Below, piece by piece: positions 1-64,000 of a stretch of DNA of 64,000 nt (the first letter of the stretch is position 1; the number at the start of each line of letters is the position of its first letter). The notes below the pieces were generated by a model. That model made no database searches, was not told the DNA's origin, and was given only the letters and a program-made list of their open reading frames with translations. A program made the position numbers and the translations under genes. The stretch spans positions 42,911 through 106,910 of the forward strand of contig JBBTRI010000001.1 in NCBI GenBank assembly GCA_038065255.1, read 5' to 3'. The stretch is from Patescibacteria group bacterium (GTDB lineage Bacteria; Patescibacteriota; Patescibacteriia; JACQRZ01).

Positions 1-162
1 AGGGCTTTCCGGTTGCACGTACTCTGAAGGAGTGTCCTGGGGTAAATTTGTGCCACCCCAAGAGGGTGGTATGTTTGTCGAAGTACTTGCAGACGCAACA
101 ACCGTCTGGCCCTTGATTCTCAAAGGAGTAACAGAACGCCTTGATAAGGAAGTCCACTAGTC

Positions 163-1062
163 ATGGAATTATCACACGAACAACTTTTTTCTCCTCCAGG
201 CGAATACGCATCGCTCGAAAAAGCTCATTTTGTTGCGGCTGCCGTGCCGATTGAAGCGTCAGTGAGTTATGGCTCGGGTGCTTCTAAGGGTCCCGAGGCA
301 CTCCTTCATGCAAGTCAACAAGTTGAACTTTTTGATGTTGAAGAACAGAACGAACCGTACCGCGCAGGGATTGCAACGTGCGCATTTCCACAACCGTTTT
401 CTCAAACAAAAGAAGCGCTTGCCTATGCTCAAGAGATTACCCTTGAAATTCTGAATGCGCAAAAGATCCCAATCATTCTTGGCGGTGATCATTCGCTTAC
501 CCCGGGAGTGCTGGCAGCTTTTGTCCAAAAAGATACATCCTTCAGCGTGTTTCATATTGATGCACATAGCGATCTGCGCGACTCGTATCATGGCGACCCT
601 CACAGTCATGCTTCTGCGCTGCGCCGAGTACTGGCATTTCCTGCAGTACGCACGCTTGTTCAAGTGGGAATCCGCAATGTAAGCAATGACCCTGAGGATG
701 GCAGTGAGTTCTCATTCATTCAGGACAATACCGACAGAGTAAAAATATTCTTTGCAAAGGACATGGCGTTGTGGAATATATCTGAGATGGTTGATGCTCT
801 TGCTCACGATGTGTATATCACCATAGATGTGGATGGGTTTGATCCCTCTATTATGCCGTCCACCGGTACGCCAGAACCCGGAGGGATCGATTGGTACACT
901 GCACTGCGAGTGTTGCGCGAGGTCTGCACTAAAAAAAATGTTATCGGATTGGATATTGTTGAGCTTGCCCCCATACCGGGATTTCATGCGCCGGATTTTC
1001 TTGTCGCAAAATTAATATACAAATTGATCGGTTATATTTCAAAAGCGAAAGGATATTTATAA
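163..1062 (+). CDS. Arginase/agmatinase-family ureohydrolase
   Basis: Carries the binuclear-Mn motifs of the arginase fold: GGDHSLT, DAHSDL, and a DVDGFDPS-type motif. Confidence 0.8.
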
Positions 1063-1072
1063 CCCCCATCCT

Positions 1073-3811
<2,739 letters not shown>

Positions 3812-3813
3812 GT

Positions 3814-4248
3814 ATGCAAGAAAATAAGTCCACATTCATTATGGAACTTCAAGTCGGAGTTAAAATTCTTCTGAAAAATAAGGAAGGGAAGTACCTTCTC
3901 CTTCGTCGGTCATTGGAGAAATATCCCGAAGTGAACGGCCGATGGGATTGTGTCGGAGGAAGGATTGTTGCGGGTACGCCTCTGATGGATAATCTGCGGC
4001 GTGAAGTACGGGAAGAAACAGGATTGGAAATCATCGGAAATCCAAAACTCATTGCTGCTCAAGATATACTCAAGAATAATGACCGCCACACTGTGAGATT
4101 AACCTATAGTGGGAATGCAGAAGGTGAAGTGGCATTGGATACAACCGAAAATGACAGGTATCAATGGTATTCTTGGAATGAACTGATTCAGCTTGATGAT
4201 GTTGATGTGTATGTTAAAGAGCTACTGGATAGCGGGATCATTCGGTAA
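3814..4248 (+). CDS. NUDIX hydrolase
   Basis: Nudix box GGRIVAGTPLMDNLRREVREETGLEI (GX5EX7REUXEEXGU). Start taken at the ATG just after the secA stop; the ORF-track start at 3796 would overlap secA. Confidence 0.7.
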   Translation: MQENKSTFIMELQVGVKILLKNKEGKYLLLRRSLEKYPEVNGRWDCVGGRIVAGTPLMDNLRREVREETGLEIIGNPKLIAAQDILKNNDRHTVRLTYSGNAEGEVALDTTENDRYQWYSWNELIQLDDVDVYVKELLDSGIIR

Positions 4249-4272
4249 TGTGAGCCATAAAACTTATTTTCT

Positions 4273-5247
4273 ATGCGCATTCATGATTCTATTCGCGTAG
4301 TGTGCTTTGGCGGGGGAACGGGGATGCCCTCGCTTCTTTCTGGCTTGAAACATAATCCCTTACTGGATATCACCGCCATTGTCGACATGTTCGACTCGGG
4401 CGGGAGTTCTGGTATATTGCGCGATCAGTATGGCATTCTGCCGCCCGGAGATATCTTACGCTGTCTTTTGGCATTGTCCGAAGATGAAGTGTATGCACGT
4501 AAGTTGTTGCTGAAGAGGATACAAAACCACCACGAGCCCGGGCACACGGGGGGCAACCTATTGTTGTATGCGTTTGAGAAAGTCTACGGCAATTATTTGG
4601 AAGCCGTTGATGCTTTAGCACAAATTCTTTCCGTGCGCGGGCGCGTCATTCCGGTAACGCTTTCGCCAAGTACGCTGTGCGCGCGCTACACCGACAGCAG
4701 TATTTCAAAAAAAGAAACGAATGTTGATCAAGGATTGTTTGAGGGAAAGGAAATCGCGGAACTTTTTCTCGACCCGCCTGTCCAGGCTTCATGCGAGGCG
4801 CTTGCTGCCATTGCGAAAGCCGATGCTATTTGTGTTGGTCCCGGGAGCTTTTATTCGAGCGTACTGTCAAATTTTTTGCCCGCTGGAATACGCGATGCTG
4901 TGCAAGAATCGCGCGCTCCGATTATTTGTATTGCGAATTTGCTTGCTGAAGGAAAATGTATGAAGGACAGCTCGATTATGGAATTGGCAAGAATTATTGA
5001 AGGAATGGTCGGCAGAAAAGTATCTGCCATTATTGCAAATAATACAGCGCCTACCCGCGAAGTTGCAGCTGCATACGGGGCCGAACAAAAATATCCCATT
5101 CTTCCGACCGAAAGCGATCATGCAGACCCACGCCTCTGTACAGCGCGCCTATGGAGTGATGTGTCAATCGCTCGCCATGATTCAGCGCGCCTCGCAAGCG
5201 TGGTAACCTTTTTAATAAGTAAACTTTTAGGCAGATCTAAGTTGTGA
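4273..5247 (+). CDS. YvcK/CofD-family (UPF0052) protein
   Basis: N-terminal FGGGTGMPSLLSGLK and DMFDSGGSSGILRD match the YvcK gluconeogenesis-factor/CofD family signature. Confidence 0.75.
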   Translation: MRIHDSIRVVCFGGGTGMPSLLSGLKHNPLLDITAIVDMFDSGGSSGILRDQYGILPPGDILRCLLALSEDEVYARKLLLKRIQNHHEPGHTGGNLLLYAFEKVYGNYLEAVDALAQILSVRGRVIPVTLSPSTLCARYTDSSISKKETNVDQGLFEGKEIAELFLDPPVQASCEALAAIAKADAICVGPGSFYSSVLSNFLPAGIRDAVQESRAPIICIANLLAEGKCMKDSSIMELARIIEGMVGRKVSAIIANNTAPTREVAAAYGAEQKYPILPTESDHADPRLCTARLWSDVSIARHDSARLASVVTFLISKLLGRSKL

Positions 5248-5457
5248 TGTATGACCCTGAAGTATTGACATTTTTTATTAATTCAATAAAGATACTGCTG
5301 AGTGATTCATTATTATTCATAGTCATAGTATAGTATGGAAGATACGAATTTTATTACAAATGTCGCAAAAGCAACCCGCCAGGAGCTTATGGATGGGTAA
5401 AAGGCGTTATTAAAAAAATACAGTGAAGCGAATACTACTAACGCGAAAGTACAACCC

Positions 5458-6273
5458 GTGCAAGGAGATGTGTTCGCCGTAGCGAGCAAATATACCGGAG
5501 AGGCCGATATTCGCGCACATGTCGCGACACTAAGGACAGGTCTTACCATGACCCTGTCAGAGGTTGAAAAAAATCTCTTAGAAAAATTCAAAGAACTCAA
5601 AGAATGTGATGAAATGCTTACAGCACAGAAAACAAAATTAAAGGAGCTGTATGAAATTGAAGAATCGGCAGGTGCACTCATTGCCATGCTCCAGGCTCGT
5701 GAAGATACAAAGCGGAATGCAGATCGGGAAAGGGTCGAAACAGAACAGAAAAGAAAACGCGATGAAGAAGAATATGCATTTTCATTCAGTTTCCAAAAAC
5801 GGAAAGATAAAGAAGCCTATGAAGCAGAGAAGCGAAAATTAGAAAGCGAACTTGAAACAAAACAAGCGGATTTTGATCAGCGTCAGAAAGAATTTGCTGC
5901 AAAGGAAGATGAGCTTGTTGCATTGCACACACAGGTGCAAGAATTTCCCGCGACTCTTATAAAAGAAAAAAAGCATACAGAGGAGCAGGTTGCCGCAGCA
6001 GCGGCAAAAGATAAAGAAATAGTACTCCTCATTGCTTCAAAAGAAGCTGATGCGCTAAAAACTGTTCTTGAAGGGAAAATTGAGACGCTTCAAGCGACAA
6101 ACGAAGAATGTAAAAAACTCATTACAAGCCTCCATGAACAATTAAAAGCAAGCCATGTTCAAATCCAAGAAGTTGTTCTCAAAAGCATAGAGAGCGCAGC
6201 GGGTGCAAAAACGCTTGATGCGGTCAATAAGCTTGCATTGGAACAGACCCGTTCATCAGGTGGACGGAGTTAG
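5458..6273 (+). CDS. E/K-rich coiled-coil protein of unknown function
   Basis: Long ORF with heptad-like charged composition and no recognisable catalytic motif. A promoter-like TTGACA lies upstream at 5265. Confidence 0.4.
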   Translation: MQGDVFAVASKYTGEADIRAHVATLRTGLTMTLSEVEKNLLEKFKELKECDEMLTAQKTKLKELYEIEESAGALIAMLQAREDTKRNADRERVETEQKRKRDEEEYAFSFSFQKRKDKEAYEAEKRKLESELETKQADFDQRQKEFAAKEDELVALHTQVQEFPATLIKEKKHTEEQVAAAAAKDKEIVLLIASKEADALKTVLEGKIETLQATNEECKKLITSLHEQLKASHVQIQEVVLKSIESAAGAKTLDAVNKLALEQTRSSGGRS

Positions 6274-6656
6274 ATTGTAGATACAACTTTAAGATGAGGG
6301 AGTGATGTAAAATCTTTGATATTTTTTGTAACGAGTGTTGCGCTATATTCTAATGCTGTTGCTGCAATAAGCAAATCGGCTTTGCCGCGCCGGCGGGTAC
6401 GGGAAAGAATGCCTGCTCGTATTGCGATTGCCATTGTGATTGGAAAAATGTCAAGGTGTTTAAGAGCCGTGTCAATGCGCCTTTGTTCAGAGTCTGACAT
6501 TCCGGCAAGTGCGTAGAGTTCCATGACAGTAACAACTGAAATAGCGATAGAGGTGGTATCGGAATGCGGCACTGGAATAGTCCCATTAAGTATGCCGATA
6601 ACATAGTTGCTATCCAAGAGAAAACACTCTTGAAAAGCAGAATACGCTAGCGCCAT
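6270..6656 (-). CDS. vapC: PIN-domain toxin VapC
   Basis: LLDSNYVI near the N-terminus (first acidic PIN residue) and ADLLIAATALEYSATLVTKNIKDF C-terminal PIN motif. Confidence 0.75.
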   Translation of the reverse strand: MALAYSAFQECFLLDSNYVIGILNGTIPVPHSDTTSIAISVVTVMELYALAGMSDSEQRRIDTALKHLDIFPITMAIAIRAGILSRTRRRGKADLLIAATALEYSATLVTKNIKDFTSLPHLKVVSTI

Positions 6657-6808
6657 AGTTGTTTTCGGATACGCTCAATATCTTTCGGCGCACGTTTTTT
6701 TTTACTCCACATTCCTGAAAGAAGTTTCAAGGCATGTGCTGCATTGGGAGTTTTTTGTCGGAGAGAAACGCGTGCTTCGATAGTGTTAACTCTTGGTGAT
6801 ACATTCAT
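6647..6808 (-). CDS. Putative VapB-like antitoxin (53 aa, absent from the ORF track)
   Basis: My own translation is MNVSPRVNTIEARVSLRQKTPNAAHALKLLSGMWSKKKRAPKDIERIRKQLWR. Its stop overlaps the vapC start (ATGGCGCTAG), the classic antitoxin-toxin coupling. Confidence 0.5.
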   Translation of the reverse strand: MNVSPRVNTIEARVSLRQKTPNAAHALKLLSGMWSKKKRAPKDIERIRKQLWR

Positions 6809-6825
6809 AGATAGATAGATAGATA
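6807..6825. repeat. (ATAG)n tetranucleotide microsatellite, about 4.75 units
   Basis: atagatagatagatagata read directly from the sequence. It overlaps the putative antitoxin start codon. Confidence 0.7.
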
Positions 6826-6883
6826 TGGTATGTCCTAGTTATTCTACGACAGAGTATTCTGCCGGTCAATACGCTTTTTGTGG

Positions 6884-6921
6884 AAATAAAAAAAGACCTC
6901 GGAACTGGAGTGTTCCGAGGT
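6884..6921 (-). terminator. Rho-independent terminator (minus strand)
   Basis: 10-bp stem acctcggaac/gttccgaggt with a 6-nt loop, followed on the minus strand by a U-run (plus strand aaataaaaaaag). Confidence 0.5.
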
Positions 6922-7029
6922 GGTTGCCGCGTGTTTCGCGGGTGCCATGAGATCTGGCGGTTAAGGTACGATGTTGTGACTTCGAGCTCTTGCCTGGCTG
7001 GCAGTCGGGCTGCTCTGCGTTGATGCGGC

Positions 7030-7644
7030 CTAGAGGTCGATCGACGTTTTCGTCGAGTCTACGACAAACGCCTCCGACCCATCGGCATTGCCCTGCCGAC
7101 GGATGCCCGGACCGGTCTTGGTCATCCGGCTGTTCAGCCAGAGGATCAAGTTGGGCGACGAGAAGGCGATGTTGAACCGCTCGCCTTCGACCATGGAGTC
7201 CGGTGCTAGGACACCGAAACGCGTGGCGTAGGCTTCCTCGCGGATGAGGACGGGACCGTCGCCGATCCCCCAGCCCACTCTGTCGCTTTTCAGCTTCTTG
7301 TCCCAATTGTTAATTGAGACTTCCTGCTGGCCGCCCCCGGATTTTGCGTCCTTTATCATGATGAACGTGTTGGCCGAGAACTGGATGTGGAGGCCGCCTT
7401 TGTCCCTCCAGATCCAGTGGTACCCGTCCGAAGATGGGTGCCAGCCGGTGTTCGGGTTGGTCTGGGACGGTGGGTATACTCCCGGGTTGGCGGCATTTGG
7501 GGTACACTCGTACCCCGGTTGGCACCACCCCGGTCTGGTCGGGTAGGGATTCGGGTAGTATGGGTACATTGGCTGGCACCCGATGCCAGCCAATGCCGCC
7601 ACCGCTCCGAGGAGCAGGATGGCGGCAAGGACGAACCGTTTCAT
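7030..7644 (-). CDS. Secreted/lipoprotein-like protein in the GC-rich island
   Basis: Begins MKRFVLAAILLLGAVAALAGIGC (signal peptide plus Cys). About 65% GC against a roughly 46% backbone. The track's 438-aa ORF is an upstream over-extension. Confidence 0.55.
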   Translation of the reverse strand: MKRFVLAAILLLGAVAALAGIGCQPMYPYYPNPYPTRPGWCQPGYECTPNAANPGVYPPSQTNPNTGWHPSSDGYHWIWRDKGGLHIQFSANTFIMIKDAKSGGGQQEVSINNWDKKLKSDRVGWGIGDGPVLIREEAYATRFGVLAPDSMVEGERFNIAFSSPNLILWLNSRMTKTGPGIRRQGNADGSEAFVVDSTKTSIDL

Positions 7645-7721
7645 TGCTATCCTTTCACCCCGCGCACGCCTCTTAGCGAGTCGTGCAGTGAGCGTGCGCG
7701 GGGACTCGTCGAAGTGGGTCG

Positions 7722-8840
7722 CTAGAAGTGGATGCTGGTAGTCAACCCGAGCGACACGTTGTCGCCGGGCTTGCTGGGAGCGAGGATCTCGAGTCCGGCC
7801 GTGACGGAGTCCGTCACGTCGAAACCGAGGCCCACCCCCGCCTGCGCCTTGAGGTGCTTGGTCGGATCGAAGGCTGTCGCGCCGGCCGGGAAGAGCTGCC
7901 GGCCCTGCCCGACCACGTGGACGTTGAGTTGCGGCAGCTGGCTGAGTGGCCGAATACCGAGTTCGAACCGCGCGCCGTTGGAGGAGTTGGGCAACGACGA
8001 CGCTATCTTGGCGCGGTGATACCACCGTCCGTGATCGCCGTTCCAACTGGTGTAGATGTTCACGGGATTGGTGGCCAGCGAGCTGTCGCCCTGGAGGAGA
8101 AAGTCGTACGAGACTCCGGCCTCCAGCTGGTTGCTGGGGTCGACCTGGAAGCGCAAGCCCACGAGGGGACCCGCCACCACGGAATCGCTGGCGACTTTGT
8201 CGCGCCAGCCCCATGAGTTGTCGCGGCTGTAGCCGGTGTGGAGCCCTCCCATGAGGGTCCACTTGTCGTCGATCCGGACACCCCCCTTGAGGTCGGCGCT
8301 GCCGGCGCTGGTGCTGCCGCCCAACTGGCTGTTGAGCGGATTCCACGTCGTGAGATCCTGTCCCAACTGCAACTCGACGTTGCAGCAGAAACCACTCACG
8401 TTGCCGTAGCTGGGGTGGGTGTTGCCACTGTCGCTCGACGGCTGGCTGCCGCCGCTCGATGCCACCATGGTGGTATTGTTGCCGTTGCTGGCGCCGCTGG
8501 CTGCGGCGACGACGTGGGTCGTATTGCCGTTAGCGGGCTTCCAGCCGAACGGGTAGTTGCCCACCCGCAGGCCAGTCACCTTGCCGCCGATGACCGCGTT
8601 GATGTCCGTGTAGCCATTCGGGCCGAGCAGGATCCGGTATGTCGGGACGCCGTCCTTGCTGGGGACGAGTCTCGCCATTCCCGGCGGGATTGTCGTGATG
8701 TTGGCGAGCGCGGGTGCGGTGATTAGCCGCTCCCGGAGGCTCTGCCCCATCCCGATGTCCCGGAGAGTGGTTGCCGATGCCGCGCTCTGGAGGAGCACGG
8801 CGAGGATGCCCGAAAGGGCAATTGCCATGAGGCCGCGCAT
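7722..8840 (-). CDS. Outer-membrane beta-barrel (porin-like) protein in the GC-rich island
   Basis: Signal peptide MAIALSGILAVLLQSAASA, a Gly/Ser/Asn/Thr-rich body with alternating hydrophobic residues, and a C-terminal ...TTSIHF ending in Phe (the OMP signature). A strong RBS aggaggtaac precedes it. Confidence 0.5.
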   Translation of the reverse strand: MRGLMAIALSGILAVLLQSAASATTLRDIGMGQSLRERLITAPALANITTIPPGMARLVPSKDGVPTYRILLGPNGYTDINAVIGGKVTGLRVGNYPFGWKPANGNTTHVVAAASGASNGNNTTMVASSGGSQPSSDSGNTHPSYGNVSGFCCNVELQLGQDLTTWNPLNSQLGGSTSAGSADLKGGVRIDDKWTLMGGLHTGYSRDNSWGWRDKVASDSVVAGPLVGLRFQVDPSNQLEAGVSYDFLLQGDSSLATNPVNIYTSWNGDHGRWYHRAKIASSLPNSSNGARFELGIRPLSQLPQLNVHVVGQGRQLFPAGATAFDPTKHLKAQAGVGLGFDVTDSVTAGLEILAPSKPGDNVSLGLTTSIHF

Positions 8841-9250
8841 GTAGTTACCTCCTTATGCGTGCGGCGTTGGGATACTTTGCGTTTTTTCACTTTTCAGCAG
8901 GACTCACGCATTCGAAGAATAATGAAATCTTTTTATGTCAGTACTCATTTTTTTGAAACAGGTATTTTTCTGCTGAAAAATCCTTCTTACTCCCGCCGTC
9001 GCGGTCCGTAGGTTCCAAAAAATGAATACCGCCATAAAGATTTCATTAGCTCTCTAGAGTAATTTTCTCCAAATGCGGTAGTCCTGCTTCTAATTGTCAA
9101 ATTTCGGTGTCATTGCCGATGAAAGGCGCTAAAAACAGCCTATTCAAAAGACATAATGACTTAGCAGAAGTATAGCACAAAAATAGGAAAATGTCAAGAT
9201 AGGAGCGGTGGTTATAACGATTTTTTGAATACATTTTGTACTCAGGGGTA

Positions 9251-9279
9251 TTGACAAATCAAAAAAAGTATGATATCAT
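9251..9279 (+). promoter_or_regulatory. Sigma70-like promoter TTGACA-N17-TATCAT
   Basis: ggtaTTGACAaatcaaaaaaagtatgaTATCATa, sitting in the AT-rich spacer inside the GC island about 70 nt upstream of the lipoprotein gene. Confidence 0.4.
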
Positions 9280-9353
9280 AAGCTTCAATCGCTCCTGCCC
9301 TGAAAAGCTCGAGCAAGAGTTCCTCAATCGCGCGATCGAGAAAGGATACCCTC

Positions 9354-10064
9354 ATGATCCGCACCAACCCGACGGGGTTGGCGGGGATCGCTCTGTCGAT
9401 GGTCGTAGCCGCGTGCTCGACCGTCCCAACCGGCCTGCCCCCAGGCATGCCGGGAGGAGCGACCCCCCCAGCCACGTCCCCCCCGGCGTCGGGATCGACG
9501 TCGGCCTCCGTCCCGCTCCTGCCGCCGGCTCCGGTGGCGTCGGCTTCGACTCCCGTAGGGATGCCGACTGCGACGCCAACTTCGGTTCCGGCACCAGGCC
9601 TCCTGCCCCTTCCCATGTCGGGCGACAAGAAGCTGAGCGTCAGCTTCGCGTCCTCGACAGTCAAGGCTGGCTCGTTCAGTCCTGGTGTCGCAACTCTCGA
9701 TGTGAGAGAGTGGATCCCGCAAGCGGGGAAATTCACCCTCACCGGCAGGATCCTTGCAGATGGCCGATGGAAGGCCGTTACGCAGGAGTACAGTGGGAAT
9801 CCCCCTCGAATGATCTTTTTCGAGGTGGAGCCCGTGTGGACTCCGGGAAAGGTGACTGGTTATTTCACAGTAACTGGTCCGAACGGCGACCTCACAATCG
9901 TCGCAACGTCGGACTTCACTGTGGAGGCTACCACAAGCCCGACCCCGGTTCCCACCACGGCTCCCACTGCGGCACCGACCCCGGTTCCCACCACGGCTCC
10001 CACGGCGGCACCGACCCCGGTTCCCACGCCGACCGCGAGCCCCTCGGGGACAGGCGGTCTCTAG
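9354..10064 (+). CDS. Lipoprotein with Pro/Thr-rich tandem-repeat tail (GC-rich island)
   Basis: Lipobox VVAAC|S after a signal peptide; PPGMPGG and PT-rich linkers; a C-terminal repeat PTPVPTTAPTAA. Confidence 0.55.
   Translation: MIRTNPTGLAGIALSMVVAACSTVPTGLPPGMPGGATPPATSPPASGSTSASVPLLPPAPVASASTPVGMPTATPTSVPAPGLLPLPMSGDKKLSVSFASSTVKAGSFSPGVATLDVREWIPQAGKFTLTGRILADGRWKAVTQEYSGNPPRMIFFEVEPVWTPGKVTGYFTVTGPNGDLTIVATSDFTVEATTSPTPVPTTAPTAAPTPVPTTAPTAAPTPVPTPTASPSGTGGL
9939..10034 (+). repeat. 36-bp tandem repeat, about 2.7 copies, inside the lipoprotein CDS
   Basis: ccgaccccggttcccaccacggctcccac(t/g)gcggca appears twice, followed by a partial third copy. Confidence 0.7.
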
Positions 10065-10104
10065 GGACTGTCGCCACACAACGGCACATGGTGTGCCAAC
10101 CCCC

Positions 10105-10140
10105 GGCCCTTTGCAAATGCATAGGGCCACTTTTTTTATT
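10105..10140 (+). terminator. Rho-independent terminator
   Basis: Stem ggccc...gggcc followed by actttttttatttt. A second small hairpin ggcacatggtgtgcc lies just upstream. Confidence 0.5.
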
Positions 10141-10230
10141 TTACCCACATGTGCTCTTGATTTTTTTTCAAAAACATGTCAGGATAAAGCCTTGTCGGCT
10201 AAGCCGACGTTTCATAGACATAATCCTCAT

Positions 10231-10857
10231 ATGCATTCAAAGGCATCATACTTTTTTAACCATTGGAAAACTATCCTTGGTTTTGCGCTTATTGGCGCCG
10301 TATTGGGGTTGGTAGGAAGTTTTTTGCGCCCTCTCGAATACAGCTCGACATTGAGTTTACTTATCGTACCCAAAAATATCAGCACAGCGGATCCCTATAC
10401 GGCGCTGCGCTCCATAGACCGCATTGCCGATAACCTTTCCCAAATAGTCTATACGTCTACGTTTTTTGATAAAGTGTTTTCCAAAAGCGCCGGTCCCGAC
10501 CGCGCGCAATTTGGGTCTGATGAAATTAAAAAACGCAAAAAATGGCATCGATCAGTTGCCGTCAGTATCAACCGCGGCACAGGTCTGTTCAAGATTACAG
10601 CCTACCACCTGCAACCAATTCAAGCTCGTCTGTTGGCGGAAAGCGTAGCGGATGTATTGATTGCCGAAGGATGGCAGTACGTGGGTGCTGATTTTGAAAT
10701 TAAACTTGTCGATGCGCCGCTGGAATCGCGCTATCCCGTGCGGCCAAACATACCATTTGTTGTTCTTGGCAGTATGCTTGCAGGAATCAGCGCAGGATTG
10801 ATCTATGTCTTCTGGCACTATCACACACACAAACAGCGCATATTCGGGATTGGATAA
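10231..10857 (+). CDS. Wzz-like polysaccharide chain-length determinant (short form)
   Basis: N-terminal TM helix, then PLEYSSTLSLLIVP (the P-x-Y/LIV pattern of the Wzz N-domain), and a C-terminal TM. The track start at 10093 overlaps the terminator; the ATG at 10231 is preferred. Confidence 0.45.
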   Translation: MHSKASYFFNHWKTILGFALIGAVLGLVGSFLRPLEYSSTLSLLIVPKNISTADPYTALRSIDRIADNLSQIVYTSTFFDKVFSKSAGPDRAQFGSDEIKKRKKWHRSVAVSINRGTGLFKITAYHLQPIQARLLAESVADVLIAEGWQYVGADFEIKLVDAPLESRYPVRPNIPFVVLGSMLAGISAGLIYVFWHYHTHKQRIFGIG

Positions 10858-12331
10858 GGCATTGCTGGCGAGCCTTGCCGGCCTTGTCTCGTTTGTTATC
10901 GTCGAGATTTTGCTTTCACCCGTTTGGGCGTTGGCAGTATTAGCCGTTATTACTATCGCAGTGTGTTCTTGGTATCGGCCACTGTGGGTTGTGTGGGCGA
11001 TTGCCGCTGTGCTGCCATTCGAACCTTTTGTGCTCAAGTGGGTGGGGGATGAACTCTATATTGCTGCACGCTACGCAAGCGAGGCGCTGATCTATATTGT
11101 TGCCGGCGTAACAGTGATCCAAAAATGTGTTCAGGGGAAAAGGCTCTCATTGGGTCCACTTGCGTTGCCGCTTGCAACTTTCGCTGGTATTGCAGTGGCG
11201 AGTGCGGTTGCCAATCACAATACACTGTTCGATAGCGCTATGGGTCTGCGGCAGATATTTCGCTATATGCTACTGTATGTCGCTGTCGTGTTGCTAGCTC
11301 CCCATGAGAAATGGACGCAGGGAAGTATGATCGGCATTGCAGGAATAGCATTGTTTGAAAGTGTGCTGGGTAGTGTGCAGGCACTTACCGGTGGCAGTCT
11401 TGATGGGTTTCTCATGCCGACGGGACAAAAGTTTATAGAATCAATCACACTCACCATGGGTACCAGCGGTTTTTGGCAGGAAGGGCAGCGGGTGTTTGCC
11501 ACCATGGGGCGTTACGACCAATTGGGAATATTTTTATCGTTTGTACTTCTTCTTGTTGTTGGATTTCTCTTTGAGAATACCAACCGGAAACCCTCACGTT
11601 TTTGGTGGTGGGTGCTTGGCGCAGGATGTGTTGCACTTGTTCTTACCTATTCGCGCGCAGCATGGTTTGGTTTTGCAATCGGGTTTGCGGTATGCGGCAT
11701 AGGGATCAAGCGGAATTGGCGCATTGCCGCAGGCTATATGGCCGTGCTACTACTTGCCGTTGCAATGTATGCATCCTTGGGGATAGCACAGCACTATCGC
11801 ATTGATCTGCCGAACCAGACGCTTACTGAACGTCTTTTTGAAAGTGTTTCTATTCAGCGTATCTTGGGGGAGTACTATGCATTGGGGCGCACGTATTTTT
11901 TACTCCATGTTCCCGTAAACGTACTTGAGCATGCGCCGCTTCTGGGTGTTGGCCCCGGCATGTTTGGCGGGGGCGCAGCTGCAGCGCTGCATAATACGGA
12001 AAAATATGCAGAGTTGAACCTGCCTTACGGCATCAATGGCACGGAAGGATATATCGACAATAATTGGCTTTCACTCCTCGGTGAAACGGGATATCTAGGC
12101 GTGGCGGCATACGCACTTATACTCATAGTATTGGCACGAACTGCATTGCGGGTGCACCGATCAAGCCAGTCGCCCCTTATGCGCGGGCTTGCTCTTGGAT
12201 ACTGTGGAGCATTGGCGGCATTTGCTTTTCAAGGATTTTTTGCAACCTATTTTGAAGTGCGGACACTGGCGCCCTATATCTGGATATTCGGAGGAATACT
12301 TGCTGCAGAAGACATGAAAATTCTCGTATGA
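10805..12331 (+). CDS. O-antigen ligase/polymerase family (Wzy_C-like) membrane protein
   Basis: Polytopic membrane protein with YSRAAWFGFAIGF, the O-antigen ligase loop motif. The start is uncertain: it overlaps the upstream gene by about 50 nt. Confidence 0.65.
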   Translation: MSSGTITHTNSAYSGLDKALLASLAGLVSFVIVEILLSPVWALAVLAVITIAVCSWYRPLWVVWAIAAVLPFEPFVLKWVGDELYIAARYASEALIYIVAGVTVIQKCVQGKRLSLGPLALPLATFAGIAVASAVANHNTLFDSAMGLRQIFRYMLLYVAVVLLAPHEKWTQGSMIGIAGIALFESVLGSVQALTGGSLDGFLMPTGQKFIESITLTMGTSGFWQEGQRVFATMGRYDQLGIFLSFVLLLVVGFLFENTNRKPSRFWWWVLGAGCVALVLTYSRAAWFGFAIGFAVCGIGIKRNWRIAAGYMAVLLLAVAMYASLGIAQHYRIDLPNQTLTERLFESVSIQRILGEYYALGRTYFLLHVPVNVLEHAPLLGVGPGMFGGGAAAALHNTEKYAELNLPYGINGTEGYIDNNWLSLLGETGYLGVAAYALILIVLARTALRVHRSSQSPLMRGLALGYCGALAAFAFQGFFATYFEVRTLAPYIWIFGGILAAEDMKILV

Positions 12332-13614
12332 AAATTCTCATCGCACATAAATATTGGTTCCCTCGTGACGGATCAACAACGCACGTCTTTGACCTTGTTG
12401 AGATGTTGGTATCCCATGGGCATACCGTGATTCCGTTTGGCATGCGCATGAATAGTGACGAAGCACAGATGTGCGAACACATTCCGCTTATCAAACAACT
12501 CACGGATCGCTATACACATTTTTTTGTGAGCAGGTGCGATTTCAACAGTGCTAAAGGAATTATTCAAAAAATACATCTCTTCTGTAGGATGCTCTACTCG
12601 CTTGAAGCAAAGAGAAAATTTCGTGCACTAGCAATCCAAGAGCGTCCGGATATTGTCCATATCCACAATATCTACCACCACATTTCTCCATCCATTCTCG
12701 ATGTATGCAGGGAGCTAAATATACCGGTAGTGCAAACAGTTCACGATTACAAACTGGTGTGCCCCAACTATAAACTTTTTGCCCGTGCCGCTATCGACGA
12801 GGGATGCTTGAAAGGAAATTATTTTCATGATGCATGGAACCGCTCTGTGAAGGGATCAATTCTTGCCGGCATGGCATGTGCGATTGAAATGACTATTCAT
12901 CGAGCACTTGGTATGAATACAAAAATGATTCAGAAGTGGATTGCGCCCTCATCTATTGTTGCCGAAAAACTCATACAGGGGGGATATTCAGAAACCAAAA
13001 TCTACACGCTTAATCATTTTGTAAAGAGTGCCGACGATAGTAGTGATCACATTCAAAAAAAGGATTTCCTTCTCTGTGTTGGCCGCCTATCCGAAGAAAA
13101 GGGATTTGATGTTGCACTAGCTGCGCTGAAGTACCTTAGTTTGCCGCTTGTTATTGTTGGCGATGGCTCTGCTCGTGAATCATTGGAACGCCATGCGGCA
13201 ACGAGCGGAGTTTCCGATCGAGTGCATTTTGCAGGTTTCCAGCCCCGGGAGGAAGTACGGCGGTTGATGGCGTCCGCACGCTTCGTACTTGTGCCATCCC
13301 GATGGCATGAGCCGTTCTGTTACGTTGTGCCGGAAAGCTTGTTTGCACACACGCTACCGATAGGATCCGATATTGGAGCATTGAGAGAATTGCTTGGCGC
13401 AGTATCAGAAAAACTTTTAGTTCCAGGAGGCGATCCTATTGCACTTGCCGGAAGGATTACCGAGTTGCTCGGCAATACGGCGCTCATGGAAGATCTTATC
13501 AACAAAGGCATACAGCACTATGAAAATATCTGTTTACCTCAAGTATATTACGACTCACTCATGAATGTATACCGCGAAGCCGTGCAAGAGTTGAAAACGG
13601 ACAAGATTCTCTGA
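12328..13614 (+). CDS. Glycosyltransferase family 4
   Basis: GRLSEEKGFD...EPFCYVVPESL is the EX7E-type GT4 C-terminal domain. ATGA start-stop overlap with the ligase gene. Confidence 0.75.
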   Translation: MKILIAHKYWFPRDGSTTHVFDLVEMLVSHGHTVIPFGMRMNSDEAQMCEHIPLIKQLTDRYTHFFVSRCDFNSAKGIIQKIHLFCRMLYSLEAKRKFRALAIQERPDIVHIHNIYHHISPSILDVCRELNIPVVQTVHDYKLVCPNYKLFARAAIDEGCLKGNYFHDAWNRSVKGSILAGMACAIEMTIHRALGMNTKMIQKWIAPSSIVAEKLIQGGYSETKIYTLNHFVKSADDSSDHIQKKDFLLCVGRLSEEKGFDVALAALKYLSLPLVIVGDGSARESLERHAATSGVSDRVHFAGFQPREEVRRLMASARFVLVPSRWHEPFCYVVPESLFAHTLPIGSDIGALRELLGAVSEKLLVPGGDPIALAGRITELLGNTALMEDLINKGIQHYENICLPQVYYDSLMNVYREAVQELKTDKIL

Positions 13615-13800
13615 TTACGAAACTCCGCCCAGGTGTTCGTCTGGCAGGTTTTTGACGAGCGACGGCGAGGAATCTAAGCAATTTTCTAGCAGGGAAATTG
13701 CGGCCCCGACAGATGAACACCTGGAGCGAAGAGTTTAGAATTCGGGAAGCCTTAGGCAGCCTTGACAAGTAGCTTCTTTTGTGGTTAGGTATGGTTCACT

Positions 13801-14931
13801 ATGAGAATAGTCATGATCGGACAAAAGGGCCTTCCTGCCCGCAGCGGAGGTATTGAGCGCCATGTGGAAGATTTGGCTCTGCGCTTGGTGCGCGAAGGGC
13901 ACGAGGTAATTGCGTATTGCCGGTCTTCTTATGTGGGTGACAGGGGAACACAAAAATATTATGAAGGTGTTCACTGTATTACCGTTCCTACTATTTGCAG
14001 TAAGCATTTTGAAACTGTCATTCAAACATTTTTTGCATCCATTCATGCACTCTTCATGCATGCTGATATCATCCACTACCATGGTATCGGCCCGTCTCTG
14101 TTTGCGTGGATCCCTCGACTGCTTGCTCCGCGCTCACGCGTTATCGCAACATTTCACTGCCAGGATTATTTTCACCAAAAGTGGGGTTGGTTGGCCCGCT
14201 GTGTTTTTCGGCTAGGTGAAGTGGTTTGCTGCACATTGCCGCATCGCACGATTGCCGTATCTCAAACAATTCAGACATATATCAAAAAAACATACGGTAG
14301 GGATGCAGTGTACCTTCCCAATGCCGTTGTGCTTCCCTCGCACGAGAAAAGCGATACGCATGTGCGGCAATTTGGACTTTCCAAAAACAACTATATCCTT
14401 CTTGTCTCGCGCCTTGTGCGGCACAAAAATATTCATTTTGTCATAAAGGGATACCAAGTCATGCAGCGGCGCGGTAGTGTATTGCCGAAACTTGCCATTG
14501 TTGGTTCCGCATGCCACACCGATGACTATGAAGCAGAATTAAAAGCATTATCTGCAGGAGATCCGAATATCTTGTTTCTTGGAGAGCAAACGGGCGAACC
14601 ACTAGCCCAGCTTTACTGTAATGCACGTCTCTTTGTGCATGCTTCCCAGAGCGAAGGTTTATCTTATGCTATCTTAGAGGCAATGAGCTATGGATGCCCC
14701 GTGCTCGTATCTGATATTGCAGAAAATGTTGAAATCCTTCATGCAGTCGGCACAACGTTTGCCGCAAATAATATCAAAGACTTTATTTTCAAACTGAACG
14801 CATTGTTGGTATCGGAGGGTGCGCCGATTGCCTCTGCGCAAACATACAAAAGCGTTATTGAACGATTCTATAATTCTGAAACGGTTTTTTCGCAAACGCT
14901 TGCTCTCTACCGGCAATTCAAAGAATGCTAG
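13801..14931 (+). CDS. Glycosyltransferase family 4
   Basis: GGIERHVEDLALRL near the N-terminus and EGLSYAILEAMSYGCPVLVSDI near the C-terminus. Confidence 0.75.
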   Translation: MRIVMIGQKGLPARSGGIERHVEDLALRLVREGHEVIAYCRSSYVGDRGTQKYYEGVHCITVPTICSKHFETVIQTFFASIHALFMHADIIHYHGIGPSLFAWIPRLLAPRSRVIATFHCQDYFHQKWGWLARCVFRLGEVVCCTLPHRTIAVSQTIQTYIKKTYGRDAVYLPNAVVLPSHEKSDTHVRQFGLSKNNYILLVSRLVRHKNIHFVIKGYQVMQRRGSVLPKLAIVGSACHTDDYEAELKALSAGDPNILFLGEQTGEPLAQLYCNARLFVHASQSEGLSYAILEAMSYGCPVLVSDIAENVEILHAVGTTFAANNIKDFIFKLNALLVSEGAPIASAQTYKSVIERFYNSETVFSQTLALYRQFKEC

Positions 14932-15049
14932 CATGGCGCTGGCGAAAAGGCATTTGCATTTTTCTGGAGACTTTCTTATACTACCATTCGTTGCGGCATG
15001 GATAGCGTATGCGCCGCTTTTTTCTTGTATACATTAGGTTACTTACCAT

Positions 15050-17137
15050 ATGAAGCAATCATCAAAAATGCGCCTCTCTCCGCGCGCAAAGCTCCGTTGG
15101 ATTATCGCAGGAGTATTTCTCCTTACACTTATTGCAACAGCCTACAATAGCATTGAATTTTATAATGCCAATAAAGGCGCACTCGAAGCGCGACTCCGTA
15201 CGGTTGAGCCTCTTAAAGGTATTTCACTCCCTGAGATTCATATTCCCGTCTGGCCCGCGGAACGCTTTAGGCTTGGACTTGACCTTCGCGGAGGAACCCA
15301 TCTTGTGTATCAGGCTGATCTGGCAAAAACAGCTGCAAAGGACCAGACTTCCGCGCTTGAAGGCGCGCGAGATGTTATTGAGCGGCGCGTGAATATGTTT
15401 GGCGTTGCAGAGCCGGTTGTACAAACAGTAAAAGTAGGCAACGATTATCGTATTATTGTGGAGCTTGCGGGGGTAAGTGATATTTCGCAGGCAATCAAGA
15501 TGATCGGCGATACGCCGCTTTTGGAATTCAAAACAGCTAATCCGGCAAAAGATCAGCAGGTTATTATGTCATTGACCCCCGAACAACAGAAAGAGATCGA
15601 TACATTCAATGCCGATAGGCGCGCAAAAGCAGAAAGTGTTTTGAAACAGGCAAAGGAAGGAGCGCAATTCGGAGAGCTCGCAAAAAGCTTTTCCGATGAT
15701 GAACTTACAAAAGAAAAGGGCGGAGAGGTGGGATGGCTCTCGCCGGATTCCCAAGGAAATGCCCTCTATGATATGGCCGCAAAAGGAAAAACAGGCGAGC
15801 TGCTCCCCGATATTCTCACAGGACCGGATGGCCTCAGTATTGTGAAGGTCTTAGGGGCGCGGGATAATGGCGAAATAAAAGCAAACCATTTATTGATATG
15901 CTATAAGGGTGCACAGAGCTGCAGCAAGGAAACGTCAAAGGATGACGCGCGAAAACAACTAGAAGATTTGAAAAAACAGCTTACCAAAGAAAATTTTGTT
16001 GAATTTGCAAAAAAATATTCCACCGAACCGGGAGCACCGGAACGTGGCGGTGATTTGGGGTGGTTTGGCAGGGGCGTTATGGTCAAACCATTTGAGGACG
16101 GAGCGTTTCCGCTCGCCAAAGGCGCAATTTCAGATAGTATCGAAACTGCATTTGGGTATCATCTGATTTATAAACAGGATGAGCGGACAGTAAAGCAGTA
16201 TAATGTTGCGCGGGTGCTGTTGAAAACAAAATCAGCTGCAGATTTCCAGAAAAAGCCCGACGAGTGGCTGGCGACAGAACTTACCGGTAAGCAGTTGAAA
16301 CGGGCATATGTTGACTTTGACCCGCAAACACAGGCTCCCGAAGTGGGTTTGGAATTTGACGATGAAGGAAAGAAATTGTTCGGCGATCTTACAGCGGCAA
16401 ATGTTGGTAAGGAAATTGCCATTTTCTTGGATGCTCAGCCGATCAGCATTCCGCGAGTGAACCAGCCGATCAAAGAAGGCAAGGCTGTGATTACCGGAAA
16501 TTTTGCGCTTCAAGAAGCAAAGCTTTTGGCACAGCGCTTAAATACGGGCGCGCTGCCGATTCCTGTCACACTCATCAGTCAGCAGACAATTGGAGCAAGT
16601 TTGGGAAACGAATCACTTCAAAAGAGCTTACAGGCGGGACTCATCGGATTTGCGCTTGTTGCACTGTTCATGATCCTGTTTTATCGCATACCCGGCCTCA
16701 TAGCCGTGATCGCTCTCTGCATGTATGCAATGCTTACCCTAGCGCTTTTCAAGATCTGGCCGGTAACATTGAGCCTTGCGGGTATTGCGGGTTTTATCCT
16801 TTCGGTCGGTATGGCTGTGGATGCGAATATCTTAATTTTTGAACGCATGAAGGAAGAGCTTCACTGGGGAAAGAATCTCGATGGAAGTATTCGTGATGGG
16901 TTTAGGCGTGCATGGACATCTATTCGCGACAGCAATATGTCGTCATTGATTACGTGCTTTATCCTCTTCTGGTTTTCCGCAAGTCTTATCAAAGGTTTTG
17001 CGTTGACGCTTGCATTGGGTATTGCATTGAGCATGTTTACCGCGATTGTCATTACACGAATGCTCTTGCGTTTGGTATCCGGCTGGAAACTGCGTAACCA
17101 CGAATGGCTATTTAACAATACAAAAAAGAACGTATGA
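15050..17137 (+). CDS. secD: Protein translocase subunit SecD with inserted parvulin (PpiC) domains
   Basis: SecD TM core at both ends. Internally, two rotamase-like segments: ...GGEVGWLSPD... and ...GGDLGWFGRGVMVKPFEDGAF...FGYHLIYK. Confidence 0.85.
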   Translation: MKQSSKMRLSPRAKLRWIIAGVFLLTLIATAYNSIEFYNANKGALEARLRTVEPLKGISLPEIHIPVWPAERFRLGLDLRGGTHLVYQADLAKTAAKDQTSALEGARDVIERRVNMFGVAEPVVQTVKVGNDYRIIVELAGVSDISQAIKMIGDTPLLEFKTANPAKDQQVIMSLTPEQQKEIDTFNADRRAKAESVLKQAKEGAQFGELAKSFSDDELTKEKGGEVGWLSPDSQGNALYDMAAKGKTGELLPDILTGPDGLSIVKVLGARDNGEIKANHLLICYKGAQSCSKETSKDDARKQLEDLKKQLTKENFVEFAKKYSTEPGAPERGGDLGWFGRGVMVKPFEDGAFPLAKGAISDSIETAFGYHLIYKQDERTVKQYNVARVLLKTKSAADFQKKPDEWLATELTGKQLKRAYVDFDPQTQAPEVGLEFDDEGKKLFGDLTAANVGKEIAIFLDAQPISIPRVNQPIKEGKAVITGNFALQEAKLLAQRLNTGALPIPVTLISQQTIGASLGNESLQKSLQAGLIGFALVALFMILFYRIPGLIAVIALCMYAMLTLALFKIWPVTLSLAGIAGFILSVGMAVDANILIFERMKEELHWGKNLDGSIRDGFRRAWTSIRDSNMSSLITCFILFWFSASLIKGFALTLALGIALSMFTAIVITRMLLRLVSGWKLRNHEWLFNNTKKNV

Positions 17138-18036
17138 AAACATTCAACATCATCAACAAAAGGTATTTTTGGCTTTCGATTTCGGCAGGCATGCTCGTAG
17201 TTGGCATTGTGGCATTGGCGCTTTGGCAGCTGAAGTTCGGCATCGATTTCACCGGCGGAAGCCTTTTGGAAGTTGCATATTCCCAATCGCGGCCCCCATT
17301 GAAGGATTTGAACGGCATACTTGAACACGCAGGCATTAAAGATGCGGAGATTAAACCATCGGGGGAGAGGGGCGTTATTTTCCGTTTTAAAACTGTTGAC
17401 GAGCCGACACATCAGGCGATCATAGCTGGATTGAAAAAAGAGGACAGTGCTCTTGTTGAACGGTCATTCGATTCGATCGGGCCCATCATAGGAAGCGAGC
17501 TCAAACAGAAATCGATTATTGCCATTGTGCTGGCACTTGTGATGATATTGCTGTATATCTCGTTTGTATTCCGAAAAGTATCATTTCCTGTTGCTTCGTG
17601 GAAATATGGCACATGTGCTATTATAGCGCTCTTCCATGATCTTCTGTTTGTTCTTGGCATATTCGCATTCTTGGGACATTTCGGCGGCATTGAAGTGAAC
17701 AGTTCGTTTATCCCGGCATTTCTGACGGTTCTTGGTTTTTCGGTGCATGATACGATTGTGGTATTCGACCGTATTCGTGAAAATCTCACCAAATTCCGCG
17801 GGGAATTCGAAGATATTGTGAATAAATCTCTCAATGAAACAATTGTTCGCTCTATTAATACGTCGCTAACAGTGCTTCTGGTGCTTCTCGCCATTTTCTT
17901 TTTTGGCGGTGAAACGATCAAAACATTTTCCCTCGCGTTACTGTTGGGTATTGCCATCGGAACCTATTCATCAATTTTTGTTGCATCACCAATGCTGGTG
18001 GCATGGAATGAATGGGAAGCAAAACATAAGAAGTAG
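17134..18036 (+). CDS. secF: Protein translocase subunit SecF
   Basis: The start overlaps the secD stop. GIDFTGGSLLEV and FSVHDTIVVFDRIREN are SecF motifs. Confidence 0.85.
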   Translation: MKTFNIINKRYFWLSISAGMLVVGIVALALWQLKFGIDFTGGSLLEVAYSQSRPPLKDLNGILEHAGIKDAEIKPSGERGVIFRFKTVDEPTHQAIIAGLKKEDSALVERSFDSIGPIIGSELKQKSIIAIVLALVMILLYISFVFRKVSFPVASWKYGTCAIIALFHDLLFVLGIFAFLGHFGGIEVNSSFIPAFLTVLGFSVHDTIVVFDRIRENLTKFRGEFEDIVNKSLNETIVRSINTSLTVLLVLLAIFFFGGETIKTFSLALLLGIAIGTYSSIFVASPMLVAWNEWEAKHKK

Positions 18037-18107
18037 TATGTAGAGAGATAGCATCTAATCCCTCCGCGATAATGCCTCATGTGTGGCATTGAAATTGTGA
18101 GTAAAAA

Positions 18108-19523
18108 GTGCTATACTATACCTATATGGAATTTTTGCTCGACTTGATTCCAAATTTTTCTAATCCGTTTTCCGCAATGTGGTGGATGTTAAGCGGGGGC
18201 GGTTGGTTTATTATCCTTCTCATTTCCGTCAATGGCTTGTGGAAAATGTGGCTGAAAGACAGGCGCGGAGCCTATCTTGGGGCTATTGATTATGTTTTTT
18301 TGGCCATCAATGTTCCCAAGCAGACAGAACAGCCTCCGAAAGCGATTGAAAATTTCTTTCTTCACATGACAGGGCTTTTCAGCGGCAAAGGAACGCTTAT
18401 CGATCGATTTTGGAAAGGGAAATTACAAGACCGTTTTTCGTGCGAACTCATTAGTCGCGGGGGATTTGTCCAGTTCTATGTCCGTATTGCGGCTAAATAC
18501 CGGCCATTACTTGAAGCTTCTATTTTTGCCCAGTATCCCGATGCTGAAATCACTGAGACGACCGACTATGTGCTCGATGTTCCTCAGTATTGGCCTGATG
18601 AAAATTATGAAATGTGGGGATCGGAGCTTGTTCTTACCAGGCCCTATATGTATCCCATCAAGACGTATATCAGTTTTGAAGATAAGCTTTCAGGAACATT
18701 CAAAGATCCACTTGCAACTTTATTCGAATACCTTTCAACGCTTAAACAGGGTGAGCAGGCATGGATCCAAATCGCCCTCGTTGCAACAGATAATACATGG
18801 CACAAAAACGGCCTTGATGAGGTGAAAAGGCTTATTGGGCAAAAAGTTTCCCACAAGAGCAGCGCCATTGATACGCTTACCAAGGGTCTGTTTGGATGGG
18901 TAGTGAATCTTGCACATGAGTTTACAAAAGAATTATTCGGTTTTGCCGGCAGTGGTCCGGGTGAGGGTGGCAAAGCCGCGGGAGGGCAGAACTATCCGAG
19001 TCTTATGCAATTTCTTTCTCCGGGAGAAAAAAATGTTTTGGAGCAAATTCAGATGAAATTAGCAAAGCCAGGTTTTTTTGTGAAAATCCGCTTGGTATAT
19101 CTGGCGCCGCGGCAGATATACATGAAACAGCGTGCGATGGCAGGTCTTTTGGGCGCATTCAAGCAATTTAGTATTCTTGATTTGAATACCTTCACCATGG
19201 ACGATTGTTCAAAAGTATCCGCAAATTATTTCTTTGTTCCCCAGCGCATAGCGAGGCGGCAGAACAAGCTTATGCGCGCGTATAGGAATCGTTCGGCTGT
19301 CGGAGGGCATCCCCCCTATATTCTTAATGCTGAGGAGCTTGCAACGCTCTGGCACTTCCCTATGATAGACATTGCCGCGCCGTTGTTGAGTAAAACAGCA
19401 AGTCGGAGGGGTGAACCGCCCAAATCACTTCCACTTCATGAGGTTGCCACTGCACCATCGCGCGCACCACTTCCTTCGCTGGAAGAAACAGAAGACACGC
19501 CAGATAATATTCCTTTTCTATGA
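18108..19523 (+). CDS. Membrane-anchored protein of unknown function, coupled to the downstream ATPase
   Basis: An N-terminal TM hairpin (WWMLSGGGWFIILLISVNGLW) followed by a large soluble domain. The stop overlaps the next start as ATGA. Confidence 0.4.
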   Translation: MLYYTYMEFLLDLIPNFSNPFSAMWWMLSGGGWFIILLISVNGLWKMWLKDRRGAYLGAIDYVFLAINVPKQTEQPPKAIENFFLHMTGLFSGKGTLIDRFWKGKLQDRFSCELISRGGFVQFYVRIAAKYRPLLEASIFAQYPDAEITETTDYVLDVPQYWPDENYEMWGSELVLTRPYMYPIKTYISFEDKLSGTFKDPLATLFEYLSTLKQGEQAWIQIALVATDNTWHKNGLDEVKRLIGQKVSHKSSAIDTLTKGLFGWVVNLAHEFTKELFGFAGSGPGEGGKAAGGQNYPSLMQFLSPGEKNVLEQIQMKLAKPGFFVKIRLVYLAPRQIYMKQRAMAGLLGAFKQFSILDLNTFTMDDCSKVSANYFFVPQRIARRQNKLMRAYRNRSAVGGHPPYILNAEELATLWHFPMIDIAAPLLSKTASRRGEPPKSLPLHEVATAPSRAPLPSLEETEDTPDNIPFL

Positions 19524-21097
19524 CAGACATTACACCGGTTGGCATTGCAAATTTCAGAAACCACAATCGGCGGTTCGGTATTAAAACCGACGATCGCCGG
19601 CGCCACATGTATATTATCGGTAAAACCGGCATGGGCAAATCAACCACGCTCGAGAATATGATCATAGAAGATATTCGCATGGGCAGGGGAGTTGGCGTTG
19701 TTGATCCTCATGGGGAGCTTGCTGAAACGATCCTTCGGTACATTCCTTCAAACCGCGTTAACGATGTTGTGTATATCAATCCCGGGGATATGGACTATCC
19801 GGTCGCGTTTAATATTTTGGAAACTGTTGACGAGCGGCATAAGCATTTGGTCGCATCCGGGCTCATGGGGGTATTCAAAAAAATCTGGCCAGATGTGTGG
19901 AGCCCTCGTATGGAATATATTCTTAACAATACCCTTCTCGCTCTCTTGGATTATCCGGGAAGCACCATGCTTGGCGTGAATCGCATGTTGGCGGATAAGC
20001 CCTATCGGCTTAAAGTTATTGAAAAGATAAAAGACCCTATCGTCAAGGCATTTTGGGTGAGCGAATTTGCAAAGTATAACGAAAAATTTGCGACAGAAGC
20101 CATTGCTCCTATTCAAAATAAGGTAGGGCAGTTTTTATCTGCTTCTATTATTCGCAATATTGTGGGTCAGGTGAAGTCGACTATCAATATTCGCGACATT
20201 ATGGATGAAGGAAAGATTTTGATCCTCAATCTTTCCAAGGGAAGAATCGGCGAGGACAACAGCCGCCTGCTAGGGGGTATGCTGATTACCAAAATTCAGC
20301 TTTCAGCCATGGAGCGCGTAGATGTGCCCGAAGAAGACCGCCGCGATTTTTTCCTCTATGTTGATGAATTTCAAAACTATGCTACGGAAAGTTTTGCGAA
20401 TATTTTATCTGAGGCGCGAAAATACCACTTGAGCTTGATTATGGCGCACCAATATATTGAGCAACTTGACGAAACTGTTCGTGCTGCCGTGTTTGGCAAC
20501 GTCGGAACTATTATTACATTCCGTGTCGGTGCCGGAGATGCGGAATTTTTAGTGAAAGAATTCACGCCGCGTTTTATTGAAGAAGATTTGGTGAATTTAC
20601 CCAAGCATGCCTTCTATATCAAACTTATGATCGATGGATTGGTATCCGATCCATTTTCATCAAACGGATTGCCGCCGTTTCCCAAAGAAGATATTACAGG
20701 CAACGAGGAAAAGGTCATTCGTGTTTCGCGCGAACGCTATGCAAAGAAACGCGAGCTTGTGGAAGAAAAAATCACACGGTGGACAGAGAGTATGCAGGAA
20801 GAAGATCGCAAACGCGAAGAACAGCAAGGAGAACGGATGACATCGCGGGATCGTTTTGACCGCGGTTCAGATAGACGTGACAGACCGCCGATGCGTTCGC
20901 GTCCTCCGCGTAGAGACGATCGTAGAGACGATCGCAGAGATGACCAATTTCAAGATCGTCCGCGCGCTCCCCAAGGAATGACGCATCCTCCTAGTCCAAG
21001 AAAAATACAACCAGCTCCAAGTCAGCCACCAATTTCTTTGACAGATTTAGCTGCAAAAAAACCAACGTCGTTTACAGGGCCAAAAAAAGCGCAGTAA
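19520..21097 (+). CDS. VirD4/TraD/TraG-like coupling-type ATPase (FtsK/HerA superfamily)
   Basis: Walker A IIGKTGMGKST, VVDPHGELAE (a DPKGE-like motif), Walker B FFLYVDEFQNY, and AHQY. The C-terminal tail is R/D-rich and low-complexity. Confidence 0.55.
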   Translation: MTDITPVGIANFRNHNRRFGIKTDDRRRHMYIIGKTGMGKSTTLENMIIEDIRMGRGVGVVDPHGELAETILRYIPSNRVNDVVYINPGDMDYPVAFNILETVDERHKHLVASGLMGVFKKIWPDVWSPRMEYILNNTLLALLDYPGSTMLGVNRMLADKPYRLKVIEKIKDPIVKAFWVSEFAKYNEKFATEAIAPIQNKVGQFLSASIIRNIVGQVKSTINIRDIMDEGKILILNLSKGRIGEDNSRLLGGMLITKIQLSAMERVDVPEEDRRDFFLYVDEFQNYATESFANILSEARKYHLSLIMAHQYIEQLDETVRAAVFGNVGTIITFRVGAGDAEFLVKEFTPRFIEEDLVNLPKHAFYIKLMIDGLVSDPFSSNGLPPFPKEDITGNEEKVIRVSRERYAKKRELVEEKITRWTESMQEEDRKREEQQGERMTSRDRFDRGSDRRDRPPMRSRPPRRDDRRDDRRDDQFQDRPRAPQGMTHPPSPRKIQPAPSQPPISLTDLAAKKPTSFTGPKKAQ

Positions 21098-21116
21098 CAG
21101 CCCAACACTGCTGTCT

Positions 21117-22685
21117 ATGCATGAAAAAAATGAAAAACTTCAACGGTACATCCGCATCATGATGGAAAAAAAGACGGTTGTGCCGGCAGATGAGCCGATG
21201 ATGAGCGTGAGCGAAGCGAGTAGTGCGCTCGCATTTTATTATGAAAAAATTAGAAACATTATTGATTATCAAGATGAGCATTTGCTTCGGCAAAATGCCA
21301 TTAAGCGCATTTTAAGCCGCCGCCTTATTTTTCAAGAATCTCGTTCAGATATAGCAGATGCGCTTGTTAAAGAACTTATCAGATCACGCTATTTTTCCAA
21401 TAACACCATACCTACATCAGCTGTTGTAAAAGTAGCGGAAATTCTTGACACGTTTGTTGGCGTTGCGGAAACACTGCGGCAAAACCATAAACTTTCCGAT
21501 GCTGATGAGGAGTGGTTACTGGGAATGTCTGCATGCGCCATTGATGAACTGCTCGCTCCGCTCACAAAGGAAGAAGCGCTTGTGCATTTGATGTATGAAC
21601 AGCTTGTCGATAGCGTGGAAAGCGGCGTGGAGGATGATAAACTGCGCAGACAGCAAGTGTATATTGCAACGTATCGCGTATTGCTCAGGCCCGATGCACT
21701 ACGCCTGCGATTTTTTGTTTTGAAACACACATTTCCGGAATGGACGGCATATGCGAAAAACCACAGTGACCTATTGACGGAAAGCTATGAACGCACGCGC
21801 GCAAGCATTGAAGCGCTTATTAAGCATCCGTTGAACCGCAGACTGACCCAAGCATTTCGAAGATTCCGTATCCCGTTTTTTATTTTACACACCATTATCA
21901 AAAAGCATGGGAATGCAGTACTTGAACAAGATACCCAATTGGAAGCGGAGATAACACGCCTCTGTGAATCACTCTACCAGATGCAGAAAAAACGCTTGGT
22001 ATCCCGTACTATCCGCGCATTCGTCTATATTTTTCTTACAAAAATGGTTTTGGGGTTTGCTATCGAGTTGCCTTACGACATTCTGACGCTTGGTCATGTC
22101 AATTCACTGCCATTGATCGTGAATGTTGTCTTTCCACCGGCACTCTTACTTGCTATTACGCTTTCTGTAAAATTTCCTAAAAAAGATAATACGGCAATGA
22201 TTGTGACTGCAATAAAAGAAATGATCGATGTGAATGCGCCCATGGCGGTATTTACTCCACAGCGATATCGTGAAAAAAAACGCTCACGTACGCTTACTGT
22301 TATTTTTACTATACTCCACCTTGCGCTGTTTGCCGTTTCATTCGGCGCTATTATTTGGGTGCTTCGAAAACTGCAATTCAATGCTGTGAGCGGGGTAATT
22401 TTTGTGCTCTTTGTCTGTCTTATCACATTTTTCGGCGTCAGTCTAAGGCGCTCGGTTCGTGACTTTATTATTATTAAATCAAAGCCAAGCTTTATTGCGC
22501 TTTTTTTCGATTCATTCTTTTTGCCGATTATTCAAGTCGGGCACTGGTTGTCGTTCAACATTTCCAGGATTAATATTTTTATCTTTCTCTTTGACGTACT
22601 TATTGAGTTGCCATTCCAAGCACTGGTGGAAATTACGGAAGAATGGTTTTCTTTTTTGAAAGAGAAAAAAGAAGAAATAGATTGA
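21117..22685 (+). CDS. Membrane protein of unknown function (C-terminal multi-TM)
   Basis: About 330-aa soluble N-terminus, then 4-5 hydrophobic helices. Co-directional with the ATPase pair. Confidence 0.35.
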   Translation: MHEKNEKLQRYIRIMMEKKTVVPADEPMMSVSEASSALAFYYEKIRNIIDYQDEHLLRQNAIKRILSRRLIFQESRSDIADALVKELIRSRYFSNNTIPTSAVVKVAEILDTFVGVAETLRQNHKLSDADEEWLLGMSACAIDELLAPLTKEEALVHLMYEQLVDSVESGVEDDKLRRQQVYIATYRVLLRPDALRLRFFVLKHTFPEWTAYAKNHSDLLTESYERTRASIEALIKHPLNRRLTQAFRRFRIPFFILHTIIKKHGNAVLEQDTQLEAEITRLCESLYQMQKKRLVSRTIRAFVYIFLTKMVLGFAIELPYDILTLGHVNSLPLIVNVVFPPALLLAITLSVKFPKKDNTAMIVTAIKEMIDVNAPMAVFTPQRYREKKRSRTLTVIFTILHLALFAVSFGAIIWVLRKLQFNAVSGVIFVLFVCLITFFGVSLRRSVRDFIIIKSKPSFIALFFDSFFLPIIQVGHWLSFNISRINIFIFLFDVLIELPFQALVEITEEWFSFLKEKKEEID

Positions 22686-22698
22686 TAGCTCCGACTTT

Positions 22699-23295
22699 TT
22701 GGTACATATGGGAACAATAGAAGTGATTGCAGGCTGCATGTTTTCCGGGAAAAGCGAAGAGCTGATTAGGCGCTTGAAACGCTGCATGATCTCCCGCAAA
22801 AAAGTGCTTGTATTCAAACATACCATAGATGAGCGATGGAACAGAAGCGAAGAATTGGTTAGCAGGAATGGTGCATCGTTGACAGCAATTCGTACTCATG
22901 AACCATCATATATACTTGCACGTTCAGAAGAAATGGATATTGTCGGCATCGATGAAGCACATTTCTATGACAAATCGCTTATTGGTGTCATTGAAGCGCT
23001 TCGCCAAAATAGCATTTCGGTAATTATTACAGGTCTTGATATGGATTTTCGCGGTGAGCCATTCGGTATTGTACCGCAGCTCATGGCGATTGCAGACCGA
23101 GTAGATAAGCTTGATGCTGTGTGTATGCTATGTGGAGAGCGTGCAACGCAATCCCAGCGGCTTGTTGATGGAAAACCGGCGCAGTATGGGAGTGAACAGC
23201 TTGTTGTGGGAGATGAGGAATACCAGGCACGCTGCCGCAAATGCCACGAAGTTCCCGGCAGAGAGCAGCTGCGGTTAATTGCCGAGCAGTATTGA
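22699..23295 (+). CDS. tdk: Thymidine kinase
   Basis: P-loop GCMFSGKSEEL, VIGIDEAHF, and C-terminal zinc ribbon CMLCG...CRKCH. Confidence 0.9.
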   Translation: MVHMGTIEVIAGCMFSGKSEELIRRLKRCMISRKKVLVFKHTIDERWNRSEELVSRNGASLTAIRTHEPSYILARSEEMDIVGIDEAHFYDKSLIGVIEALRQNSISVIITGLDMDFRGEPFGIVPQLMAIADRVDKLDAVCMLCGERATQSQRLVDGKPAQYGSEQLVVGDEEYQARCRKCHEVPGREQLRLIAEQY

Positions 23296-23332
23296 CAAAA
23301 TATGTTTTTCGCGCTATTCTAATGCTAGGTAA

Positions 23333-23575
23333 ATGATAATGTACGCAGATACCGGATATGGTTATCGTGATTGGGGTTATAATGAACCTTGCGCACCGTA
23401 CATCCCTGATTGTTCGCACATTCATACGCAGATACCCGGAGCTGTCCGAGTGGAGGAAAATAAGGAAGGCCCCTTTGCTTATATAGCCTATGTGAATGAA
23501 ATACAGTATCTAAATGGTCCTGAAGAAATTAACGGACAGCATATAATCTACCGTCTTATACCAGCCCGAATCTAG
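23333..23575 (+). CDS. Small hypothetical protein (80 aa)
   Basis: Intergenic ORF between tdk and mnmA; no motif recognised. Confidence 0.2.
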   Translation: MIMYADTGYGYRDWGYNEPCAPYIPDCSHIHTQIPGAVRVEENKEGPFAYIAYVNEIQYLNGPEEINGQHIIYRLIPARI

Positions 23576-23585
23576 GGCTTTTTTT

Positions 23586-24701
23586 ATGCCGCATAAAGGA
23601 AAAAAAGTTTTCGTCGCTCTGTCGGGCGGAGTTGATTCTGCCGTAGCAGCGCTTTTACTAAAACAACAGGGATTTAACGTGCGTGCCGTATTTATGCGTG
23701 AGTTTGATTATGTAGATATAGTGCCAAAAAGTTCTGCATTGCTATCCTGTGCCCAAGAAGACGATCGGCTTTCAGCTCAGGCGGTTGCAGAGCACTTGAG
23801 TATCCCCTTTGAAGCGTGGGATTTTCGAAAAGAATATTTTGACCATGTCGTTCAGTATTTGTTTGACGGCTACAAAAAGGGCATAACGCCAAATCCGGAT
23901 ATCATGTGTAATACGCATGTAAAGTTTGGAGCTTTTTTGAAGCGTGCTCGAAAAGAAGGAGCAGCCACTATTGCTACCGGCCACTACGTTATAAAAAAGA
24001 GCACACGAGAAGGTTTCCAGCTTCATATCGCAAAAGACCGAAATAAAGATCAATCGTATTTTCTCTATGGACTCATGCAACAGCAGTTGAATCGAAGTCT
24101 GTTTCCTCTTGGAAATCTTCTCAAGTCTGAAGTGCGTGACCTCGCCAAAAAAGCAAAGCTGCCAAATTGGGATCGTAAAGACAGTCAGGGCATTTGTTTT
24201 GTAGGTAAGGTGGCAATGAAGGATTTTCTCAAAGATGCCGTCCGTACTAAGAAAGGGGCGCTTCTTACATGTGATGGCCAACAGGTGGGGACACACGATG
24301 GAGCAGAGTATTATACGATAGGGCAGCGGCATGGGCTTGGATTCGGCGGTGGAGCAGATGCCTATTATGTTGTTGGGAAAGATATTAAACAAAATGTCGT
24401 ATATGTGGGACACCAGAATGACTCCGCGCTGTATAAAAAAGAGTTGATATGCAAGGCTATTCATTGGATTGGCGCAGCGCCGAAGCTGCCATGCATTGTG
24501 CTTGCACGCATTCGCTACCGTCAGCCATTGCAACGATGCAGAGTGCAGATCGGTAGTAAAAGGGGTACATTGCATATAGTATTCTTTTCCAAACAGCGCG
24601 CCGTGACTTCCGGACAGGCAATTGTGTTTTATAGGGGGAGTGCTATGCTGGGCGGAGGAATTATAACAACAACTCCTGCCGTTGACACATTTCTTCGTTG
24701 A
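23586..24701 (+). CDS. mnmA: tRNA 2-thiouridylase MnmA
   Basis: PP-loop VALSGGVDSAV, catalytic Cys region, C-terminal beta-barrel. Confidence 0.9.
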   Translation: MPHKGKKVFVALSGGVDSAVAALLLKQQGFNVRAVFMREFDYVDIVPKSSALLSCAQEDDRLSAQAVAEHLSIPFEAWDFRKEYFDHVVQYLFDGYKKGITPNPDIMCNTHVKFGAFLKRARKEGAATIATGHYVIKKSTREGFQLHIAKDRNKDQSYFLYGLMQQQLNRSLFPLGNLLKSEVRDLAKKAKLPNWDRKDSQGICFVGKVAMKDFLKDAVRTKKGALLTCDGQQVGTHDGAEYYTIGQRHGLGFGGGADAYYVVGKDIKQNVVYVGHQNDSALYKKELICKAIHWIGAAPKLPCIVLARIRYRQPLQRCRVQIGSKRGTLHIVFFSKQRAVTSGQAIVFYRGSAMLGGGIITTTPAVDTFLR

Positions 24702-24822
24702 TTGTTCCAGTGCTCGACGGCGTATAGGCTCATACGCCTTTCTCCACGCTTCACAATCGCTTCGAACTGCACTCAACAGCAGAAGTTGTATTGTGAAAAA
24801 GGCTTCTAGTCATTAATGTAAT

Positions 24823-25257
24823 ATGTCGTGTCGGTTTTGCACAATCATCAATGATGAAACAGAACATATTGTTGCGTATCGCGAACATTGTTTTGTGCTG
24901 CTGAGTAATCCTCGTCTTGTGCCTGGACATCTTCTGATTATTCCTCGCCGCCACGTTGAAAAGCCATCGGAGCTTAACCAAGAAGAGCGAACAAATTTTT
25001 TTGATACAGCACTTGAGTTTCAAGATTATATTCTTGGCTATGTGGCATCGGGATGCGACATGCGTCAGCACTGCAAACCTTTTTTACCGGAATCACTACT
25101 GAAAGTAAATCACGTACATGCCCACCTGCTTCCAAGAGAATTTCAAGACGAACTCTATCTCCAATCACAAAAAGATGATGAACATTTTACTGAATTGAGT
25201 GAAAAAGAGCGAGAACATTTTCTGATACTGTTTCGGGATAAGAAGCGGGGCGCGTGA
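24823..25257 (+). CDS. HIT-family nucleotide hydrolase/transferase
   Basis: N-terminal CRFC zinc-like motif and histidine triad NHVHAHLLP. Confidence 0.8.
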   Translation: MSCRFCTIINDETEHIVAYREHCFVLLSNPRLVPGHLLIIPRRHVEKPSELNQEERTNFFDTALEFQDYILGYVASGCDMRQHCKPFLPESLLKVNHVHAHLLPREFQDELYLQSQKDDEHFTELSEKEREHFLILFRDKKRGA

Positions 25258-25295
25258 ATTTGACGAATAAGAATTTTTTTGAAACACTTATCTAT

Positions 25296-25547
25296 ATGAA
25301 TTACGATACATCGTTACGCTATACAGCCTATTTTCAACCCACTGAAGAAGGAGGATATGTTGTAACTGTTCCCGCTCTTCCCGGGTGTGTAAGTCAGGGT
25401 AATACATTTGAAGAAGCAAGGGCAAATATAGCAGATGCAATCAATGGATATTTACGCATACTTGCAGAAGACGGGGATGAAATTCCGATTGAAAAAGAAT
25501 ACGTTGCTGCGCATGTGAGTGTTGTTTCGCCAAAGACATTTGAATAG
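25296..25547 (+). CDS. hicB: HicB-family antitoxin
   Basis: YTAYFQPTEEGGYVVTVPALPGCVSQGNTFEEARANIADAI, the UPF0150/HicB N-domain. An internal Met is preferred over the track start at 25254. Confidence 0.65.
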   Translation: MNYDTSLRYTAYFQPTEEGGYVVTVPALPGCVSQGNTFEEARANIADAINGYLRILAEDGDEIPIEKEYVAAHVSVVSPKTFE

Positions 25548-25555
25548 CTACGCGT

Positions 25556-25783
25556 GTGTCGTACCGCATGCCGCAAGTCAAACCTCTTGAATGTATCCGA
25601 GCGCTTGAAAGGCTTGGATTTGTTGTGCGCCATCAGTCTGGCAGTCATGTAATCTTACGTCATCAAAAGACTGGAAAAATTACTTCAGTTCCCCATCACT
25701 CTGGCGATTTGAAACGGCCATTATTGATGGCAATCATTAAGCAATCAGGATTTTCACAGGAAGAATTTTTAAATGTGTTATGA
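25556..25783 (+). CDS. hicA: HicA mRNA-interferase toxin
   Basis: 75 aa. LERLGFVVRHQSGSHVILRH...IKQSG matches the YcfA/HicA fold signature. Confidence 0.75.
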   Translation: MSYRMPQVKPLECIRALERLGFVVRHQSGSHVILRHQKTGKITSVPHHSGDLKRPLLMAIIKQSGFSQEEFLNVL

Positions 25784-27534
25784 CTTCAAACGAAATACGA
25801 AAAGCATTCACAGAATTTTTTAACGAGAGTGGGCATACAATTGTGCCTTCTTCGTCATTGATACCGGATGACCCATCGGTGCTTTTGACGACAGCCGGCA
25901 TGCAGCAGTTTAAAAAGTATTATACCGGCGAAGCGGATGCGCAAGCTGATTTCGGCTCGCTGAATACCGTTTCGATTCAAAAAAGCTTCCGCACATCAGA
26001 TATCGACGAAGTGGGGGATGAGTCCCATCTCACGTTTTTCGAAATGCTCGGTAATTTTTCGTTCGGCGGGTATTTCAAAAAAGAGGCAATTGTTTTTGCG
26101 CATGAGTTTATAACAAACGTGATGAGATTAACAATTTCATATGTAACCATCTTTGAGGGAAGCGCACATGTGCCCAAAGACGAGGAATCTCGGGCGCTTT
26201 GGCAGGAACTTGGCGTTGCAGACATCCGGGAAGAGGGAATGGATGATGTATTTTGGGGTCCGACAGGATCTTCGGGTCCCTGTGGGCCGACAACGGAAGT
26301 CTACTGCACCAATGCCCAAGGGAAGGATATTGAAATATGGAATATCGTATTCAATCAGTTCTTGTGCAGCGGTTCTCGGGAGGAGCTTGCTTCCGGCACA
26401 GCGCAACTATCGCAGCTCGAAACGCCAGGCATTGATACCGGGATGGGCCTTGAGCGTCTTGCCATGATTTCCCAACAAACACAGACTATTTTTGAGACAG
26501 ATTTATTTGCGCCGCTTATGGAGCTTATACCGAGCAGTCTTGATGAGAGAACGCGGCGGATTGCCGCTGATCATTGCCGTGCGGTTGTTTTTCTCTTGTG
26601 CGATGGAGTTCGTCCGTCCAATAAGGAGCGTGGATATATCTTACGCCGCTTGATGCGCAGAGTTATAGTGCACGAGCATCAATCTCGCGAAGCTCTTTTT
26701 AACGCCCTCCATGTTCTGTTGAAGGTTGTTGATCTCTATGCTCCGTGGTACGGAGAACTTGCAAAAGCAATCGTACAAGAAGAATTTTCCAAGGAAAAAG
26801 AAAAGTTTCTCAAAACATTAAAGTCAGGCCTTAAAGAATTGAACAAGCTAGAAATAATAGATGCTGTTACAGCATTTAAACTCTATGAAAGCTATGGCTT
26901 GCCGTATGAAATTATCAAAGAAATCGGCGGTCCTAAGGCGGCCCACCTTACTCGAGATTGTTTTGATGCGGCATTCAAGAAACACCAAGAGATTTCTCGG
27001 GCAGGGCTTGAAAAGAAGTTTGGGGGGCACGGCCTTCTTCTTGATACCGGTGAATTGAAAGCGTCGGATGAGCGTGAACTGCACATTGTTACCCGTCTTC
27101 ACACGGCTACCCACCTCCTACACAAGGCATTGCGCGATGTATTAGGTTCCGATGTCCATCAGCAAGGGTCCGATATTACCGTTGAGCGGACTCGCTTTGA
27201 TTTCACCTTTGGACGAAAGCTCACACCGCAAGAACTAGAGCGTATTGAGAGTATTGTGAATGATGCCGTGCGCCAAGATTTATCCGTACAGTTTGTTGAA
27301 TTACCCATAGACCAAGCAAGGGCGACAGGCGCACTGCATTTTTTTAAAGAAAAATATCCGGATCGCGTGAAGGTGTACTATGTCGGCCCCACACTTGAAC
27401 AAGCGTTTTCAAAGGAGTTCTGTGGCGGGCCCCATGTGGCACAAACGGGAGAAATTGGACATATAACCATTGTCAAAGAAGAGGCGTGCAGTGCCGGTGT
27501 GCGGCGCATCCGGGCTGTTGTTGATGTACAATAA
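25780..27534 (+). CDS. alaS: Alanine--tRNA ligase, short form lacking the C-Ala domain
   Basis: AlaRS N-terminal catalytic motifs (LLTTAGMQQFK), editing-domain HTATHLLHKAL and CGGPHV. Only 584 aa. Confidence 0.85.
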   Translation: MTSNEIRKAFTEFFNESGHTIVPSSSLIPDDPSVLLTTAGMQQFKKYYTGEADAQADFGSLNTVSIQKSFRTSDIDEVGDESHLTFFEMLGNFSFGGYFKKEAIVFAHEFITNVMRLTISYVTIFEGSAHVPKDEESRALWQELGVADIREEGMDDVFWGPTGSSGPCGPTTEVYCTNAQGKDIEIWNIVFNQFLCSGSREELASGTAQLSQLETPGIDTGMGLERLAMISQQTQTIFETDLFAPLMELIPSSLDERTRRIAADHCRAVVFLLCDGVRPSNKERGYILRRLMRRVIVHEHQSREALFNALHVLLKVVDLYAPWYGELAKAIVQEEFSKEKEKFLKTLKSGLKELNKLEIIDAVTAFKLYESYGLPYEIIKEIGGPKAAHLTRDCFDAAFKKHQEISRAGLEKKFGGHGLLLDTGELKASDERELHIVTRLHTATHLLHKALRDVLGSDVHQQGSDITVERTRFDFTFGRKLTPQELERIESIVNDAVRQDLSVQFVELPIDQARATGALHFFKEKYPDRVKVYYVGPTLEQAFSKEFCGGPHVAQTGEIGHITIVKEEACSAGVRRIRAVVDVQ

Positions 27535-28186
27535 CAGTGAATTCTCCTCGAGGGCCTTCCTGTTCAAGCTTTTTTCTGACATCAGAGATTATTCCGCGGT
27601 AGATTGTTTCATGAATTTTTGTGAGCTCTCGGCCAACGATTGTATAGGAGGTGGGAAGTACGGCTTCAATCGACAGAAGAGTTTTGATAATGCGATGCGG
27701 TGATTCAAAGAGCACGACCGGTTCTTCACTTCGTGCCATTTTTTCAAAAAATGATTTCCGTTTCTTTTTGTGTGGCGGAAATCCCATGAACAAAAATGAA
27801 TTCATGGGAATACCTGCAACCGATGCAAGGGTGCTCACAGCGGATGCGCCGGGAATGGGAATGATTTCCAAGCCGGGTCCGCAGTGGCTGATAAGGGTTG
27901 CTATGAGCTCGTTGCCGGGATCAGATACTCCTGGGGTGCCCGCATCTGTCAATAGCGCAAGCACCGACCCGCTCTGCACCATGTGGATAATCTTATCAAT
28001 AACAGCGGTTTTACTATGCTGGTGATAAGAAAGAGTTGGAGTGAGTATGCCATAATGACGCAAAAGTTTACTTGTCGTTCGCGTGTCTTCACAGAGGATG
28101 AAATTGGCCGTTTTGAGGATTGATATGGCTCGAAATGTTATATCCTCAAGGTTTCCGATGGGGCTTGCAATACTATATATTTTCAT
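27473..28186 (-). CDS. rsmI: 16S rRNA 2'-O-methyltransferase RsmI
   Basis: MKIYSIASPIGNLEDITFRAISILKTANFILCEDTR, the tetrapyrrole-methylase family. The start is set at an internal Met, and the 3' end overlaps alaS by 62 nt. Confidence 0.8.
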   Translation of the reverse strand: MKIYSIASPIGNLEDITFRAISILKTANFILCEDTRTTSKLLRHYGILTPTLSYHQHSKTAVIDKIIHMVQSGSVLALLTDAGTPGVSDPGNELIATLISHCGPGLEIIPIPGASAVSTLASVAGIPMNSFLFMGFPPHKKKRKSFFEKMARSEEPVVLFESPHRIIKTLLSIEAVLPTSYTIVGRELTKIHETIYRGIISDVRKKLEQEGPRGEFTVIVHQQQPGCAAHRHCTPLL

Positions 28187-28369
28187 ATGCATATAATCAT
28201 AGCGCATTAAACGGGTATGTAAAACCTTTACAGGGAGCATATTCTTTGATACTATTGACACTATTGGAAAAAGAGGGTAGAGTGGAGCAGGTAAGTAGAT
28301 GGCGAAAACCATATCACTCTTTTGGCTAGTGGAGAGCGATTTTTTCTTTATTTTTAGACAGGACTGTTC

Positions 28370-28600
28370 ATGAGCGAAACAACTGCCGAGAGCAAGGCGT
28401 TTATCGAAGCTGAAGGCGAGGTAATCGAACTATTGCCTGCCGCAAGCTTCCGCGTACGCCTTGACAATGGCCATGAAATATTGGCTCATTTGTCTGGTAA
28501 GATGCGCATGCATCGCATACGGTTGCTTCCGAGTGACAGAGTTAAAGTACAGATGACGCCCTACGACTTAACGAAGGGACGTGTTATTTTTCGCTTTTAA
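28370..28600 (+). CDS. infA: Translation initiation factor IF-1
   Basis: [32 protein letters not shown]...[13 protein letters not shown], the S1-like fold. Confidence 0.9.
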
Positions 28601-28607
28601 GCCCCCT

Positions 28608-28721
28608 ATGAAGGTCCGATCATCAGTAAAAAAAATTTGTTTGAAATGCAAAACCATCCGTAGAAACAAGCGTGTGATGGTGATTTGTGAAAATCCAAAA
28701 CATAAACAGCGCCAAGGCTAA
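28608..28721 (+). CDS. rpmJ: 50S ribosomal protein L36 (37 aa, absent from the ORF track)
   Basis: My own translation is [37 protein letters not shown]. Confidence 0.85.
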
Positions 28722-28724
28722 TAT

Positions 28725-29114
28725 ATGGCATTACGTATTGCAGGCTATGTCCTGCCTCAGCAGAAAAAAATAGAGTATGCATTGCCGTATTTGTACGGCA
28801 TAGGCTTGACATCCGCACGCAAGGTGCTTCAGACTGTTGGTGTAGATGGACAAAAACGCACCAAAGACCTCACCGAAAGCGAATGCAACAAATTGCGAGA
28901 ATATATCGAGAAACATTTCCGTGTTGAAGGCGATTTGCGGAGAGAAGTCCAGACAAATATCAAACACCACAAAGAAATCGGCGATTATCGCGGCAGCAGG
29001 CATAGTAAAAAATTGCCTGTTCACGGCCAGAGGACAAAAACAAATTCCCGAACCGTTCGCGGCAATAAGCGAGTGACTATGATGTCGGGTAAACGTATCG
29101 CAACCAAAACATAA
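28725..29114 (+). CDS. rpsM: 30S ribosomal protein S13
   Basis: MALRIAGYVLPQQKKIEYALPYLYGIG... Confidence 0.95.
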   Translation: MALRIAGYVLPQQKKIEYALPYLYGIGLTSARKVLQTVGVDGQKRTKDLTESECNKLREYIEKHFRVEGDLRREVQTNIKHHKEIGDYRGSRHSKKLPVHGQRTKTNSRTVRGNKRVTMMSGKRIATKT

Positions 29115-29122
29115 TTGAGCCT

Positions 29123-29590
29123 ATGTCTGATCAAACATCACAACTATTCGGAGATCTTGGCGTTGAATCTGCGCCGATAGAAAAGGTTGAAAAAAAAGAA
29201 GGTTCCGGTGTAAAAAAGAAAAGCAAAAAGAAGGTATACCGTTCTATTCCTGTTGGAGCTGTGCATATCAAAGCAACATTCAATAATACGATAGTCACTG
29301 TGACCGATGCGCATGGCAATGTGCTTGGCTGGGCTTCAGCGGGCGGTTGTGGTTTCCGAGGGCCCAAAAAGGCCACACCCTATGCTGCAAGCGTGATTGT
29401 TAAGCAGGTTATGGAACGCGTAAAACCCTATGGACTCACTGATGCTTCAGTATTTGTAAAAGGTGTCGGCTCTGGCAGAGAAGCGGCCGTTCGTGCATTG
29501 AATGCCAACGGTATCAATGTTATTGCACTCAAAGATGTAACTCCTATTCCTCATAATGGATGCCGCGCTCCTCGCGTACGAAGAGTCTAG
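29123..29590 (+). CDS. rpsK: 30S ribosomal protein S11 (N-terminally extended)
   Basis: AVHIKATFNNTIVTVTD...GFRGPKKATPYAA. About 25 extra K-rich residues at the N-terminus. Confidence 0.95.
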   Translation: MSDQTSQLFGDLGVESAPIEKVEKKEGSGVKKKSKKKVYRSIPVGAVHIKATFNNTIVTVTDAHGNVLGWASAGGCGFRGPKKATPYAASVIVKQVMERVKPYGLTDASVFVKGVGSGREAAVRALNANGINVIALKDVTPIPHNGCRAPRVRRV

Positions 29591-29608
29591 TAGGCACTAC
29601 AAGAATAT

Positions 29609-30241
29609 ATGTCACGCATACTTGATAAATGCAGATTATGTCGCCGAGCAGGAACAAAGCTCTACTTGAAGGGTGATCGTTGCTATACCCCCAAGTGCGC
29701 TATTGTAAAGCGAAATTATGCCCCAGGCATGATTAGCACCAAAAAGAAGGGAAAATCCCGCTTAACGCCATACGGCATTCAGCTCCGAGAAAAGCAAAAG
29801 GCACGATTCTACTATGGCATTACCGAAAAGCAAATGAGCAATTATTTTAATCGCGCAAGCCGTTCATTGGGCAATTCCGGAGAAATTTTTATGCAGCTGT
29901 TAGAAACGCGCTTGGATAATGTTGTGTATCGCTTGGGATGGGCGAGCTCGCATCAAAAAGCGCGCCAACTTGTGAATCACGGCCACATTATCGTAGATGG
30001 TAAGAAAGTCACCATTCCATCTTATCGCGTAAAAGCAGGACAATCGATCGGTGTCAGACAGGCATCTCAACCGGGCAAAATGTTCCAAGAGGTGATGCCT
30101 GTGCTCGAAAAAGTGCAAGTGCCAGGGTGGATCCATTCGGAGAAGAAGTCTCTTGAGGGAAAAGTTGTCGGTATGCCGACACTTACTGAAGTGAACCCAC
30201 TCTACGATGTCCGTCTTATTACAGAATATTATTCACGTTAA
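29609..30241 (+). CDS. rpsD: 30S ribosomal protein S4
   Basis: CRLCRR...LETRLDNVVYRLGWASSHQKARQLVNHGHI, with the S4 domain. Confidence 0.95.
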   Translation: MSRILDKCRLCRRAGTKLYLKGDRCYTPKCAIVKRNYAPGMISTKKKGKSRLTPYGIQLREKQKARFYYGITEKQMSNYFNRASRSLGNSGEIFMQLLETRLDNVVYRLGWASSHQKARQLVNHGHIIVDGKKVTIPSYRVKAGQSIGVRQASQPGKMFQEVMPVLEKVQVPGWIHSEKKSLEGKVVGMPTLTEVNPLYDVRLITEYYSR

Positions 30242-30265
30242 TTACTCGCTCATTATTTTTTCTTT

Positions 30266-31105
30266 ATGGAGCTTATTCCTTTACCAACCAAGCTTGAATA
30301 TACTCCCGGGAGTAAACCCAACGAGACTATTCTTACCATTGAACCGCTCTATCCGGGGTATGGCATTACACTTGGTATTGCAATGCGCCGCGTTCTTCTT
30401 TCATCGCTTGAAGGGGGCGCTATTGTTGCCGTTAAAATTAAGGGTGTAACGCACGAATTTTCAACATTACCGTATGTTAAGGAGGATGTTGTAGATCTTA
30501 TCCTCAATCTGAAACAATTGCGTTTTAAGGTGCATACCGATGAAACAGTAAAGCTAACGCTTAAAGCAAAAGGCGAAAAACAAGTGACTGCCGCAGATAT
30601 TGAACCAACGCAAGACGTAGAAATTGCGAATCCCGGCGACGCTATCTGTTCACTAACAAATAAAAACGCTCAGCTTGAAATGGATTTGTTCGTGCGCAAG
30701 GGCCGCGGTTATTTGCCGACTGAAGCGCGTGAAAAAGAAAAGGAAGACATTGGCACTATTACCGTTGATGCGATTTTTACGCCCATTCGAAATGTCGGAG
30801 TGCGTGTGGAAAATGTCCGTGTGGGTCAGATGACGACCTATAATAAAATAGTCCTTGCGATCGAAACAGATGGCAGTATCAGTGCCGAAGATGCCGTGAA
30901 GCAAGCTGCTTCCGTACTTGTTGAACAATTTCAATTCTTACTTGGCAAACAAGAAGAAGCGGCATCAGAAGAAGGTGGTGAGAATGTCGAAGAACAGCCT
31001 GAATTTTCTGATCTTTCCGAGAATCATGCAGATGAGGAAGTTGTTAGTTCTGAAGAAGAAATTAAAGAACCAAAAAAAAGAGGCCGTCCCCGCAAAGGTC
31101 TCTAA
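30266..31105 (+). CDS. rpoA: RNA polymerase alpha subunit (N-terminal domain plus acidic linker and AT-hook-like tail; no canonical alpha-CTD)
   Basis: alpha-NTD motifs (PLYPGYGITLG, LRRVLLSS). Only 279 aa. Ends in an acidic stretch, then KKRGRPRKGL. Confidence 0.85.
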   Translation: MELIPLPTKLEYTPGSKPNETILTIEPLYPGYGITLGIAMRRVLLSSLEGGAIVAVKIKGVTHEFSTLPYVKEDVVDLILNLKQLRFKVHTDETVKLTLKAKGEKQVTAADIEPTQDVEIANPGDAICSLTNKNAQLEMDLFVRKGRGYLPTEAREKEKEDIGTITVDAIFTPIRNVGVRVENVRVGQMTTYNKIVLAIETDGSISAEDAVKQAASVLVEQFQFLLGKQEEAASEEGGENVEEQPEFSDLSENHADEEVVSSEEEIKEPKKRGRPRKGL

Positions 31106-31108
31106 CTC

Positions 31109-31465
31109 ATGAGTATGCGTCACCGAAGCACCAAAAAAACACTCGATCGAAAAGCGTCAGCTCGCAAAGCGCTGTTGCGCATCCTGGCATCGCAGCTGAT
31201 TCTGTATGAAAAGATTCAGACAACCGAGGCCAAGGCAAAAGCACTAAGGCCGTTTGTTGAACGGTTGATTACGCATAGTAGAGTCGGCACATTAGCTGCC
31301 AGGCGCTATCTCATGAAGTATTTAACTGTTGAAAATGCGGTTAAGAAATTATTGGAGGATATCGGTCCCCGCTACAAGGAGCGCCCGGGCGGATATACCC
31401 GCATAATAAAAATAGGCCAACGCCAGGGGGATGCTGCCCATGTTGCGCGCATCGAACTTGTCTAA
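31109..31465 (+). CDS. rplQ: 50S ribosomal protein L17
   Basis: MRHRSTKK...LASQLILYEKIQTTEAKAKALRPFVERLIT. Confidence 0.9.
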   Translation: MSMRHRSTKKTLDRKASARKALLRILASQLILYEKIQTTEAKAKALRPFVERLITHSRVGTLAARRYLMKYLTVENAVKKLLEDIGPRYKERPGGYTRIIKIGQRQGDAAHVARIELV

Positions 31466-31469
31466 ATCT

Positions 31470-31853
31470 ATGAAAAAAAGCGTAACAAAAAAACCAACTC
31501 TCAAAGAGAGAAAAACGCACACTTTTGATGCAAGCGGCCAAGTGCTTGGGCGGTTAGCCACACGCATTGCAACATTGCTGCGCGGCAAACACAAAGTGAG
31601 CTATCAGCCCCATATTGACGGCGGCGATTTTGTTGTTGTGACAAATGCTAAACAGGTAAAAATCACAGGTTTAAAACTGGAGCAAAAAAAATATTATCAC
31701 TATTCCGGATATCCGGGAGGCATGAAAGTTAAACAGCTCGGTCACATGATGGAAAAAGACCCTTCCGATGTTCTGCGCCGTGTTGTGTATCAAATGCTTC
31801 CTCCCACACGTTTGCGGAAGGGCATGATAAATCGTCTCACTATCCAATCCTAA
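31470..31853 (+). CDS. rplM: 50S ribosomal protein L13
   Basis: TFDASGQVLGRLATRIATLLRGKHK. An internal start is chosen just after the rplQ stop. Confidence 0.9.
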   Translation: MKKSVTKKPTLKERKTHTFDASGQVLGRLATRIATLLRGKHKVSYQPHIDGGDFVVVTNAKQVKITGLKLEQKKYYHYSGYPGGMKVKQLGHMMEKDPSDVLRRVVYQMLPPTRLRKGMINRLTIQS

Positions 31854-31862
31854 TGAACCTCT

Positions 31863-32345
31863 ATGGTAGAAGCAAAACCAAAATCATCGATTAAAAAAGC
31901 TGCTGCTCCGAAAGTTTCTCGAGTAAAAAAAGAACCTGTTGCGCCAGTGGCTTCCTCATCTGTTCAGTATCGAGCGGTGGGCAGGCGGAAGGAAGCCATT
32001 GCACGCGTGAGAATCACGGAAGGAACAGGACAATTTGTTGTAAATCAGAAGCCCGTTGAACTCTATTTTCCTTCATTTGTTATGTTGCAAACAGTTCAAG
32101 CGCCCCTTATTCAAACAAATACAAAAGATTCACTTGATATATCGGTAAAAGTTCTAGGCGGAGGATTTCGAGGTCAAGCAGATGCCGTACGGCACGGTAT
32201 TGCCAGAGCATTGTTGCTCATGAACGAAGATTTTCGTAAAACACTTCGAAGTCTCGGCTTCCTTACGCGGGATCCTCGTATTAAGGAGCGGAAAAAGCCC
32301 GGACTCAAACGTGCTCGCCGCGCACCCCAATTCTCAAAACGATAA
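31863..32345 (+). CDS. rpsI: 30S ribosomal protein S9 (N-terminally extended)
   Basis: ...GGGFRGQADAVRHGIARALL...RDPRIKERKKPGLKRARRAPQFSKR. Confidence 0.9.
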   Translation: MVEAKPKSSIKKAAAPKVSRVKKEPVAPVASSSVQYRAVGRRKEAIARVRITEGTGQFVVNQKPVELYFPSFVMLQTVQAPLIQTNTKDSLDISVKVLGGGFRGQADAVRHGIARALLLMNEDFRKTLRSLGFLTRDPRIKERKKPGLKRARRAPQFSKR

Positions 32346-32393
32346 AGCAAAAAAGAGCCTCGCATTCAGAGGCTCTTTTGGTATAATGGAGGT

Positions 32394-33869
32394 ATGTCGC
32401 TTCAGAAACAAACAATGACCAAAAACACCGCGATGTTCTTGCTTTCGATTGCAGCGCAAAAAGCAATGACCCTCGTGTATTTTGTCATTGTCGCAAATGT
32501 ATTTGGTCCAGCCGAGCAGGGAAGATATAGCGCCGCATTGGCATTTACCACATTATTCGGCGTATTTGTTGATGTCGGAACATCTGCCATGCTGACGCGG
32601 CAGTCAGCACGCGATGGAAGGGGTGTTGAGAAAATGGTGCGCCAAATGTTTTTTTCTCGCATTATTCTTGGAATTGTGGTGTATGGAAGCATGATCGCAC
32701 TTTCTCACGCGCTCAATTATCCATCTGAGCTCATCTATCTTATTTCCATCGCCGGTATTGCCGCAGTAATCGATACGTGTTCTGTTGCAACATGGTCGGT
32801 TATCCGCGGATTCCATAACTTAACCAATGAAGCTATTGGAGGAGTGCTCGCAATAGGAATAATGGTTGGGCTAGGCGGGAGTGCAATAGGATTACACCTA
32901 CCTCTCGAATACCTTGTGTATGCTGTTCTTGCCGGAAGTGTTGGAAATTTTTTGTATGCCTTGTGGGTGCTATCGCATAAGCTCCATATATCGTTTGTGC
33001 CGCTGTATGATTGGCACACACTCAAAGAAATGGTACTATTATCGCTTCCATTTGCCGGAGCTGCTATTTTTTCACGAATATATACCTATACGGACGCAAC
33101 ACTCCTTGCGTCGATTGCAGGAGAAGAGGCTGTCGGTTGGTTTATGGCTGCAAATAAAATGATTCTTGCTCTCAACCTTATCCCGTCATCACTCTCAGCA
33201 AGCCTGTATCCGACATTAAGCTCGTTTGCGCTTTCATCACCGCACAGAATTTCATCAATGCTTGCAAAAACGCTATATGTCCTCATACTCATCGTGGTGC
33301 CCATTGCTGCAGGTATGGTGATCTTGGCTCCACATATCGTATCTGTTTTTTACAATAACCATTATCTTCCAACCATCGGCGTTATGCAGGTGTTAAGTAT
33401 TTCCATGGTATTTGGATTTCTCTGTTTTCCTTTTGGAGCGCTTTTTGCAGCAACGAATCAACAGCAAAAAAATACGATCCTCTACGGCATTGCCGCTACT
33501 CTGAGTATTGTGGGGAATATTTCACTTATAACACTGTTTGGCGTTGTGGGTGCGGCGTTAACAGCTCTAGTAGTTTCTTGTTTTATTTTTCTTGCCAGTC
33601 TTGCATGGTCGCAGGCCTACTGGAAGCCGGAAATGCCTTATCTGATCCGCTCAACGCTCAAAATAGTTCTTGCAACCGGAGGGATGGCACTGGTGCTATT
33701 GAGTATTGGAAATGCTCTTCCCTTTGCCATAGTGCTCATTGTCGGTTGTGCTACATATATTCTCTTCTGTTTTGCATTGCGTATTGTAACAAAAGCAGAC
33801 GTCATGCTTGTTGCCAATTCATTAATGAGGAAGGGAGATCTTGGGGTATCAGCACCTACCGATGTATGA
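32394..33869 (+). CDS. Wzx-like oligosaccharide flippase (MOP superfamily)
   Basis: About 12-14 TM helices with the polysaccharide-biosynthesis-protein topology. The stop overlaps the next start (ATGA). Confidence 0.65.
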   Translation: MSLQKQTMTKNTAMFLLSIAAQKAMTLVYFVIVANVFGPAEQGRYSAALAFTTLFGVFVDVGTSAMLTRQSARDGRGVEKMVRQMFFSRIILGIVVYGSMIALSHALNYPSELIYLISIAGIAAVIDTCSVATWSVIRGFHNLTNEAIGGVLAIGIMVGLGGSAIGLHLPLEYLVYAVLAGSVGNFLYALWVLSHKLHISFVPLYDWHTLKEMVLLSLPFAGAAIFSRIYTYTDATLLASIAGEEAVGWFMAANKMILALNLIPSSLSASLYPTLSSFALSSPHRISSMLAKTLYVLILIVVPIAAGMVILAPHIVSVFYNNHYLPTIGVMQVLSISMVFGFLCFPFGALFAATNQQQKNTILYGIAATLSIVGNISLITLFGVVGAALTALVVSCFIFLASLAWSQAYWKPEMPYLIRSTLKIVLATGGMALVLLSIGNALPFAIVLIVGCATYILFCFALRIVTKADVMLVANSLMRKGDLGVSAPTDV

Positions 33870-34972
33870 AAAAAACACTTCTTGTTACTATGGATTTTTA
33901 TCCGTCAGTGGGAGGCATTGCACAATATTGGATGGGCCTTTCTGATGAAATGCCGCCTTCTAATTGGGTGATTCTTGCTCCGGAACTTCCGAGTGGTGTT
34001 AGAGAACGTCCCGGTGCATATATTGTATACCGCAAGCCATTTCTTTCGAGATTCTGGTTTCCTAAATGGCTTAAACTTGTTTTTACTATTATTGATATTG
34101 CAAAAAAAGAAAACATTCGATGTATTATTGCAGGGCAAATACTGCCAGTAGGAAGTGCAGTGCGTATCGCATCGTTCTGTACGGGGATCCCGTACTGTAT
34201 ATCCCTTCATGGGATGGATTTGGGGATGGCAGGGCGGTCGCGAAGAAAAAAAGCATTGGCCGCATCTCTTCTTAGGCATGCGCAAGTCATTCTGGTAAAC
34301 AGCACCTACACGTTCCAGCAGGTACAAACATATGGAATTGAACAAAAACGCATCTCGCTGCTATATCCTTGTTCGGTTACTTTTGAAGAGAAAAACGATA
34401 CTCCAAAAACATCTGATCACTTCCCGATACTCCTGACAGTTGCGCGTCTCGTGAAACGAAAAGGGCATGAGTATGTCATACGGGCGTTGCCAAAACTCAT
34501 TGAATCATTTCCAACATGTATCTATAGTATTGTGGGGGGTGGGCACATGCGCCGTGATCTCATGAAGCTTGTTCGCGAGTTATCACTGGAGCAGCATGTA
34601 GATTTTGTCGGTATTGTTTCTGATGAGATGAGAAAGAAGTATTACCGGGAATGCGATATATTTGTTATGGCGCCCTATGAAGAACTTGGCGATGTCGAGG
34701 GGTTTGGTATGGCCTACATTGAAGCAAATAGTTTTGGAAAGGCCGTCATAGGCAGTCGTAGCGGTGGCATTTCCGATGCTATTATTGATGGAGAAACAGG
34801 TCTCTTGGTTTCAGAAAAAAACAGCAGTGAAATAGCTGATGCCGTTTTGCTTCTCACTCGCGACCCTGAACTGTGCAATCGGCTTGGCAAGCAAGGGCGT
34901 GAGCGCGTACAAAGGGAATTTCGATGGGAGATCCAGGCACAAAAATTAAAAAATATTCTTACGTATGTATGA
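33866..34972 (+). CDS. Glycosyltransferase family 4
   Basis: ARLVKRKGHE...GFGMAYIEANSFGKAVIGSRSGG. The start is set at MKKTLLVTMDFYP; the track ORF over-extends upstream. Confidence 0.75.
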   Translation: MKKTLLVTMDFYPSVGGIAQYWMGLSDEMPPSNWVILAPELPSGVRERPGAYIVYRKPFLSRFWFPKWLKLVFTIIDIAKKENIRCIIAGQILPVGSAVRIASFCTGIPYCISLHGMDLGMAGRSRRKKALAASLLRHAQVILVNSTYTFQQVQTYGIEQKRISLLYPCSVTFEEKNDTPKTSDHFPILLTVARLVKRKGHEYVIRALPKLIESFPTCIYSIVGGGHMRRDLMKLVRELSLEQHVDFVGIVSDEMRKKYYRECDIFVMAPYEELGDVEGFGMAYIEANSFGKAVIGSRSGGISDAIIDGETGLLVSEKNSSEIADAVLLLTRDPELCNRLGKQGRERVQREFRWEIQAQKLKNILTYV

Positions 34973-35679
34973 TCTCAATTATTATTCCCGCACTCAATGA
35001 AGGAAAGGTACTGCCTCGAACGCTTGAGAGTATTTTTAGTCAAACGTACAAGGATATCGAAGTTATTTATATCAACGATGGATCCACTGATACCACGGAT
35101 GAAGCGATCAAGCCCTATCTCGACAGAGTTACCTACATCAAACACGAAAAAAATGTTGATAAACAAATAACGCGAAATGAAGGTATTGCCGCTTCCCGCG
35201 GAGAATACATTATTGTGTGCGACGCCGATGTTATCATGCGCCCGGATTGCTTGGAAAAAATGTTTCAAGCATTGCAAGAGCATCCGGAATGTTCATTTGC
35301 GTACTCTTCATTTAAGTGGGAATGGAAACTATTCAAAAGCTATCCTTACGATGTTGAGTTGTTAAAAAAGATGAATTATATCAATATGGCATCTCTTGTG
35401 CGACGTGAGCACCACCCAGGATTTGATACTGCGATAAAAAAATTTCAGGACTGGGATGTATGGCTTACAATGTTAGAGCTGGGCTATACGGGAATTTATA
35501 TTCCGGAGGTATTGTATTCAACAGGTGAAAATCTTAAGCGAGAGGTGCGCGTTGGTTTAAGTAAGTGGCTACCCTCGTGTATGTACAAAATTCCATGGCG
35601 TCGACTGGGTATCCATATCGCATCTATTGAAAAATATGAACGTGGAATGGAGGCAATTAAACAGAAGCATCAATTATAA
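34969..35679 (+). CDS. Glycosyltransferase family 2
   Basis: ISIIIPALNEG...DIEVIYINDGSTD...CDADV (DXD). ATGA overlap with the upstream GT4. Confidence 0.7.
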   Translation: MISIIIPALNEGKVLPRTLESIFSQTYKDIEVIYINDGSTDTTDEAIKPYLDRVTYIKHEKNVDKQITRNEGIAASRGEYIIVCDADVIMRPDCLEKMFQALQEHPECSFAYSSFKWEWKLFKSYPYDVELLKKMNYINMASLVRREHHPGFDTAIKKFQDWDVWLTMLELGYTGIYIPEVLYSTGENLKREVRVGLSKWLPSCMYKIPWRRLGIHIASIEKYERGMEAIKQKHQL

Positions 35680-36336
35680 TGAATTGAGCTCATCAAGCAG
35701 TGACGCATCAGAAAGGTTATAGGGGCCGATTGAGGTGCGCATGAGCTTTTCGCAATACGCTCCGCCTCCAAGTGCTTTGCCGATATCGCGGGCTAATGCG
35801 CGAATATAGGTGCCGCTCGAGACTGAACATCTAATTGTCAGAAGTGGCCACGAATATGAAATAAATTCGATTGAATAGATTGTTATTTGTTTCGGCTTGA
35901 GGTCGGGTTGTATTCCTTCTCTCGCGAGTTCGTATGCCTTTTTTCCTTTGATTTTTTTTGCGCTAAAATTCGGCGGCATCTGATCAAATGTTCCGATAAA
36001 GGATTGGAGTGTTTTCTGAATTAATGTTGGCGTAATTGGTGATTCCGGCGGATTAGATGTTATCTCACCGGTGCAATCATCGGTTGTACTTGTTCCACCA
36101 ATTTTTATAACAGCTTCGTATGTTTTATCCATGGTCAAGAACTCAGATTGCCGCTTTGTCTGCTCTCGCCCGACAAGAATAATCAAAAGTCCTGTTGCAA
36201 ACGGGTCAAGTGTGCCCGCATGTCCAACACGCTTAATTCCCGTTTGTTTTCTGACTCTATCAACGATGTCGTGCGATGTTGGCCCGGAAGGCTTGTTGAT
36301 GAGTAATAGCTCATTTTGTCTAGTGTCGTTAGTCAC
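35674..36336 (-). CDS. truB: tRNA pseudouridine(55) synthase TruB
   Basis: HAGTLDPFATGLLIILVG, the catalytic Asp motif. Confidence 0.85.
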   Translation of the reverse strand: MTNDTRQNELLLINKPSGPTSHDIVDRVRKQTGIKRVGHAGTLDPFATGLLIILVGREQTKRQSEFLTMDKTYEAVIKIGGTSTTDDCTGEITSNPPESPITPTLIQKTLQSFIGTFDQMPPNFSAKKIKGKKAYELAREGIQPDLKPKQITIYSIEFISYSWPLLTIRCSVSSGTYIRALARDIGKALGGGAYCEKLMRTSIGPYNLSDASLLDELNSL

Positions 36337-36394
36337 AATAATAATAATAATTCCTTTATTTTATAATCAAATATAATAGTTAGGCTAATAGGTA

Positions 36395-36423
36395 TTGACA
36401 AAACATCAAAATTGTGCTATACT
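36395..36423 (+). promoter_or_regulatory. Near-consensus sigma70 promoter TTGACA-N17-TATACT
   Basis: ggtaTTGACAaaacatcaaaattgtgcTATACTtg. It sits upstream of the small ORF at 36461 and the GT2-membrane gene at 36766. Confidence 0.5.
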
Positions 36424-36765
36424 TGCTTCGATCTAATCATACATTATTACCCAACTATCTATGGGGCTTGAATATCCACAGTTTAATCTTGAAGGAGCTG
36501 ATGGTCAACCACTGCAAGGAAACGTTGGAATTCTTACGCTTGAAGAGCTCGAATATATGATGGCATCGATCTCGCCTTCTGCCCCGCTTGGCATGATAGG
36601 TGAAATACCCGAAGCGCAAAGTAAGGAACATAAAAAATGGAGGGACTAACCAACGTTTTATTTTCCAGCGATGCGAAGGAGAAGCGCACTATCAGGGAAG
36701 ATTTCAGGGACAAGAAAGGCCATAGGCATTGCAAAACAGGCTTTAATTAGTATAATGGAGAGGTT

Positions 36766-39084
36766 ATGAAACTCTCCATTGTCATTGTTAGTTGGAATGT
36801 GCGGGAACTACTCAAAGAATGCCTTGAGTCGGTATTGTGCCATGCGCCGTCTTTTCCATTTGAAGTTTTTGTTGTTGATAATAGTTCGTCGGACGGAAGC
36901 GCCGAGATGGTACAAAAGGATTTTTCAAACATTAGTCTTATTGCAAATCCGGATAATCGCGGATTTGCTGTTGCGTGTAATCAGGCTATCCGGCAGGCGA
37001 AGGGAGAGTACATTCTTCTTCTCAATCCCGATTGCCATGTTATTGAGCATACTCTTGATCAATTCATTTCCTTTTTAGATGATCATAAGCGGGCGGGAAT
37101 TGCAGGGTGCCGCATACTCAATCCGGACGGATCTCTCCAGAAATCAATCAGGCGATTCCCAATAATTTTATCGCAATTGCTGATTTTTTTTAAAGTTCAC
37201 CATGTGCTGCCGAATATTCCAATACTTCGACAGTACCTAGCCGCAGATTTCAATTACGACAGTGAACAGTATGTCGATCAGCCAATGGGTGCTGCATTCA
37301 TGATACGAAAATCCTGTTTGGATGAGATTGGACTCTTGGATGAGCGATTTTTTATCTGGTTTGAAGAAGTGGATCTCTGTAAGCGTGCTCACGACAGAGG
37401 TTGGGAAGTCTGGTATACACCCCTACCAACTGTTATTCACCATAAAGGACAGAGTTTTAAAAAACAGAATATTGTACAAAATCAAATTAATACATTTACA
37501 AGTTGCTCGCAGTATCTATGGAAGTATTTTGCGTGGAAAAGCATAGTGGCGGTTTGCTGCATGAGATTGTACGTTGCCCTTTTAGCGATCTCTAGAATGA
37601 AGCTCTTCTGGTCAATCATTGCGCTCGAGCTTATTTCGATTGCCGGCTATTTTTTTGAACCATTGAATGTGTTTGGTTTTTTGTTTGTGGTCTTGCTGAC
37701 ATTTGCACTTTCTGTTCAGAAGCTTGAATACGGTTTGGCACTAGTGGTGGCAGAGCTGGCAATTGGTTCAAAAGGGCACTTGTTTTCGCTTGGCATTGGG
37801 GATGGCGCTATCAGTGTTCGTATGGGCATATTCTGCGCGCTATTCCTTGCATGGGTTGTATATGTTGCGTCTGGCATACTACAGAAAAGAAAAAATACTT
37901 TTTCATTCTTACGTTCATCCTATGCCCCATGGTATGGGATTATTGGCATTGTGAGCATTGTTGCAATCATTACCGGAATAGCGCGCGGCACTTCGCTTGG
38001 TGCAATCTATGCAGATGCAAATGCTTGGATATTCTTTCTCCTTGTTCCTATTTGTTGGGATACCGTTCAGTCCAGAACACAATTTTTATTATTTGCAAAA
38101 GTGTTTATTGCTGCAAGTGCGACGCGCATTGCAACAATTCTTGCGCTCTTTTACATCATGGGGCATAAGGGATTCGGCTTTGATGTGATCTATTCAGTAT
38201 ACCGTTGGGCGCGAACAACGGGCTTAGCGGAAATCACCCAGTTCGATTTCAGTGTTTCGCGCATCTTTCTTCAAAGCCAGATCTATGATCTCATCCTTTT
38301 TTGCATACTCATTATGATATGCGGAAGCCTTCTTCATTCCCGTAAGATTCTTTCACGAACAAGTATACTGCTACTAGCCGTAGGCGCCATTACTTCGATT
38401 ATCGTGAGTCTTTCACGAAGCTATTGGCTTGCAGTCATTTTGGTAATTCCTTTTATTGTGTATTTCATTGTTCGTTATTATTCATGGAAGGTGTTGGTTC
38501 GAACAGCACTCTTGTTTGCCGCTCTTACCTGCGCATCGCTTATTGTGCTTGTTGTTGTTTCGCGTATACCAATTCCTTCAACAGAAGGAGGATTTGAATT
38601 TGATATCCTAGCTAAGCGCGTGAGTGATTTGGGGGAAGAAGCAGCAGCTGCAAGTAGATGGAATTTGTTGCCCGTGCTTATCGACACAATTCGCGCAGAA
38701 CCGCTTTTGGGATATGGTTTCGGAAAAGCCGTTACCTATTACTCAAAAGATCCGCGCGTACTTGAAACCAATCCAAGCGGAGCGTTTACAACATATGCGT
38801 ATGAATGGGGGTATTTGGATATGCTTATTAAGTTTGGATTCATAGGATTTGCAGTATATCTTCTGTTTTTGGGTACCCTTCTTAAGAGGGGATGGCAGTA
38901 TATCGTCTCGACACCAGACGGTCAAACACGTGCGCTAAGTATCGGGCTATGGTGCGGACTTGTCGCGCTATTGATAACTCATATGTTTTCGCCCTATCTG
39001 AATCACCCTTTGGGTATTGGGTATATCATCGCATACTCGCTTTATTTTGATGTGATTCAGAGAAGAGCAATCATTTCGACATAG
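36766..39084 (+). CDS. GT2 glycosyltransferase fused to a large polytopic membrane domain
   Basis: N-terminal LSIVIVSWNVRELL...VVDNSSSDGS...NPDC (the GT2 fold). The C-terminal roughly 500 aa carry more than 10 TM helices. Confidence 0.6.
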   Translation: MKLSIVIVSWNVRELLKECLESVLCHAPSFPFEVFVVDNSSSDGSAEMVQKDFSNISLIANPDNRGFAVACNQAIRQAKGEYILLLNPDCHVIEHTLDQFISFLDDHKRAGIAGCRILNPDGSLQKSIRRFPIILSQLLIFFKVHHVLPNIPILRQYLAADFNYDSEQYVDQPMGAAFMIRKSCLDEIGLLDERFFIWFEEVDLCKRAHDRGWEVWYTPLPTVIHHKGQSFKKQNIVQNQINTFTSCSQYLWKYFAWKSIVAVCCMRLYVALLAISRMKLFWSIIALELISIAGYFFEPLNVFGFLFVVLLTFALSVQKLEYGLALVVAELAIGSKGHLFSLGIGDGAISVRMGIFCALFLAWVVYVASGILQKRKNTFSFLRSSYAPWYGIIGIVSIVAIITGIARGTSLGAIYADANAWIFFLLVPICWDTVQSRTQFLLFAKVFIAASATRIATILALFYIMGHKGFGFDVIYSVYRWARTTGLAEITQFDFSVSRIFLQSQIYDLILFCILIMICGSLLHSRKILSRTSILLLAVGAITSIIVSLSRSYWLAVILVIPFIVYFIVRYYSWKVLVRTALLFAALTCASLIVLVVVSRIPIPSTEGGFEFDILAKRVSDLGEEAAAASRWNLLPVLIDTIRAEPLLGYGFGKAVTYYSKDPRVLETNPSGAFTTYAYEWGYLDMLIKFGFIGFAVYLLFLGTLLKRGWQYIVSTPDGQTRALSIGLWCGLVALLITHMFSPYLNHPLGIGYIIAYSLYFDVIQRRAIIST

Positions 39085-39089
39085 TGATT

Positions 39090-40034
39090 CTAGAGTAAAC
39101 TTCTATGTCCATTGGCAAATTCAGCGCCGCTCATTGATTTCTTTCCTTCAAGTTGTACTGTGTCGAGCTGAAGAATGCCGGGAGTGCAACGTGCATATAA
39201 ATACTTCTTTCCGTTCTCGGATTTAGTAAAGAATGTTGTAGGTGGTAGTAGTTCATCATTTTTGTCGCCTAAAACCAATAGCGCTTCTAAAATTTTTAAT
39301 CTTTTTCCTTGGATAACCGTCCATGTGCCAGGCTCTGGATTGAGTGCGCGGATTTTTCGGTCAATTATCTCTGCTGATTCAGCAGAGAAATCTATACTAC
39401 CATCATCAAGATTTAGTAATTTCGTATATGTTGCTTGTGCGTGGTCTTGTTCGGTATATTTTACCGCATTGCTTTCTATTTTTGAGAGGGAATCTATAAG
39501 TAATTGTATCCCCACTTCAGTTGTTTTTTTTCGTAATGAGATAATCGTTTCGCGCATTTCAAGCTGTATTTTTTCTTGCGCTATGATCGGTCCATGATCC
39601 ATTTTTTCATCTAAGTGCATAATCGTTACACCGGTTTCTGAATCGCCATTCAATAAAGCCGTCTGCAGTGGAGAGGCTCCACGATATTTTGGAAGGAGTG
39701 ATGGATGGATATTGATGCAGCCTTTGTGCGGGATATCGAGAATAGATTTTGGAATAATCTGTCCGAATGCAACAACGATAATCATATCCGAGCTAAGATC
39801 GCGAATAGCATTAGTCCATTGAGTGTCGCGAATATGTTCCGGCTGCAATACTGGAATACCGTGGGCAAGCGCACATTTCTTTATTGGTGTAGGTTCGATG
39901 GTCTGTTTGCGGCCACTAGGACGGTCTGGTTGGGAAATAACAGTGCAAGGATTGAATCCGGCTGAGATAAGCCCTTCAAGATAGGGGACGGCATATTCAG
40001 GCGTTCCCATGAAAATAATGCGAGATGTGTTCAT
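39090..40034 (-). CDS. fmt: Methionyl-tRNA formyltransferase
   Basis: MNTSRIIFMGTPEYAV...; the formyl-transferase core (NIHPSLLPKYRG); a C-terminal domain. The start is set at an internal Met. Confidence 0.85.
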   Translation of the reverse strand: MNTSRIIFMGTPEYAVPYLEGLISAGFNPCTVISQPDRPSGRKQTIEPTPIKKCALAHGIPVLQPEHIRDTQWTNAIRDLSSDMIIVVAFGQIIPKSILDIPHKGCINIHPSLLPKYRGASPLQTALLNGDSETGVTIMHLDEKMDHGPIIAQEKIQLEMRETIISLRKKTTEVGIQLLIDSLSKIESNAVKYTEQDHAQATYTKLLNLDDGSIDFSAESAEIIDRKIRALNPEPGTWTVIQGKRLKILEALLVLGDKNDELLPPTTFFTKSENGKKYLYARCTPGILQLDTVQLEGKKSMSGAEFANGHRSLL

Positions 40035-40222
40035 AATGGGCTCTTGATGTTTTTTAATGCAGGATTTGTGAGGTGTAAGGTTTGCCATAATAATTGGACA
40101 TACTATACTAAGGGATATCATACTGCGTTACGTATCATATTGCAAAACACAGTATATATCAACGAGTTATCTGAAATGTGGCTTTCTTAAAATCATTTTA
40201 CTCAACATAACCTGAATGACGT

Positions 40223-40633
40223 ATGAATTCAAAAATAGAGTTAGCTATGAATCACGAAAGAGAAATAGAAATCAGCAAGGAAGACCGTGAAAAACTAAGG
40301 CAGCTTGAAGATTCAATGTGGATAGCTGAAACACGGTTTGATAGAGCATATATGGAAAGTGTACTTGCTCCGGATTTTTTTGAATTCGGGCGATCGGGGC
40401 GCATATACCAACGGGAAGATACACTCGGGGCGCGTGGTGATGAAATCAAAGCAAGGTTACCTTTTAAAAATTTTGAATTACGCCCCGTCGTTCAAGATGT
40501 CATTCAGGTTACTTACACCAGCGAAGTCGAGTATAATGGAGAAGTAGAGGTCGGTAACAGAAGCTCTATCTGGGTCAAAACTCCAAAAGGATGGAAGTTA
40601 AAATTTCATCAAGGAACGCCCGTAAACAAATAA
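40223..40633 (+). CDS. Small NTF2/SnoaL-like (DUF4440-like) protein, tentative
   Basis: Size and hydrophobic pattern only; no strong motif. Confidence 0.3.
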   Translation: MNSKIELAMNHEREIEISKEDREKLRQLEDSMWIAETRFDRAYMESVLAPDFFEFGRSGRIYQREDTLGARGDEIKARLPFKNFELRPVVQDVIQVTYTSEVEYNGEVEVGNRSSIWVKTPKGWKLKFHQGTPVNK

Positions 40634-40784
40634 GAAAGCCGCACATCGTACAATAGCGTGTATGCGGCTCGGCTGATGTCTCGACCATATGGCGTAATGA
40701 TGAGAAAAATTGTATCATTGCGCCACATCGCATACACGCGAACGTTGTACGAAATTTGTAATATTTTCATCCCTCATTTTTACT

Positions 40785-41399
40785 ATGAAAAACTCTAACA
40801 CGTGCCCATTTGGAGAAAAATTTCAAAAGTACTGGGACAAAAGGTACCAATTATTTTCTAAGTTTGACGAAGGCATCCAAGTTGATGAACAAGCATTGTT
40901 TTCTATCACTCCAGAACAACACGCGATTGATCATGCCAAGAGGTTGAAAGGAAAAATCGTCCTTGATGCTCTTGGTTGTGTTGGTGGAAACGCAATCGCG
41001 TTTGCTCAATATTGTAAAAAAGTTTATATGATTGAACTAGATGAGAATCGTATTAAAATGGCTGAAAACAATGCTCGCGTATATGGTGTCAGCAATAAAA
41101 TAGAGTTTATTCATGGTGATTATTTTGATGAGGCACCAAAAATTGAAGCAGATGTAGTTTATCTTGACCCGCCGTGGGGTGGCCCAGATTACATAGGTCT
41201 GAAAAAATTCAAATTGGATAATTTTTCTCCAAATGGGCATGACATACTTGAGCTAGCTTTTAAGCATTTTCCTCAGGTAGTAATGAGAATTCCAAGAAAT
41301 TTTGATCCGAAGGAACTTAAACAACTTAAACATGAATTTGAAGAAATTGACGATTACTCTGGTGAAAAGCTAGTTACAAAAACAGTCTATTTCAAATGA
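40785..41399 (+). CDS. TGS1-type RNA cap guanine-N2 methyltransferase family protein
   Basis: SAM motif VLDALGCVGGNAIAFA and the TGS1-specific amino-methyltransferase motif VYLDPPWGGPDY. Nearly colinear with the human TGS1 catalytic core. Confidence 0.7.
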   Translation: MKNSNTCPFGEKFQKYWDKRYQLFSKFDEGIQVDEQALFSITPEQHAIDHAKRLKGKIVLDALGCVGGNAIAFAQYCKKVYMIELDENRIKMAENNARVYGVSNKIEFIHGDYFDEAPKIEADVVYLDPPWGGPDYIGLKKFKLDNFSPNGHDILELAFKHFPQVVMRIPRNFDPKELKQLKHEFEEIDDYSGEKLVTKTVYFK

Positions 41400-41703
41400 A
41401 CTGGACGGTATAAAATATTACAAACATCGTACAACTAACGATATCTGGTTCCGCTACGCTCCATAAAAACTTCCTATATCCCTGACGTTATTCAAAAGCG
41501 CGGAGCGATTTTGAATAACACCGTCATACAGTTCAGAAAATAGCGATAAATTTTTAAATTTCAATAAGATATCGCTAATTTCCTCACCCAAACCATGCAA
41601 TTAGTTTCCATCCCTTGAAAACATATAAACTAATGTGTAAGATAGTTTATATGATAAAAAACTAGCAAACTATCTATGAAAATTGAAATTGGCCTAAATA
41701 TAA

Positions 41704-42300
41704 AACAAAAACCTGGAAAAATTCTTACACAATGAAAAATTAACTCTTCCCCTAATCCATATCGCACTTACCCACGCCCAATTTGAAACGATTCACCCAT
41801 TTCTTGACGGCAACGGCAGAACAGGACGACTGCTAATTACCATGCTTTTGTGCCACCGCGAAATGCTTGAGCGGCCAGTGTTATTTTTATCGTCATATTT
41901 TAAAAAACACAAAAAAATTTACTACCAAAAACTACATGATTATCATTTTGGCGAGGTTGAATCATGGGTTGATTTTTTTCTTGACGGTATTATTGAAACA
42001 GCCAACGATTCAATATCTATTTCAAAACAAATTACAAAACTGCGAGAAGACGATATGGCAAAAATTCAAGCGCTGGCAAAAAGAGAATCGGAAAGCGGTG
42101 TTTTGGTATTGCGAAAATTGTATGCTCAGCCGATTGTCTCAAGTAAAACAATAATGGAGTGGACAAAATTTTCTCGCGTCGGAGCCCAAAAACTTATCGA
42201 CAGATTTATGAACCTTGATATTCTTGAACTGAAGGACGCCAAAGAAACTTACGACCGCACTTTTGTCTATCGAAAATATATTGATATTTTCATGAAATAA
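41704..42300 (+). pseudogene. Truncated Fic/Doc-family gene (N-terminus missing)
   Basis: The reading frame opens right after a TAA. It encodes HIALTHAQFETIHPFLDGNGRTGRLLI, the Fic motif HPFx(D/E)GNGR, but no in-frame start and no upstream Fic core. Confidence 0.55.
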
Positions 42301-42508
42301 TCAGAGCAGCGATATGGCTACAGGGCGTTCATCCCTACCCCTATGCAATATTGATTGATGAATTCACCCCCATGATTGAGCTAAAAAAACTAAAAGTGAA
42401 AAAATAATTTACACCCGATACAACAAGTTATATGAAATTAACTTTGTCCCGCCTAACAGCGAAACCATTATAAATATTTAATTTCTTATCATAAATAACA
42501 GCAATAGT

Positions 42509-43033
42509 ATGATCGAACTAGAAAAAACCTACTTGGCAAAAAAACTTCCTGAAAATTTGAGAAGTTGCAAATTCAAGGAAATTATTGATGTATATTTACC
42601 TGAAAATAGCGAACATCCAAAATTAAGAGTCAGGAAAAATGGTAATAAGTTTGAATTAACCAAAAAAGAGCCTGTGAATGACGGAGATGCTTCACATCAA
42701 GAGGAACAAACAATAATTCTTACTGAAATTGAATTTAATTCTTTGAATCAACAACTTAAAGGTAAAAAAGTTAGAAAAATTAGATATTTTTATGATCATA
42801 ATGGTCGAATTGCAGAATTTGATGTTTTTCAAGATGAGTTAGTAGGGCTTGTAGTTGTTGATTTTGAATTTGCAACCTTAAAAGAAAAGGAAGATTTTCA
42901 AATTCCAGATTTTTGCCTTGTAGATGTAACTCAGGAAGTTTTTATAGCCGGTGGAATGATTTGTGGTAAGTCTTATGAAGATATTGAAGATAATTTGAAG
43001 AAGTTTGAATATAGTAAGTTATTTCTTGAATAA
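42509..43033 (+). CDS. CYTH-domain (triphosphate tunnel metalloenzyme) protein
   Basis: Starts MIELEKTYL (the canonical CYTH ExExK), with downstream alternating acidic and basic strand residues. 174 aa. Confidence 0.6.
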   Translation: MIELEKTYLAKKLPENLRSCKFKEIIDVYLPENSEHPKLRVRKNGNKFELTKKEPVNDGDASHQEEQTIILTEIEFNSLNQQLKGKKVRKIRYFYDHNGRIAEFDVFQDELVGLVVVDFEFATLKEKEDFQIPDFCLVDVTQEVFIAGGMICGKSYEDIEDNLKKFEYSKLFLE

Positions 43034-43050
43034 ATTTTTCTTTTGAATTA

Positions 43051-51991: not shown

Positions 51992-54664
51992 TCAATCCTT
52001 TGCCGTTGCTGCAATTTTTGCTGTGCTTTTTTGCTTTGTGGTGCGGTTTGCAATCTTCATGACAACCTGATCTTTTGAGATGTCAATATGCACCGTGTCT
52101 CCTTCTGAAAGGCTTCCATCGATCATTTGTGATGCCAGAGGATTTGCGATATATGACTGAACGGCTCGCTTGAGAGGGCGTGCGCCGTAATATGCATCAA
52201 ATCCGCGCTCGATAAGAAACAACATCACTGCATCCGTGTATGTAATGCGCATATCCTGCTCGGCAACCCGTTTGCATAGTGCATCAAGCTGGATTGTGAC
52301 GATTCGTTTCATATTCTCTTGCGTGAGGGGATGAAAGACAATGATTTCGGTAATGCGATTGAGGAATTCCGGTCGGAAATGTTTTTGCAATAATTCAGTG
52401 ATTGCATTTTTCATTTCCCCTTCATTAATAAGCGTACGAGTTCGATCCTCACTGGTAAAACCAATCACTGATTCTTTTATGAGGTCGCCGCCAAGATTTG
52501 ATGTCATAATGACAATTGTATTTTTGAAGTTTACCTTTCTCCCTTTTGCATCGGTGAGATGGCCATCGTCAAGAATCTGCAACAAAACATTGAAAATTTC
52601 AGAGTGGGCTTTTTCGATCTCATCAAAAAGGATAACGCTGTAGGGTTTGCGCCGAACTTTTTCTGTTAGTTGGCCGCCTTCGTCATAACCAACATATCCG
52701 GGAGGGGATCCGATAAGACGCGATACGGAATGCTTTTCGCTGAATTCGCTCATATCCACTCGGATGAGTGATTGTTCATCATTGAACATGAATGAAGCAA
52801 GCGCTTTCGCAAGTTCTGTTTTACCCACGCCCGTAGGTCCGATAAAAAGGAATGAACCAAGCGGTTGGTTTTCGTCCGAAAGGCCCGCGCGTGAGCGTCG
52901 CAATGCATTTGCTACCGCAACAATCGCTTCTTCCTGTCCGATAACGCGTCCTTGCAATTGCACTTCAGCATCTTTCAATTTTTCAGCTTCATTTTCAAGC
53001 ATCTTAAATGCAGGGATGCCCGTCCATCGCGCTACAACAGCCGCAATGTCTTCTTCGGTTACTTCTTCTTTTAGAAATCGATGCTTTTTTTGGAGGGATA
53101 CAAGTTTTACCGATATGGCTTTAAGCTCTTTTTCGAGACCGGGAATTTCACCGTAGCGGATTTTTGCCACTTTAGCGAGATCTACTTTACGCTCTGCAAT
53201 ATCGGCTTCCTGTTTGAGATTTTCACTTTTTTCTCTGAGTGTGCGGATTTGCGTGATGAGTTCTTTTTCCGACTTCCAATCCATTTCCATTTTTTGGGAT
53301 TCTTCTTTGATTTCCGCAAGTTCTTTTTCAAGTTCTTTCAGACGATCTTTTGCATGTTTGTCCGTTTCTTTTTGAAGCGCTTGTTTTTCTATCTCAAGCT
53401 TAAGGAGTTTTCGTTTGAGTAGGTCTAGTTCAACCGGTTGGCTGTCGATTTGAAGCCGTATTGCCGATGTTGCTTCGTCGATAAGATCAATTGCTTTGTC
53501 TGGAAGAAACCGATCGGAAATATAGCGGTTTGAAAGTTGGGCGGCAGCAACAATGGCGCCATCCGTGATGCGCACGCCATGGTGTACTTCATATTTTTCT
53601 TTGATTCCTCGCAAAACTGCAATGGTATCATCGACATTCGGTTCAACAACCATAATTGGCTGGAATCTGCGCTCGAACGCCGGATCTTTCTCGATATGTT
53701 TCTGATACTCTTTAAGTGTTGTTGCGCCGATTGCACGGAGCTCTCCGCGAGCAAGTGCCGGCTTTAAGAGGTTTGACGCATCGATAGCACCTTCAGCTCC
53801 GCCTGCCCCGACAATTGTATGAAGCTCATCCATGAACAGGATGATTTTACCCGCACTCTGTGTAATTTCTTTCATGACTGCTTTCAAGCGGTCTTCAAAA
53901 TCTCCACGAAACTTTGTCCCAGCAACAAGTGCGCCGATATCCAGCGCAAGCACTTCTTTGTCTTTCAGTGAATCGGGAATATCACCAGCGACAATGCGCT
54001 GTGCAAGACCCTCGACAATGGCTGTTTTTCCAACTCCGGCTTCGCCGATAAGCACGGGGTTATTTTTTGTGCGTCGTGAGAGAACCTGAACAACTCGGCG
54101 AATTTCTTCGTCGCGTCCGATGATTGGATCCAGCTTTTCGTGCCGCGCTTGGTCGGTGAGGTTGATGGCATATTTTGCGAGCGCTTGATATTTGCTTTCC
54201 GGATCAGGATCGGTGATTTTGTGCGATCCGCGTAATTGCGCCAAGATCTTGAGTACGGTATCAAATGTGATTGCGTGGGAATCGAGGATTGGCCGAATGA
54301 GGGATGGAACATTCAGTAAACCCAAGAACAAATGCTCTGTTCCAATATACTCATCACCAATAGTTTTTGCCTGGTTTTGAGCTTCATTGAGTATTTGAGC
54401 TGTTTCTTTTGCTATATAGAGTTGTCCCGTGAAGCCTCCCATAAGGCGGGGGAGGTACTTGAGCTCTTCCTCGCACGCCTCAATGACACTTTGGATGTTG
54501 ACTTCAATTTTTTGTAAAATACTGGGAACAATACTTTCTTGCTGGCGTATAAGTGCAATAAAAAGATGGAGGGGTGTGAGTTCCTGATGGCTCTGCTCAC
54601 TGGCGAGCATTTGCGCTTGCTGCAATGCTTCCTGGGCTCGGGTAGTGAAGTTTTGGTTTATCAT
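51992..54664 (-). CDS. clpB: Chaperone ClpB
   Basis: Two AAA+ modules (GEAGVGKT; GPTGVGKT), a long coiled-coil middle domain, and the N-domain FTTRAQEAL. The start is set at MINQNF. Confidence 0.9.
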
Positions 54665-54795
54665 AAGGGGTATAATAAAAATTAGCAGTCTAGCTTTGAG
54701 ATTGCTAATTTGAGTATATGGCAAAAATGTCCTGTTGTCAAGAGCGTTGCCGTGTTGCTTTTCGCTTCACTTCTTGCTATAATCATGAGTAATTT

Positions 54796-55569
54796 ATGCA
54801 ACAGTCAACCATTACAATACTGGATGTGAAACTTGATTGCGGGACATTTAATGATATGATTGCGCGGTGTAAGCAGTGGCTCACTGAGTCTCCTGCAGCG
54901 TTTCACCGTATTGTGACGATTAATCCTGAATTCGTAATGGAGGCGCAGGATAATATGCATTTTCGCGAAGTATTGAATTCTGCTGATTTACGAGTAACTG
55001 ATGGAGTCGGATTGGTATTTGGTTCATTGTTTCTTAAGGGATTGAATGATCGCCTTCATCGCTGTACCGGAGTTGATCTTACATGGAAACTTGCTGAATT
55101 ATGCTACGTTCTCCATAAGAAAATGTATCTTATTGGCGCATCCGACGGTATGGCAAAAAATGTTGCGCAGTCAGCAGCGCGAGTCATTGAAAAAAAATAT
55201 CCCGGAGTTATTGTTGGTGCGCTTGACGGCTTGAAACGGGGGGGTGAAGAATCGGATAGTGAGAATGAGTATGTATCCGAGCAGATACGCACTTCTCAAG
55301 CTGATGTACTTCTGGTTGCTATTGGAGCTCCAAAGCAAGATCTTTGGCTCGCTCGGTATGGAGCAGCATTGCCAACGGTGAGAATAGCACTTGGGGCAGG
55401 GGGGACGTTGGATTATATCGCCGGCGTCGTGCCGCGCGCACCGCGTGCAATTCGCAAACTCGGGTTTGAGTGGCTCTATCGGCTTATCAATCAGCCCCGC
55501 CGCTTAAATCGTATTATTACTGCAACCGTGCGCTATCCTCTTGCGCTTATGCGACAGAAATTTCACTAA
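54796..55569 (+). CDS. WecB/TagA/CpsF-family glycosyltransferase
   Basis: Family-typical RVTDGVGLVFGS and AIGAPKQDLWLAR. Confidence 0.7.
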   Translation: MQQSTITILDVKLDCGTFNDMIARCKQWLTESPAAFHRIVTINPEFVMEAQDNMHFREVLNSADLRVTDGVGLVFGSLFLKGLNDRLHRCTGVDLTWKLAELCYVLHKKMYLIGASDGMAKNVAQSAARVIEKKYPGVIVGALDGLKRGGEESDSENEYVSEQIRTSQADVLLVAIGAPKQDLWLARYGAALPTVRIALGAGGTLDYIAGVVPRAPRAIRKLGFEWLYRLINQPRRLNRIITATVRYPLALMRQKFH

Positions 55570-55572
55570 GCT

Positions 55573-55980
55573 ATGTATCTCTTTCTTGACACATCTACTC
55601 CGGAACGGATTCAGTTCTTTTTTGCAACCGAAAAGAAGATTCTTTCTAAAAAAATACTCACACAAAAGCGACCCCTAAGGATTGATGTGCTATTTCAACT
55701 ATCTAAAACGTTAAAACGCTTTAGAAAAACTCCACGTGCAGTTCTTGGCATTGCCGTAGTGGTGGGCCCGGGATATTTTTCTCATCTTCGTACCGGTATA
55801 GCCATTGCGAATACATGGTCATTTGTTTTTGGCACCCCGCTTATCGGTATTCCAACGGACCAGTTTTTAGGCGATTTGATCTTTGTTCAAAAAACAATCT
55901 CATCATTAAAGCGTCAAAAGAGAGGAGTGTTACTTATCCCGCAGTACGGTAGAGAACCAACAATTACAAAGAAATCCTGA
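55573..55980 (+). CDS. Short TsaB(YeaZ)-like N-terminal-domain protein, tentative
   Basis: LFLDTSTPERIQFFFATE resembles the TsaB N-terminal ASKHA motif, but it is only 135 aa. Confidence 0.3.
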   Translation: MYLFLDTSTPERIQFFFATEKKILSKKILTQKRPLRIDVLFQLSKTLKRFRKTPRAVLGIAVVVGPGYFSHLRTGIAIANTWSFVFGTPLIGIPTDQFLGDLIFVQKTISSLKRQKRGVLLIPQYGREPTITKKS

Positions 55981-56007
55981 ATAACAACTTTTTTTACTAG
56001 ATTATTA

Positions 56008-56034
56008 CAAGGCATATAGAATGCCTTGTTTTTA
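56008..56034 (+). terminator. Rho-independent terminator
   Basis: Perfect 8-bp stem caaggcat/atgccttg with a 5-nt loop, followed by ttttt. Confidence 0.6.
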
Positions 56035-56065
56035 TACACAGGGGGTGGTTGAAAAGGCAATAAAA

Positions 56066-56111
56066 GTGGTGTATAGTAGGTGTATAGGGGAGAAAAGTGG
56101 GAAAAAGTGGG
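56066..56111 (+). promoter_or_regulatory. Putative MraZ operator: five 10-bp-phased GTGGG-like direct repeats
   Basis: GTGGT(56066), GTAGG(56076), AGGGG(56086), GTGGG(56097), GTGGG(56107); the last two are exactly GTGGG-N5-GTGGG. Confidence 0.5.
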
Positions 56112-56337
56112 GATAACTCCACATAATTGTTCATAACAAAGGCTTTTGAAAGGAAACGCTTGTCCGTCTGTTATCGGCAATCCATGCATGTCCGAGAGGG
56201 CGGACCAGGCGTTTCCCGCGAAAAGCTTTGCGGGGGGAGTCCATGCTTGTCGTGCGGTTTCTCATTACACATAATCAGGTCCTTCGGGCCTATGCCTCTT
56301 TCTATCTTAATGAAAGAGGCTTGTCCGTCTCACGTTC

Positions 56338-56769
56338 ATGTTTATTGGGGAATATCGTCACACGTTGGATACAAAAGGAAGACTGGCGATCCCAGTGAAG
56401 TTTCGTAATGCCCTTGAGCGCGGTGCGGTTGTGACAAAAGGCATCGATCGTTGTTTGGTTCTCTATCCCTTGAAAGAATGGAATGCGCTTGCCGAGCGAA
56501 TCTCCCAGCTTCCCACAAGCCAGGCAGATACGCGTGCGTTTAGTCGAATGACACTGGCATCAGCAATGGATGTTGCTTGTGACAATCAGGGACGCATTAT
56601 TGTACCGGAATACCTTCGAGACTATGCGACAATGCACAAGAATGTCATTTTGGCAGGTCTTTACAATCGAATCGAACTCTGGGACGAGGGAGTATGGCAG
56701 GAGTATAAGACAGCAACAGAAGAGAATAGTGGCGATATTGCAGAACGGCTCAGCACGTTTGGCGTCTAA
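56338..56769 (+). CDS. mraZ: Transcriptional regulator MraZ
   Basis: MFIGEYRHTLDTKGRLAIP...; two SpoVT/AbrB-like repeats. Confidence 0.9.
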   Translation: MFIGEYRHTLDTKGRLAIPVKFRNALERGAVVTKGIDRCLVLYPLKEWNALAERISQLPTSQADTRAFSRMTLASAMDVACDNQGRIIVPEYLRDYATMHKNVILAGLYNRIELWDEGVWQEYKTATEENSGDIAERLSTFGV

Positions 56770-56772
56770 TGT

Positions 56773-57663
56773 ATGATTCAGCATGAATCGGTCATGCTTA
56801 AAGAAGTTCAAGAATTCTTGGATGTTCATTCACAACAAGACTATATCGACTGTACGCTAGGGGGTGGTGGATATACCCGAGCAATACTTGAACAGAATGG
56901 TCCGCAAGGGAGAGTGCTTGCAATCGACGCAGATATTCAAACAACAGTTCGGACAAAAAAAGCATTAGCTGAATTTGGCAAGCGCCTTGTGGTCCAGTGC
57001 GGAAATTTCAAAAATGTTCATTCAATAGCTCAGACGACGGGGTTTGAAAAAGTGTCTGGCATTGTCTACGATTTAGGACTTTCGACAGATATACTTACAT
57101 CAAGTGGCAGAGGATTTAGTTTTCTTGCCGATGAACCTCTTGATATGAGATTCTCAGCCGATAGTGGGTATACTGCCGCAGAGCTGATAGCAAGCCTTAA
57201 AGAACAAGAACTTGCAAACATACTTTGGCAATTTGGTGAAGAACGGTTCAGTAGGAGAATTGCAAAGGCTCTGTGCCAGGCAAGAAAAAAGGAACGTATA
57301 ACAACCACAGCATTATTAACACGTGTGATCGAATCCGCAGTACCTGCAGGGTATCGGCATGGAAAGATTCATTGTGCAACGCGTACCTATCAAGCGCTTC
57401 GCATGGCAGTAAATGATGAACTACCCACAATTGAATCTTCATTGGCGCAGAGCTATGAGCTATTGCAGCCAGGCGGTCGGATAGTCGTTGTATCATTCCA
57501 TTCTCTGGAAGATCGGGTAGTAAAAAATACATTCAAACAATTTCGGCAAAACAACAACGCACACATTATTACAAAAAAACCAATTCAACCAACATACACA
57601 GAAAAGCGAACCAATCCAAAATGCAGAAGCGCAAAATTGCGATGCATTCAAAGGGGATTGTAA
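56773..57663 (+). CDS. rsmH: 16S rRNA m4C1402 methyltransferase RsmH
   Basis: IDCTLGGGGYT, VYDLGLS, SFHSLEDRVVK. Confidence 0.9.
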   Translation: MIQHESVMLKEVQEFLDVHSQQDYIDCTLGGGGYTRAILEQNGPQGRVLAIDADIQTTVRTKKALAEFGKRLVVQCGNFKNVHSIAQTTGFEKVSGIVYDLGLSTDILTSSGRGFSFLADEPLDMRFSADSGYTAAELIASLKEQELANILWQFGEERFSRRIAKALCQARKKERITTTALLTRVIESAVPAGYRHGKIHCATRTYQALRMAVNDELPTIESSLAQSYELLQPGGRIVVVSFHSLEDRVVKNTFKQFRQNNNAHIITKKPIQPTYTEKRTNPKCRSAKLRCIQRGL

Positions 57664-57679
57664 TCCATTAAAACAAACT

Positions 57680-58042
57680 ATGTCCCCAGCCCTTCAGATG
57701 ATGAAAGCAAAACTTCTTCAGACAGCGCTTGTGAATGAACAGCAGCGCAACAGCCAATCCTCAAAGCAAAAGAGCGCAAATAGCATGCTGCTGTTGACAA
57801 TACTTTTTTTTGGCGTAGTGTACCTCATACAAATTAACTTTCTTGCCACACGCGGGTATGTGATGAAGGATTTGGATAAGCAGATTGCATCTATAAAGAA
57901 AGAGCAGGAAGCTACTCATATACGTATTCTTGAAGCGCAGGGGTTGAGTAGGTTGCAGGGTAAAATCGATACGCTTGGAATGGTTCGCAGTGATTCGATA
58001 GAATATGTAGCTACTCAAGAAACCGTGGCAGTTGTGAGATAG
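57680..58042 (+). CDS. ftsL: FtsL-like cell-division protein
   Basis: Single TM then a coiled coil; its position between rsmH and ftsI. Confidence 0.5.
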   Translation: MSPALQMMKAKLLQTALVNEQQRNSQSSKQKSANSMLLLTILFFGVVYLIQINFLATRGYVMKDLDKQIASIKKEQEATHIRILEAQGLSRLQGKIDTLGMVRSDSIEYVATQETVAVVR

Positions 58043-58102
58043 AAGTGCTGGGGCAGGAGGTAAAGAGAAGGGGCTGTTTTTCTGTGGGCCCCTTCTCTTT
58101 GT

Positions 58103-59911
58103 TTGTCAGCTTCTATGAAATCGTTTTCAAGGCATACATCGTCTTCAAAAACATCTTCGCATATGCGTACAGTTTTTATGCGGGGTATTATTTGTCTTTT
58201 TGCTTTTACGCTTATAGTGCGACTCTTTATGCTACAGATAGTCGGCTACGCTGATTATAAAGATGCCGCGGATGGCGAACATACGTTTTATAAAAAATTA
58301 TTTCCAAAACGCGGAGAGATGTTCATTCGAGAATATAAGCGGGATTCTGCGCTTGAATCCTTTCTTATCGATCGTCAAGGGGAAAAAGTATTTCCTGCGG
58401 TGACAAATCATGAATTCACTCTTATTTATGCAGATCCGCGACACATTGAAGATCCTCTCCATGCAGCCGAAGTAATTGCTCCGATTCTTGAACTTGATAG
58501 TGAAGCACTAGTGAAAAAATTTCAAAAGAAGGGAGATGCATATGAAGTGGTAAAGCACAAAGTATCTGATGAACATACGCAGAAGATTCGCGACCTTGCA
58601 CTGAAAGGCATACTTTTTGCTCCGGAAGAACGAAGATATTACCCCGAACCTGGCTTGGGCGGGCATATGTTCGGATATGTAAGCTTCAATGGAGAGACGC
58701 AAAAAGGACGCTACGGTCTTGAGGGGTATTTCGATGAAATTCTACGAGGGAAGGAAGGATCACTAAAATTAGAGACTGATGCAATCGGCACGTTGATCCC
58801 GATAGGTGATAAGCGAGTAACTGAAGCAGTCGATGGCAGTGATTTGATTCTCACTATTGATCGCACTGTGCAGCTTGTGGCATGCGATAAGTTAAAAAAA
58901 TGGGTCATTCAGCATGGAGCAGATGGAGGGTCGATCATTATACAAGATCCTAAGACTGGGGCCATTAGAGCGCTCTGTGCTACGCCGGATTTTGACCCGG
59001 CACAGTATGGAAAAACGGATATTAAAACATTCAACAATCCGGCGATTTTTTCTCCCTATGAGCCCGGATCAGTGTTTAAGGCATTCACTATGGCAATAGG
59101 CCTTGAAGTAGAAAAAGTAACACCAACCACGACTTACACTGACACCGGAAGTGTGAAAATAGGGAACTATACAATAAAAAATTCAGACGGCAAGGCACAT
59201 GGACTCCAAACAATGATGGGTGTTTTGGATGAATCGTTGAATACCGGTACGATATTTGTTGCAAGAAAGGTGGGAATTGAACAGTTCCGCAAGTATCTGA
59301 AATCATTTGGATTTGGCTCTCTTACAGGTATTGATCTGGATACTGAAGTTGCCGGCACGATTAGTTCTCTTGATCAAAAAAACAGCGACATTTATATGGC
59401 GACGGCATCCTTTGGACAGGGGATTACCCTAACACCGCTACAGCTTGTCACTGCATATTCAGCGCTGGCAAATGGCGGCAAGCTCATGAAGCCTTATATT
59501 GTTGACCGGATTTTGAAGCCTGATGGAGGAGTTATAAAAACAGAGCCACAGGTTGTGCGGCAGGTTATTTCTCAACGGACATCGGATCTTATTGGAGGAA
59601 TGTTGGTGAATGTGGTGCGAAAGGGGCATGGTAAGCGCGCAGGAGTTCCTGGATATTTTGTAGCCGGAAAGACGGGTACGGCTCAAGTGCCGCTGAAAGA
59701 TAAAAAAGGATACGAACAAAATGCAACAATCGGTTCGTTTGCGGGCTATGCCCCTGTTGAACATCCTGCTTTTGTGATGCTTGTGCGCATCGACAATCCT
59801 CGAGATGTGCAATGGGCGGAAAGTTCTGCGGCCCCGCTCTTTGGCGAAATGGCGCGGTTTTTGTTACAGTATTATGAGGTACCGCCCGATGAAATAGAAC
59901 GAAAAAAATAG
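58103..59911 (+). CDS. ftsI: Penicillin-binding protein (FtsI/PBP2-type transpeptidase)
   Basis: PBP dimerisation domain plus the transpeptidase SxxK (ATASFGQ region) and KTGT. Confidence 0.85.
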   Translation: MSASMKSFSRHTSSSKTSSHMRTVFMRGIICLFAFTLIVRLFMLQIVGYADYKDAADGEHTFYKKLFPKRGEMFIREYKRDSALESFLIDRQGEKVFPAVTNHEFTLIYADPRHIEDPLHAAEVIAPILELDSEALVKKFQKKGDAYEVVKHKVSDEHTQKIRDLALKGILFAPEERRYYPEPGLGGHMFGYVSFNGETQKGRYGLEGYFDEILRGKEGSLKLETDAIGTLIPIGDKRVTEAVDGSDLILTIDRTVQLVACDKLKKWVIQHGADGGSIIIQDPKTGAIRALCATPDFDPAQYGKTDIKTFNNPAIFSPYEPGSVFKAFTMAIGLEVEKVTPTTTYTDTGSVKIGNYTIKNSDGKAHGLQTMMGVLDESLNTGTIFVARKVGIEQFRKYLKSFGFGSLTGIDLDTEVAGTISSLDQKNSDIYMATASFGQGITLTPLQLVTAYSALANGGKLMKPYIVDRILKPDGGVIKTEPQVVRQVISQRTSDLIGGMLVNVVRKGHGKRAGVPGYFVAGKTGTAQVPLKDKKGYEQNATIGSFAGYAPVEHPAFVMLVRIDNPRDVQWAESSAAPLFGEMARFLLQYYEVPPDEIERKK

Positions 59912-59912
59912 T

Positions 59913-61205
59913 ATGAAAACTTTTGTAACACACCTTGTCGTTTTGTTCGCAAAGAGGATTATCAAGAAATACCGACCAATAATCATTGGTATTACAGGAA
60001 GTGTGGGAAAAACGTCGGCAAAGGAGGCTATCGCCCTTGCGCTCAGATCGCATACATGCGTGCGCGCAAGTGTAGGAAATTTTAACACCGAAATCGGCGT
60101 TCCACTTGTTGTTATTGGCATCGATCAGAGCCCCGGCCGCTCGCTTCTTGCATGGCTCGGAGCACTTGTGCAAGCTGTGCGGTTGATTGTTGTCCGCGAC
60201 CCTTCGTATCCACGCGTGCTTATTCTTGAAATGGGGGCTGATAGACCGGGGGATATTAGCTACCTTACTCAATTAGCTCCCTGTACCATTGGTGCGATCA
60301 CTGCCATCGGTCCTGCTCATTTGGAAAAATTCGGGACTATGGAAGTACTCGTAAAAGAAAAAAAAGAAATGGTACGGCACCTTTCAGCCGAATCTACGGC
60401 AATTATCAATGCAGATGATCCCTTTTTATACCCCCCATCTGAGCATGTGCGCGCGCGACTTTTAACATTTGGATTTTCCTCCAATGCCGATCTTCGCATT
60501 ACTTCATATATTGACCGGTACGTCTATATGCCTCCGGAACACATGGAAATGAGCATATCATTTGAATGTCGGTTTTCTGATCAGACGGTTGAGTGTGAGC
60601 TACAGAATGCCGTAGGCAAACAATCTGCCTATGCTGCGCTCGTAGGATTGGCTACGGCCTGTGCCTTGGATATTCCTTTAAAGCAAGCTGTTCAAGATGT
60701 ACGGGAATACGTGGGGCCAAAAGGAAGAATGAAGCTGCTTGGCGGAATGAAGCAAACGCTTATTATTGATGATTCGTACAATTCATCGCCACTGGCGGCA
60801 TATGAAGCGCTTACATTCATGGAGAGTATACGAATACATGAGTATGCGCGACGCATTGCAGTGTTTGGAGATATGTTGGAACTGGGGACATTTACAGAAC
60901 AAGAACATCGCAAACTTGGAGAACTCTGCGTTCAAAAAGGAGTGGATATCCTTGTTACTATCGGCAGTGCTGCAAAGTGGATAGCAGATGGTGCGGCCGA
61001 GAGCGGCATTGACACATCACGTATTTTCCGGTTTGATAGAACAGAGGAAGTACATGAAGTGTTGCTTGATACTATGAAGCAGGGAGATGTAGTGCTTGTA
61101 AAAGGCTCTCAAGGCATGCGATTGGAAAAGATAGTAAAGGAAATTCTGAACGAGCCGGAACGCGCCTCTGAACTTCTTGTGCGTCAAGGGAAGGAATGGC
61201 AGTAA
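59913..61205 (+). CDS. murF: UDP-MurNAc-tripeptide--D-Ala-D-Ala ligase MurF
   Basis: ITGSVGKTSAKE P-loop and the Mur ligase middle and C-terminal domains. Confidence 0.85.
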   Translation: MKTFVTHLVVLFAKRIIKKYRPIIIGITGSVGKTSAKEAIALALRSHTCVRASVGNFNTEIGVPLVVIGIDQSPGRSLLAWLGALVQAVRLIVVRDPSYPRVLILEMGADRPGDISYLTQLAPCTIGAITAIGPAHLEKFGTMEVLVKEKKEMVRHLSAESTAIINADDPFLYPPSEHVRARLLTFGFSSNADLRITSYIDRYVYMPPEHMEMSISFECRFSDQTVECELQNAVGKQSAYAALVGLATACALDIPLKQAVQDVREYVGPKGRMKLLGGMKQTLIIDDSYNSSPLAAYEALTFMESIRIHEYARRIAVFGDMLELGTFTEQEHRKLGELCVQKGVDILVTIGSAAKWIADGAAESGIDTSRIFRFDRTEEVHEVLLDTMKQGDVVLVKGSQGMRLEKIVKEILNEPERASELLVRQGKEWQ

Positions 61206-61211
61206 CATTGT

Positions 61212-61286
61212 GCCGCTATCGTCTAGCCCGGTCCAGGACGTCTCCCTCTCACGGAGAAAACTGGGGTTCGAATCCCCATAGCGGTA
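61212..61286 (+). tRNA. tRNA-Glu (anticodon CUC); CCA not encoded
   Basis: Hand-folded cloverleaf. Acceptor GCCGCUA/UAGCGGU (G1-U72 wobble); D-arm like E. coli tRNA-Glu (UCGUCUAG...CCAGGAC); anticodon stem UCUCC/GGAGA with loop CU-CUC-AC; T-arm UGGGG-UUCGAAU-CCCCA. Confidence 0.75.
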
Positions 61287-61297
61287 AATAAGGCAAA

Positions 61298-61984
61298 TTA
61301 TGAAATACTTTTATGATACAGCGGCAGAATTTTGAATACAATAATACCTGCAAGAAGCACGGCAAAGCCGCACATGATGGATGGAACGGCTATACGACTT
61401 GAAAAGGTAATAATATAAACTATAAGTGCCGGGATGGTGAACGAAAGATATCCAAGCAATAACCAAAGATTGATCTCGCGATCACCTACTTTTTTAATAA
61501 GTGCACGAGTGAGCTGAAAAATTCCAAGAAGAATAAAAAATGTGTAGTATGATCCAAGTGCAATGCGTAACGGATCGTTCAGCTGAAAAACGACAAATCG
61601 TCCGGTGCAGTAGGTTGCTGTGAACGCTCCGGGAACGATTGCAATGCTAGTCGCTATGATGATCGCGATAGGATATGCGATGCGTATCCAGTATGTTGGA
61701 TGTGTCGTGTACGAAATAAGATGTATTCCAATTGCCGGCAAAAGGGTTATTGCGGCATAGGCAATTTTATTCCATACCACCGAGTTGCCGCTGGAGCAAA
61801 TAGTGTATTCTGCAAACTGAAAAACTGATAACAAGATAAGCGCAATTGCTGCAATCCTTCCAAAAGGAGTCTTTGAATATTTGATGCATGCTACAACAGC
61901 AAAGAATAATTCAAGTGCGCCAGTGAAAAACGTGACAAAGGGATTGAAACAGAATAATTTCTGCTGCGATGCTTTTGTTTTCAT
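61298..61984 (-). CDS. Polytopic membrane protein of unknown function
   Basis: About 7 hydrophobic helices. Confidence 0.35.
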   Translation of the reverse strand: MKTKASQQKLFCFNPFVTFFTGALELFFAVVACIKYSKTPFGRIAAIALILLSVFQFAEYTICSSGNSVVWNKIAYAAITLLPAIGIHLISYTTHPTYWIRIAYPIAIIIATSIAIVPGAFTATYCTGRFVVFQLNDPLRIALGSYYTFFILLGIFQLTRALIKKVGDREINLWLLLGYLSFTIPALIVYIITFSSRIAVPSIMCGFAVLLAGIIVFKILPLYHKSIS

Positions 61985-62040
61985 ATTTTCTACAATATAG
62001 TATACATAAAAGTATGGTCGGTGTATACTGGTGATGACAC

Positions 62041-62562
62041 TTGATTATGCGCATATTCGGCACAATTATATCAAACAAGGAGTTAGTACTCTTGATTGGT
62101 GTTCTCTGTGTTGCTGCCGGTGTGATTATTGGCGTTGCAGCAACAATACAGCGCTCAGAGCGGGATAAACTGCGCCTTACGGATGGGCAAGCTATCATGA
62201 ACGCTCTCGAAATATACAGGACGCTCTATGGCGTACTGCCGGATACAACAGAAAATGATTGCGAAGGTTGGGATGCAGGATCGTCGGTACGAGGTGAGGA
62301 CAATACATTTATTCAACAGCTTGCAGATAAAAATGTACTTAATGCTCCCAGGGAGGTTTTTGGCATTAGCAAATGCGCCTACCGCTATCAAAAATTTACC
62401 AATAATGGCTGCGGTTCAGATGTAAGCTATGCTCTGGTGGGGCTTAAACTTGAAAATACAAAAAAAGCATATCATGTAAATGATGTCATTGAGCCATGCT
62501 ATCCAGATATTTACCGTTGGACAAGCGATCCTCATTGGATAGCATTTATGATTAGAGAATAA
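62041..62562 (+). CDS. Pseudopilin/type IV pilin-like protein, tentative
   Basis: N-terminal hydrophobic helix, then RDKLRLTDGQAIMNALEIYRTLYGVLPD, which matches the GspG-like pattern after the helix. The prepilin cleavage motif is not canonical. Confidence 0.3.
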   Translation: MIMRIFGTIISNKELVLLIGVLCVAAGVIIGVAATIQRSERDKLRLTDGQAIMNALEIYRTLYGVLPDTTENDCEGWDAGSSVRGEDNTFIQQLADKNVLNAPREVFGISKCAYRYQKFTNNGCGSDVSYALVGLKLENTKKAYHVNDVIEPCYPDIYRWTSDPHWIAFMIRE

Positions 62563-62577
62563 TACAAGAATCCCAGT

Positions 62578-63468
62578 ATGAAATTCCTATTTGCACATCG
62601 GACATTGGCGATATTGGTCGGTCTTTTATGTATAAGTATTGCTCTTTGGTTTGTATTTAAACCTTTGAGCACACTTGCACTTTTTGATGATATCTGGACA
62701 CTATCTCACCAGACGTCGGCTTTTGGGGAGCATTGCACTGTTCAAGTTCGTGGCATACAAGATCGATCCATTCCACCAACTCAAAATTCGCGGGATGTAA
62801 TCGGAGTGTTAAAAGAGTTATCACTTGACGTAGTATCTCATATCCAAAGAGATGGAAATAAATCCTATCGCCTTATTCAAAGCTCTTCGCCTCTTGGCGC
62901 AACAGACGATAATGGTGCTGTAGCGCTTATTAAGTTGGAAATGATTTTTGATGGCACCAACGAATACGTCCGGTATGATACCACGGGGCCGTGGATTGCA
63001 TTTCCCAAAAAAGCATTAGCGGATATGAGTAATTTCATTCAGAAGATGTTCGAGGACCAATTTTATTTTTCATTGGACGATATAACAAAAGAAACCGTTA
63101 GCTTGAAGGAAGTGAAGAAAAGTATAGATAACAAAGAAGTGCTTGTTTTTCGTGGGCAACAAACTGAACATTCTCTTGATATGGCAAAACAGCTTTTTCA
63201 GTATCCCATTGGTATCTATACTGTGCGCGAACACCACGGAGATGTGATTGTAGACAGATCAGAAAAAACAGTTCTCAAAACAATGCTCTATACGCTTTTT
63301 GAATACAGTGATGTAGGAGATACTTCGCTAGCTATTGATATTCCTGTGTATCAGGAATGTGAACCGGTGAGCGAAAAGGATTTGGATGTGTTTGCTCCGT
63401 CTGATGTTCTGTGGGCGAGCAAGGAAGAGGTTCAGCAGTATTTGTTATTCAAAATACTGCCAAAATAA
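62578..63468 (+). CDS. N-terminally anchored protein of unknown function
   Basis: Single N-terminal TM, then a 270-aa domain. Confidence 0.3.
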   Translation: MKFLFAHRTLAILVGLLCISIALWFVFKPLSTLALFDDIWTLSHQTSAFGEHCTVQVRGIQDRSIPPTQNSRDVIGVLKELSLDVVSHIQRDGNKSYRLIQSSSPLGATDDNGAVALIKLEMIFDGTNEYVRYDTTGPWIAFPKKALADMSNFIQKMFEDQFYFSLDDITKETVSLKEVKKSIDNKEVLVFRGQQTEHSLDMAKQLFQYPIGIYTVREHHGDVIVDRSEKTVLKTMLYTLFEYSDVGDTSLAIDIPVYQECEPVSEKDLDVFAPSDVLWASKEEVQQYLLFKILPK

Positions 63469-63478
63469 TTCAGTGAGG

Positions 63479-64000
63479 TTATGCATCTGCAATGGAAGCC
63501 ATGAGGAGGGGGATGCCTATGTGTTTGCCATGCGCGCTCTGCGAGGCATTGCGCACATATTCGTACTCTGATGCCTTCTGGGCCTGAAAACTTGAACCCA
63601 AAAATACCGTATGTCTCCCATGTTTTTGTTCTGCGTGATCAATATGCTCGTAGAGGCGTGTCATGTGTGCGGCTTTTGTGTGGCGACCAAACAAATCGAG
63701 CTGGGATTGGCCCGCCGGTGAAAGTTTTGAGAGAATAATGCCACTTGCGCGATACTCATGACGGGCGTTGAATATTTTTTTGAAACCATCTTGGCAGTAC
63801 TTCAGGAGTTCATGAGGGAATGCACTTTTGAACGGTAATTCTATTTCTGTTCCGACATGGTGAAAATCTTGTGTTCGCAGAAAGAGCGCAATACGATGAG
63901 CTTCGAGGCTGTATGTCCGTGCCCTCATGCATGCATGCTCAATGTTTTTTGACAGCTGGGAAAAGATAAAGTGTGGATCCCTGCTTGGGGGTGTGAATGT
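63479..64000 (-). CDS. Y-family DNA polymerase (DinB/UmuC-like), C-terminal part; the N-terminus lies beyond the window edge
   Basis: GIILSKLSPAGQSQLDLFG matches the little-finger end of DinB/UmuC. The frame stays open upstream of the track Met through to position 64000. Confidence 0.45.
   Translation of the reverse strand, partial: TFTPPSRDPHFIFSQLSKNIEHACMRARTYSLEAHRIALFLRTQDFHHVGTEIELPFKSAFPHELLKYCQDGFKKIFNARHEYRASGIILSKLSPAGQSQLDLFGRHTKAAHMTRLYEHIDHAEQKHGRHTVFLGSSFQAQKASEYEYVRNASQSAHGKHIGIPLLMASIADA

Follow-up and report, generated by a model that had tools for sequence, protein, structure and literature searches.

The 64-kb stretch of DNA analysed here, called the window below, is core chromosome of a candidate-phyla-radiation (CPR) bacterium and encodes SecA, SecDF, ribosomal proteins S4, S9 and S11, RpoA and AlaRS. 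Its nearest named SecA relatives belong to Candidatus Uhrbacteria, at about 65% identity. SecA and SecDF flank a locus of three genes that is adjoined by surface-polysaccharide genes, its neighbours coding for a PIN toxin, a coiled-coil protein, Wzz and Wzy. The three open reading frames were present where an earlier note on this DNA had placed them, and comprise a gene for an outer-membrane-protein-like (OMP-like) protein and two genes for lipoprotein-like products, lipo1 and lipo3. We refer to them with their regulatory elements as the cassette, the features of which are as follows.

6886-6921, minus strand: intrinsic terminator of the OMP-like gene/lipo1 operon, with a 10-bp stem, a 6-nt loop and a T7 run
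7030-7644, minus strand: lipo1, 204 aa, GC 0.61, GC3 0.80
7658-7703, minus strand: intercistronic hairpin between the OMP-like gene and lipo1, GC-rich, with no U-tract
7722-8840, minus strand: OMP-like (candidate β-barrel) gene, 372 aa, GC 0.66, GC3 0.87, C-terminus ...SIHF
8841-9162, minus strand: leader of the OMP-like gene, ~320 nt, GC 0.40, with the Shine-Dalgarno sequence AAGGAGG
9169-9197, minus strand: promoter of the OMP-like gene/lipo1 operon, TTGACA-17-TATACT with an extended -10 TG (11/12 + TG)
9251-9279, plus strand: lipo3 promoter, TTGACA-17-TATCAT with an extended -10 TG (11/12)
9354-10064, plus strand: lipo3, 236 aa, GC 0.66, GC3 0.73
10105-10137, plus strand: intrinsic terminator of lipo3, GGCCCU…AGGGCC and then U7

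The earlier note had described a GC-rich island holding these three genes in a genome of lower GC, with a composition and codon usage unlike those of every other gene in the window, and our compositional checks bore this out. Positions 6887-10138 have a GC content of 0.602, against 0.438 in the remainder of the 64 kb. Sliding GC climbs from 0.44 to 0.60-0.67 over about 6900-8860 and 9350-10130, and GC per kb is at or below 0.51 throughout the rest of the window. The AT-rich spacer of about 500 bp that had been noticed between the divergent genes measures 513 bp (8841-9353) and has a GC content of 0.398. Periodicity of GC3 singles out exactly the reading frames 7030-7644 (minus), 7722-8840 (minus) and 9354-10064 (plus). 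The 48 other ORFs of the window have a GC3 of 0.394 ± 0.061 with a maximum of 0.479, so that the island genes (GC3 0.73-0.87) stand at z = 5.5-7.7. Both C and G are favoured, whatever the degeneracy class: the C fraction of NNY codons in the island genes is 0.83 versus 0.28-0.34, and the G fraction of NNR codons is 0.78 versus 0.30-0.39. The bias also covers the 3' UTRs and the stretch between the two cistrons (GC 0.61-0.65) and spares the leader and promoter (0.40). Since the ribosomal-protein genes of the window reach a GC3 of only 0.32-0.46, the bias of the island is not that of ordinary translational selection.

Regulatory elements of the cassette

The promoter of the OMP-like gene/lipo1 operon is kept in the window, in the relatives L001 and L005-L008 and in the outgroups L013 and L015 (L001-L008 are loci from independent ENA, NCBI, JGI and Logan assemblies). 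The lipo3 promoter is conserved across the spacer alignment, and its match to the consensus at 11 of 12 positions agrees with the host-like promoter that the earlier note had seen in the spacer. We placed the transcription start of the leader from the position of the operon promoter. The leader holds a near-perfect 193-nt hairpin (8896-9088) and folds with an MFE of -106.5 kcal/mol (z = -8.1). The basal stem of this hairpin is conserved in L001, L005 and L006, and the leader matched no family in Rfam. Identity between L001 and L005 is 92-99% in the spacer versus 52-57% at four-fold sites, which points to purifying selection on the regulatory region.

The intercistronic hairpin occurs in the window, L001 and L005, where its stems differ in sequence and stay complementary (CACGC/GCGUG versus GCGCG/CGCGC); it may act as a 3' stabiliser or as an attenuator and so determine the proportion in which the two products are made. 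In the operon terminator the stem lies at 6921-6896 and is followed by the tail CTTTTTTTAT. The lipo3 terminator was absent from the consensus scan because its loop exceeds 8 nt. Judging by the strength of the promoters, by the hairpins in the leader and between the cistrons and by the Shine-Dalgarno sequence, the cassette is probably expressed at a high and stable level.

Predicted products of the cassette

The OMP-like protein is in NCBI as MEK7648340.1, with a start 4 codons later and the title 'MAG: hypothetical protein AAB400_00290 [Patescibacteria group bacterium]'. By inspection, its N-terminus is a signal peptide, MRGLMAIALSGILAVLLQSAASA followed by TT (…AASA/TT). A small β domain (residues 26-93) comes after the signal peptide, and the protein continues with a disordered S/G/N linker, in which a Cys-Cys pair is conserved, and then with ~220 C-terminal aa that would form ~12 long β-strands and end in Phe. 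The last residue is Phe in six of the seven members of the family, the terminal strand alternates hydrophobic and polar residues (…LGLTTSIHF), and the protein is poor in Glu and Lys and rich in Gly, Ser, Thr and Asn. AlphaFold gave a pLDDT of 46-53, the β-barrel model having a pLDDT of 53 and a pTM of 0.39, and the fold matches were all outer-membrane barrels. No sequence search reached significance: OMP_b-brl (PF13505) scored E = 0.037 and 14.6 bits, under the 28.7-bit Pfam cut-off, profile P0009 gave E = 0.045, and a PDB profile search returned NspA at E = 0.19 and OpdC at 1.1. The C-terminal domain is predicted, at low confidence, to be a transmembrane-type β-barrel of 10-12 strands.

We compared the protein with the small (8-12-stranded) OMPs of diderms (PF13505; OpcA, NanC/KdgM, NspA and autotransporter β-domains). 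It resembles them in its Sec signal peptide, the ~220-aa C-terminal region of predicted long antiparallel β-hairpins, the terminal Phe and the low Glu/Lys and high Gly/Ser/Thr/Asn content. Unlike them, it has no significant sequence match (E = 0.037-0.045), carries the extra N-terminal β domain and the disordered linker with the Cys-Cys pair, and belongs to a CPR host, a type of bacterium with no described outer membrane or BAM machinery. In published descriptions CPR cells are monoderm (PMC8871954), so that a barrel of this kind would have neither an evident membrane to sit in nor evident machinery for its insertion. Omp85/BamA had no match among the ORFs scanned against Pfam (window 163-45554). 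Barrel-plus-anchor envelope proteins are also found outside the classical Gram-negatives, in atypical diderms (SlpA of Deinococcus/Thermus, OmpM of Negativicutes), and a further comparison is the porin MspA of mycobacteria; the role of Deinococcus SlpA is named in the title of PMC10743373. These proteins follow a two-part logic of an N-terminal wall-proximal domain and a C-terminal barrel, which the OMP-like protein appears to share. In contrast to them, it is much smaller, has no SLH or other known anchoring domain in Pfam, and shows no sequence similarity to them.

The lipo1 product has the signal peptide MKRFVLAAILLLGAVAALAGIG before a Cys, followed by a linker rich in Pro and Tyr and by ~130 aa that make up a globular domain. 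Its lipobox, …ALAGIG/C, is by inspection a variant form, which presumably fits the permissive PROSITE-type pattern. It had no Pfam match; its homologues are from CPR only, at 66% identity, and in L001, L005/6, L007 and L008 the orthologue lies 3' of the OMP-like gene in all cases. In the lipo3 product the lipobox …MVVAA/C (by inspection) is followed by a Pro/Ala/Ser/Thr linker and then by ~100 aa of β-rich domain. A 36-nt tandem repeat (2.5 copies, 98% matching, 9939-10027) codes for its PT-rich C-terminal tail, in line with the lipobox lipoprotein with a PT-rich repeat tail that had been called from the letters. Its orthologues in L001, L005 and L007 share the divergent orientation. Among the lipoprotein orthologues the lipobox takes, by inspection, the forms LAGC, LTGC, IAGC, VTGC and VAAC. 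Judged by these motifs, both products would be lipid-anchored; neither Lgt nor LspA was seen among the ORFs of window 163-45554 scanned against Pfam. Of what the earlier note had said about the products, their nature as exported envelope proteins stood (two carry a lipobox and the third a signal peptide), and the 'outer-membrane β-barrel' is to be read as a prediction only.

The cassette in relatives and its origin

Cassettes with equal orientation, GC content (0.60-0.69) and neighbours (CofD and Wzz/Wzy, as in the window) were found in L001-L004, L005/6, L007 and L008, that is, in at least five diverged relatives. This outcome of the comparison with sibling genomes matches the 'ancestral amelioration-resistant locus' that the earlier note had named as a refutation of its own proposals. 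The cassette is syntenic even in lineages whose CofD proteins are no more than 68-73% identical and whose four-fold sites are near random. The dS between the window and L001 is 1.4-1.7 (SecA, CofD), and the four-fold identity of CofD between the window and L008 is 0.29 (random = 0.25). In the island, deep pairs have a four-fold identity of 0.30-0.49 (random 0.31-0.39), with 0.52 in one 27-site comparison. GC at four-fold sites (GC4) is 0.62-0.88 in the island in every lineage and 0.50-0.64 in the flanking genes.

The outgroups L013 and L015 are Uhrbacteria-like (SecA 65-67% identical, genome GC about 0.49-0.51). Their SecA…SecD locus holds a single gene on the same strand as in the window, with a GC content of 0.66, a GC3 of 0.82-0.88 and an identical promoter (TTGACA-17-TG.TATACT). 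The encoded protein has a signal peptide, its linker is rich in Ser, Thr, Asn and Gln and its C-terminal region in Gly, and in L015 the N-terminal region occurs as an internal repeat. This protein showed no detectable homology to the window family (hhalign probability 0.2%), so that orthology rests on position, promoter and architecture. No GC-rich gene was found within 10 kb downstream of SecA in L017, L018 and L019.

The cassette protein family has only a few members, all from CPR. When 1.84 billion representative proteins were scanned exhaustively with HMMER, no homologue outside this CPR group appeared, nor was there one among 5.8 billion clusters, and two protein databases and a metagenome scan gave no reservoir or donor sequence. 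The island shows no bounding direct repeats, tRNA gene or integrase/transposase genes, and the only tRNA gene of the window lies at 61212.

The sharp GC boundaries would suit an assembly chimera, in which a high-GC fragment was joined to a CPR contig, as the earlier note had considered. However, a promoter and terminators lie right at these boundaries, a low-GC spacer lies inside the island, and the junctions of the GC-rich genes with CofD or Wzz/Wzy in low-GC flanks were recovered independently in ENA ERZ27253378, in NCBI GCA_900206355.1, GCA_040960315.1 and GCA_040960375.1, in JGI 3300027835 and in several Logan runs; a chimera is hardly credible. The other origin proposed there, recent transfer from a high-GC diderm, draws on the atypical composition, but a cassette that is syntenic in at least five diverged relatives, shows no mobility signatures and has no donor lineage in the homologue searches speaks against it, and we regard a recent arrival in this genome alone as very improbable.

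An ancient transfer would have brought the genes once into the common ancestor of the clade; the donor, a high-GC diderm, would have left them a composition that has been decaying slowly since (incomplete amelioration). Such a history would agree with a β-barrel-plus-lipoprotein content typical of diderms, with the fold matches to outer-membrane barrels and with a composition like that of a genome of about 65% GC. The excess of S→W over W→S among polarised four-fold substitutions (48 versus 23) points toward decay, and fits equilibrium at this level of saturation as well as slow decay. Yet with synonymous sites near saturation GC4 is equally high everywhere and shows no trend with divergence, and under a two-state model unconstrained sites should have moved through most of the distance to the host value at a flank dS of at least 1.4-1.7. 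Moreover, the outgroups hold a GC-rich gene at the corresponding site with an identical promoter, the promoters and leader look like those of the host and are conserved, and the 1.84 billion representatives include no donor-side homologue, so that we consider this history distinctly unlikely. We give a similarly low probability to a replacement hot-spot at which alleles for surface proteins keep arriving, by re-import or exchange, from a high-GC reservoir that has escaped sampling (a different CPR lineage, the host organism or a phage), the GC content being high without any local force. In its favour, the histories of island and flanks disagree: L001 and L006 are 92% identical in CofD and 72% in the OMP-like protein, and an island more diverged than its flanks implies a history that is not purely vertical. 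The window's OMP-like protein is likewise nearer to L006 (72%, with an identical signal peptide) than to L001 (63%), CofD being equidistant. Identity along the locus is mosaic, and the outgroup gene at the corresponding site is unalignable with the window family. Against the hot-spot stand the low-GC CPR setting of every homologue with visible flanks, the lack of a reservoir sequence in the databases and metagenome scan, and the conserved promoter and leader and fixed gene order, which argue for continuity of the locus.

Proposed maintenance of the high GC content and comparable systems

With a confidence slightly above even, we favour the reading that the GC-rich cassette is an old resident envelope locus of an Uhrbacteria-related CPR clade and that its GC content is maintained. 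The cassette would have been inherited vertically, and not be foreign DNA passing through or an error of assembly. From the conserved AT-rich spacer, two divergent σ70-type promoters, near-consensus and with an extended -10, would drive two units, one leading from the structured leader through the OMP-like gene, the GC hairpin and lipo1 to a terminator, the other from lipo3 to its own terminator. All three products may be exported by Sec and would together most likely form an abundant surface complex, which could be a pore, serve for anchoring or make contact with a host. The island GC is not, we conclude, leftover donor composition; the high GC (GC3 about 0.8 versus 0.4) would be a stationary property of the transcription units downstream of the start codon. 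Its retention through divergence that randomised synonymous sites implies a locus-specific force. Selection acting on the DNA or the mRNA is one candidate, and GC-biased gene conversion linked to the exchange of alleles is another. The gene-conversion-linked GC effects that we know of in bacteria are far below the 40-point difference in GC3. Bacterial GC content correlates with recombination (PMC4450053).

A further proposition, which we hold only tentatively and find on balance doubtful, is that a clade of CPR, bacteria described as monoderm, makes an abundant transmembrane-type β-barrel and partner lipoproteins from genes at a gene-specific GC equilibrium. If so, the barrel would imply a layer resembling an outer membrane, or else a pore placed in the host cell, and the cassette would have an equilibrium GC3 of about 0.85 in a background of 0.40, which selection or biased conversion would have kept while the lineages diverged to the level of orders. 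To our knowledge, such a gene-specific compositional equilibrium has not been described for bacterial protein-coding genes.

Atypical GC is routinely taken for recent transfer or contamination, and MAG-cleaning tools may discard segments like this foreign-looking one of 3 kb, which would be an old, conserved piece of a CPR chromosome. CPR envelopes are almost uncharacterised, and the clade-specific, probably abundant β-barrel-like protein and its lipoprotein partners are candidates for a major surface or host-contact structure. Being small and well bounded, the cassette would be tractable for telling nucleic-acid selection from GC-biased gene conversion in bacteria.

S-layer genes such as Lactobacillus slpA have strong promoters and stabilising 5'UTR stem-loops (PMC10221546). 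The cassette resembles such units in its apparently very strong promoter, in a long leader whose stable stem-loop would expose the RBS, and in its terminator. A comparable structured 5' leader is that of E. coli ompA. Unlike the S-layer units, the cassette encodes proteins unrelated to known S-layer proteins and with no Pfam S-layer or anchor domain, and we know of no gene-specific GC shift in S-layer or ompA expression systems. The O-antigen rfb clusters of enterobacteria form a low-GC surface locus at a fixed site, with allelic diversity and signs of exchange. The cassette is similarly a surface locus at a fixed site, off-genome in composition in all relatives and with allelic diversity and signs of exchange. 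It differs from the rfb clusters in deviating to high GC, in holding protein genes and not sugar-pathway genes, and in a deviation that is far larger at synonymous sites and persists near synonymous saturation.

Composition of the GC-rich cassette

Sliding-window analysis showed that GC content rose from ~0.44 to 0.60–0.67 across 6900-8860 and 9350-10130 and fell to ~0.41 between them, with all other kilobases of the 64-kb window at or below 0.51. The GC-rich island of the earlier note is therefore real and was accurately described. Its three open reading frames (ORFs) lie where that note had placed them, and the three-base periodicity of GC was compatible with just these frames:

7030-7644, minus strand: lipo1, lipoprotein gene, 204 aa, GC 0.61, GC3 0.80
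7722-8840, minus strand: OMP-like gene, 372 aa, GC 0.66, GC3 0.87
9354-10064, plus strand: lipo3, lipoprotein gene, 236 aa, GC 0.66, GC3 0.73

The codon usage had been described as unlike that of every other gene, and the data bore this out: GC3 of the 48 other ORFs was 0.394 ± 0.061 (maximum 0.479), which places the island genes 5.5–7.7 SD out. Codons ending in G or C were favoured generally (four-fold sites: C 0.43, G 0.36), with a C-fraction in NNY codons of 0.83 versus 0.28–0.34 and a G-fraction in NNR codons of 0.78 versus 0.30–0.39. High GC was also found between the cistrons (0.65) and in the 3' UTRs (0.61–0.65) but not ahead of the start codon, where leader and promoter have a GC of 0.40. 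The spacer between the divergent genes, reported as AT-rich and roughly 500 bp long, measured 513 bp with a GC of 0.40, and the PT-rich repeat tail of lipo3 was traced to a 36-nt tandem repeat at 9939-10027. Two C7 homopolymer runs at 9464-9485, inside lipo3, encode Pro-Pro in the linker; their length makes them potential sites of strand slippage.

Three possible causes of this bias were set aside. Translational selection for high expression at the codon level was ruled out because the untranslated 3' segments are also GC-rich and the ribosomal-protein and rpoA genes of the window are not (GC3 0.32–0.46). Amino-acid composition was ruled out, as GC1 and GC2 were just mildly raised and the effect fell mainly on third positions. 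Overlapping or antisense genes were not supported, the periodicity fitting the annotated frames alone; long alternative-frame ORFs occur in the island because GC-rich DNA is poor in stop codons. Elsewhere in the window, 41000-47300 has low GC (0.33–0.40 per kb) and several small ORFs without Pfam families (for example 42509-43033, GC3 0.18, z = -3.4), and may be an AT-rich island, a mirror image of the cassette.

Distribution and age of the cassette

Searches with the OMP-like protein returned just four other clusters among 5.8 billion (54–69% identity), and when 1.84 billion representatives were scanned exhaustively with an HMMER profile, the sole additions were P0009 and P0010, two distant family members; a PKD-repeat match in that scan was spurious. 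Homologues of lipo1 were found in CPR only. Every member with visible flanks had the arrangement Wzy-Wzz-lipo3 ← AT-rich spacer → β-barrel gene-lipoprotein(s)-CofD-…-SecA, with an island GC of 0.60–0.69 and a flank GC of 0.37–0.49; in L007 and L008 the barrel gene is followed by two paralogous lipoproteins. These loci (L001-L004, L005/6, L007 and L008) were assembled independently (ENA, NCBI, JGI, Logan), so the assembly chimera considered in the earlier note is rejected. No match was found in GTDB representative genomes scanned with either the OMP-like alignment or CofD, and the cassette-bearing clade is apparently absent from the GTDB species representatives. The sole match in a metagenome scan was a contig already known.

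The other proposal had been recent transfer from a high-GC diderm bacterium, with the donor to be sought by protein search; the 1.84 billion representatives held no donor lineage. An island of the same GC in relatives, which that note had named as evidence against its own proposal, was found in all the loci listed. Between the window and L001, dS was 1.4–1.7 (SecA, CofD), and between the window and L008 the four-fold identity of CofD was 29%, against a random expectation of 25%. For island genes of deep pairs, four-fold identity was 30–49%, where 31–39% is expected from composition alone; the exception was one 27-site comparison, at 52%. Four-fold sites are thus near random, yet their GC was 0.62–0.88 in the island in every lineage (flanking genes, 0.50–0.64), and the presence of the cassette in L001-L008 likewise speaks against recent transfer. 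These values suggest that the synonymous sites of the island have for the most part turned over since these lineages diverged; the present composition would then reflect the substitution process at the locus, not that of an ancestral donor, and would be stationary, not residual. The origin put forward in the earlier note is wrong. These results indicate that the island is an envelope cassette of long standing, confined to one clade and belonging to an uncharacterised protein family, and that its extreme composition is persistently maintained. We rate it among the compositionally atypical surface-determinant loci, already a known class.

Three candidate explanations for the maintenance of high GC were weighed. 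Selection may act on the DNA or the mRNA, for instance by way of transcript stability. A second candidate, GC-biased gene conversion at a surface-antigen locus that undergoes recombination, is in keeping with the correlation of GC content with recombination in bacteria (PMC4450053), and the histories of island and flanks do differ: L001 and L006 are 92% identical in CofD and 72% identical in the OMP-like protein, the OMP-like protein of the window is nearer to that of L006 than to that of L001, and the level of identity varies along the locus in a mosaic pattern. High GC would also persist if the genes were re-imported repeatedly from a high-GC reservoir that is so far unseen, but neither the protein-database searches nor the metagenome scan revealed such a reservoir. 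A polarised three-taxon count at four-fold sites gave 48 S→W and 23 W→S changes; near saturation and at ~80% GC, an apparent S→W excess arises under a stationary process too, so that the count is uninformative between the candidates.

We also compared two outgroup loci, L013 (SecA 67% identical) and L015 (a Candidatus Uhrbacteria MAG), with genome GC of ~0.49–0.51. In both, the SecA…SecD interval holds one GC-rich gene on the same strand, with GC3 0.82–0.88:

L013, 15784-16992, minus strand: single secreted-protein gene, GC 0.66
L015, 7459-8700, minus strand: single secreted-protein gene, GC 0.66, protein MBI2483583.1

The encoded proteins comprise, in order, a signal peptide, an N-terminal region (duplicated internally in the L015 protein, where …SPSGKTLEDSIEFLNVGPSTS… occurs twice), a Ser/Thr/Asn/Gln-rich linker and a Gly-rich C-terminal region. 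The outgroup gene has a promoter identical to that of the OMP-like unit (TTGACA-17-TG.TATACT) and a leader of 135–200 nt. Profile-profile comparison (hhalign) of the window family with these proteins detected no sequence homology (probability 0.2%), so only position and architecture speak for orthology. No GC-rich gene was present near SecA in the further relatives L017 (Magasanikbacteria), L018 and L019; such a gene is not universal at this locus.

Predicted proteins and expression signals

None of the three island proteins matched a Pfam family, and lipoboxes were recognised in the lipoproteins by inspection. The OMP-like protein is composed of four parts:

N-terminus: signal peptide
Residues 26-93: small β domain
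Disordered linker: conserved Cys-Cys pair
C-terminal part: ~12 long β-strands, terminal Phe in 6/7 members

Weak OMP_b-brl matches arose independently in two diverged members, and NspA was the best hit of a PDB profile search (E = 0.19). AlphaFold gave a pLDDT of 46 with five sequences and of just 53 when two distant members were added. A β-barrel of outer-membrane type, as assigned in the earlier note, is thus likely but unproven. A barrel of this kind is unexpected in CPR, as the few cells described from that group are monoderm (PMC8871954). The vicinal Cys-Cys (residues 151-152, ~8385-8390) lies directly ahead of the first barrel strand and is invariant in 5/5 close family members; P0009 and P0010 have one at a slightly shifted linker position. 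Disulfide formation, acylation and metal binding are candidate roles.

The spacer carries two promoters back to back, that of lipo3 having been noticed earlier. The predicted expression signals are:

9197-9169, minus strand: promoter of the leftward (OMP-like) unit, 11/12 consensus positions plus extended -10 TG
9251-9279, plus strand: promoter of the lipo3 unit, 11/12 consensus positions plus extended -10 TG
~320 nt, minus strand: leader of the OMP-like gene, folding into a 193-nt near-perfect hairpin (8896-9088)
Between leader hairpin and 372-aa gene, minus strand: Shine-Dalgarno sequence AAGGAGG
7658-7703, minus strand: GC hairpin without U-tract, between the 372-aa gene and lipo1
6921-6886, minus strand: intrinsic terminator of the leftward unit, 3' of lipo1
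10105-10137, plus strand: terminator 3' of lipo3, completing the rightward unit

Between L001 and L005 the spacer was 92–99% identical and four-fold sites just 52–57%, so the spacer is under strong purifying selection. The leader hairpin had an MFE of -106.5 kcal/mol (z = -8.1), and the hairpin at 7658-7703 was kept in L001 and L005 via compensatory changes. Rfam searches, at gathering thresholds and, on the spacer, at permissive ones, gave nothing credible. Strong promoters and stabilising leader stem-loops are a hallmark of S-layer genes, whose products can make up 10–15% of cell protein (PMC10221546). The cassette shares both features, as predicted from sequence, and by analogy its expression would be high and stable.

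About 140 nt within the leader hairpin are missing from L001, L005 and L008. A ~65-nt portion of this segment (core CGGACCGCGACGGCGGGAGT…AAAAATACCTG) is ~85% identical to a leader segment of L007 (~3330-3420), despite just 30% identity between the proteins of the two lineages. The ~140-nt segment matched no Rfam family and might represent either a regulatory module present in some lineages only or a short inverted repeat that was inserted.

Chromosomal setting

At NCBI the OMP-like protein has the accession MEK7648340.1 and the name 'hypothetical protein AAB400_00290 [Patescibacteria group bacterium]'; its contig is 171 kb long, and the closest named SecA relatives are Candidatus Uhrbacteria (~65% identity). 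The window is ordinary core chromosome, encoding arginase, SecA, NUDIX, CofD, Wzz/Wzy, glycosyltransferases, SecD, SecF, a VirD4/TrwB-like ATPase, AlaRS, ribosomal proteins S11, S4 and S9, and RpoA. The island is flanked by neither mobility genes nor tRNA genes, and it is not bounded by direct repeats.

SecD (15050-17137) bears an inserted PpiC-type peptidyl-prolyl isomerase (rotamase) domain, an export-chaperone domain fused into a translocon subunit; the fusion is kept in L013, L015 and L017, the Uhrbacteria- and Magasanikbacteria-like relatives examined. Directly downstream of secDF, the window, L015 and L017 have a VirD4/TrwB-type coupling ATPase together with an ORF that in the window is 471 aa long, lacks a Pfam match and takes the place of the DUF8128 protein of L015 and L017. 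This region spans:

Window, 18108-21097
L015, 13799-16309
L017, 18708-21961

On the other side, a PIN-domain (VapC-like) toxin gene (6270-6656, minus strand) is preceded by an overlapping ~50-aa ORF (~6653-6808, minus strand), likely its antitoxin, with a promoter-like site ahead of the putative pair at 6869-6841. The pair and a coiled-coil gene (5458-6273) lie between CofD and the island in the window lineage only; in L001 and L013, AbiEii genes occupy the SecA…CofD interval in place of the PIN pair.

Follow-up and report, generated by a model that had tools for sequence, protein, structure and literature searches.

A Patescibacteria DUF8128 membrane protein and T4CP-family ATPase correspond to the two halves of fused plasmid and phage proteins and form a candidate nucleic-acid translocation motor

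Patescibacteria cannot make nucleotides, and the T4SS is essential in the sole genetically tractable Patescibacteria species. Uptake of host RNA was recently reported in Patescibacteria, with the T4SS as the suspected route (bioRxiv 10.64898/2026.06.21.733656). A total of 5,713 VirD4-like type IV coupling proteins (T4CPs) have been counted in 2,918 genomes of the phylum, just 148 of them near virB4, and orphan T4CPs were reported in 2025 (PMC12102498). What, then, is a coupling-protein-like ATPase doing beside a membrane protein on a Patescibacteria chromosome, and how do the two proteins relate to one another? We addressed this question for one such locus, contained in a 64,000-nucleotide stretch of DNA from a Patescibacteria group bacterium (the window).

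The locus comprises three ORFs, and these and all features described below lie on the plus strand. ORF1 (18108..19523; 471 aa) is a putative membrane-tethered scaffold subunit of the DUF8128 (PF26449) family, ORF2 (19520..21097; 525 aa) is a soluble, TrwB/VirD4-like ATPase of the T4CP family, and ORF3 (21117..22685; 522 aa) is a conserved membrane protein. Each has many homologues, the best with E ≤ 1e-280, which marks all three as real genes and rules out chance ORFs. ORF1 and ORF2 occupy different frames, and the ATGA stop/start overlap read in the sequence (19520..19523) suggests that their translation is coupled; in relatives the spacer between the two genes is short (median ~27 nt). The three ORFs, this overlap, the Walker motifs, a DPHGE motif and an R/D-rich tail had all been named in the original prediction, and all are present in the sequence. 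The true start of ORF1 is probably ATG 18126 (465 aa), because close homologues begin ME[FL]LL and because GTG 18108 falls within the -10 box of the region's best promoter-like site. That site (18089..18117; TTGAAA-17 nt-TATACT with a TG extension), a consensus match only, lies in the spacer between SecF and ORF1, is the top match (10/12) within 17000-23400 and would put the transcription start 1-2 nt ahead of ATG 18126. In ORF3, a soluble N-terminal half of ~290 aa precedes ~5 TM segments (aa 298-507). This protein had been grouped with the pair as a second membrane protein, a grouping we do not retain: it is a lineage-specific neighbour that lies outside the module and adjoins the pair in Uhrbacteria-like genomes alone.

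The motifs of ORF2 align with those of TrwB throughout the ATPase core. Walker A GKTGMGKST (aa 34-42; 19619..19645) pairs with TrwB GATGTGKS, DPHGE (aa 62-66; 19703..19717, within VVDPHGE at aa 60-66) with DPNGD, Walker B LYVDEFQ (aa 279-285; 20354..20374) with LFIDELA and, downstream of Walker B, AHQYIEQL (20444-20467) with GLQSTSQL. Among Pfam models, TrwB_AAD_bind scores 38.1 bits (cut-off 20.5; match spanning aa 23-336), T4SS-DNA_transf 26.5 bits (cut-off 20.1) and TraG-D_C 24.1 (22). The sole significant hits of the ORF2 family profile in the PDB are TrwB (2.5e-6) and DotL (6.9e-4). An hhalign comparison with TrwB (93.8% probability, E 1.8e-7, 263 columns) spans an all-alpha insertion in the nucleotide-binding domain (aa 105-229; 19832..20206), delimited by model helices and hhalign, which in the model corresponds to the T4CP all-alpha domain. 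Canonical T4CPs (TrwB of R388, VirD4, TraD, DotL, Cagbeta) are the best solved-structure matches of ORF2 and share with it the Walker A/B, DPxGE and QxxxQL motifs and the all-alpha insertion, at an identity of only ~15%. Unlike the pair studied here, they have their own two-helix TMD, lack a DUF8128-like domain and come with genes for a relaxase and a T4SS. ORF2 contains no hydrophobic or TM segment, and so lacks the TMD that T4CPs carry in the same polypeptide; nor does it score as an ortholog of a named T4CP (NCBIfam TraD, VirD4-like CD1115, TrbC or CedD; 24-39 bits versus cut-offs of 250-800). ORF2 is a T4CP (TrwB/VirD4) family ATPase without a TMD. Its core is followed by an R/D/P-rich tail (aa 421-525; 20780..21094), defined by composition (20 R, 13 D and 15 P per 105 residues) and disordered from ~aa 444, with pLDDT < 50 at aa 444-501 of the model. 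Most relatives have a treble-clef zinc finger (PF23477, CxxC-x17-CxxC) at the end of this tail; ORF2 lacks it.

Two other ATPase families were considered and rejected for ORF2. As a VirB4, it reaches only E 0.11 with AAA_10 and 17.8 bits with TIGR00929 (cut-off 643), hhalign against TrwK returned nothing, and no VirB4 appears among the top 50 structural hits. As a HerA, it scores 13-16 bits with the NCBIfam HerA equivalogs (cut-offs 800-970), has only a short beta-hairpin region (aa 4-22) before Walker A as compared with a HAS-barrel, and has no partner nuclease. In Foldseek comparisons the ORF2 model gives TMt values of 0.60-0.65 with TrwB (TrwB-deltaN70; rmsd ~5 Å, ~400 columns) and 0.45-0.51 with HerA. 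The original assignment of the ATPase to T4CPs, and not to HerA, FtsK or VirB4, is thus upheld by the three passing Pfam models, the TrwB hhalign match and the best TM-scores. Nonetheless, some signals might place the pair in a HerA-type or defence-type ATPase module, serving DNA repair or anti-phage functions (e.g. MADS mad8-like) and not translocation. Pfam DUF87 passes its cut-off on ORF2 at 38.9 bits, reflecting the shared superfamily; the Foldseek E-values of HerA structures equal those of TrwB; and the best PADLOC match is mad8 (66.7 bits, 6.2e-19), followed by several HerA models, a score above that of any T4CP model on ORF2. We consider such a module very unlikely given the equivalog scores far under cut-off, the lower TM-scores for HerA, the absence of a nuclease, SIR2, methylase or other effector partner beside the pair, the lack of any hit between PADLOC models and ORF1, and a near-universal syntenic distribution unlike that of patchy defence islands.

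ORF1 had been predicted to begin with a TM hairpin. Hydropathy and charge count instead give a single hydrophobic segment (aa 21-41; 18168..18230), within a model helix at aa 20-59, and ORF1 is therefore a single-pass anchor. The KDRR after the helix and the acidic residues before it point to an N-out/C-in topology. The proposed role as a membrane anchor holds for this helix, but ~90% of the protein is a conserved cytoplasmic domain (~400 aa). This DUF8128 core (aa 60-418; 18285..19361), delimited by profile comparisons and Foldseek, is predicted to fold into two alpha/beta lobes with a disordered loop at aa 277-294. Its family assignment derives from the homologues of ORF1: PF26449 hits are precomputed for 114 of the 120 listed, among them a protein with 90% identity. 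At the end of the core, the alignment of homologues reveals a junction motif, EELATLWHFP (aa 409-418; 19332..19361), in which E409, E410, A412, H416, F417 and P418 are invariant. The C-terminal tail that follows (19362..19520) is disordered, with pLDDT < 50 from aa 428 onward, and in the alignment shows a conserved EPPxxLP and a terminal PxN(I/L)PF(L) motif (19506-19520); it may act as a docking peptide for the ATPase.

Outside Patescibacteria, counterparts of ORF1 and ORF2 occur within one polypeptide. The phrog_5156 profile (824 positions), which represents Bacillus phage G gp156, SPO1 gp27.4 and relatives, covers both: positions 75-291 match ORF1 aa 106-337 and positions 407-822 match ORF2 aa 23-436. 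Phage G gp156 (825 aa) is 28.8% identical to ORF2 (tblastn, E 6e-40), and its N-terminal half matches the DUF8128 profile by hhalign (98.4%, E 8.8e-15) and by structure (E 5e-17). Gram-positive conjugative plasmids encode comparable proteins, namely WP_003349917 of pBM69 (833 aa), WP_015386298 of pHT73 (966 aa) and WP_331738717 of Embleya (812 aa), whose C-terminal halves are homologous to ORF2 at 25-31% identity (E 2e-36, 1e-14 and 9e-62, respectively). The N-terminal half of the pBM69 protein matches the DUF8128 profile (hhalign, 97%, E 1e-10); that of the Embleya protein is weak against ORF1 by hhalign, yet has the junction motif. Motif order and the spacing from ELAxxxHxP to Walker A are common to the plasmid proteins and the pair, the junction motif of fused homologues lying 70-90 aa upstream of their Walker A. 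The pair on the haloarchaeal (Natrinema) plasmid pNATPE02 is also split, into WP_006182425 (395 aa; DUF8128 profile, hhalign 95.2%, E 2.7e-8) and WP_006182424 (1003 aa; 29.7% identical to ORF2), and its DUF8128-like gene overlaps the start of the T4CP-like ATPase gene just as ORF1 overlaps ORF2. By these alignments, ORF1 corresponds to the N-terminal half and ORF2 to the C-terminal half of proteins that are fused elsewhere. The break aligns to the linker, between the conserved ELAxxxH(F/L)P motif and the ATPase, and the ORF1 tail to what was formerly that interdomain linker. The pair has the features of an extended T4CP class with a DUF8128-like N-domain, except for the single polypeptide. The idea of a split T4CP accordingly stands, because fused homologues exist, but the part split off is a ~400-aa DUF8128 domain plus a TM helix and not the short canonical TMD that had been envisaged.

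These relatives differ from the pair in several respects. The plasmid proteins are single polypeptides, plasmid-borne and beside transfer genes, adjoining Replic_Relax relaxases, VirB4-like ATPases and PrgI/TcpD/TcpE genes. An N-terminal TM helix is absent in the pBM69 protein and present in the Embleya protein, and the former, with an ATPase match ending at ~aa 761 of 833, could hardly, given its length, accommodate a C-terminal tail as long as that of ORF2. The phage proteins are fused, phage-encoded and without an N-terminal TM helix; gp156 adjoins the VirB4-like gp155, and SPO1 gp27.4 adjoins a Replic_Relax nickase. The pNATPE02 system is archaeal and plasmid-borne, with no TM helix in its 395-aa protein, an ATPase twice as long as ORF2 and a second large T4SS-type ATPase upstream. 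Relatives in this plasmid and phage class point, therefore, to an ancestral role in DNA transfer.

The ORF1 model also bears a likeness to VirB4. TrwK chains account for each of its top 13 Foldseek hits in the PDB (E 5e-5 to 9e-3, probability 0.91-1.0), and the model matches the VirB4-like phage G gp155 (E 3.9e-6) as well as gp156, JL and Slash. TM-scores to VirB4 are just ~0.33, and comparison with four VirB4-class proteins gave no similarity at the sequence level; as modelled, ORF1 resembles VirB4 (TrwK, gp155) in fold only. VirB4 (TrwK of R388; gp155) and the pair are alike in placing a non-ATPase N-terminal domain before an FtsK/HerA-class ATPase, and differ in that VirB4 gives no sequence signal to ORF1 and no match to ORF2.

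T4CPs that lack a TMD and have separate membrane partners are already known, as in TraJ/TraI of pIP501 (PMC7434980). TraJ/TraI and the TraG-TraJ pairs of R27 follow the same principle of a soluble T4CP ATPase and an adjacently encoded membrane protein (PMC7434980); the likeness is one of description, and their partners are small membrane proteins while ORF1 has 471 aa and a large cytoplasmic domain. [quoted passage not shown] CedD/TedD (Sulfolobales, Thermoproteales) is the best NCBIfam hit of ORF2, which at 39 bits against a cut-off of 600 is therefore not a CedD orthologue; unlike for ORF2, a DUF8128 partner is not described for CedD. What is new here relative to published orphan T4CPs is the partner subunit and the gene fission.

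The pair is widespread and conserved. A DUF8128 profile search returned 3,532 clusters at 50% identity, and the domain is carried by at least 578 GTDB species representatives. In 79 of 84 Patescibacteria loci the ATPase is encoded directly downstream of DUF8128, in agreement with the predicted co-occurrence of the two proteins; two of the remaining loci end at a contig edge and three have DUF8128 without an adjacent ATPase. No VirB4, relaxase, pilin or other T4SS gene was found in the window, as had been predicted from the immediate neighbourhood, by a Pfam scan of most ORFs of at least 150 aa and inspection by eye of the small ORFs at 41.4-47.8 kb. Likewise, the genes listed in the ±8 kb flanks of related loci include no T4SS (VirB4) or relaxase gene. 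Family membership is what links the pair to a T4SS. With relatives on plasmids and phages and no relaxase or T4SS gene nearby, the pair might be a non-functional leftover of an integrated conjugative element. We find this scarcely credible: both ORFs are intact and joined by the ATGA overlap, ATPase cores are 63-85% identical over many lineages, several candidate phyla share the chromosomal position, the GC content of the pair equals that of its flanks, and no integrase or repeats are evident among annotated neighbours.

The conserved neighbours of the pair are not transfer genes but SecDF and a sigma-r4/HARE-HTH protein; MnmA and AlaRS, a housekeeping context, lie downstream. SecF is directly upstream of DUF8128 in 27/84 loci and somewhere upstream in 55/84. 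SecA is also encoded within the window. The conserved SecD-SecF-DUF8128-ATPase order, the presence of SecA, and the recruitment of protein substrates by some T4CPs, DotL and Cagbeta being among the structural hits, could together suggest a protein-handling ATPase tied to Sec-dependent export. This reading is highly doubtful, as the sigma-r4/HARE-HTH gene intervenes between SecF and DUF8128 in 50/84 loci, the promoter-like site separates SecF from ORF1, inheritance, and not function, often explains gene order in reduced genomes, and nucleic acid is the substrate indicated by the zinc-finger and R/D-rich tails and by the plasmid relatives.

Our preferred reading, to which we give about an even chance, is that ORF1 and ORF2 together make up a single machine, a T4CP motor that has been split, exapted and tethered to the membrane and that most likely acts on nucleic acid. 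The pair is a candidate for such a translocation motor because it is chromosomal and phylum-wide, with no DNA-transfer genes nearby. Translational coupling would supply matched amounts of the two proteins. ORF1, N-out/C-in, would hold and organise an ORF2 hexamer at the cytoplasmic membrane face, with the conserved PxNLPF peptide at the ORF1 C terminus as a possible contact. ORF2 would then hydrolyse ATP to move a polymer towards or away from a channel in the membrane. That polymer would most likely be DNA or RNA, as suggested by the plasmid role of the family and by the Arg-rich, usually zinc-finger-bearing tail. The most likely partner channel would be the phylum's chromosomal T4SS, encoded elsewhere, and transport could run either way, as export or as CedD-like import. 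In S. epibionticum, a T4CP homologue is dispensable, in contrast to other T4SS genes, which are essential (PMC12102498). This finding, on a protein identified as a T4CP homologue only, argues against an obligatory role in that T4SS.

A housekeeping DNA or RNA translocase working without a T4SS, whether driving import through ComEC or a different channel or pumping at the membrane like FtsK, is rather unlikely. The syntenic context (SecDF upstream in 55/84 loci, MnmA and AlaRS downstream) and the very high ATPase conservation fit it, as do the rarity of T4CP homologues near virB4 (148/5,713) and the non-essential S. epibionticum homologue (PMC12102498). CedD is a precedent for import (PMC11823120), and the host RNA uptake reported for the phylum needs a mechanism (bioRxiv 10.64898/2026.06.21.733656). 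Weighing against such a translocase, every non-CPR relative with a readable context sits in a conjugation-type or phage locus, CedD itself works with a VirB4-like partner, and the pair encodes no channel, as ORF1 has a single TM helix. A replacement for FtsK is not needed either, since TM7x has an annotated ftsK (PMC10768705). More speculatively, the pair could be an inner-membrane import motor for host RNA or DNA, CedD-like in direction and fixed on the chromosome early in the history of the phylum, with DUF8128 the surviving VirB4-like N-terminal domain and the class an intermediate between VirB4 and canonical T4CPs; we judge this improbable.

For the DUF8128 family, these data supply a context: a near-constant ATPase partner of a domain that carries a membrane anchor, the two being halves of an extended T4CP class of Gram-positive and archaeal plasmids and Bacillus phages. 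The fold likeness of ORF1 to VirB4 bears on the relation between the two T4SS ATPase families. The pair now offers a defined two-gene target for knock-outs, pull-downs and structural studies. Should it prove to be only an ordinary T4SS coupling protein, the result would amount to a helpful annotation, short of a discovery. As a conserved T4CP-type motor at a fixed chromosomal position in many lineages, without a relaxase, the pair is an obvious candidate for the energising or coupling step of nucleic-acid uptake in Patescibacteria.

The locus comprises three forward-strand reading frames, ORF1 at 18108-19523 (471 aa), ORF2 at 19520-21097 (525 aa) and ORF3 at 21117-22685 (522 aa), the first two of which share an ATGA overlap visible in the sequence at 19520-19523. 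These frames and the overlap stand as originally predicted, with small corrections. Because each has many homologues (best E ≤ 1e-280), all three are real genes. Among the homologues with a named lineage, all belong to Patescibacteria (Uhrbacteria, Falkowbacteria, Magasanikbacteria and Parcubacteria).

ORF2 is a member of the type IV coupling protein (T4CP) family, as the original prediction had proposed. It exceeds the curated Pfam cut-offs of TrwB_AAD_bind (38.1 bits), T4SS-DNA_transf (26.5 bits) and TraG-D_C (24.1 bits), as well as that of the general model DUF87 (38.9 bits). No NCBIfam equivalog (CedD, TraD, the CD1115 family, HerA or VirB4) comes near its cut-off, and ORF2 is therefore an orthologue of no named protein. 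Searched against PDB sequences, the profile of the ORF2 family (A3) returned significant matches to TrwB and DotL only. Comparison by hhalign gave 93.8% with TrwB over 263 columns, helical insertion included, and nothing with the VirB4 protein TrwK. In Foldseek, TrwB was superposed best (TMt 0.60-0.65, rmsd ~5 Å), followed by DotL, Cagbeta and HerA; VirB4 was absent from the best 50 matches. The AlphaFold model (pLDDT 80, pTM 0.76) combines a RecA-type core with an insertion made up entirely of helices (aa 105-229); its tail is disordered from about aa 444. Walker A (GKTGMGKST, aa 34-42), VVDPHGE (aa 60-66), Walker B (LYVDEFQ, aa 279-285) and AHQYIEQL (aa 309-316) each align with a TrwB segment. 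That the pair might instead be a HerA or defence-type module draws on a PADLOC mad8 score of 66.7 bits; set beside the TrwB matches, we consider this reading very unlikely.

ORF2 contains no hydrophobic segment and ends in an R/D-rich tail (20780-21094, forward strand) with 20 R, 13 D and 15 P among its 105 residues. The equivalent tail of most relatives (the homologues P0037 and P0114 among others) is a low-complexity linker followed by a terminal treble-clef zinc finger (PF23477, CxxC-x17-CxxC); ORF2 has kept the R/D-rich linker and lost the cysteines, and with them the finger. Outside Patescibacteria, ORF2 is closest (40.8% identity, E 2e-95) to a 395-aa ATPase that stands alone on Sulfitobacter mediterraneus plasmid NZ_CP081110 (alphaproteobacterial; locus L090, 6983-8170). 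This ATPase adjoins transposases, comes with no annotated DUF8128 gene and may reflect horizontal transfer.

ORF1 itself matched nothing in Pfam, NCBIfam or PADLOC, and its family profile found nothing among PDB sequences up to E 10, while its homologues carry PF26449 (DUF8128), a domain with no mention in the literature searched. The upstream protein had been described as a membrane anchor with a TM hairpin. We found a single hydrophobic segment (aa 21-41), preceded by acidic residues and followed by KDRR, which argues for a single-pass N-out/C-in anchor. What is split from the ATPase also differs in nature from the original description, being a DUF8128 protein. Its model (pLDDT 81.7, pTM 0.74) has a long helix (aa 20-59) and two alpha/beta lobes, with disorder in a loop at aa 277-294 and in the tail from aa 428 onward. 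The family alignment shows conserved blocks: YAQYPDAEITE, EELATLWHFP, EPPxxLP and, at the terminus, PxNLPF. Close homologues begin with ME[FL]LL in this alignment, and the true start is probably ATG 18126. The best sigma-70-like match between 17000 and 23400 (TTGAAA-17-TATACT with a TG extension, 18089-18117, forward strand) overlaps GTG 18108 and ends 8 nt ahead of ATG 18126. Given this position, the mRNA from which ORF1 is translated may have no leader or almost none, with a putative promoter of its own, separate from secDF.

The two proteins are counterparts of the two halves of fused proteins encoded by phages and plasmids, which bears out the proposal that anchor and ATPase are split here. 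In phrog_5156 (824 positions; annotated by PHROG as of unknown function), positions 75-291 correspond to ORF1 aa 106-337 and positions 407-822 to ORF2 aa 23-436. Both halves of Bacillus phage G gp156 (825 aa) find a counterpart: the C-terminal half shares 28.8% identity with ORF2 (E 6e-40), and the N-terminal half (aa 17-324) aligns to DUF8128 by profile at 98.4% (E 8.8e-15). The best BFVD matches of the ORF1 model were gp156 (5e-17), a 913-aa protein of phage JL (7e-16) and a phage Slash protein (4e-15). A tblastn search of phages with ORF1 returned nothing, so that the phage fusion is seen by profile methods only. Two loci of large Bacillus phages are conjugation-type modules inside lytic phages: the fused DUF8128-T4CP protein of SPO1 adjoins a Replic_Relax nickase (gp27.4, gp27.3; L089 2747-6284) and that of phage G adjoins a VirB4-like ATPase (gp155, gp156; L088 1220-5362).

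On plasmids, tblastn with ORF2 matched 313 records, including Streptomyces (111), Bacillus (60) and Staphylococcus (33) as well as haloarchaea and Sulfolobus, and the relatives inspected lie in conjugation loci. Downstream of an 833-aa homologue on pBM69, whose N-terminal half matches DUF8128 at 97% (E 1e-10), lie a Replic_Relax protein, proteins of conjugal transfer and a large ATP-binding protein; on pHT73, a 966-aa homologue precedes Replic_Relax, TcpD, TcpE and a further ATPase; and an 812-aa homologue on an Embleya plasmid, which has an N-terminal TM helix, is flanked by PrgI and a VirB4-like ATPase on one side and by Replic_Relax and NlpC/P60 on the other. The haloarchaeal plasmid pNATPE02 is split like the pair studied here, with a 395-aa protein (95.2% to DUF8128, E 2.7e-8) overlapping the start of a 1003-aa ATPase. 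The N-terminal part of a 708-aa Bradyrhizobium homologue showed no DUF8128 similarity. The motif (I/L)xxxE(L/M)AxxxH(F/L/I)P occurs in all of the fused proteins above and in the pNATPE02 split pair. Its distance to Walker A is 70-90 residues in fused proteins and 86 across ORF1 and ORF2 (53 from the ORF1 tail, 33 from ORF2), and this agreement places the break between them in the interdomain linker.

The fold of ORF1 offers a further lead. The top 13 PDB matches of its model are all TrwK/VirB4 chains from R388 (E 5e-5 to 9e-3, TMq ~0.33), and phage G gp155, a VirB4-class ATPase, is an independent match (E 3.9e-6). ORF1 has no P-loop, and no P-loop ATPase other than TrwK appears among the best 50 PDB matches; the region matched is thus most likely the VirB4 N-terminal domain, although the tool does not give aligned ranges. 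Comparison of the DUF8128 profile by hhalign with TrwK, pBM69 VirB4, Embleya VirB4 and gp155 gave nothing, so we treat the resemblance as a lead at the level of fold and not as established homology.

A DUF8128 profile search of 1.84 billion representatives found 3,532 clusters at E ≤ 1e-3, of which 1,163 reach E ≤ 1e-30, and two DUF8128 peptide motifs have matches in at least 578 GTDB species representatives. Lineage-named records include Uhr-, Kerfeld-, Buchanan-, Falkow- and Magasanikbacteria, Paceibacter and Microgenomatus. Many MAG records with a Patescibacteria-type locus (L013, L015, L020 and others) are titled 'uncultured Gammaproteobacteria bacterium'; these titles look like mislabelling in the deposited assemblies. 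The expected co-occurrence of the upstream protein with the ATPase is borne out: an ORF2 homologue (63-80% identical) lies directly 3' of DUF8128 in 79 of 84 loci. Two further loci end at the contig edge, and glycosyltransferase or DUF4012 genes take the place of the ATPase in three (L043 3798-7610, L049 9265-12962, L066 9508-10212). The estimated spacer has a median of ~27 nt, making the 4-nt overlap seen here a tight extreme. In most lineages (50 of the 84 loci), the gene directly 5' of DUF8128 encodes a Sigma70_r4 plus HARE-HTH protein that is absent from the window (~370-410 aa; for example, L001 6775-7881 and L003 6530-7762); this protein could serve the module as a DNA-binding accessory factor or have nothing to do with it.

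ORF3, originally grouped with the pair, was rejected as a component of the module. The only loci in which it comes after the pair are L005-L009, which are Uhrbacteria-like, and those of close relatives; in Buchananbacteria and one other lineage its contexts are unrelated, with V-type ATPase genes beside it in one case and PfkB/RecJ in the other. Its N-terminal half is soluble and is followed by about five TM segments, and no match was found in Pfam, NCBIfam, PADLOC, PHROG or PDB. ORF3 represents a conserved Patescibacteria membrane-protein family of variable genomic context, with invariant residues including Y42, E43, R46, R64, K309, E317, P319 and N358.

The position of the pair is chromosomal and syntenic. 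SecD and SecF precede ORF1; thymidine kinase, MnmA and AlaRS follow ORF3; and the rest of the window holds housekeeping genes (SecA, CofD, glycosyltransferases, ribosomal proteins, RpoA, ClpB, PriA, PBP and Mur ligase). No VirB4, relaxase or pilin was found in the 64-kb window. SecF lies directly 5' of DUF8128 in 27 of the 84 loci, and a Sec-linked protein ATPase is a highly improbable reading of the pair; that it is a decayed mobile element, in a locus whose GC content equals that of its flanks, is scarcely credible. Both are weakly supported.

SecD (15050-17137) carries a parvulin-type PPIase insertion (Rotamase_3, aa 263-377) within its periplasmic region and a second Rotamase_3-matched stretch elsewhere, and the PPIase insertion recurs in related loci. 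Around 6300-10800, GC rises to 0.53-0.59 from ~0.45, with long overlapping ORFs on both strands; this part matched no Pfam model and no Rfam family, and the GC-rich stretch as a whole (5.2-11 kb) is not rRNA. At ~40000-48000, GC is low (0.36-0.39) and many small, apparently cytoplasmic ORFs occur, by eye two NUDIX-like and one pyrophosphatase-like; this may be an acquired or fast-evolving island. A second 471-aa ORF at 47.8-54.7 kb, with ClpB, a LigB-family protein and PriA as neighbours, had raised the idea of a paralogous module, but the equal length proved coincidental.

Quinonero-Coronel et al. (2025) reported 5,713 VirD4-like T4CPs from 2,918 of the 3,035 Patescibacteria genomes in their set, and just 148 of these proteins were encoded near virB4; they noted that the S. 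epibionticum homologue is non-essential and possibly exapted, and a partner protein is not described there (PMC12102498). VirD4 and T4CP go unmentioned in the main text of Wang et al. (2023). One recognised T4CP subfamily lacks the TMD and has separate membrane partners, exemplified by TraJ/TraI of pIP501 (PMC7434980). CedD, a VirD4-like ATPase, is required for DNA import in Sulfolobales (PMC11823120). The pair could be a T4SS-independent translocase or import motor, which we regard as unlikely. A role as an FtsK substitute is weakened by the annotated ftsK of TM7x. A cultivated member of the phylum is reported to take up host RNA, with the T4SS as the suspected mechanism (2026 preprint, 10.64898/2026.06.21.733656). 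For a coupling protein split into anchor and motor, we propose that ORF1 would tether ORF2 on the cytoplasmic side of the membrane and organise it there as a hexamer, and that ATP would drive a nucleic-acid substrate, in either direction, to or from a channel that would most likely be the phylum's T4SS, encoded elsewhere.
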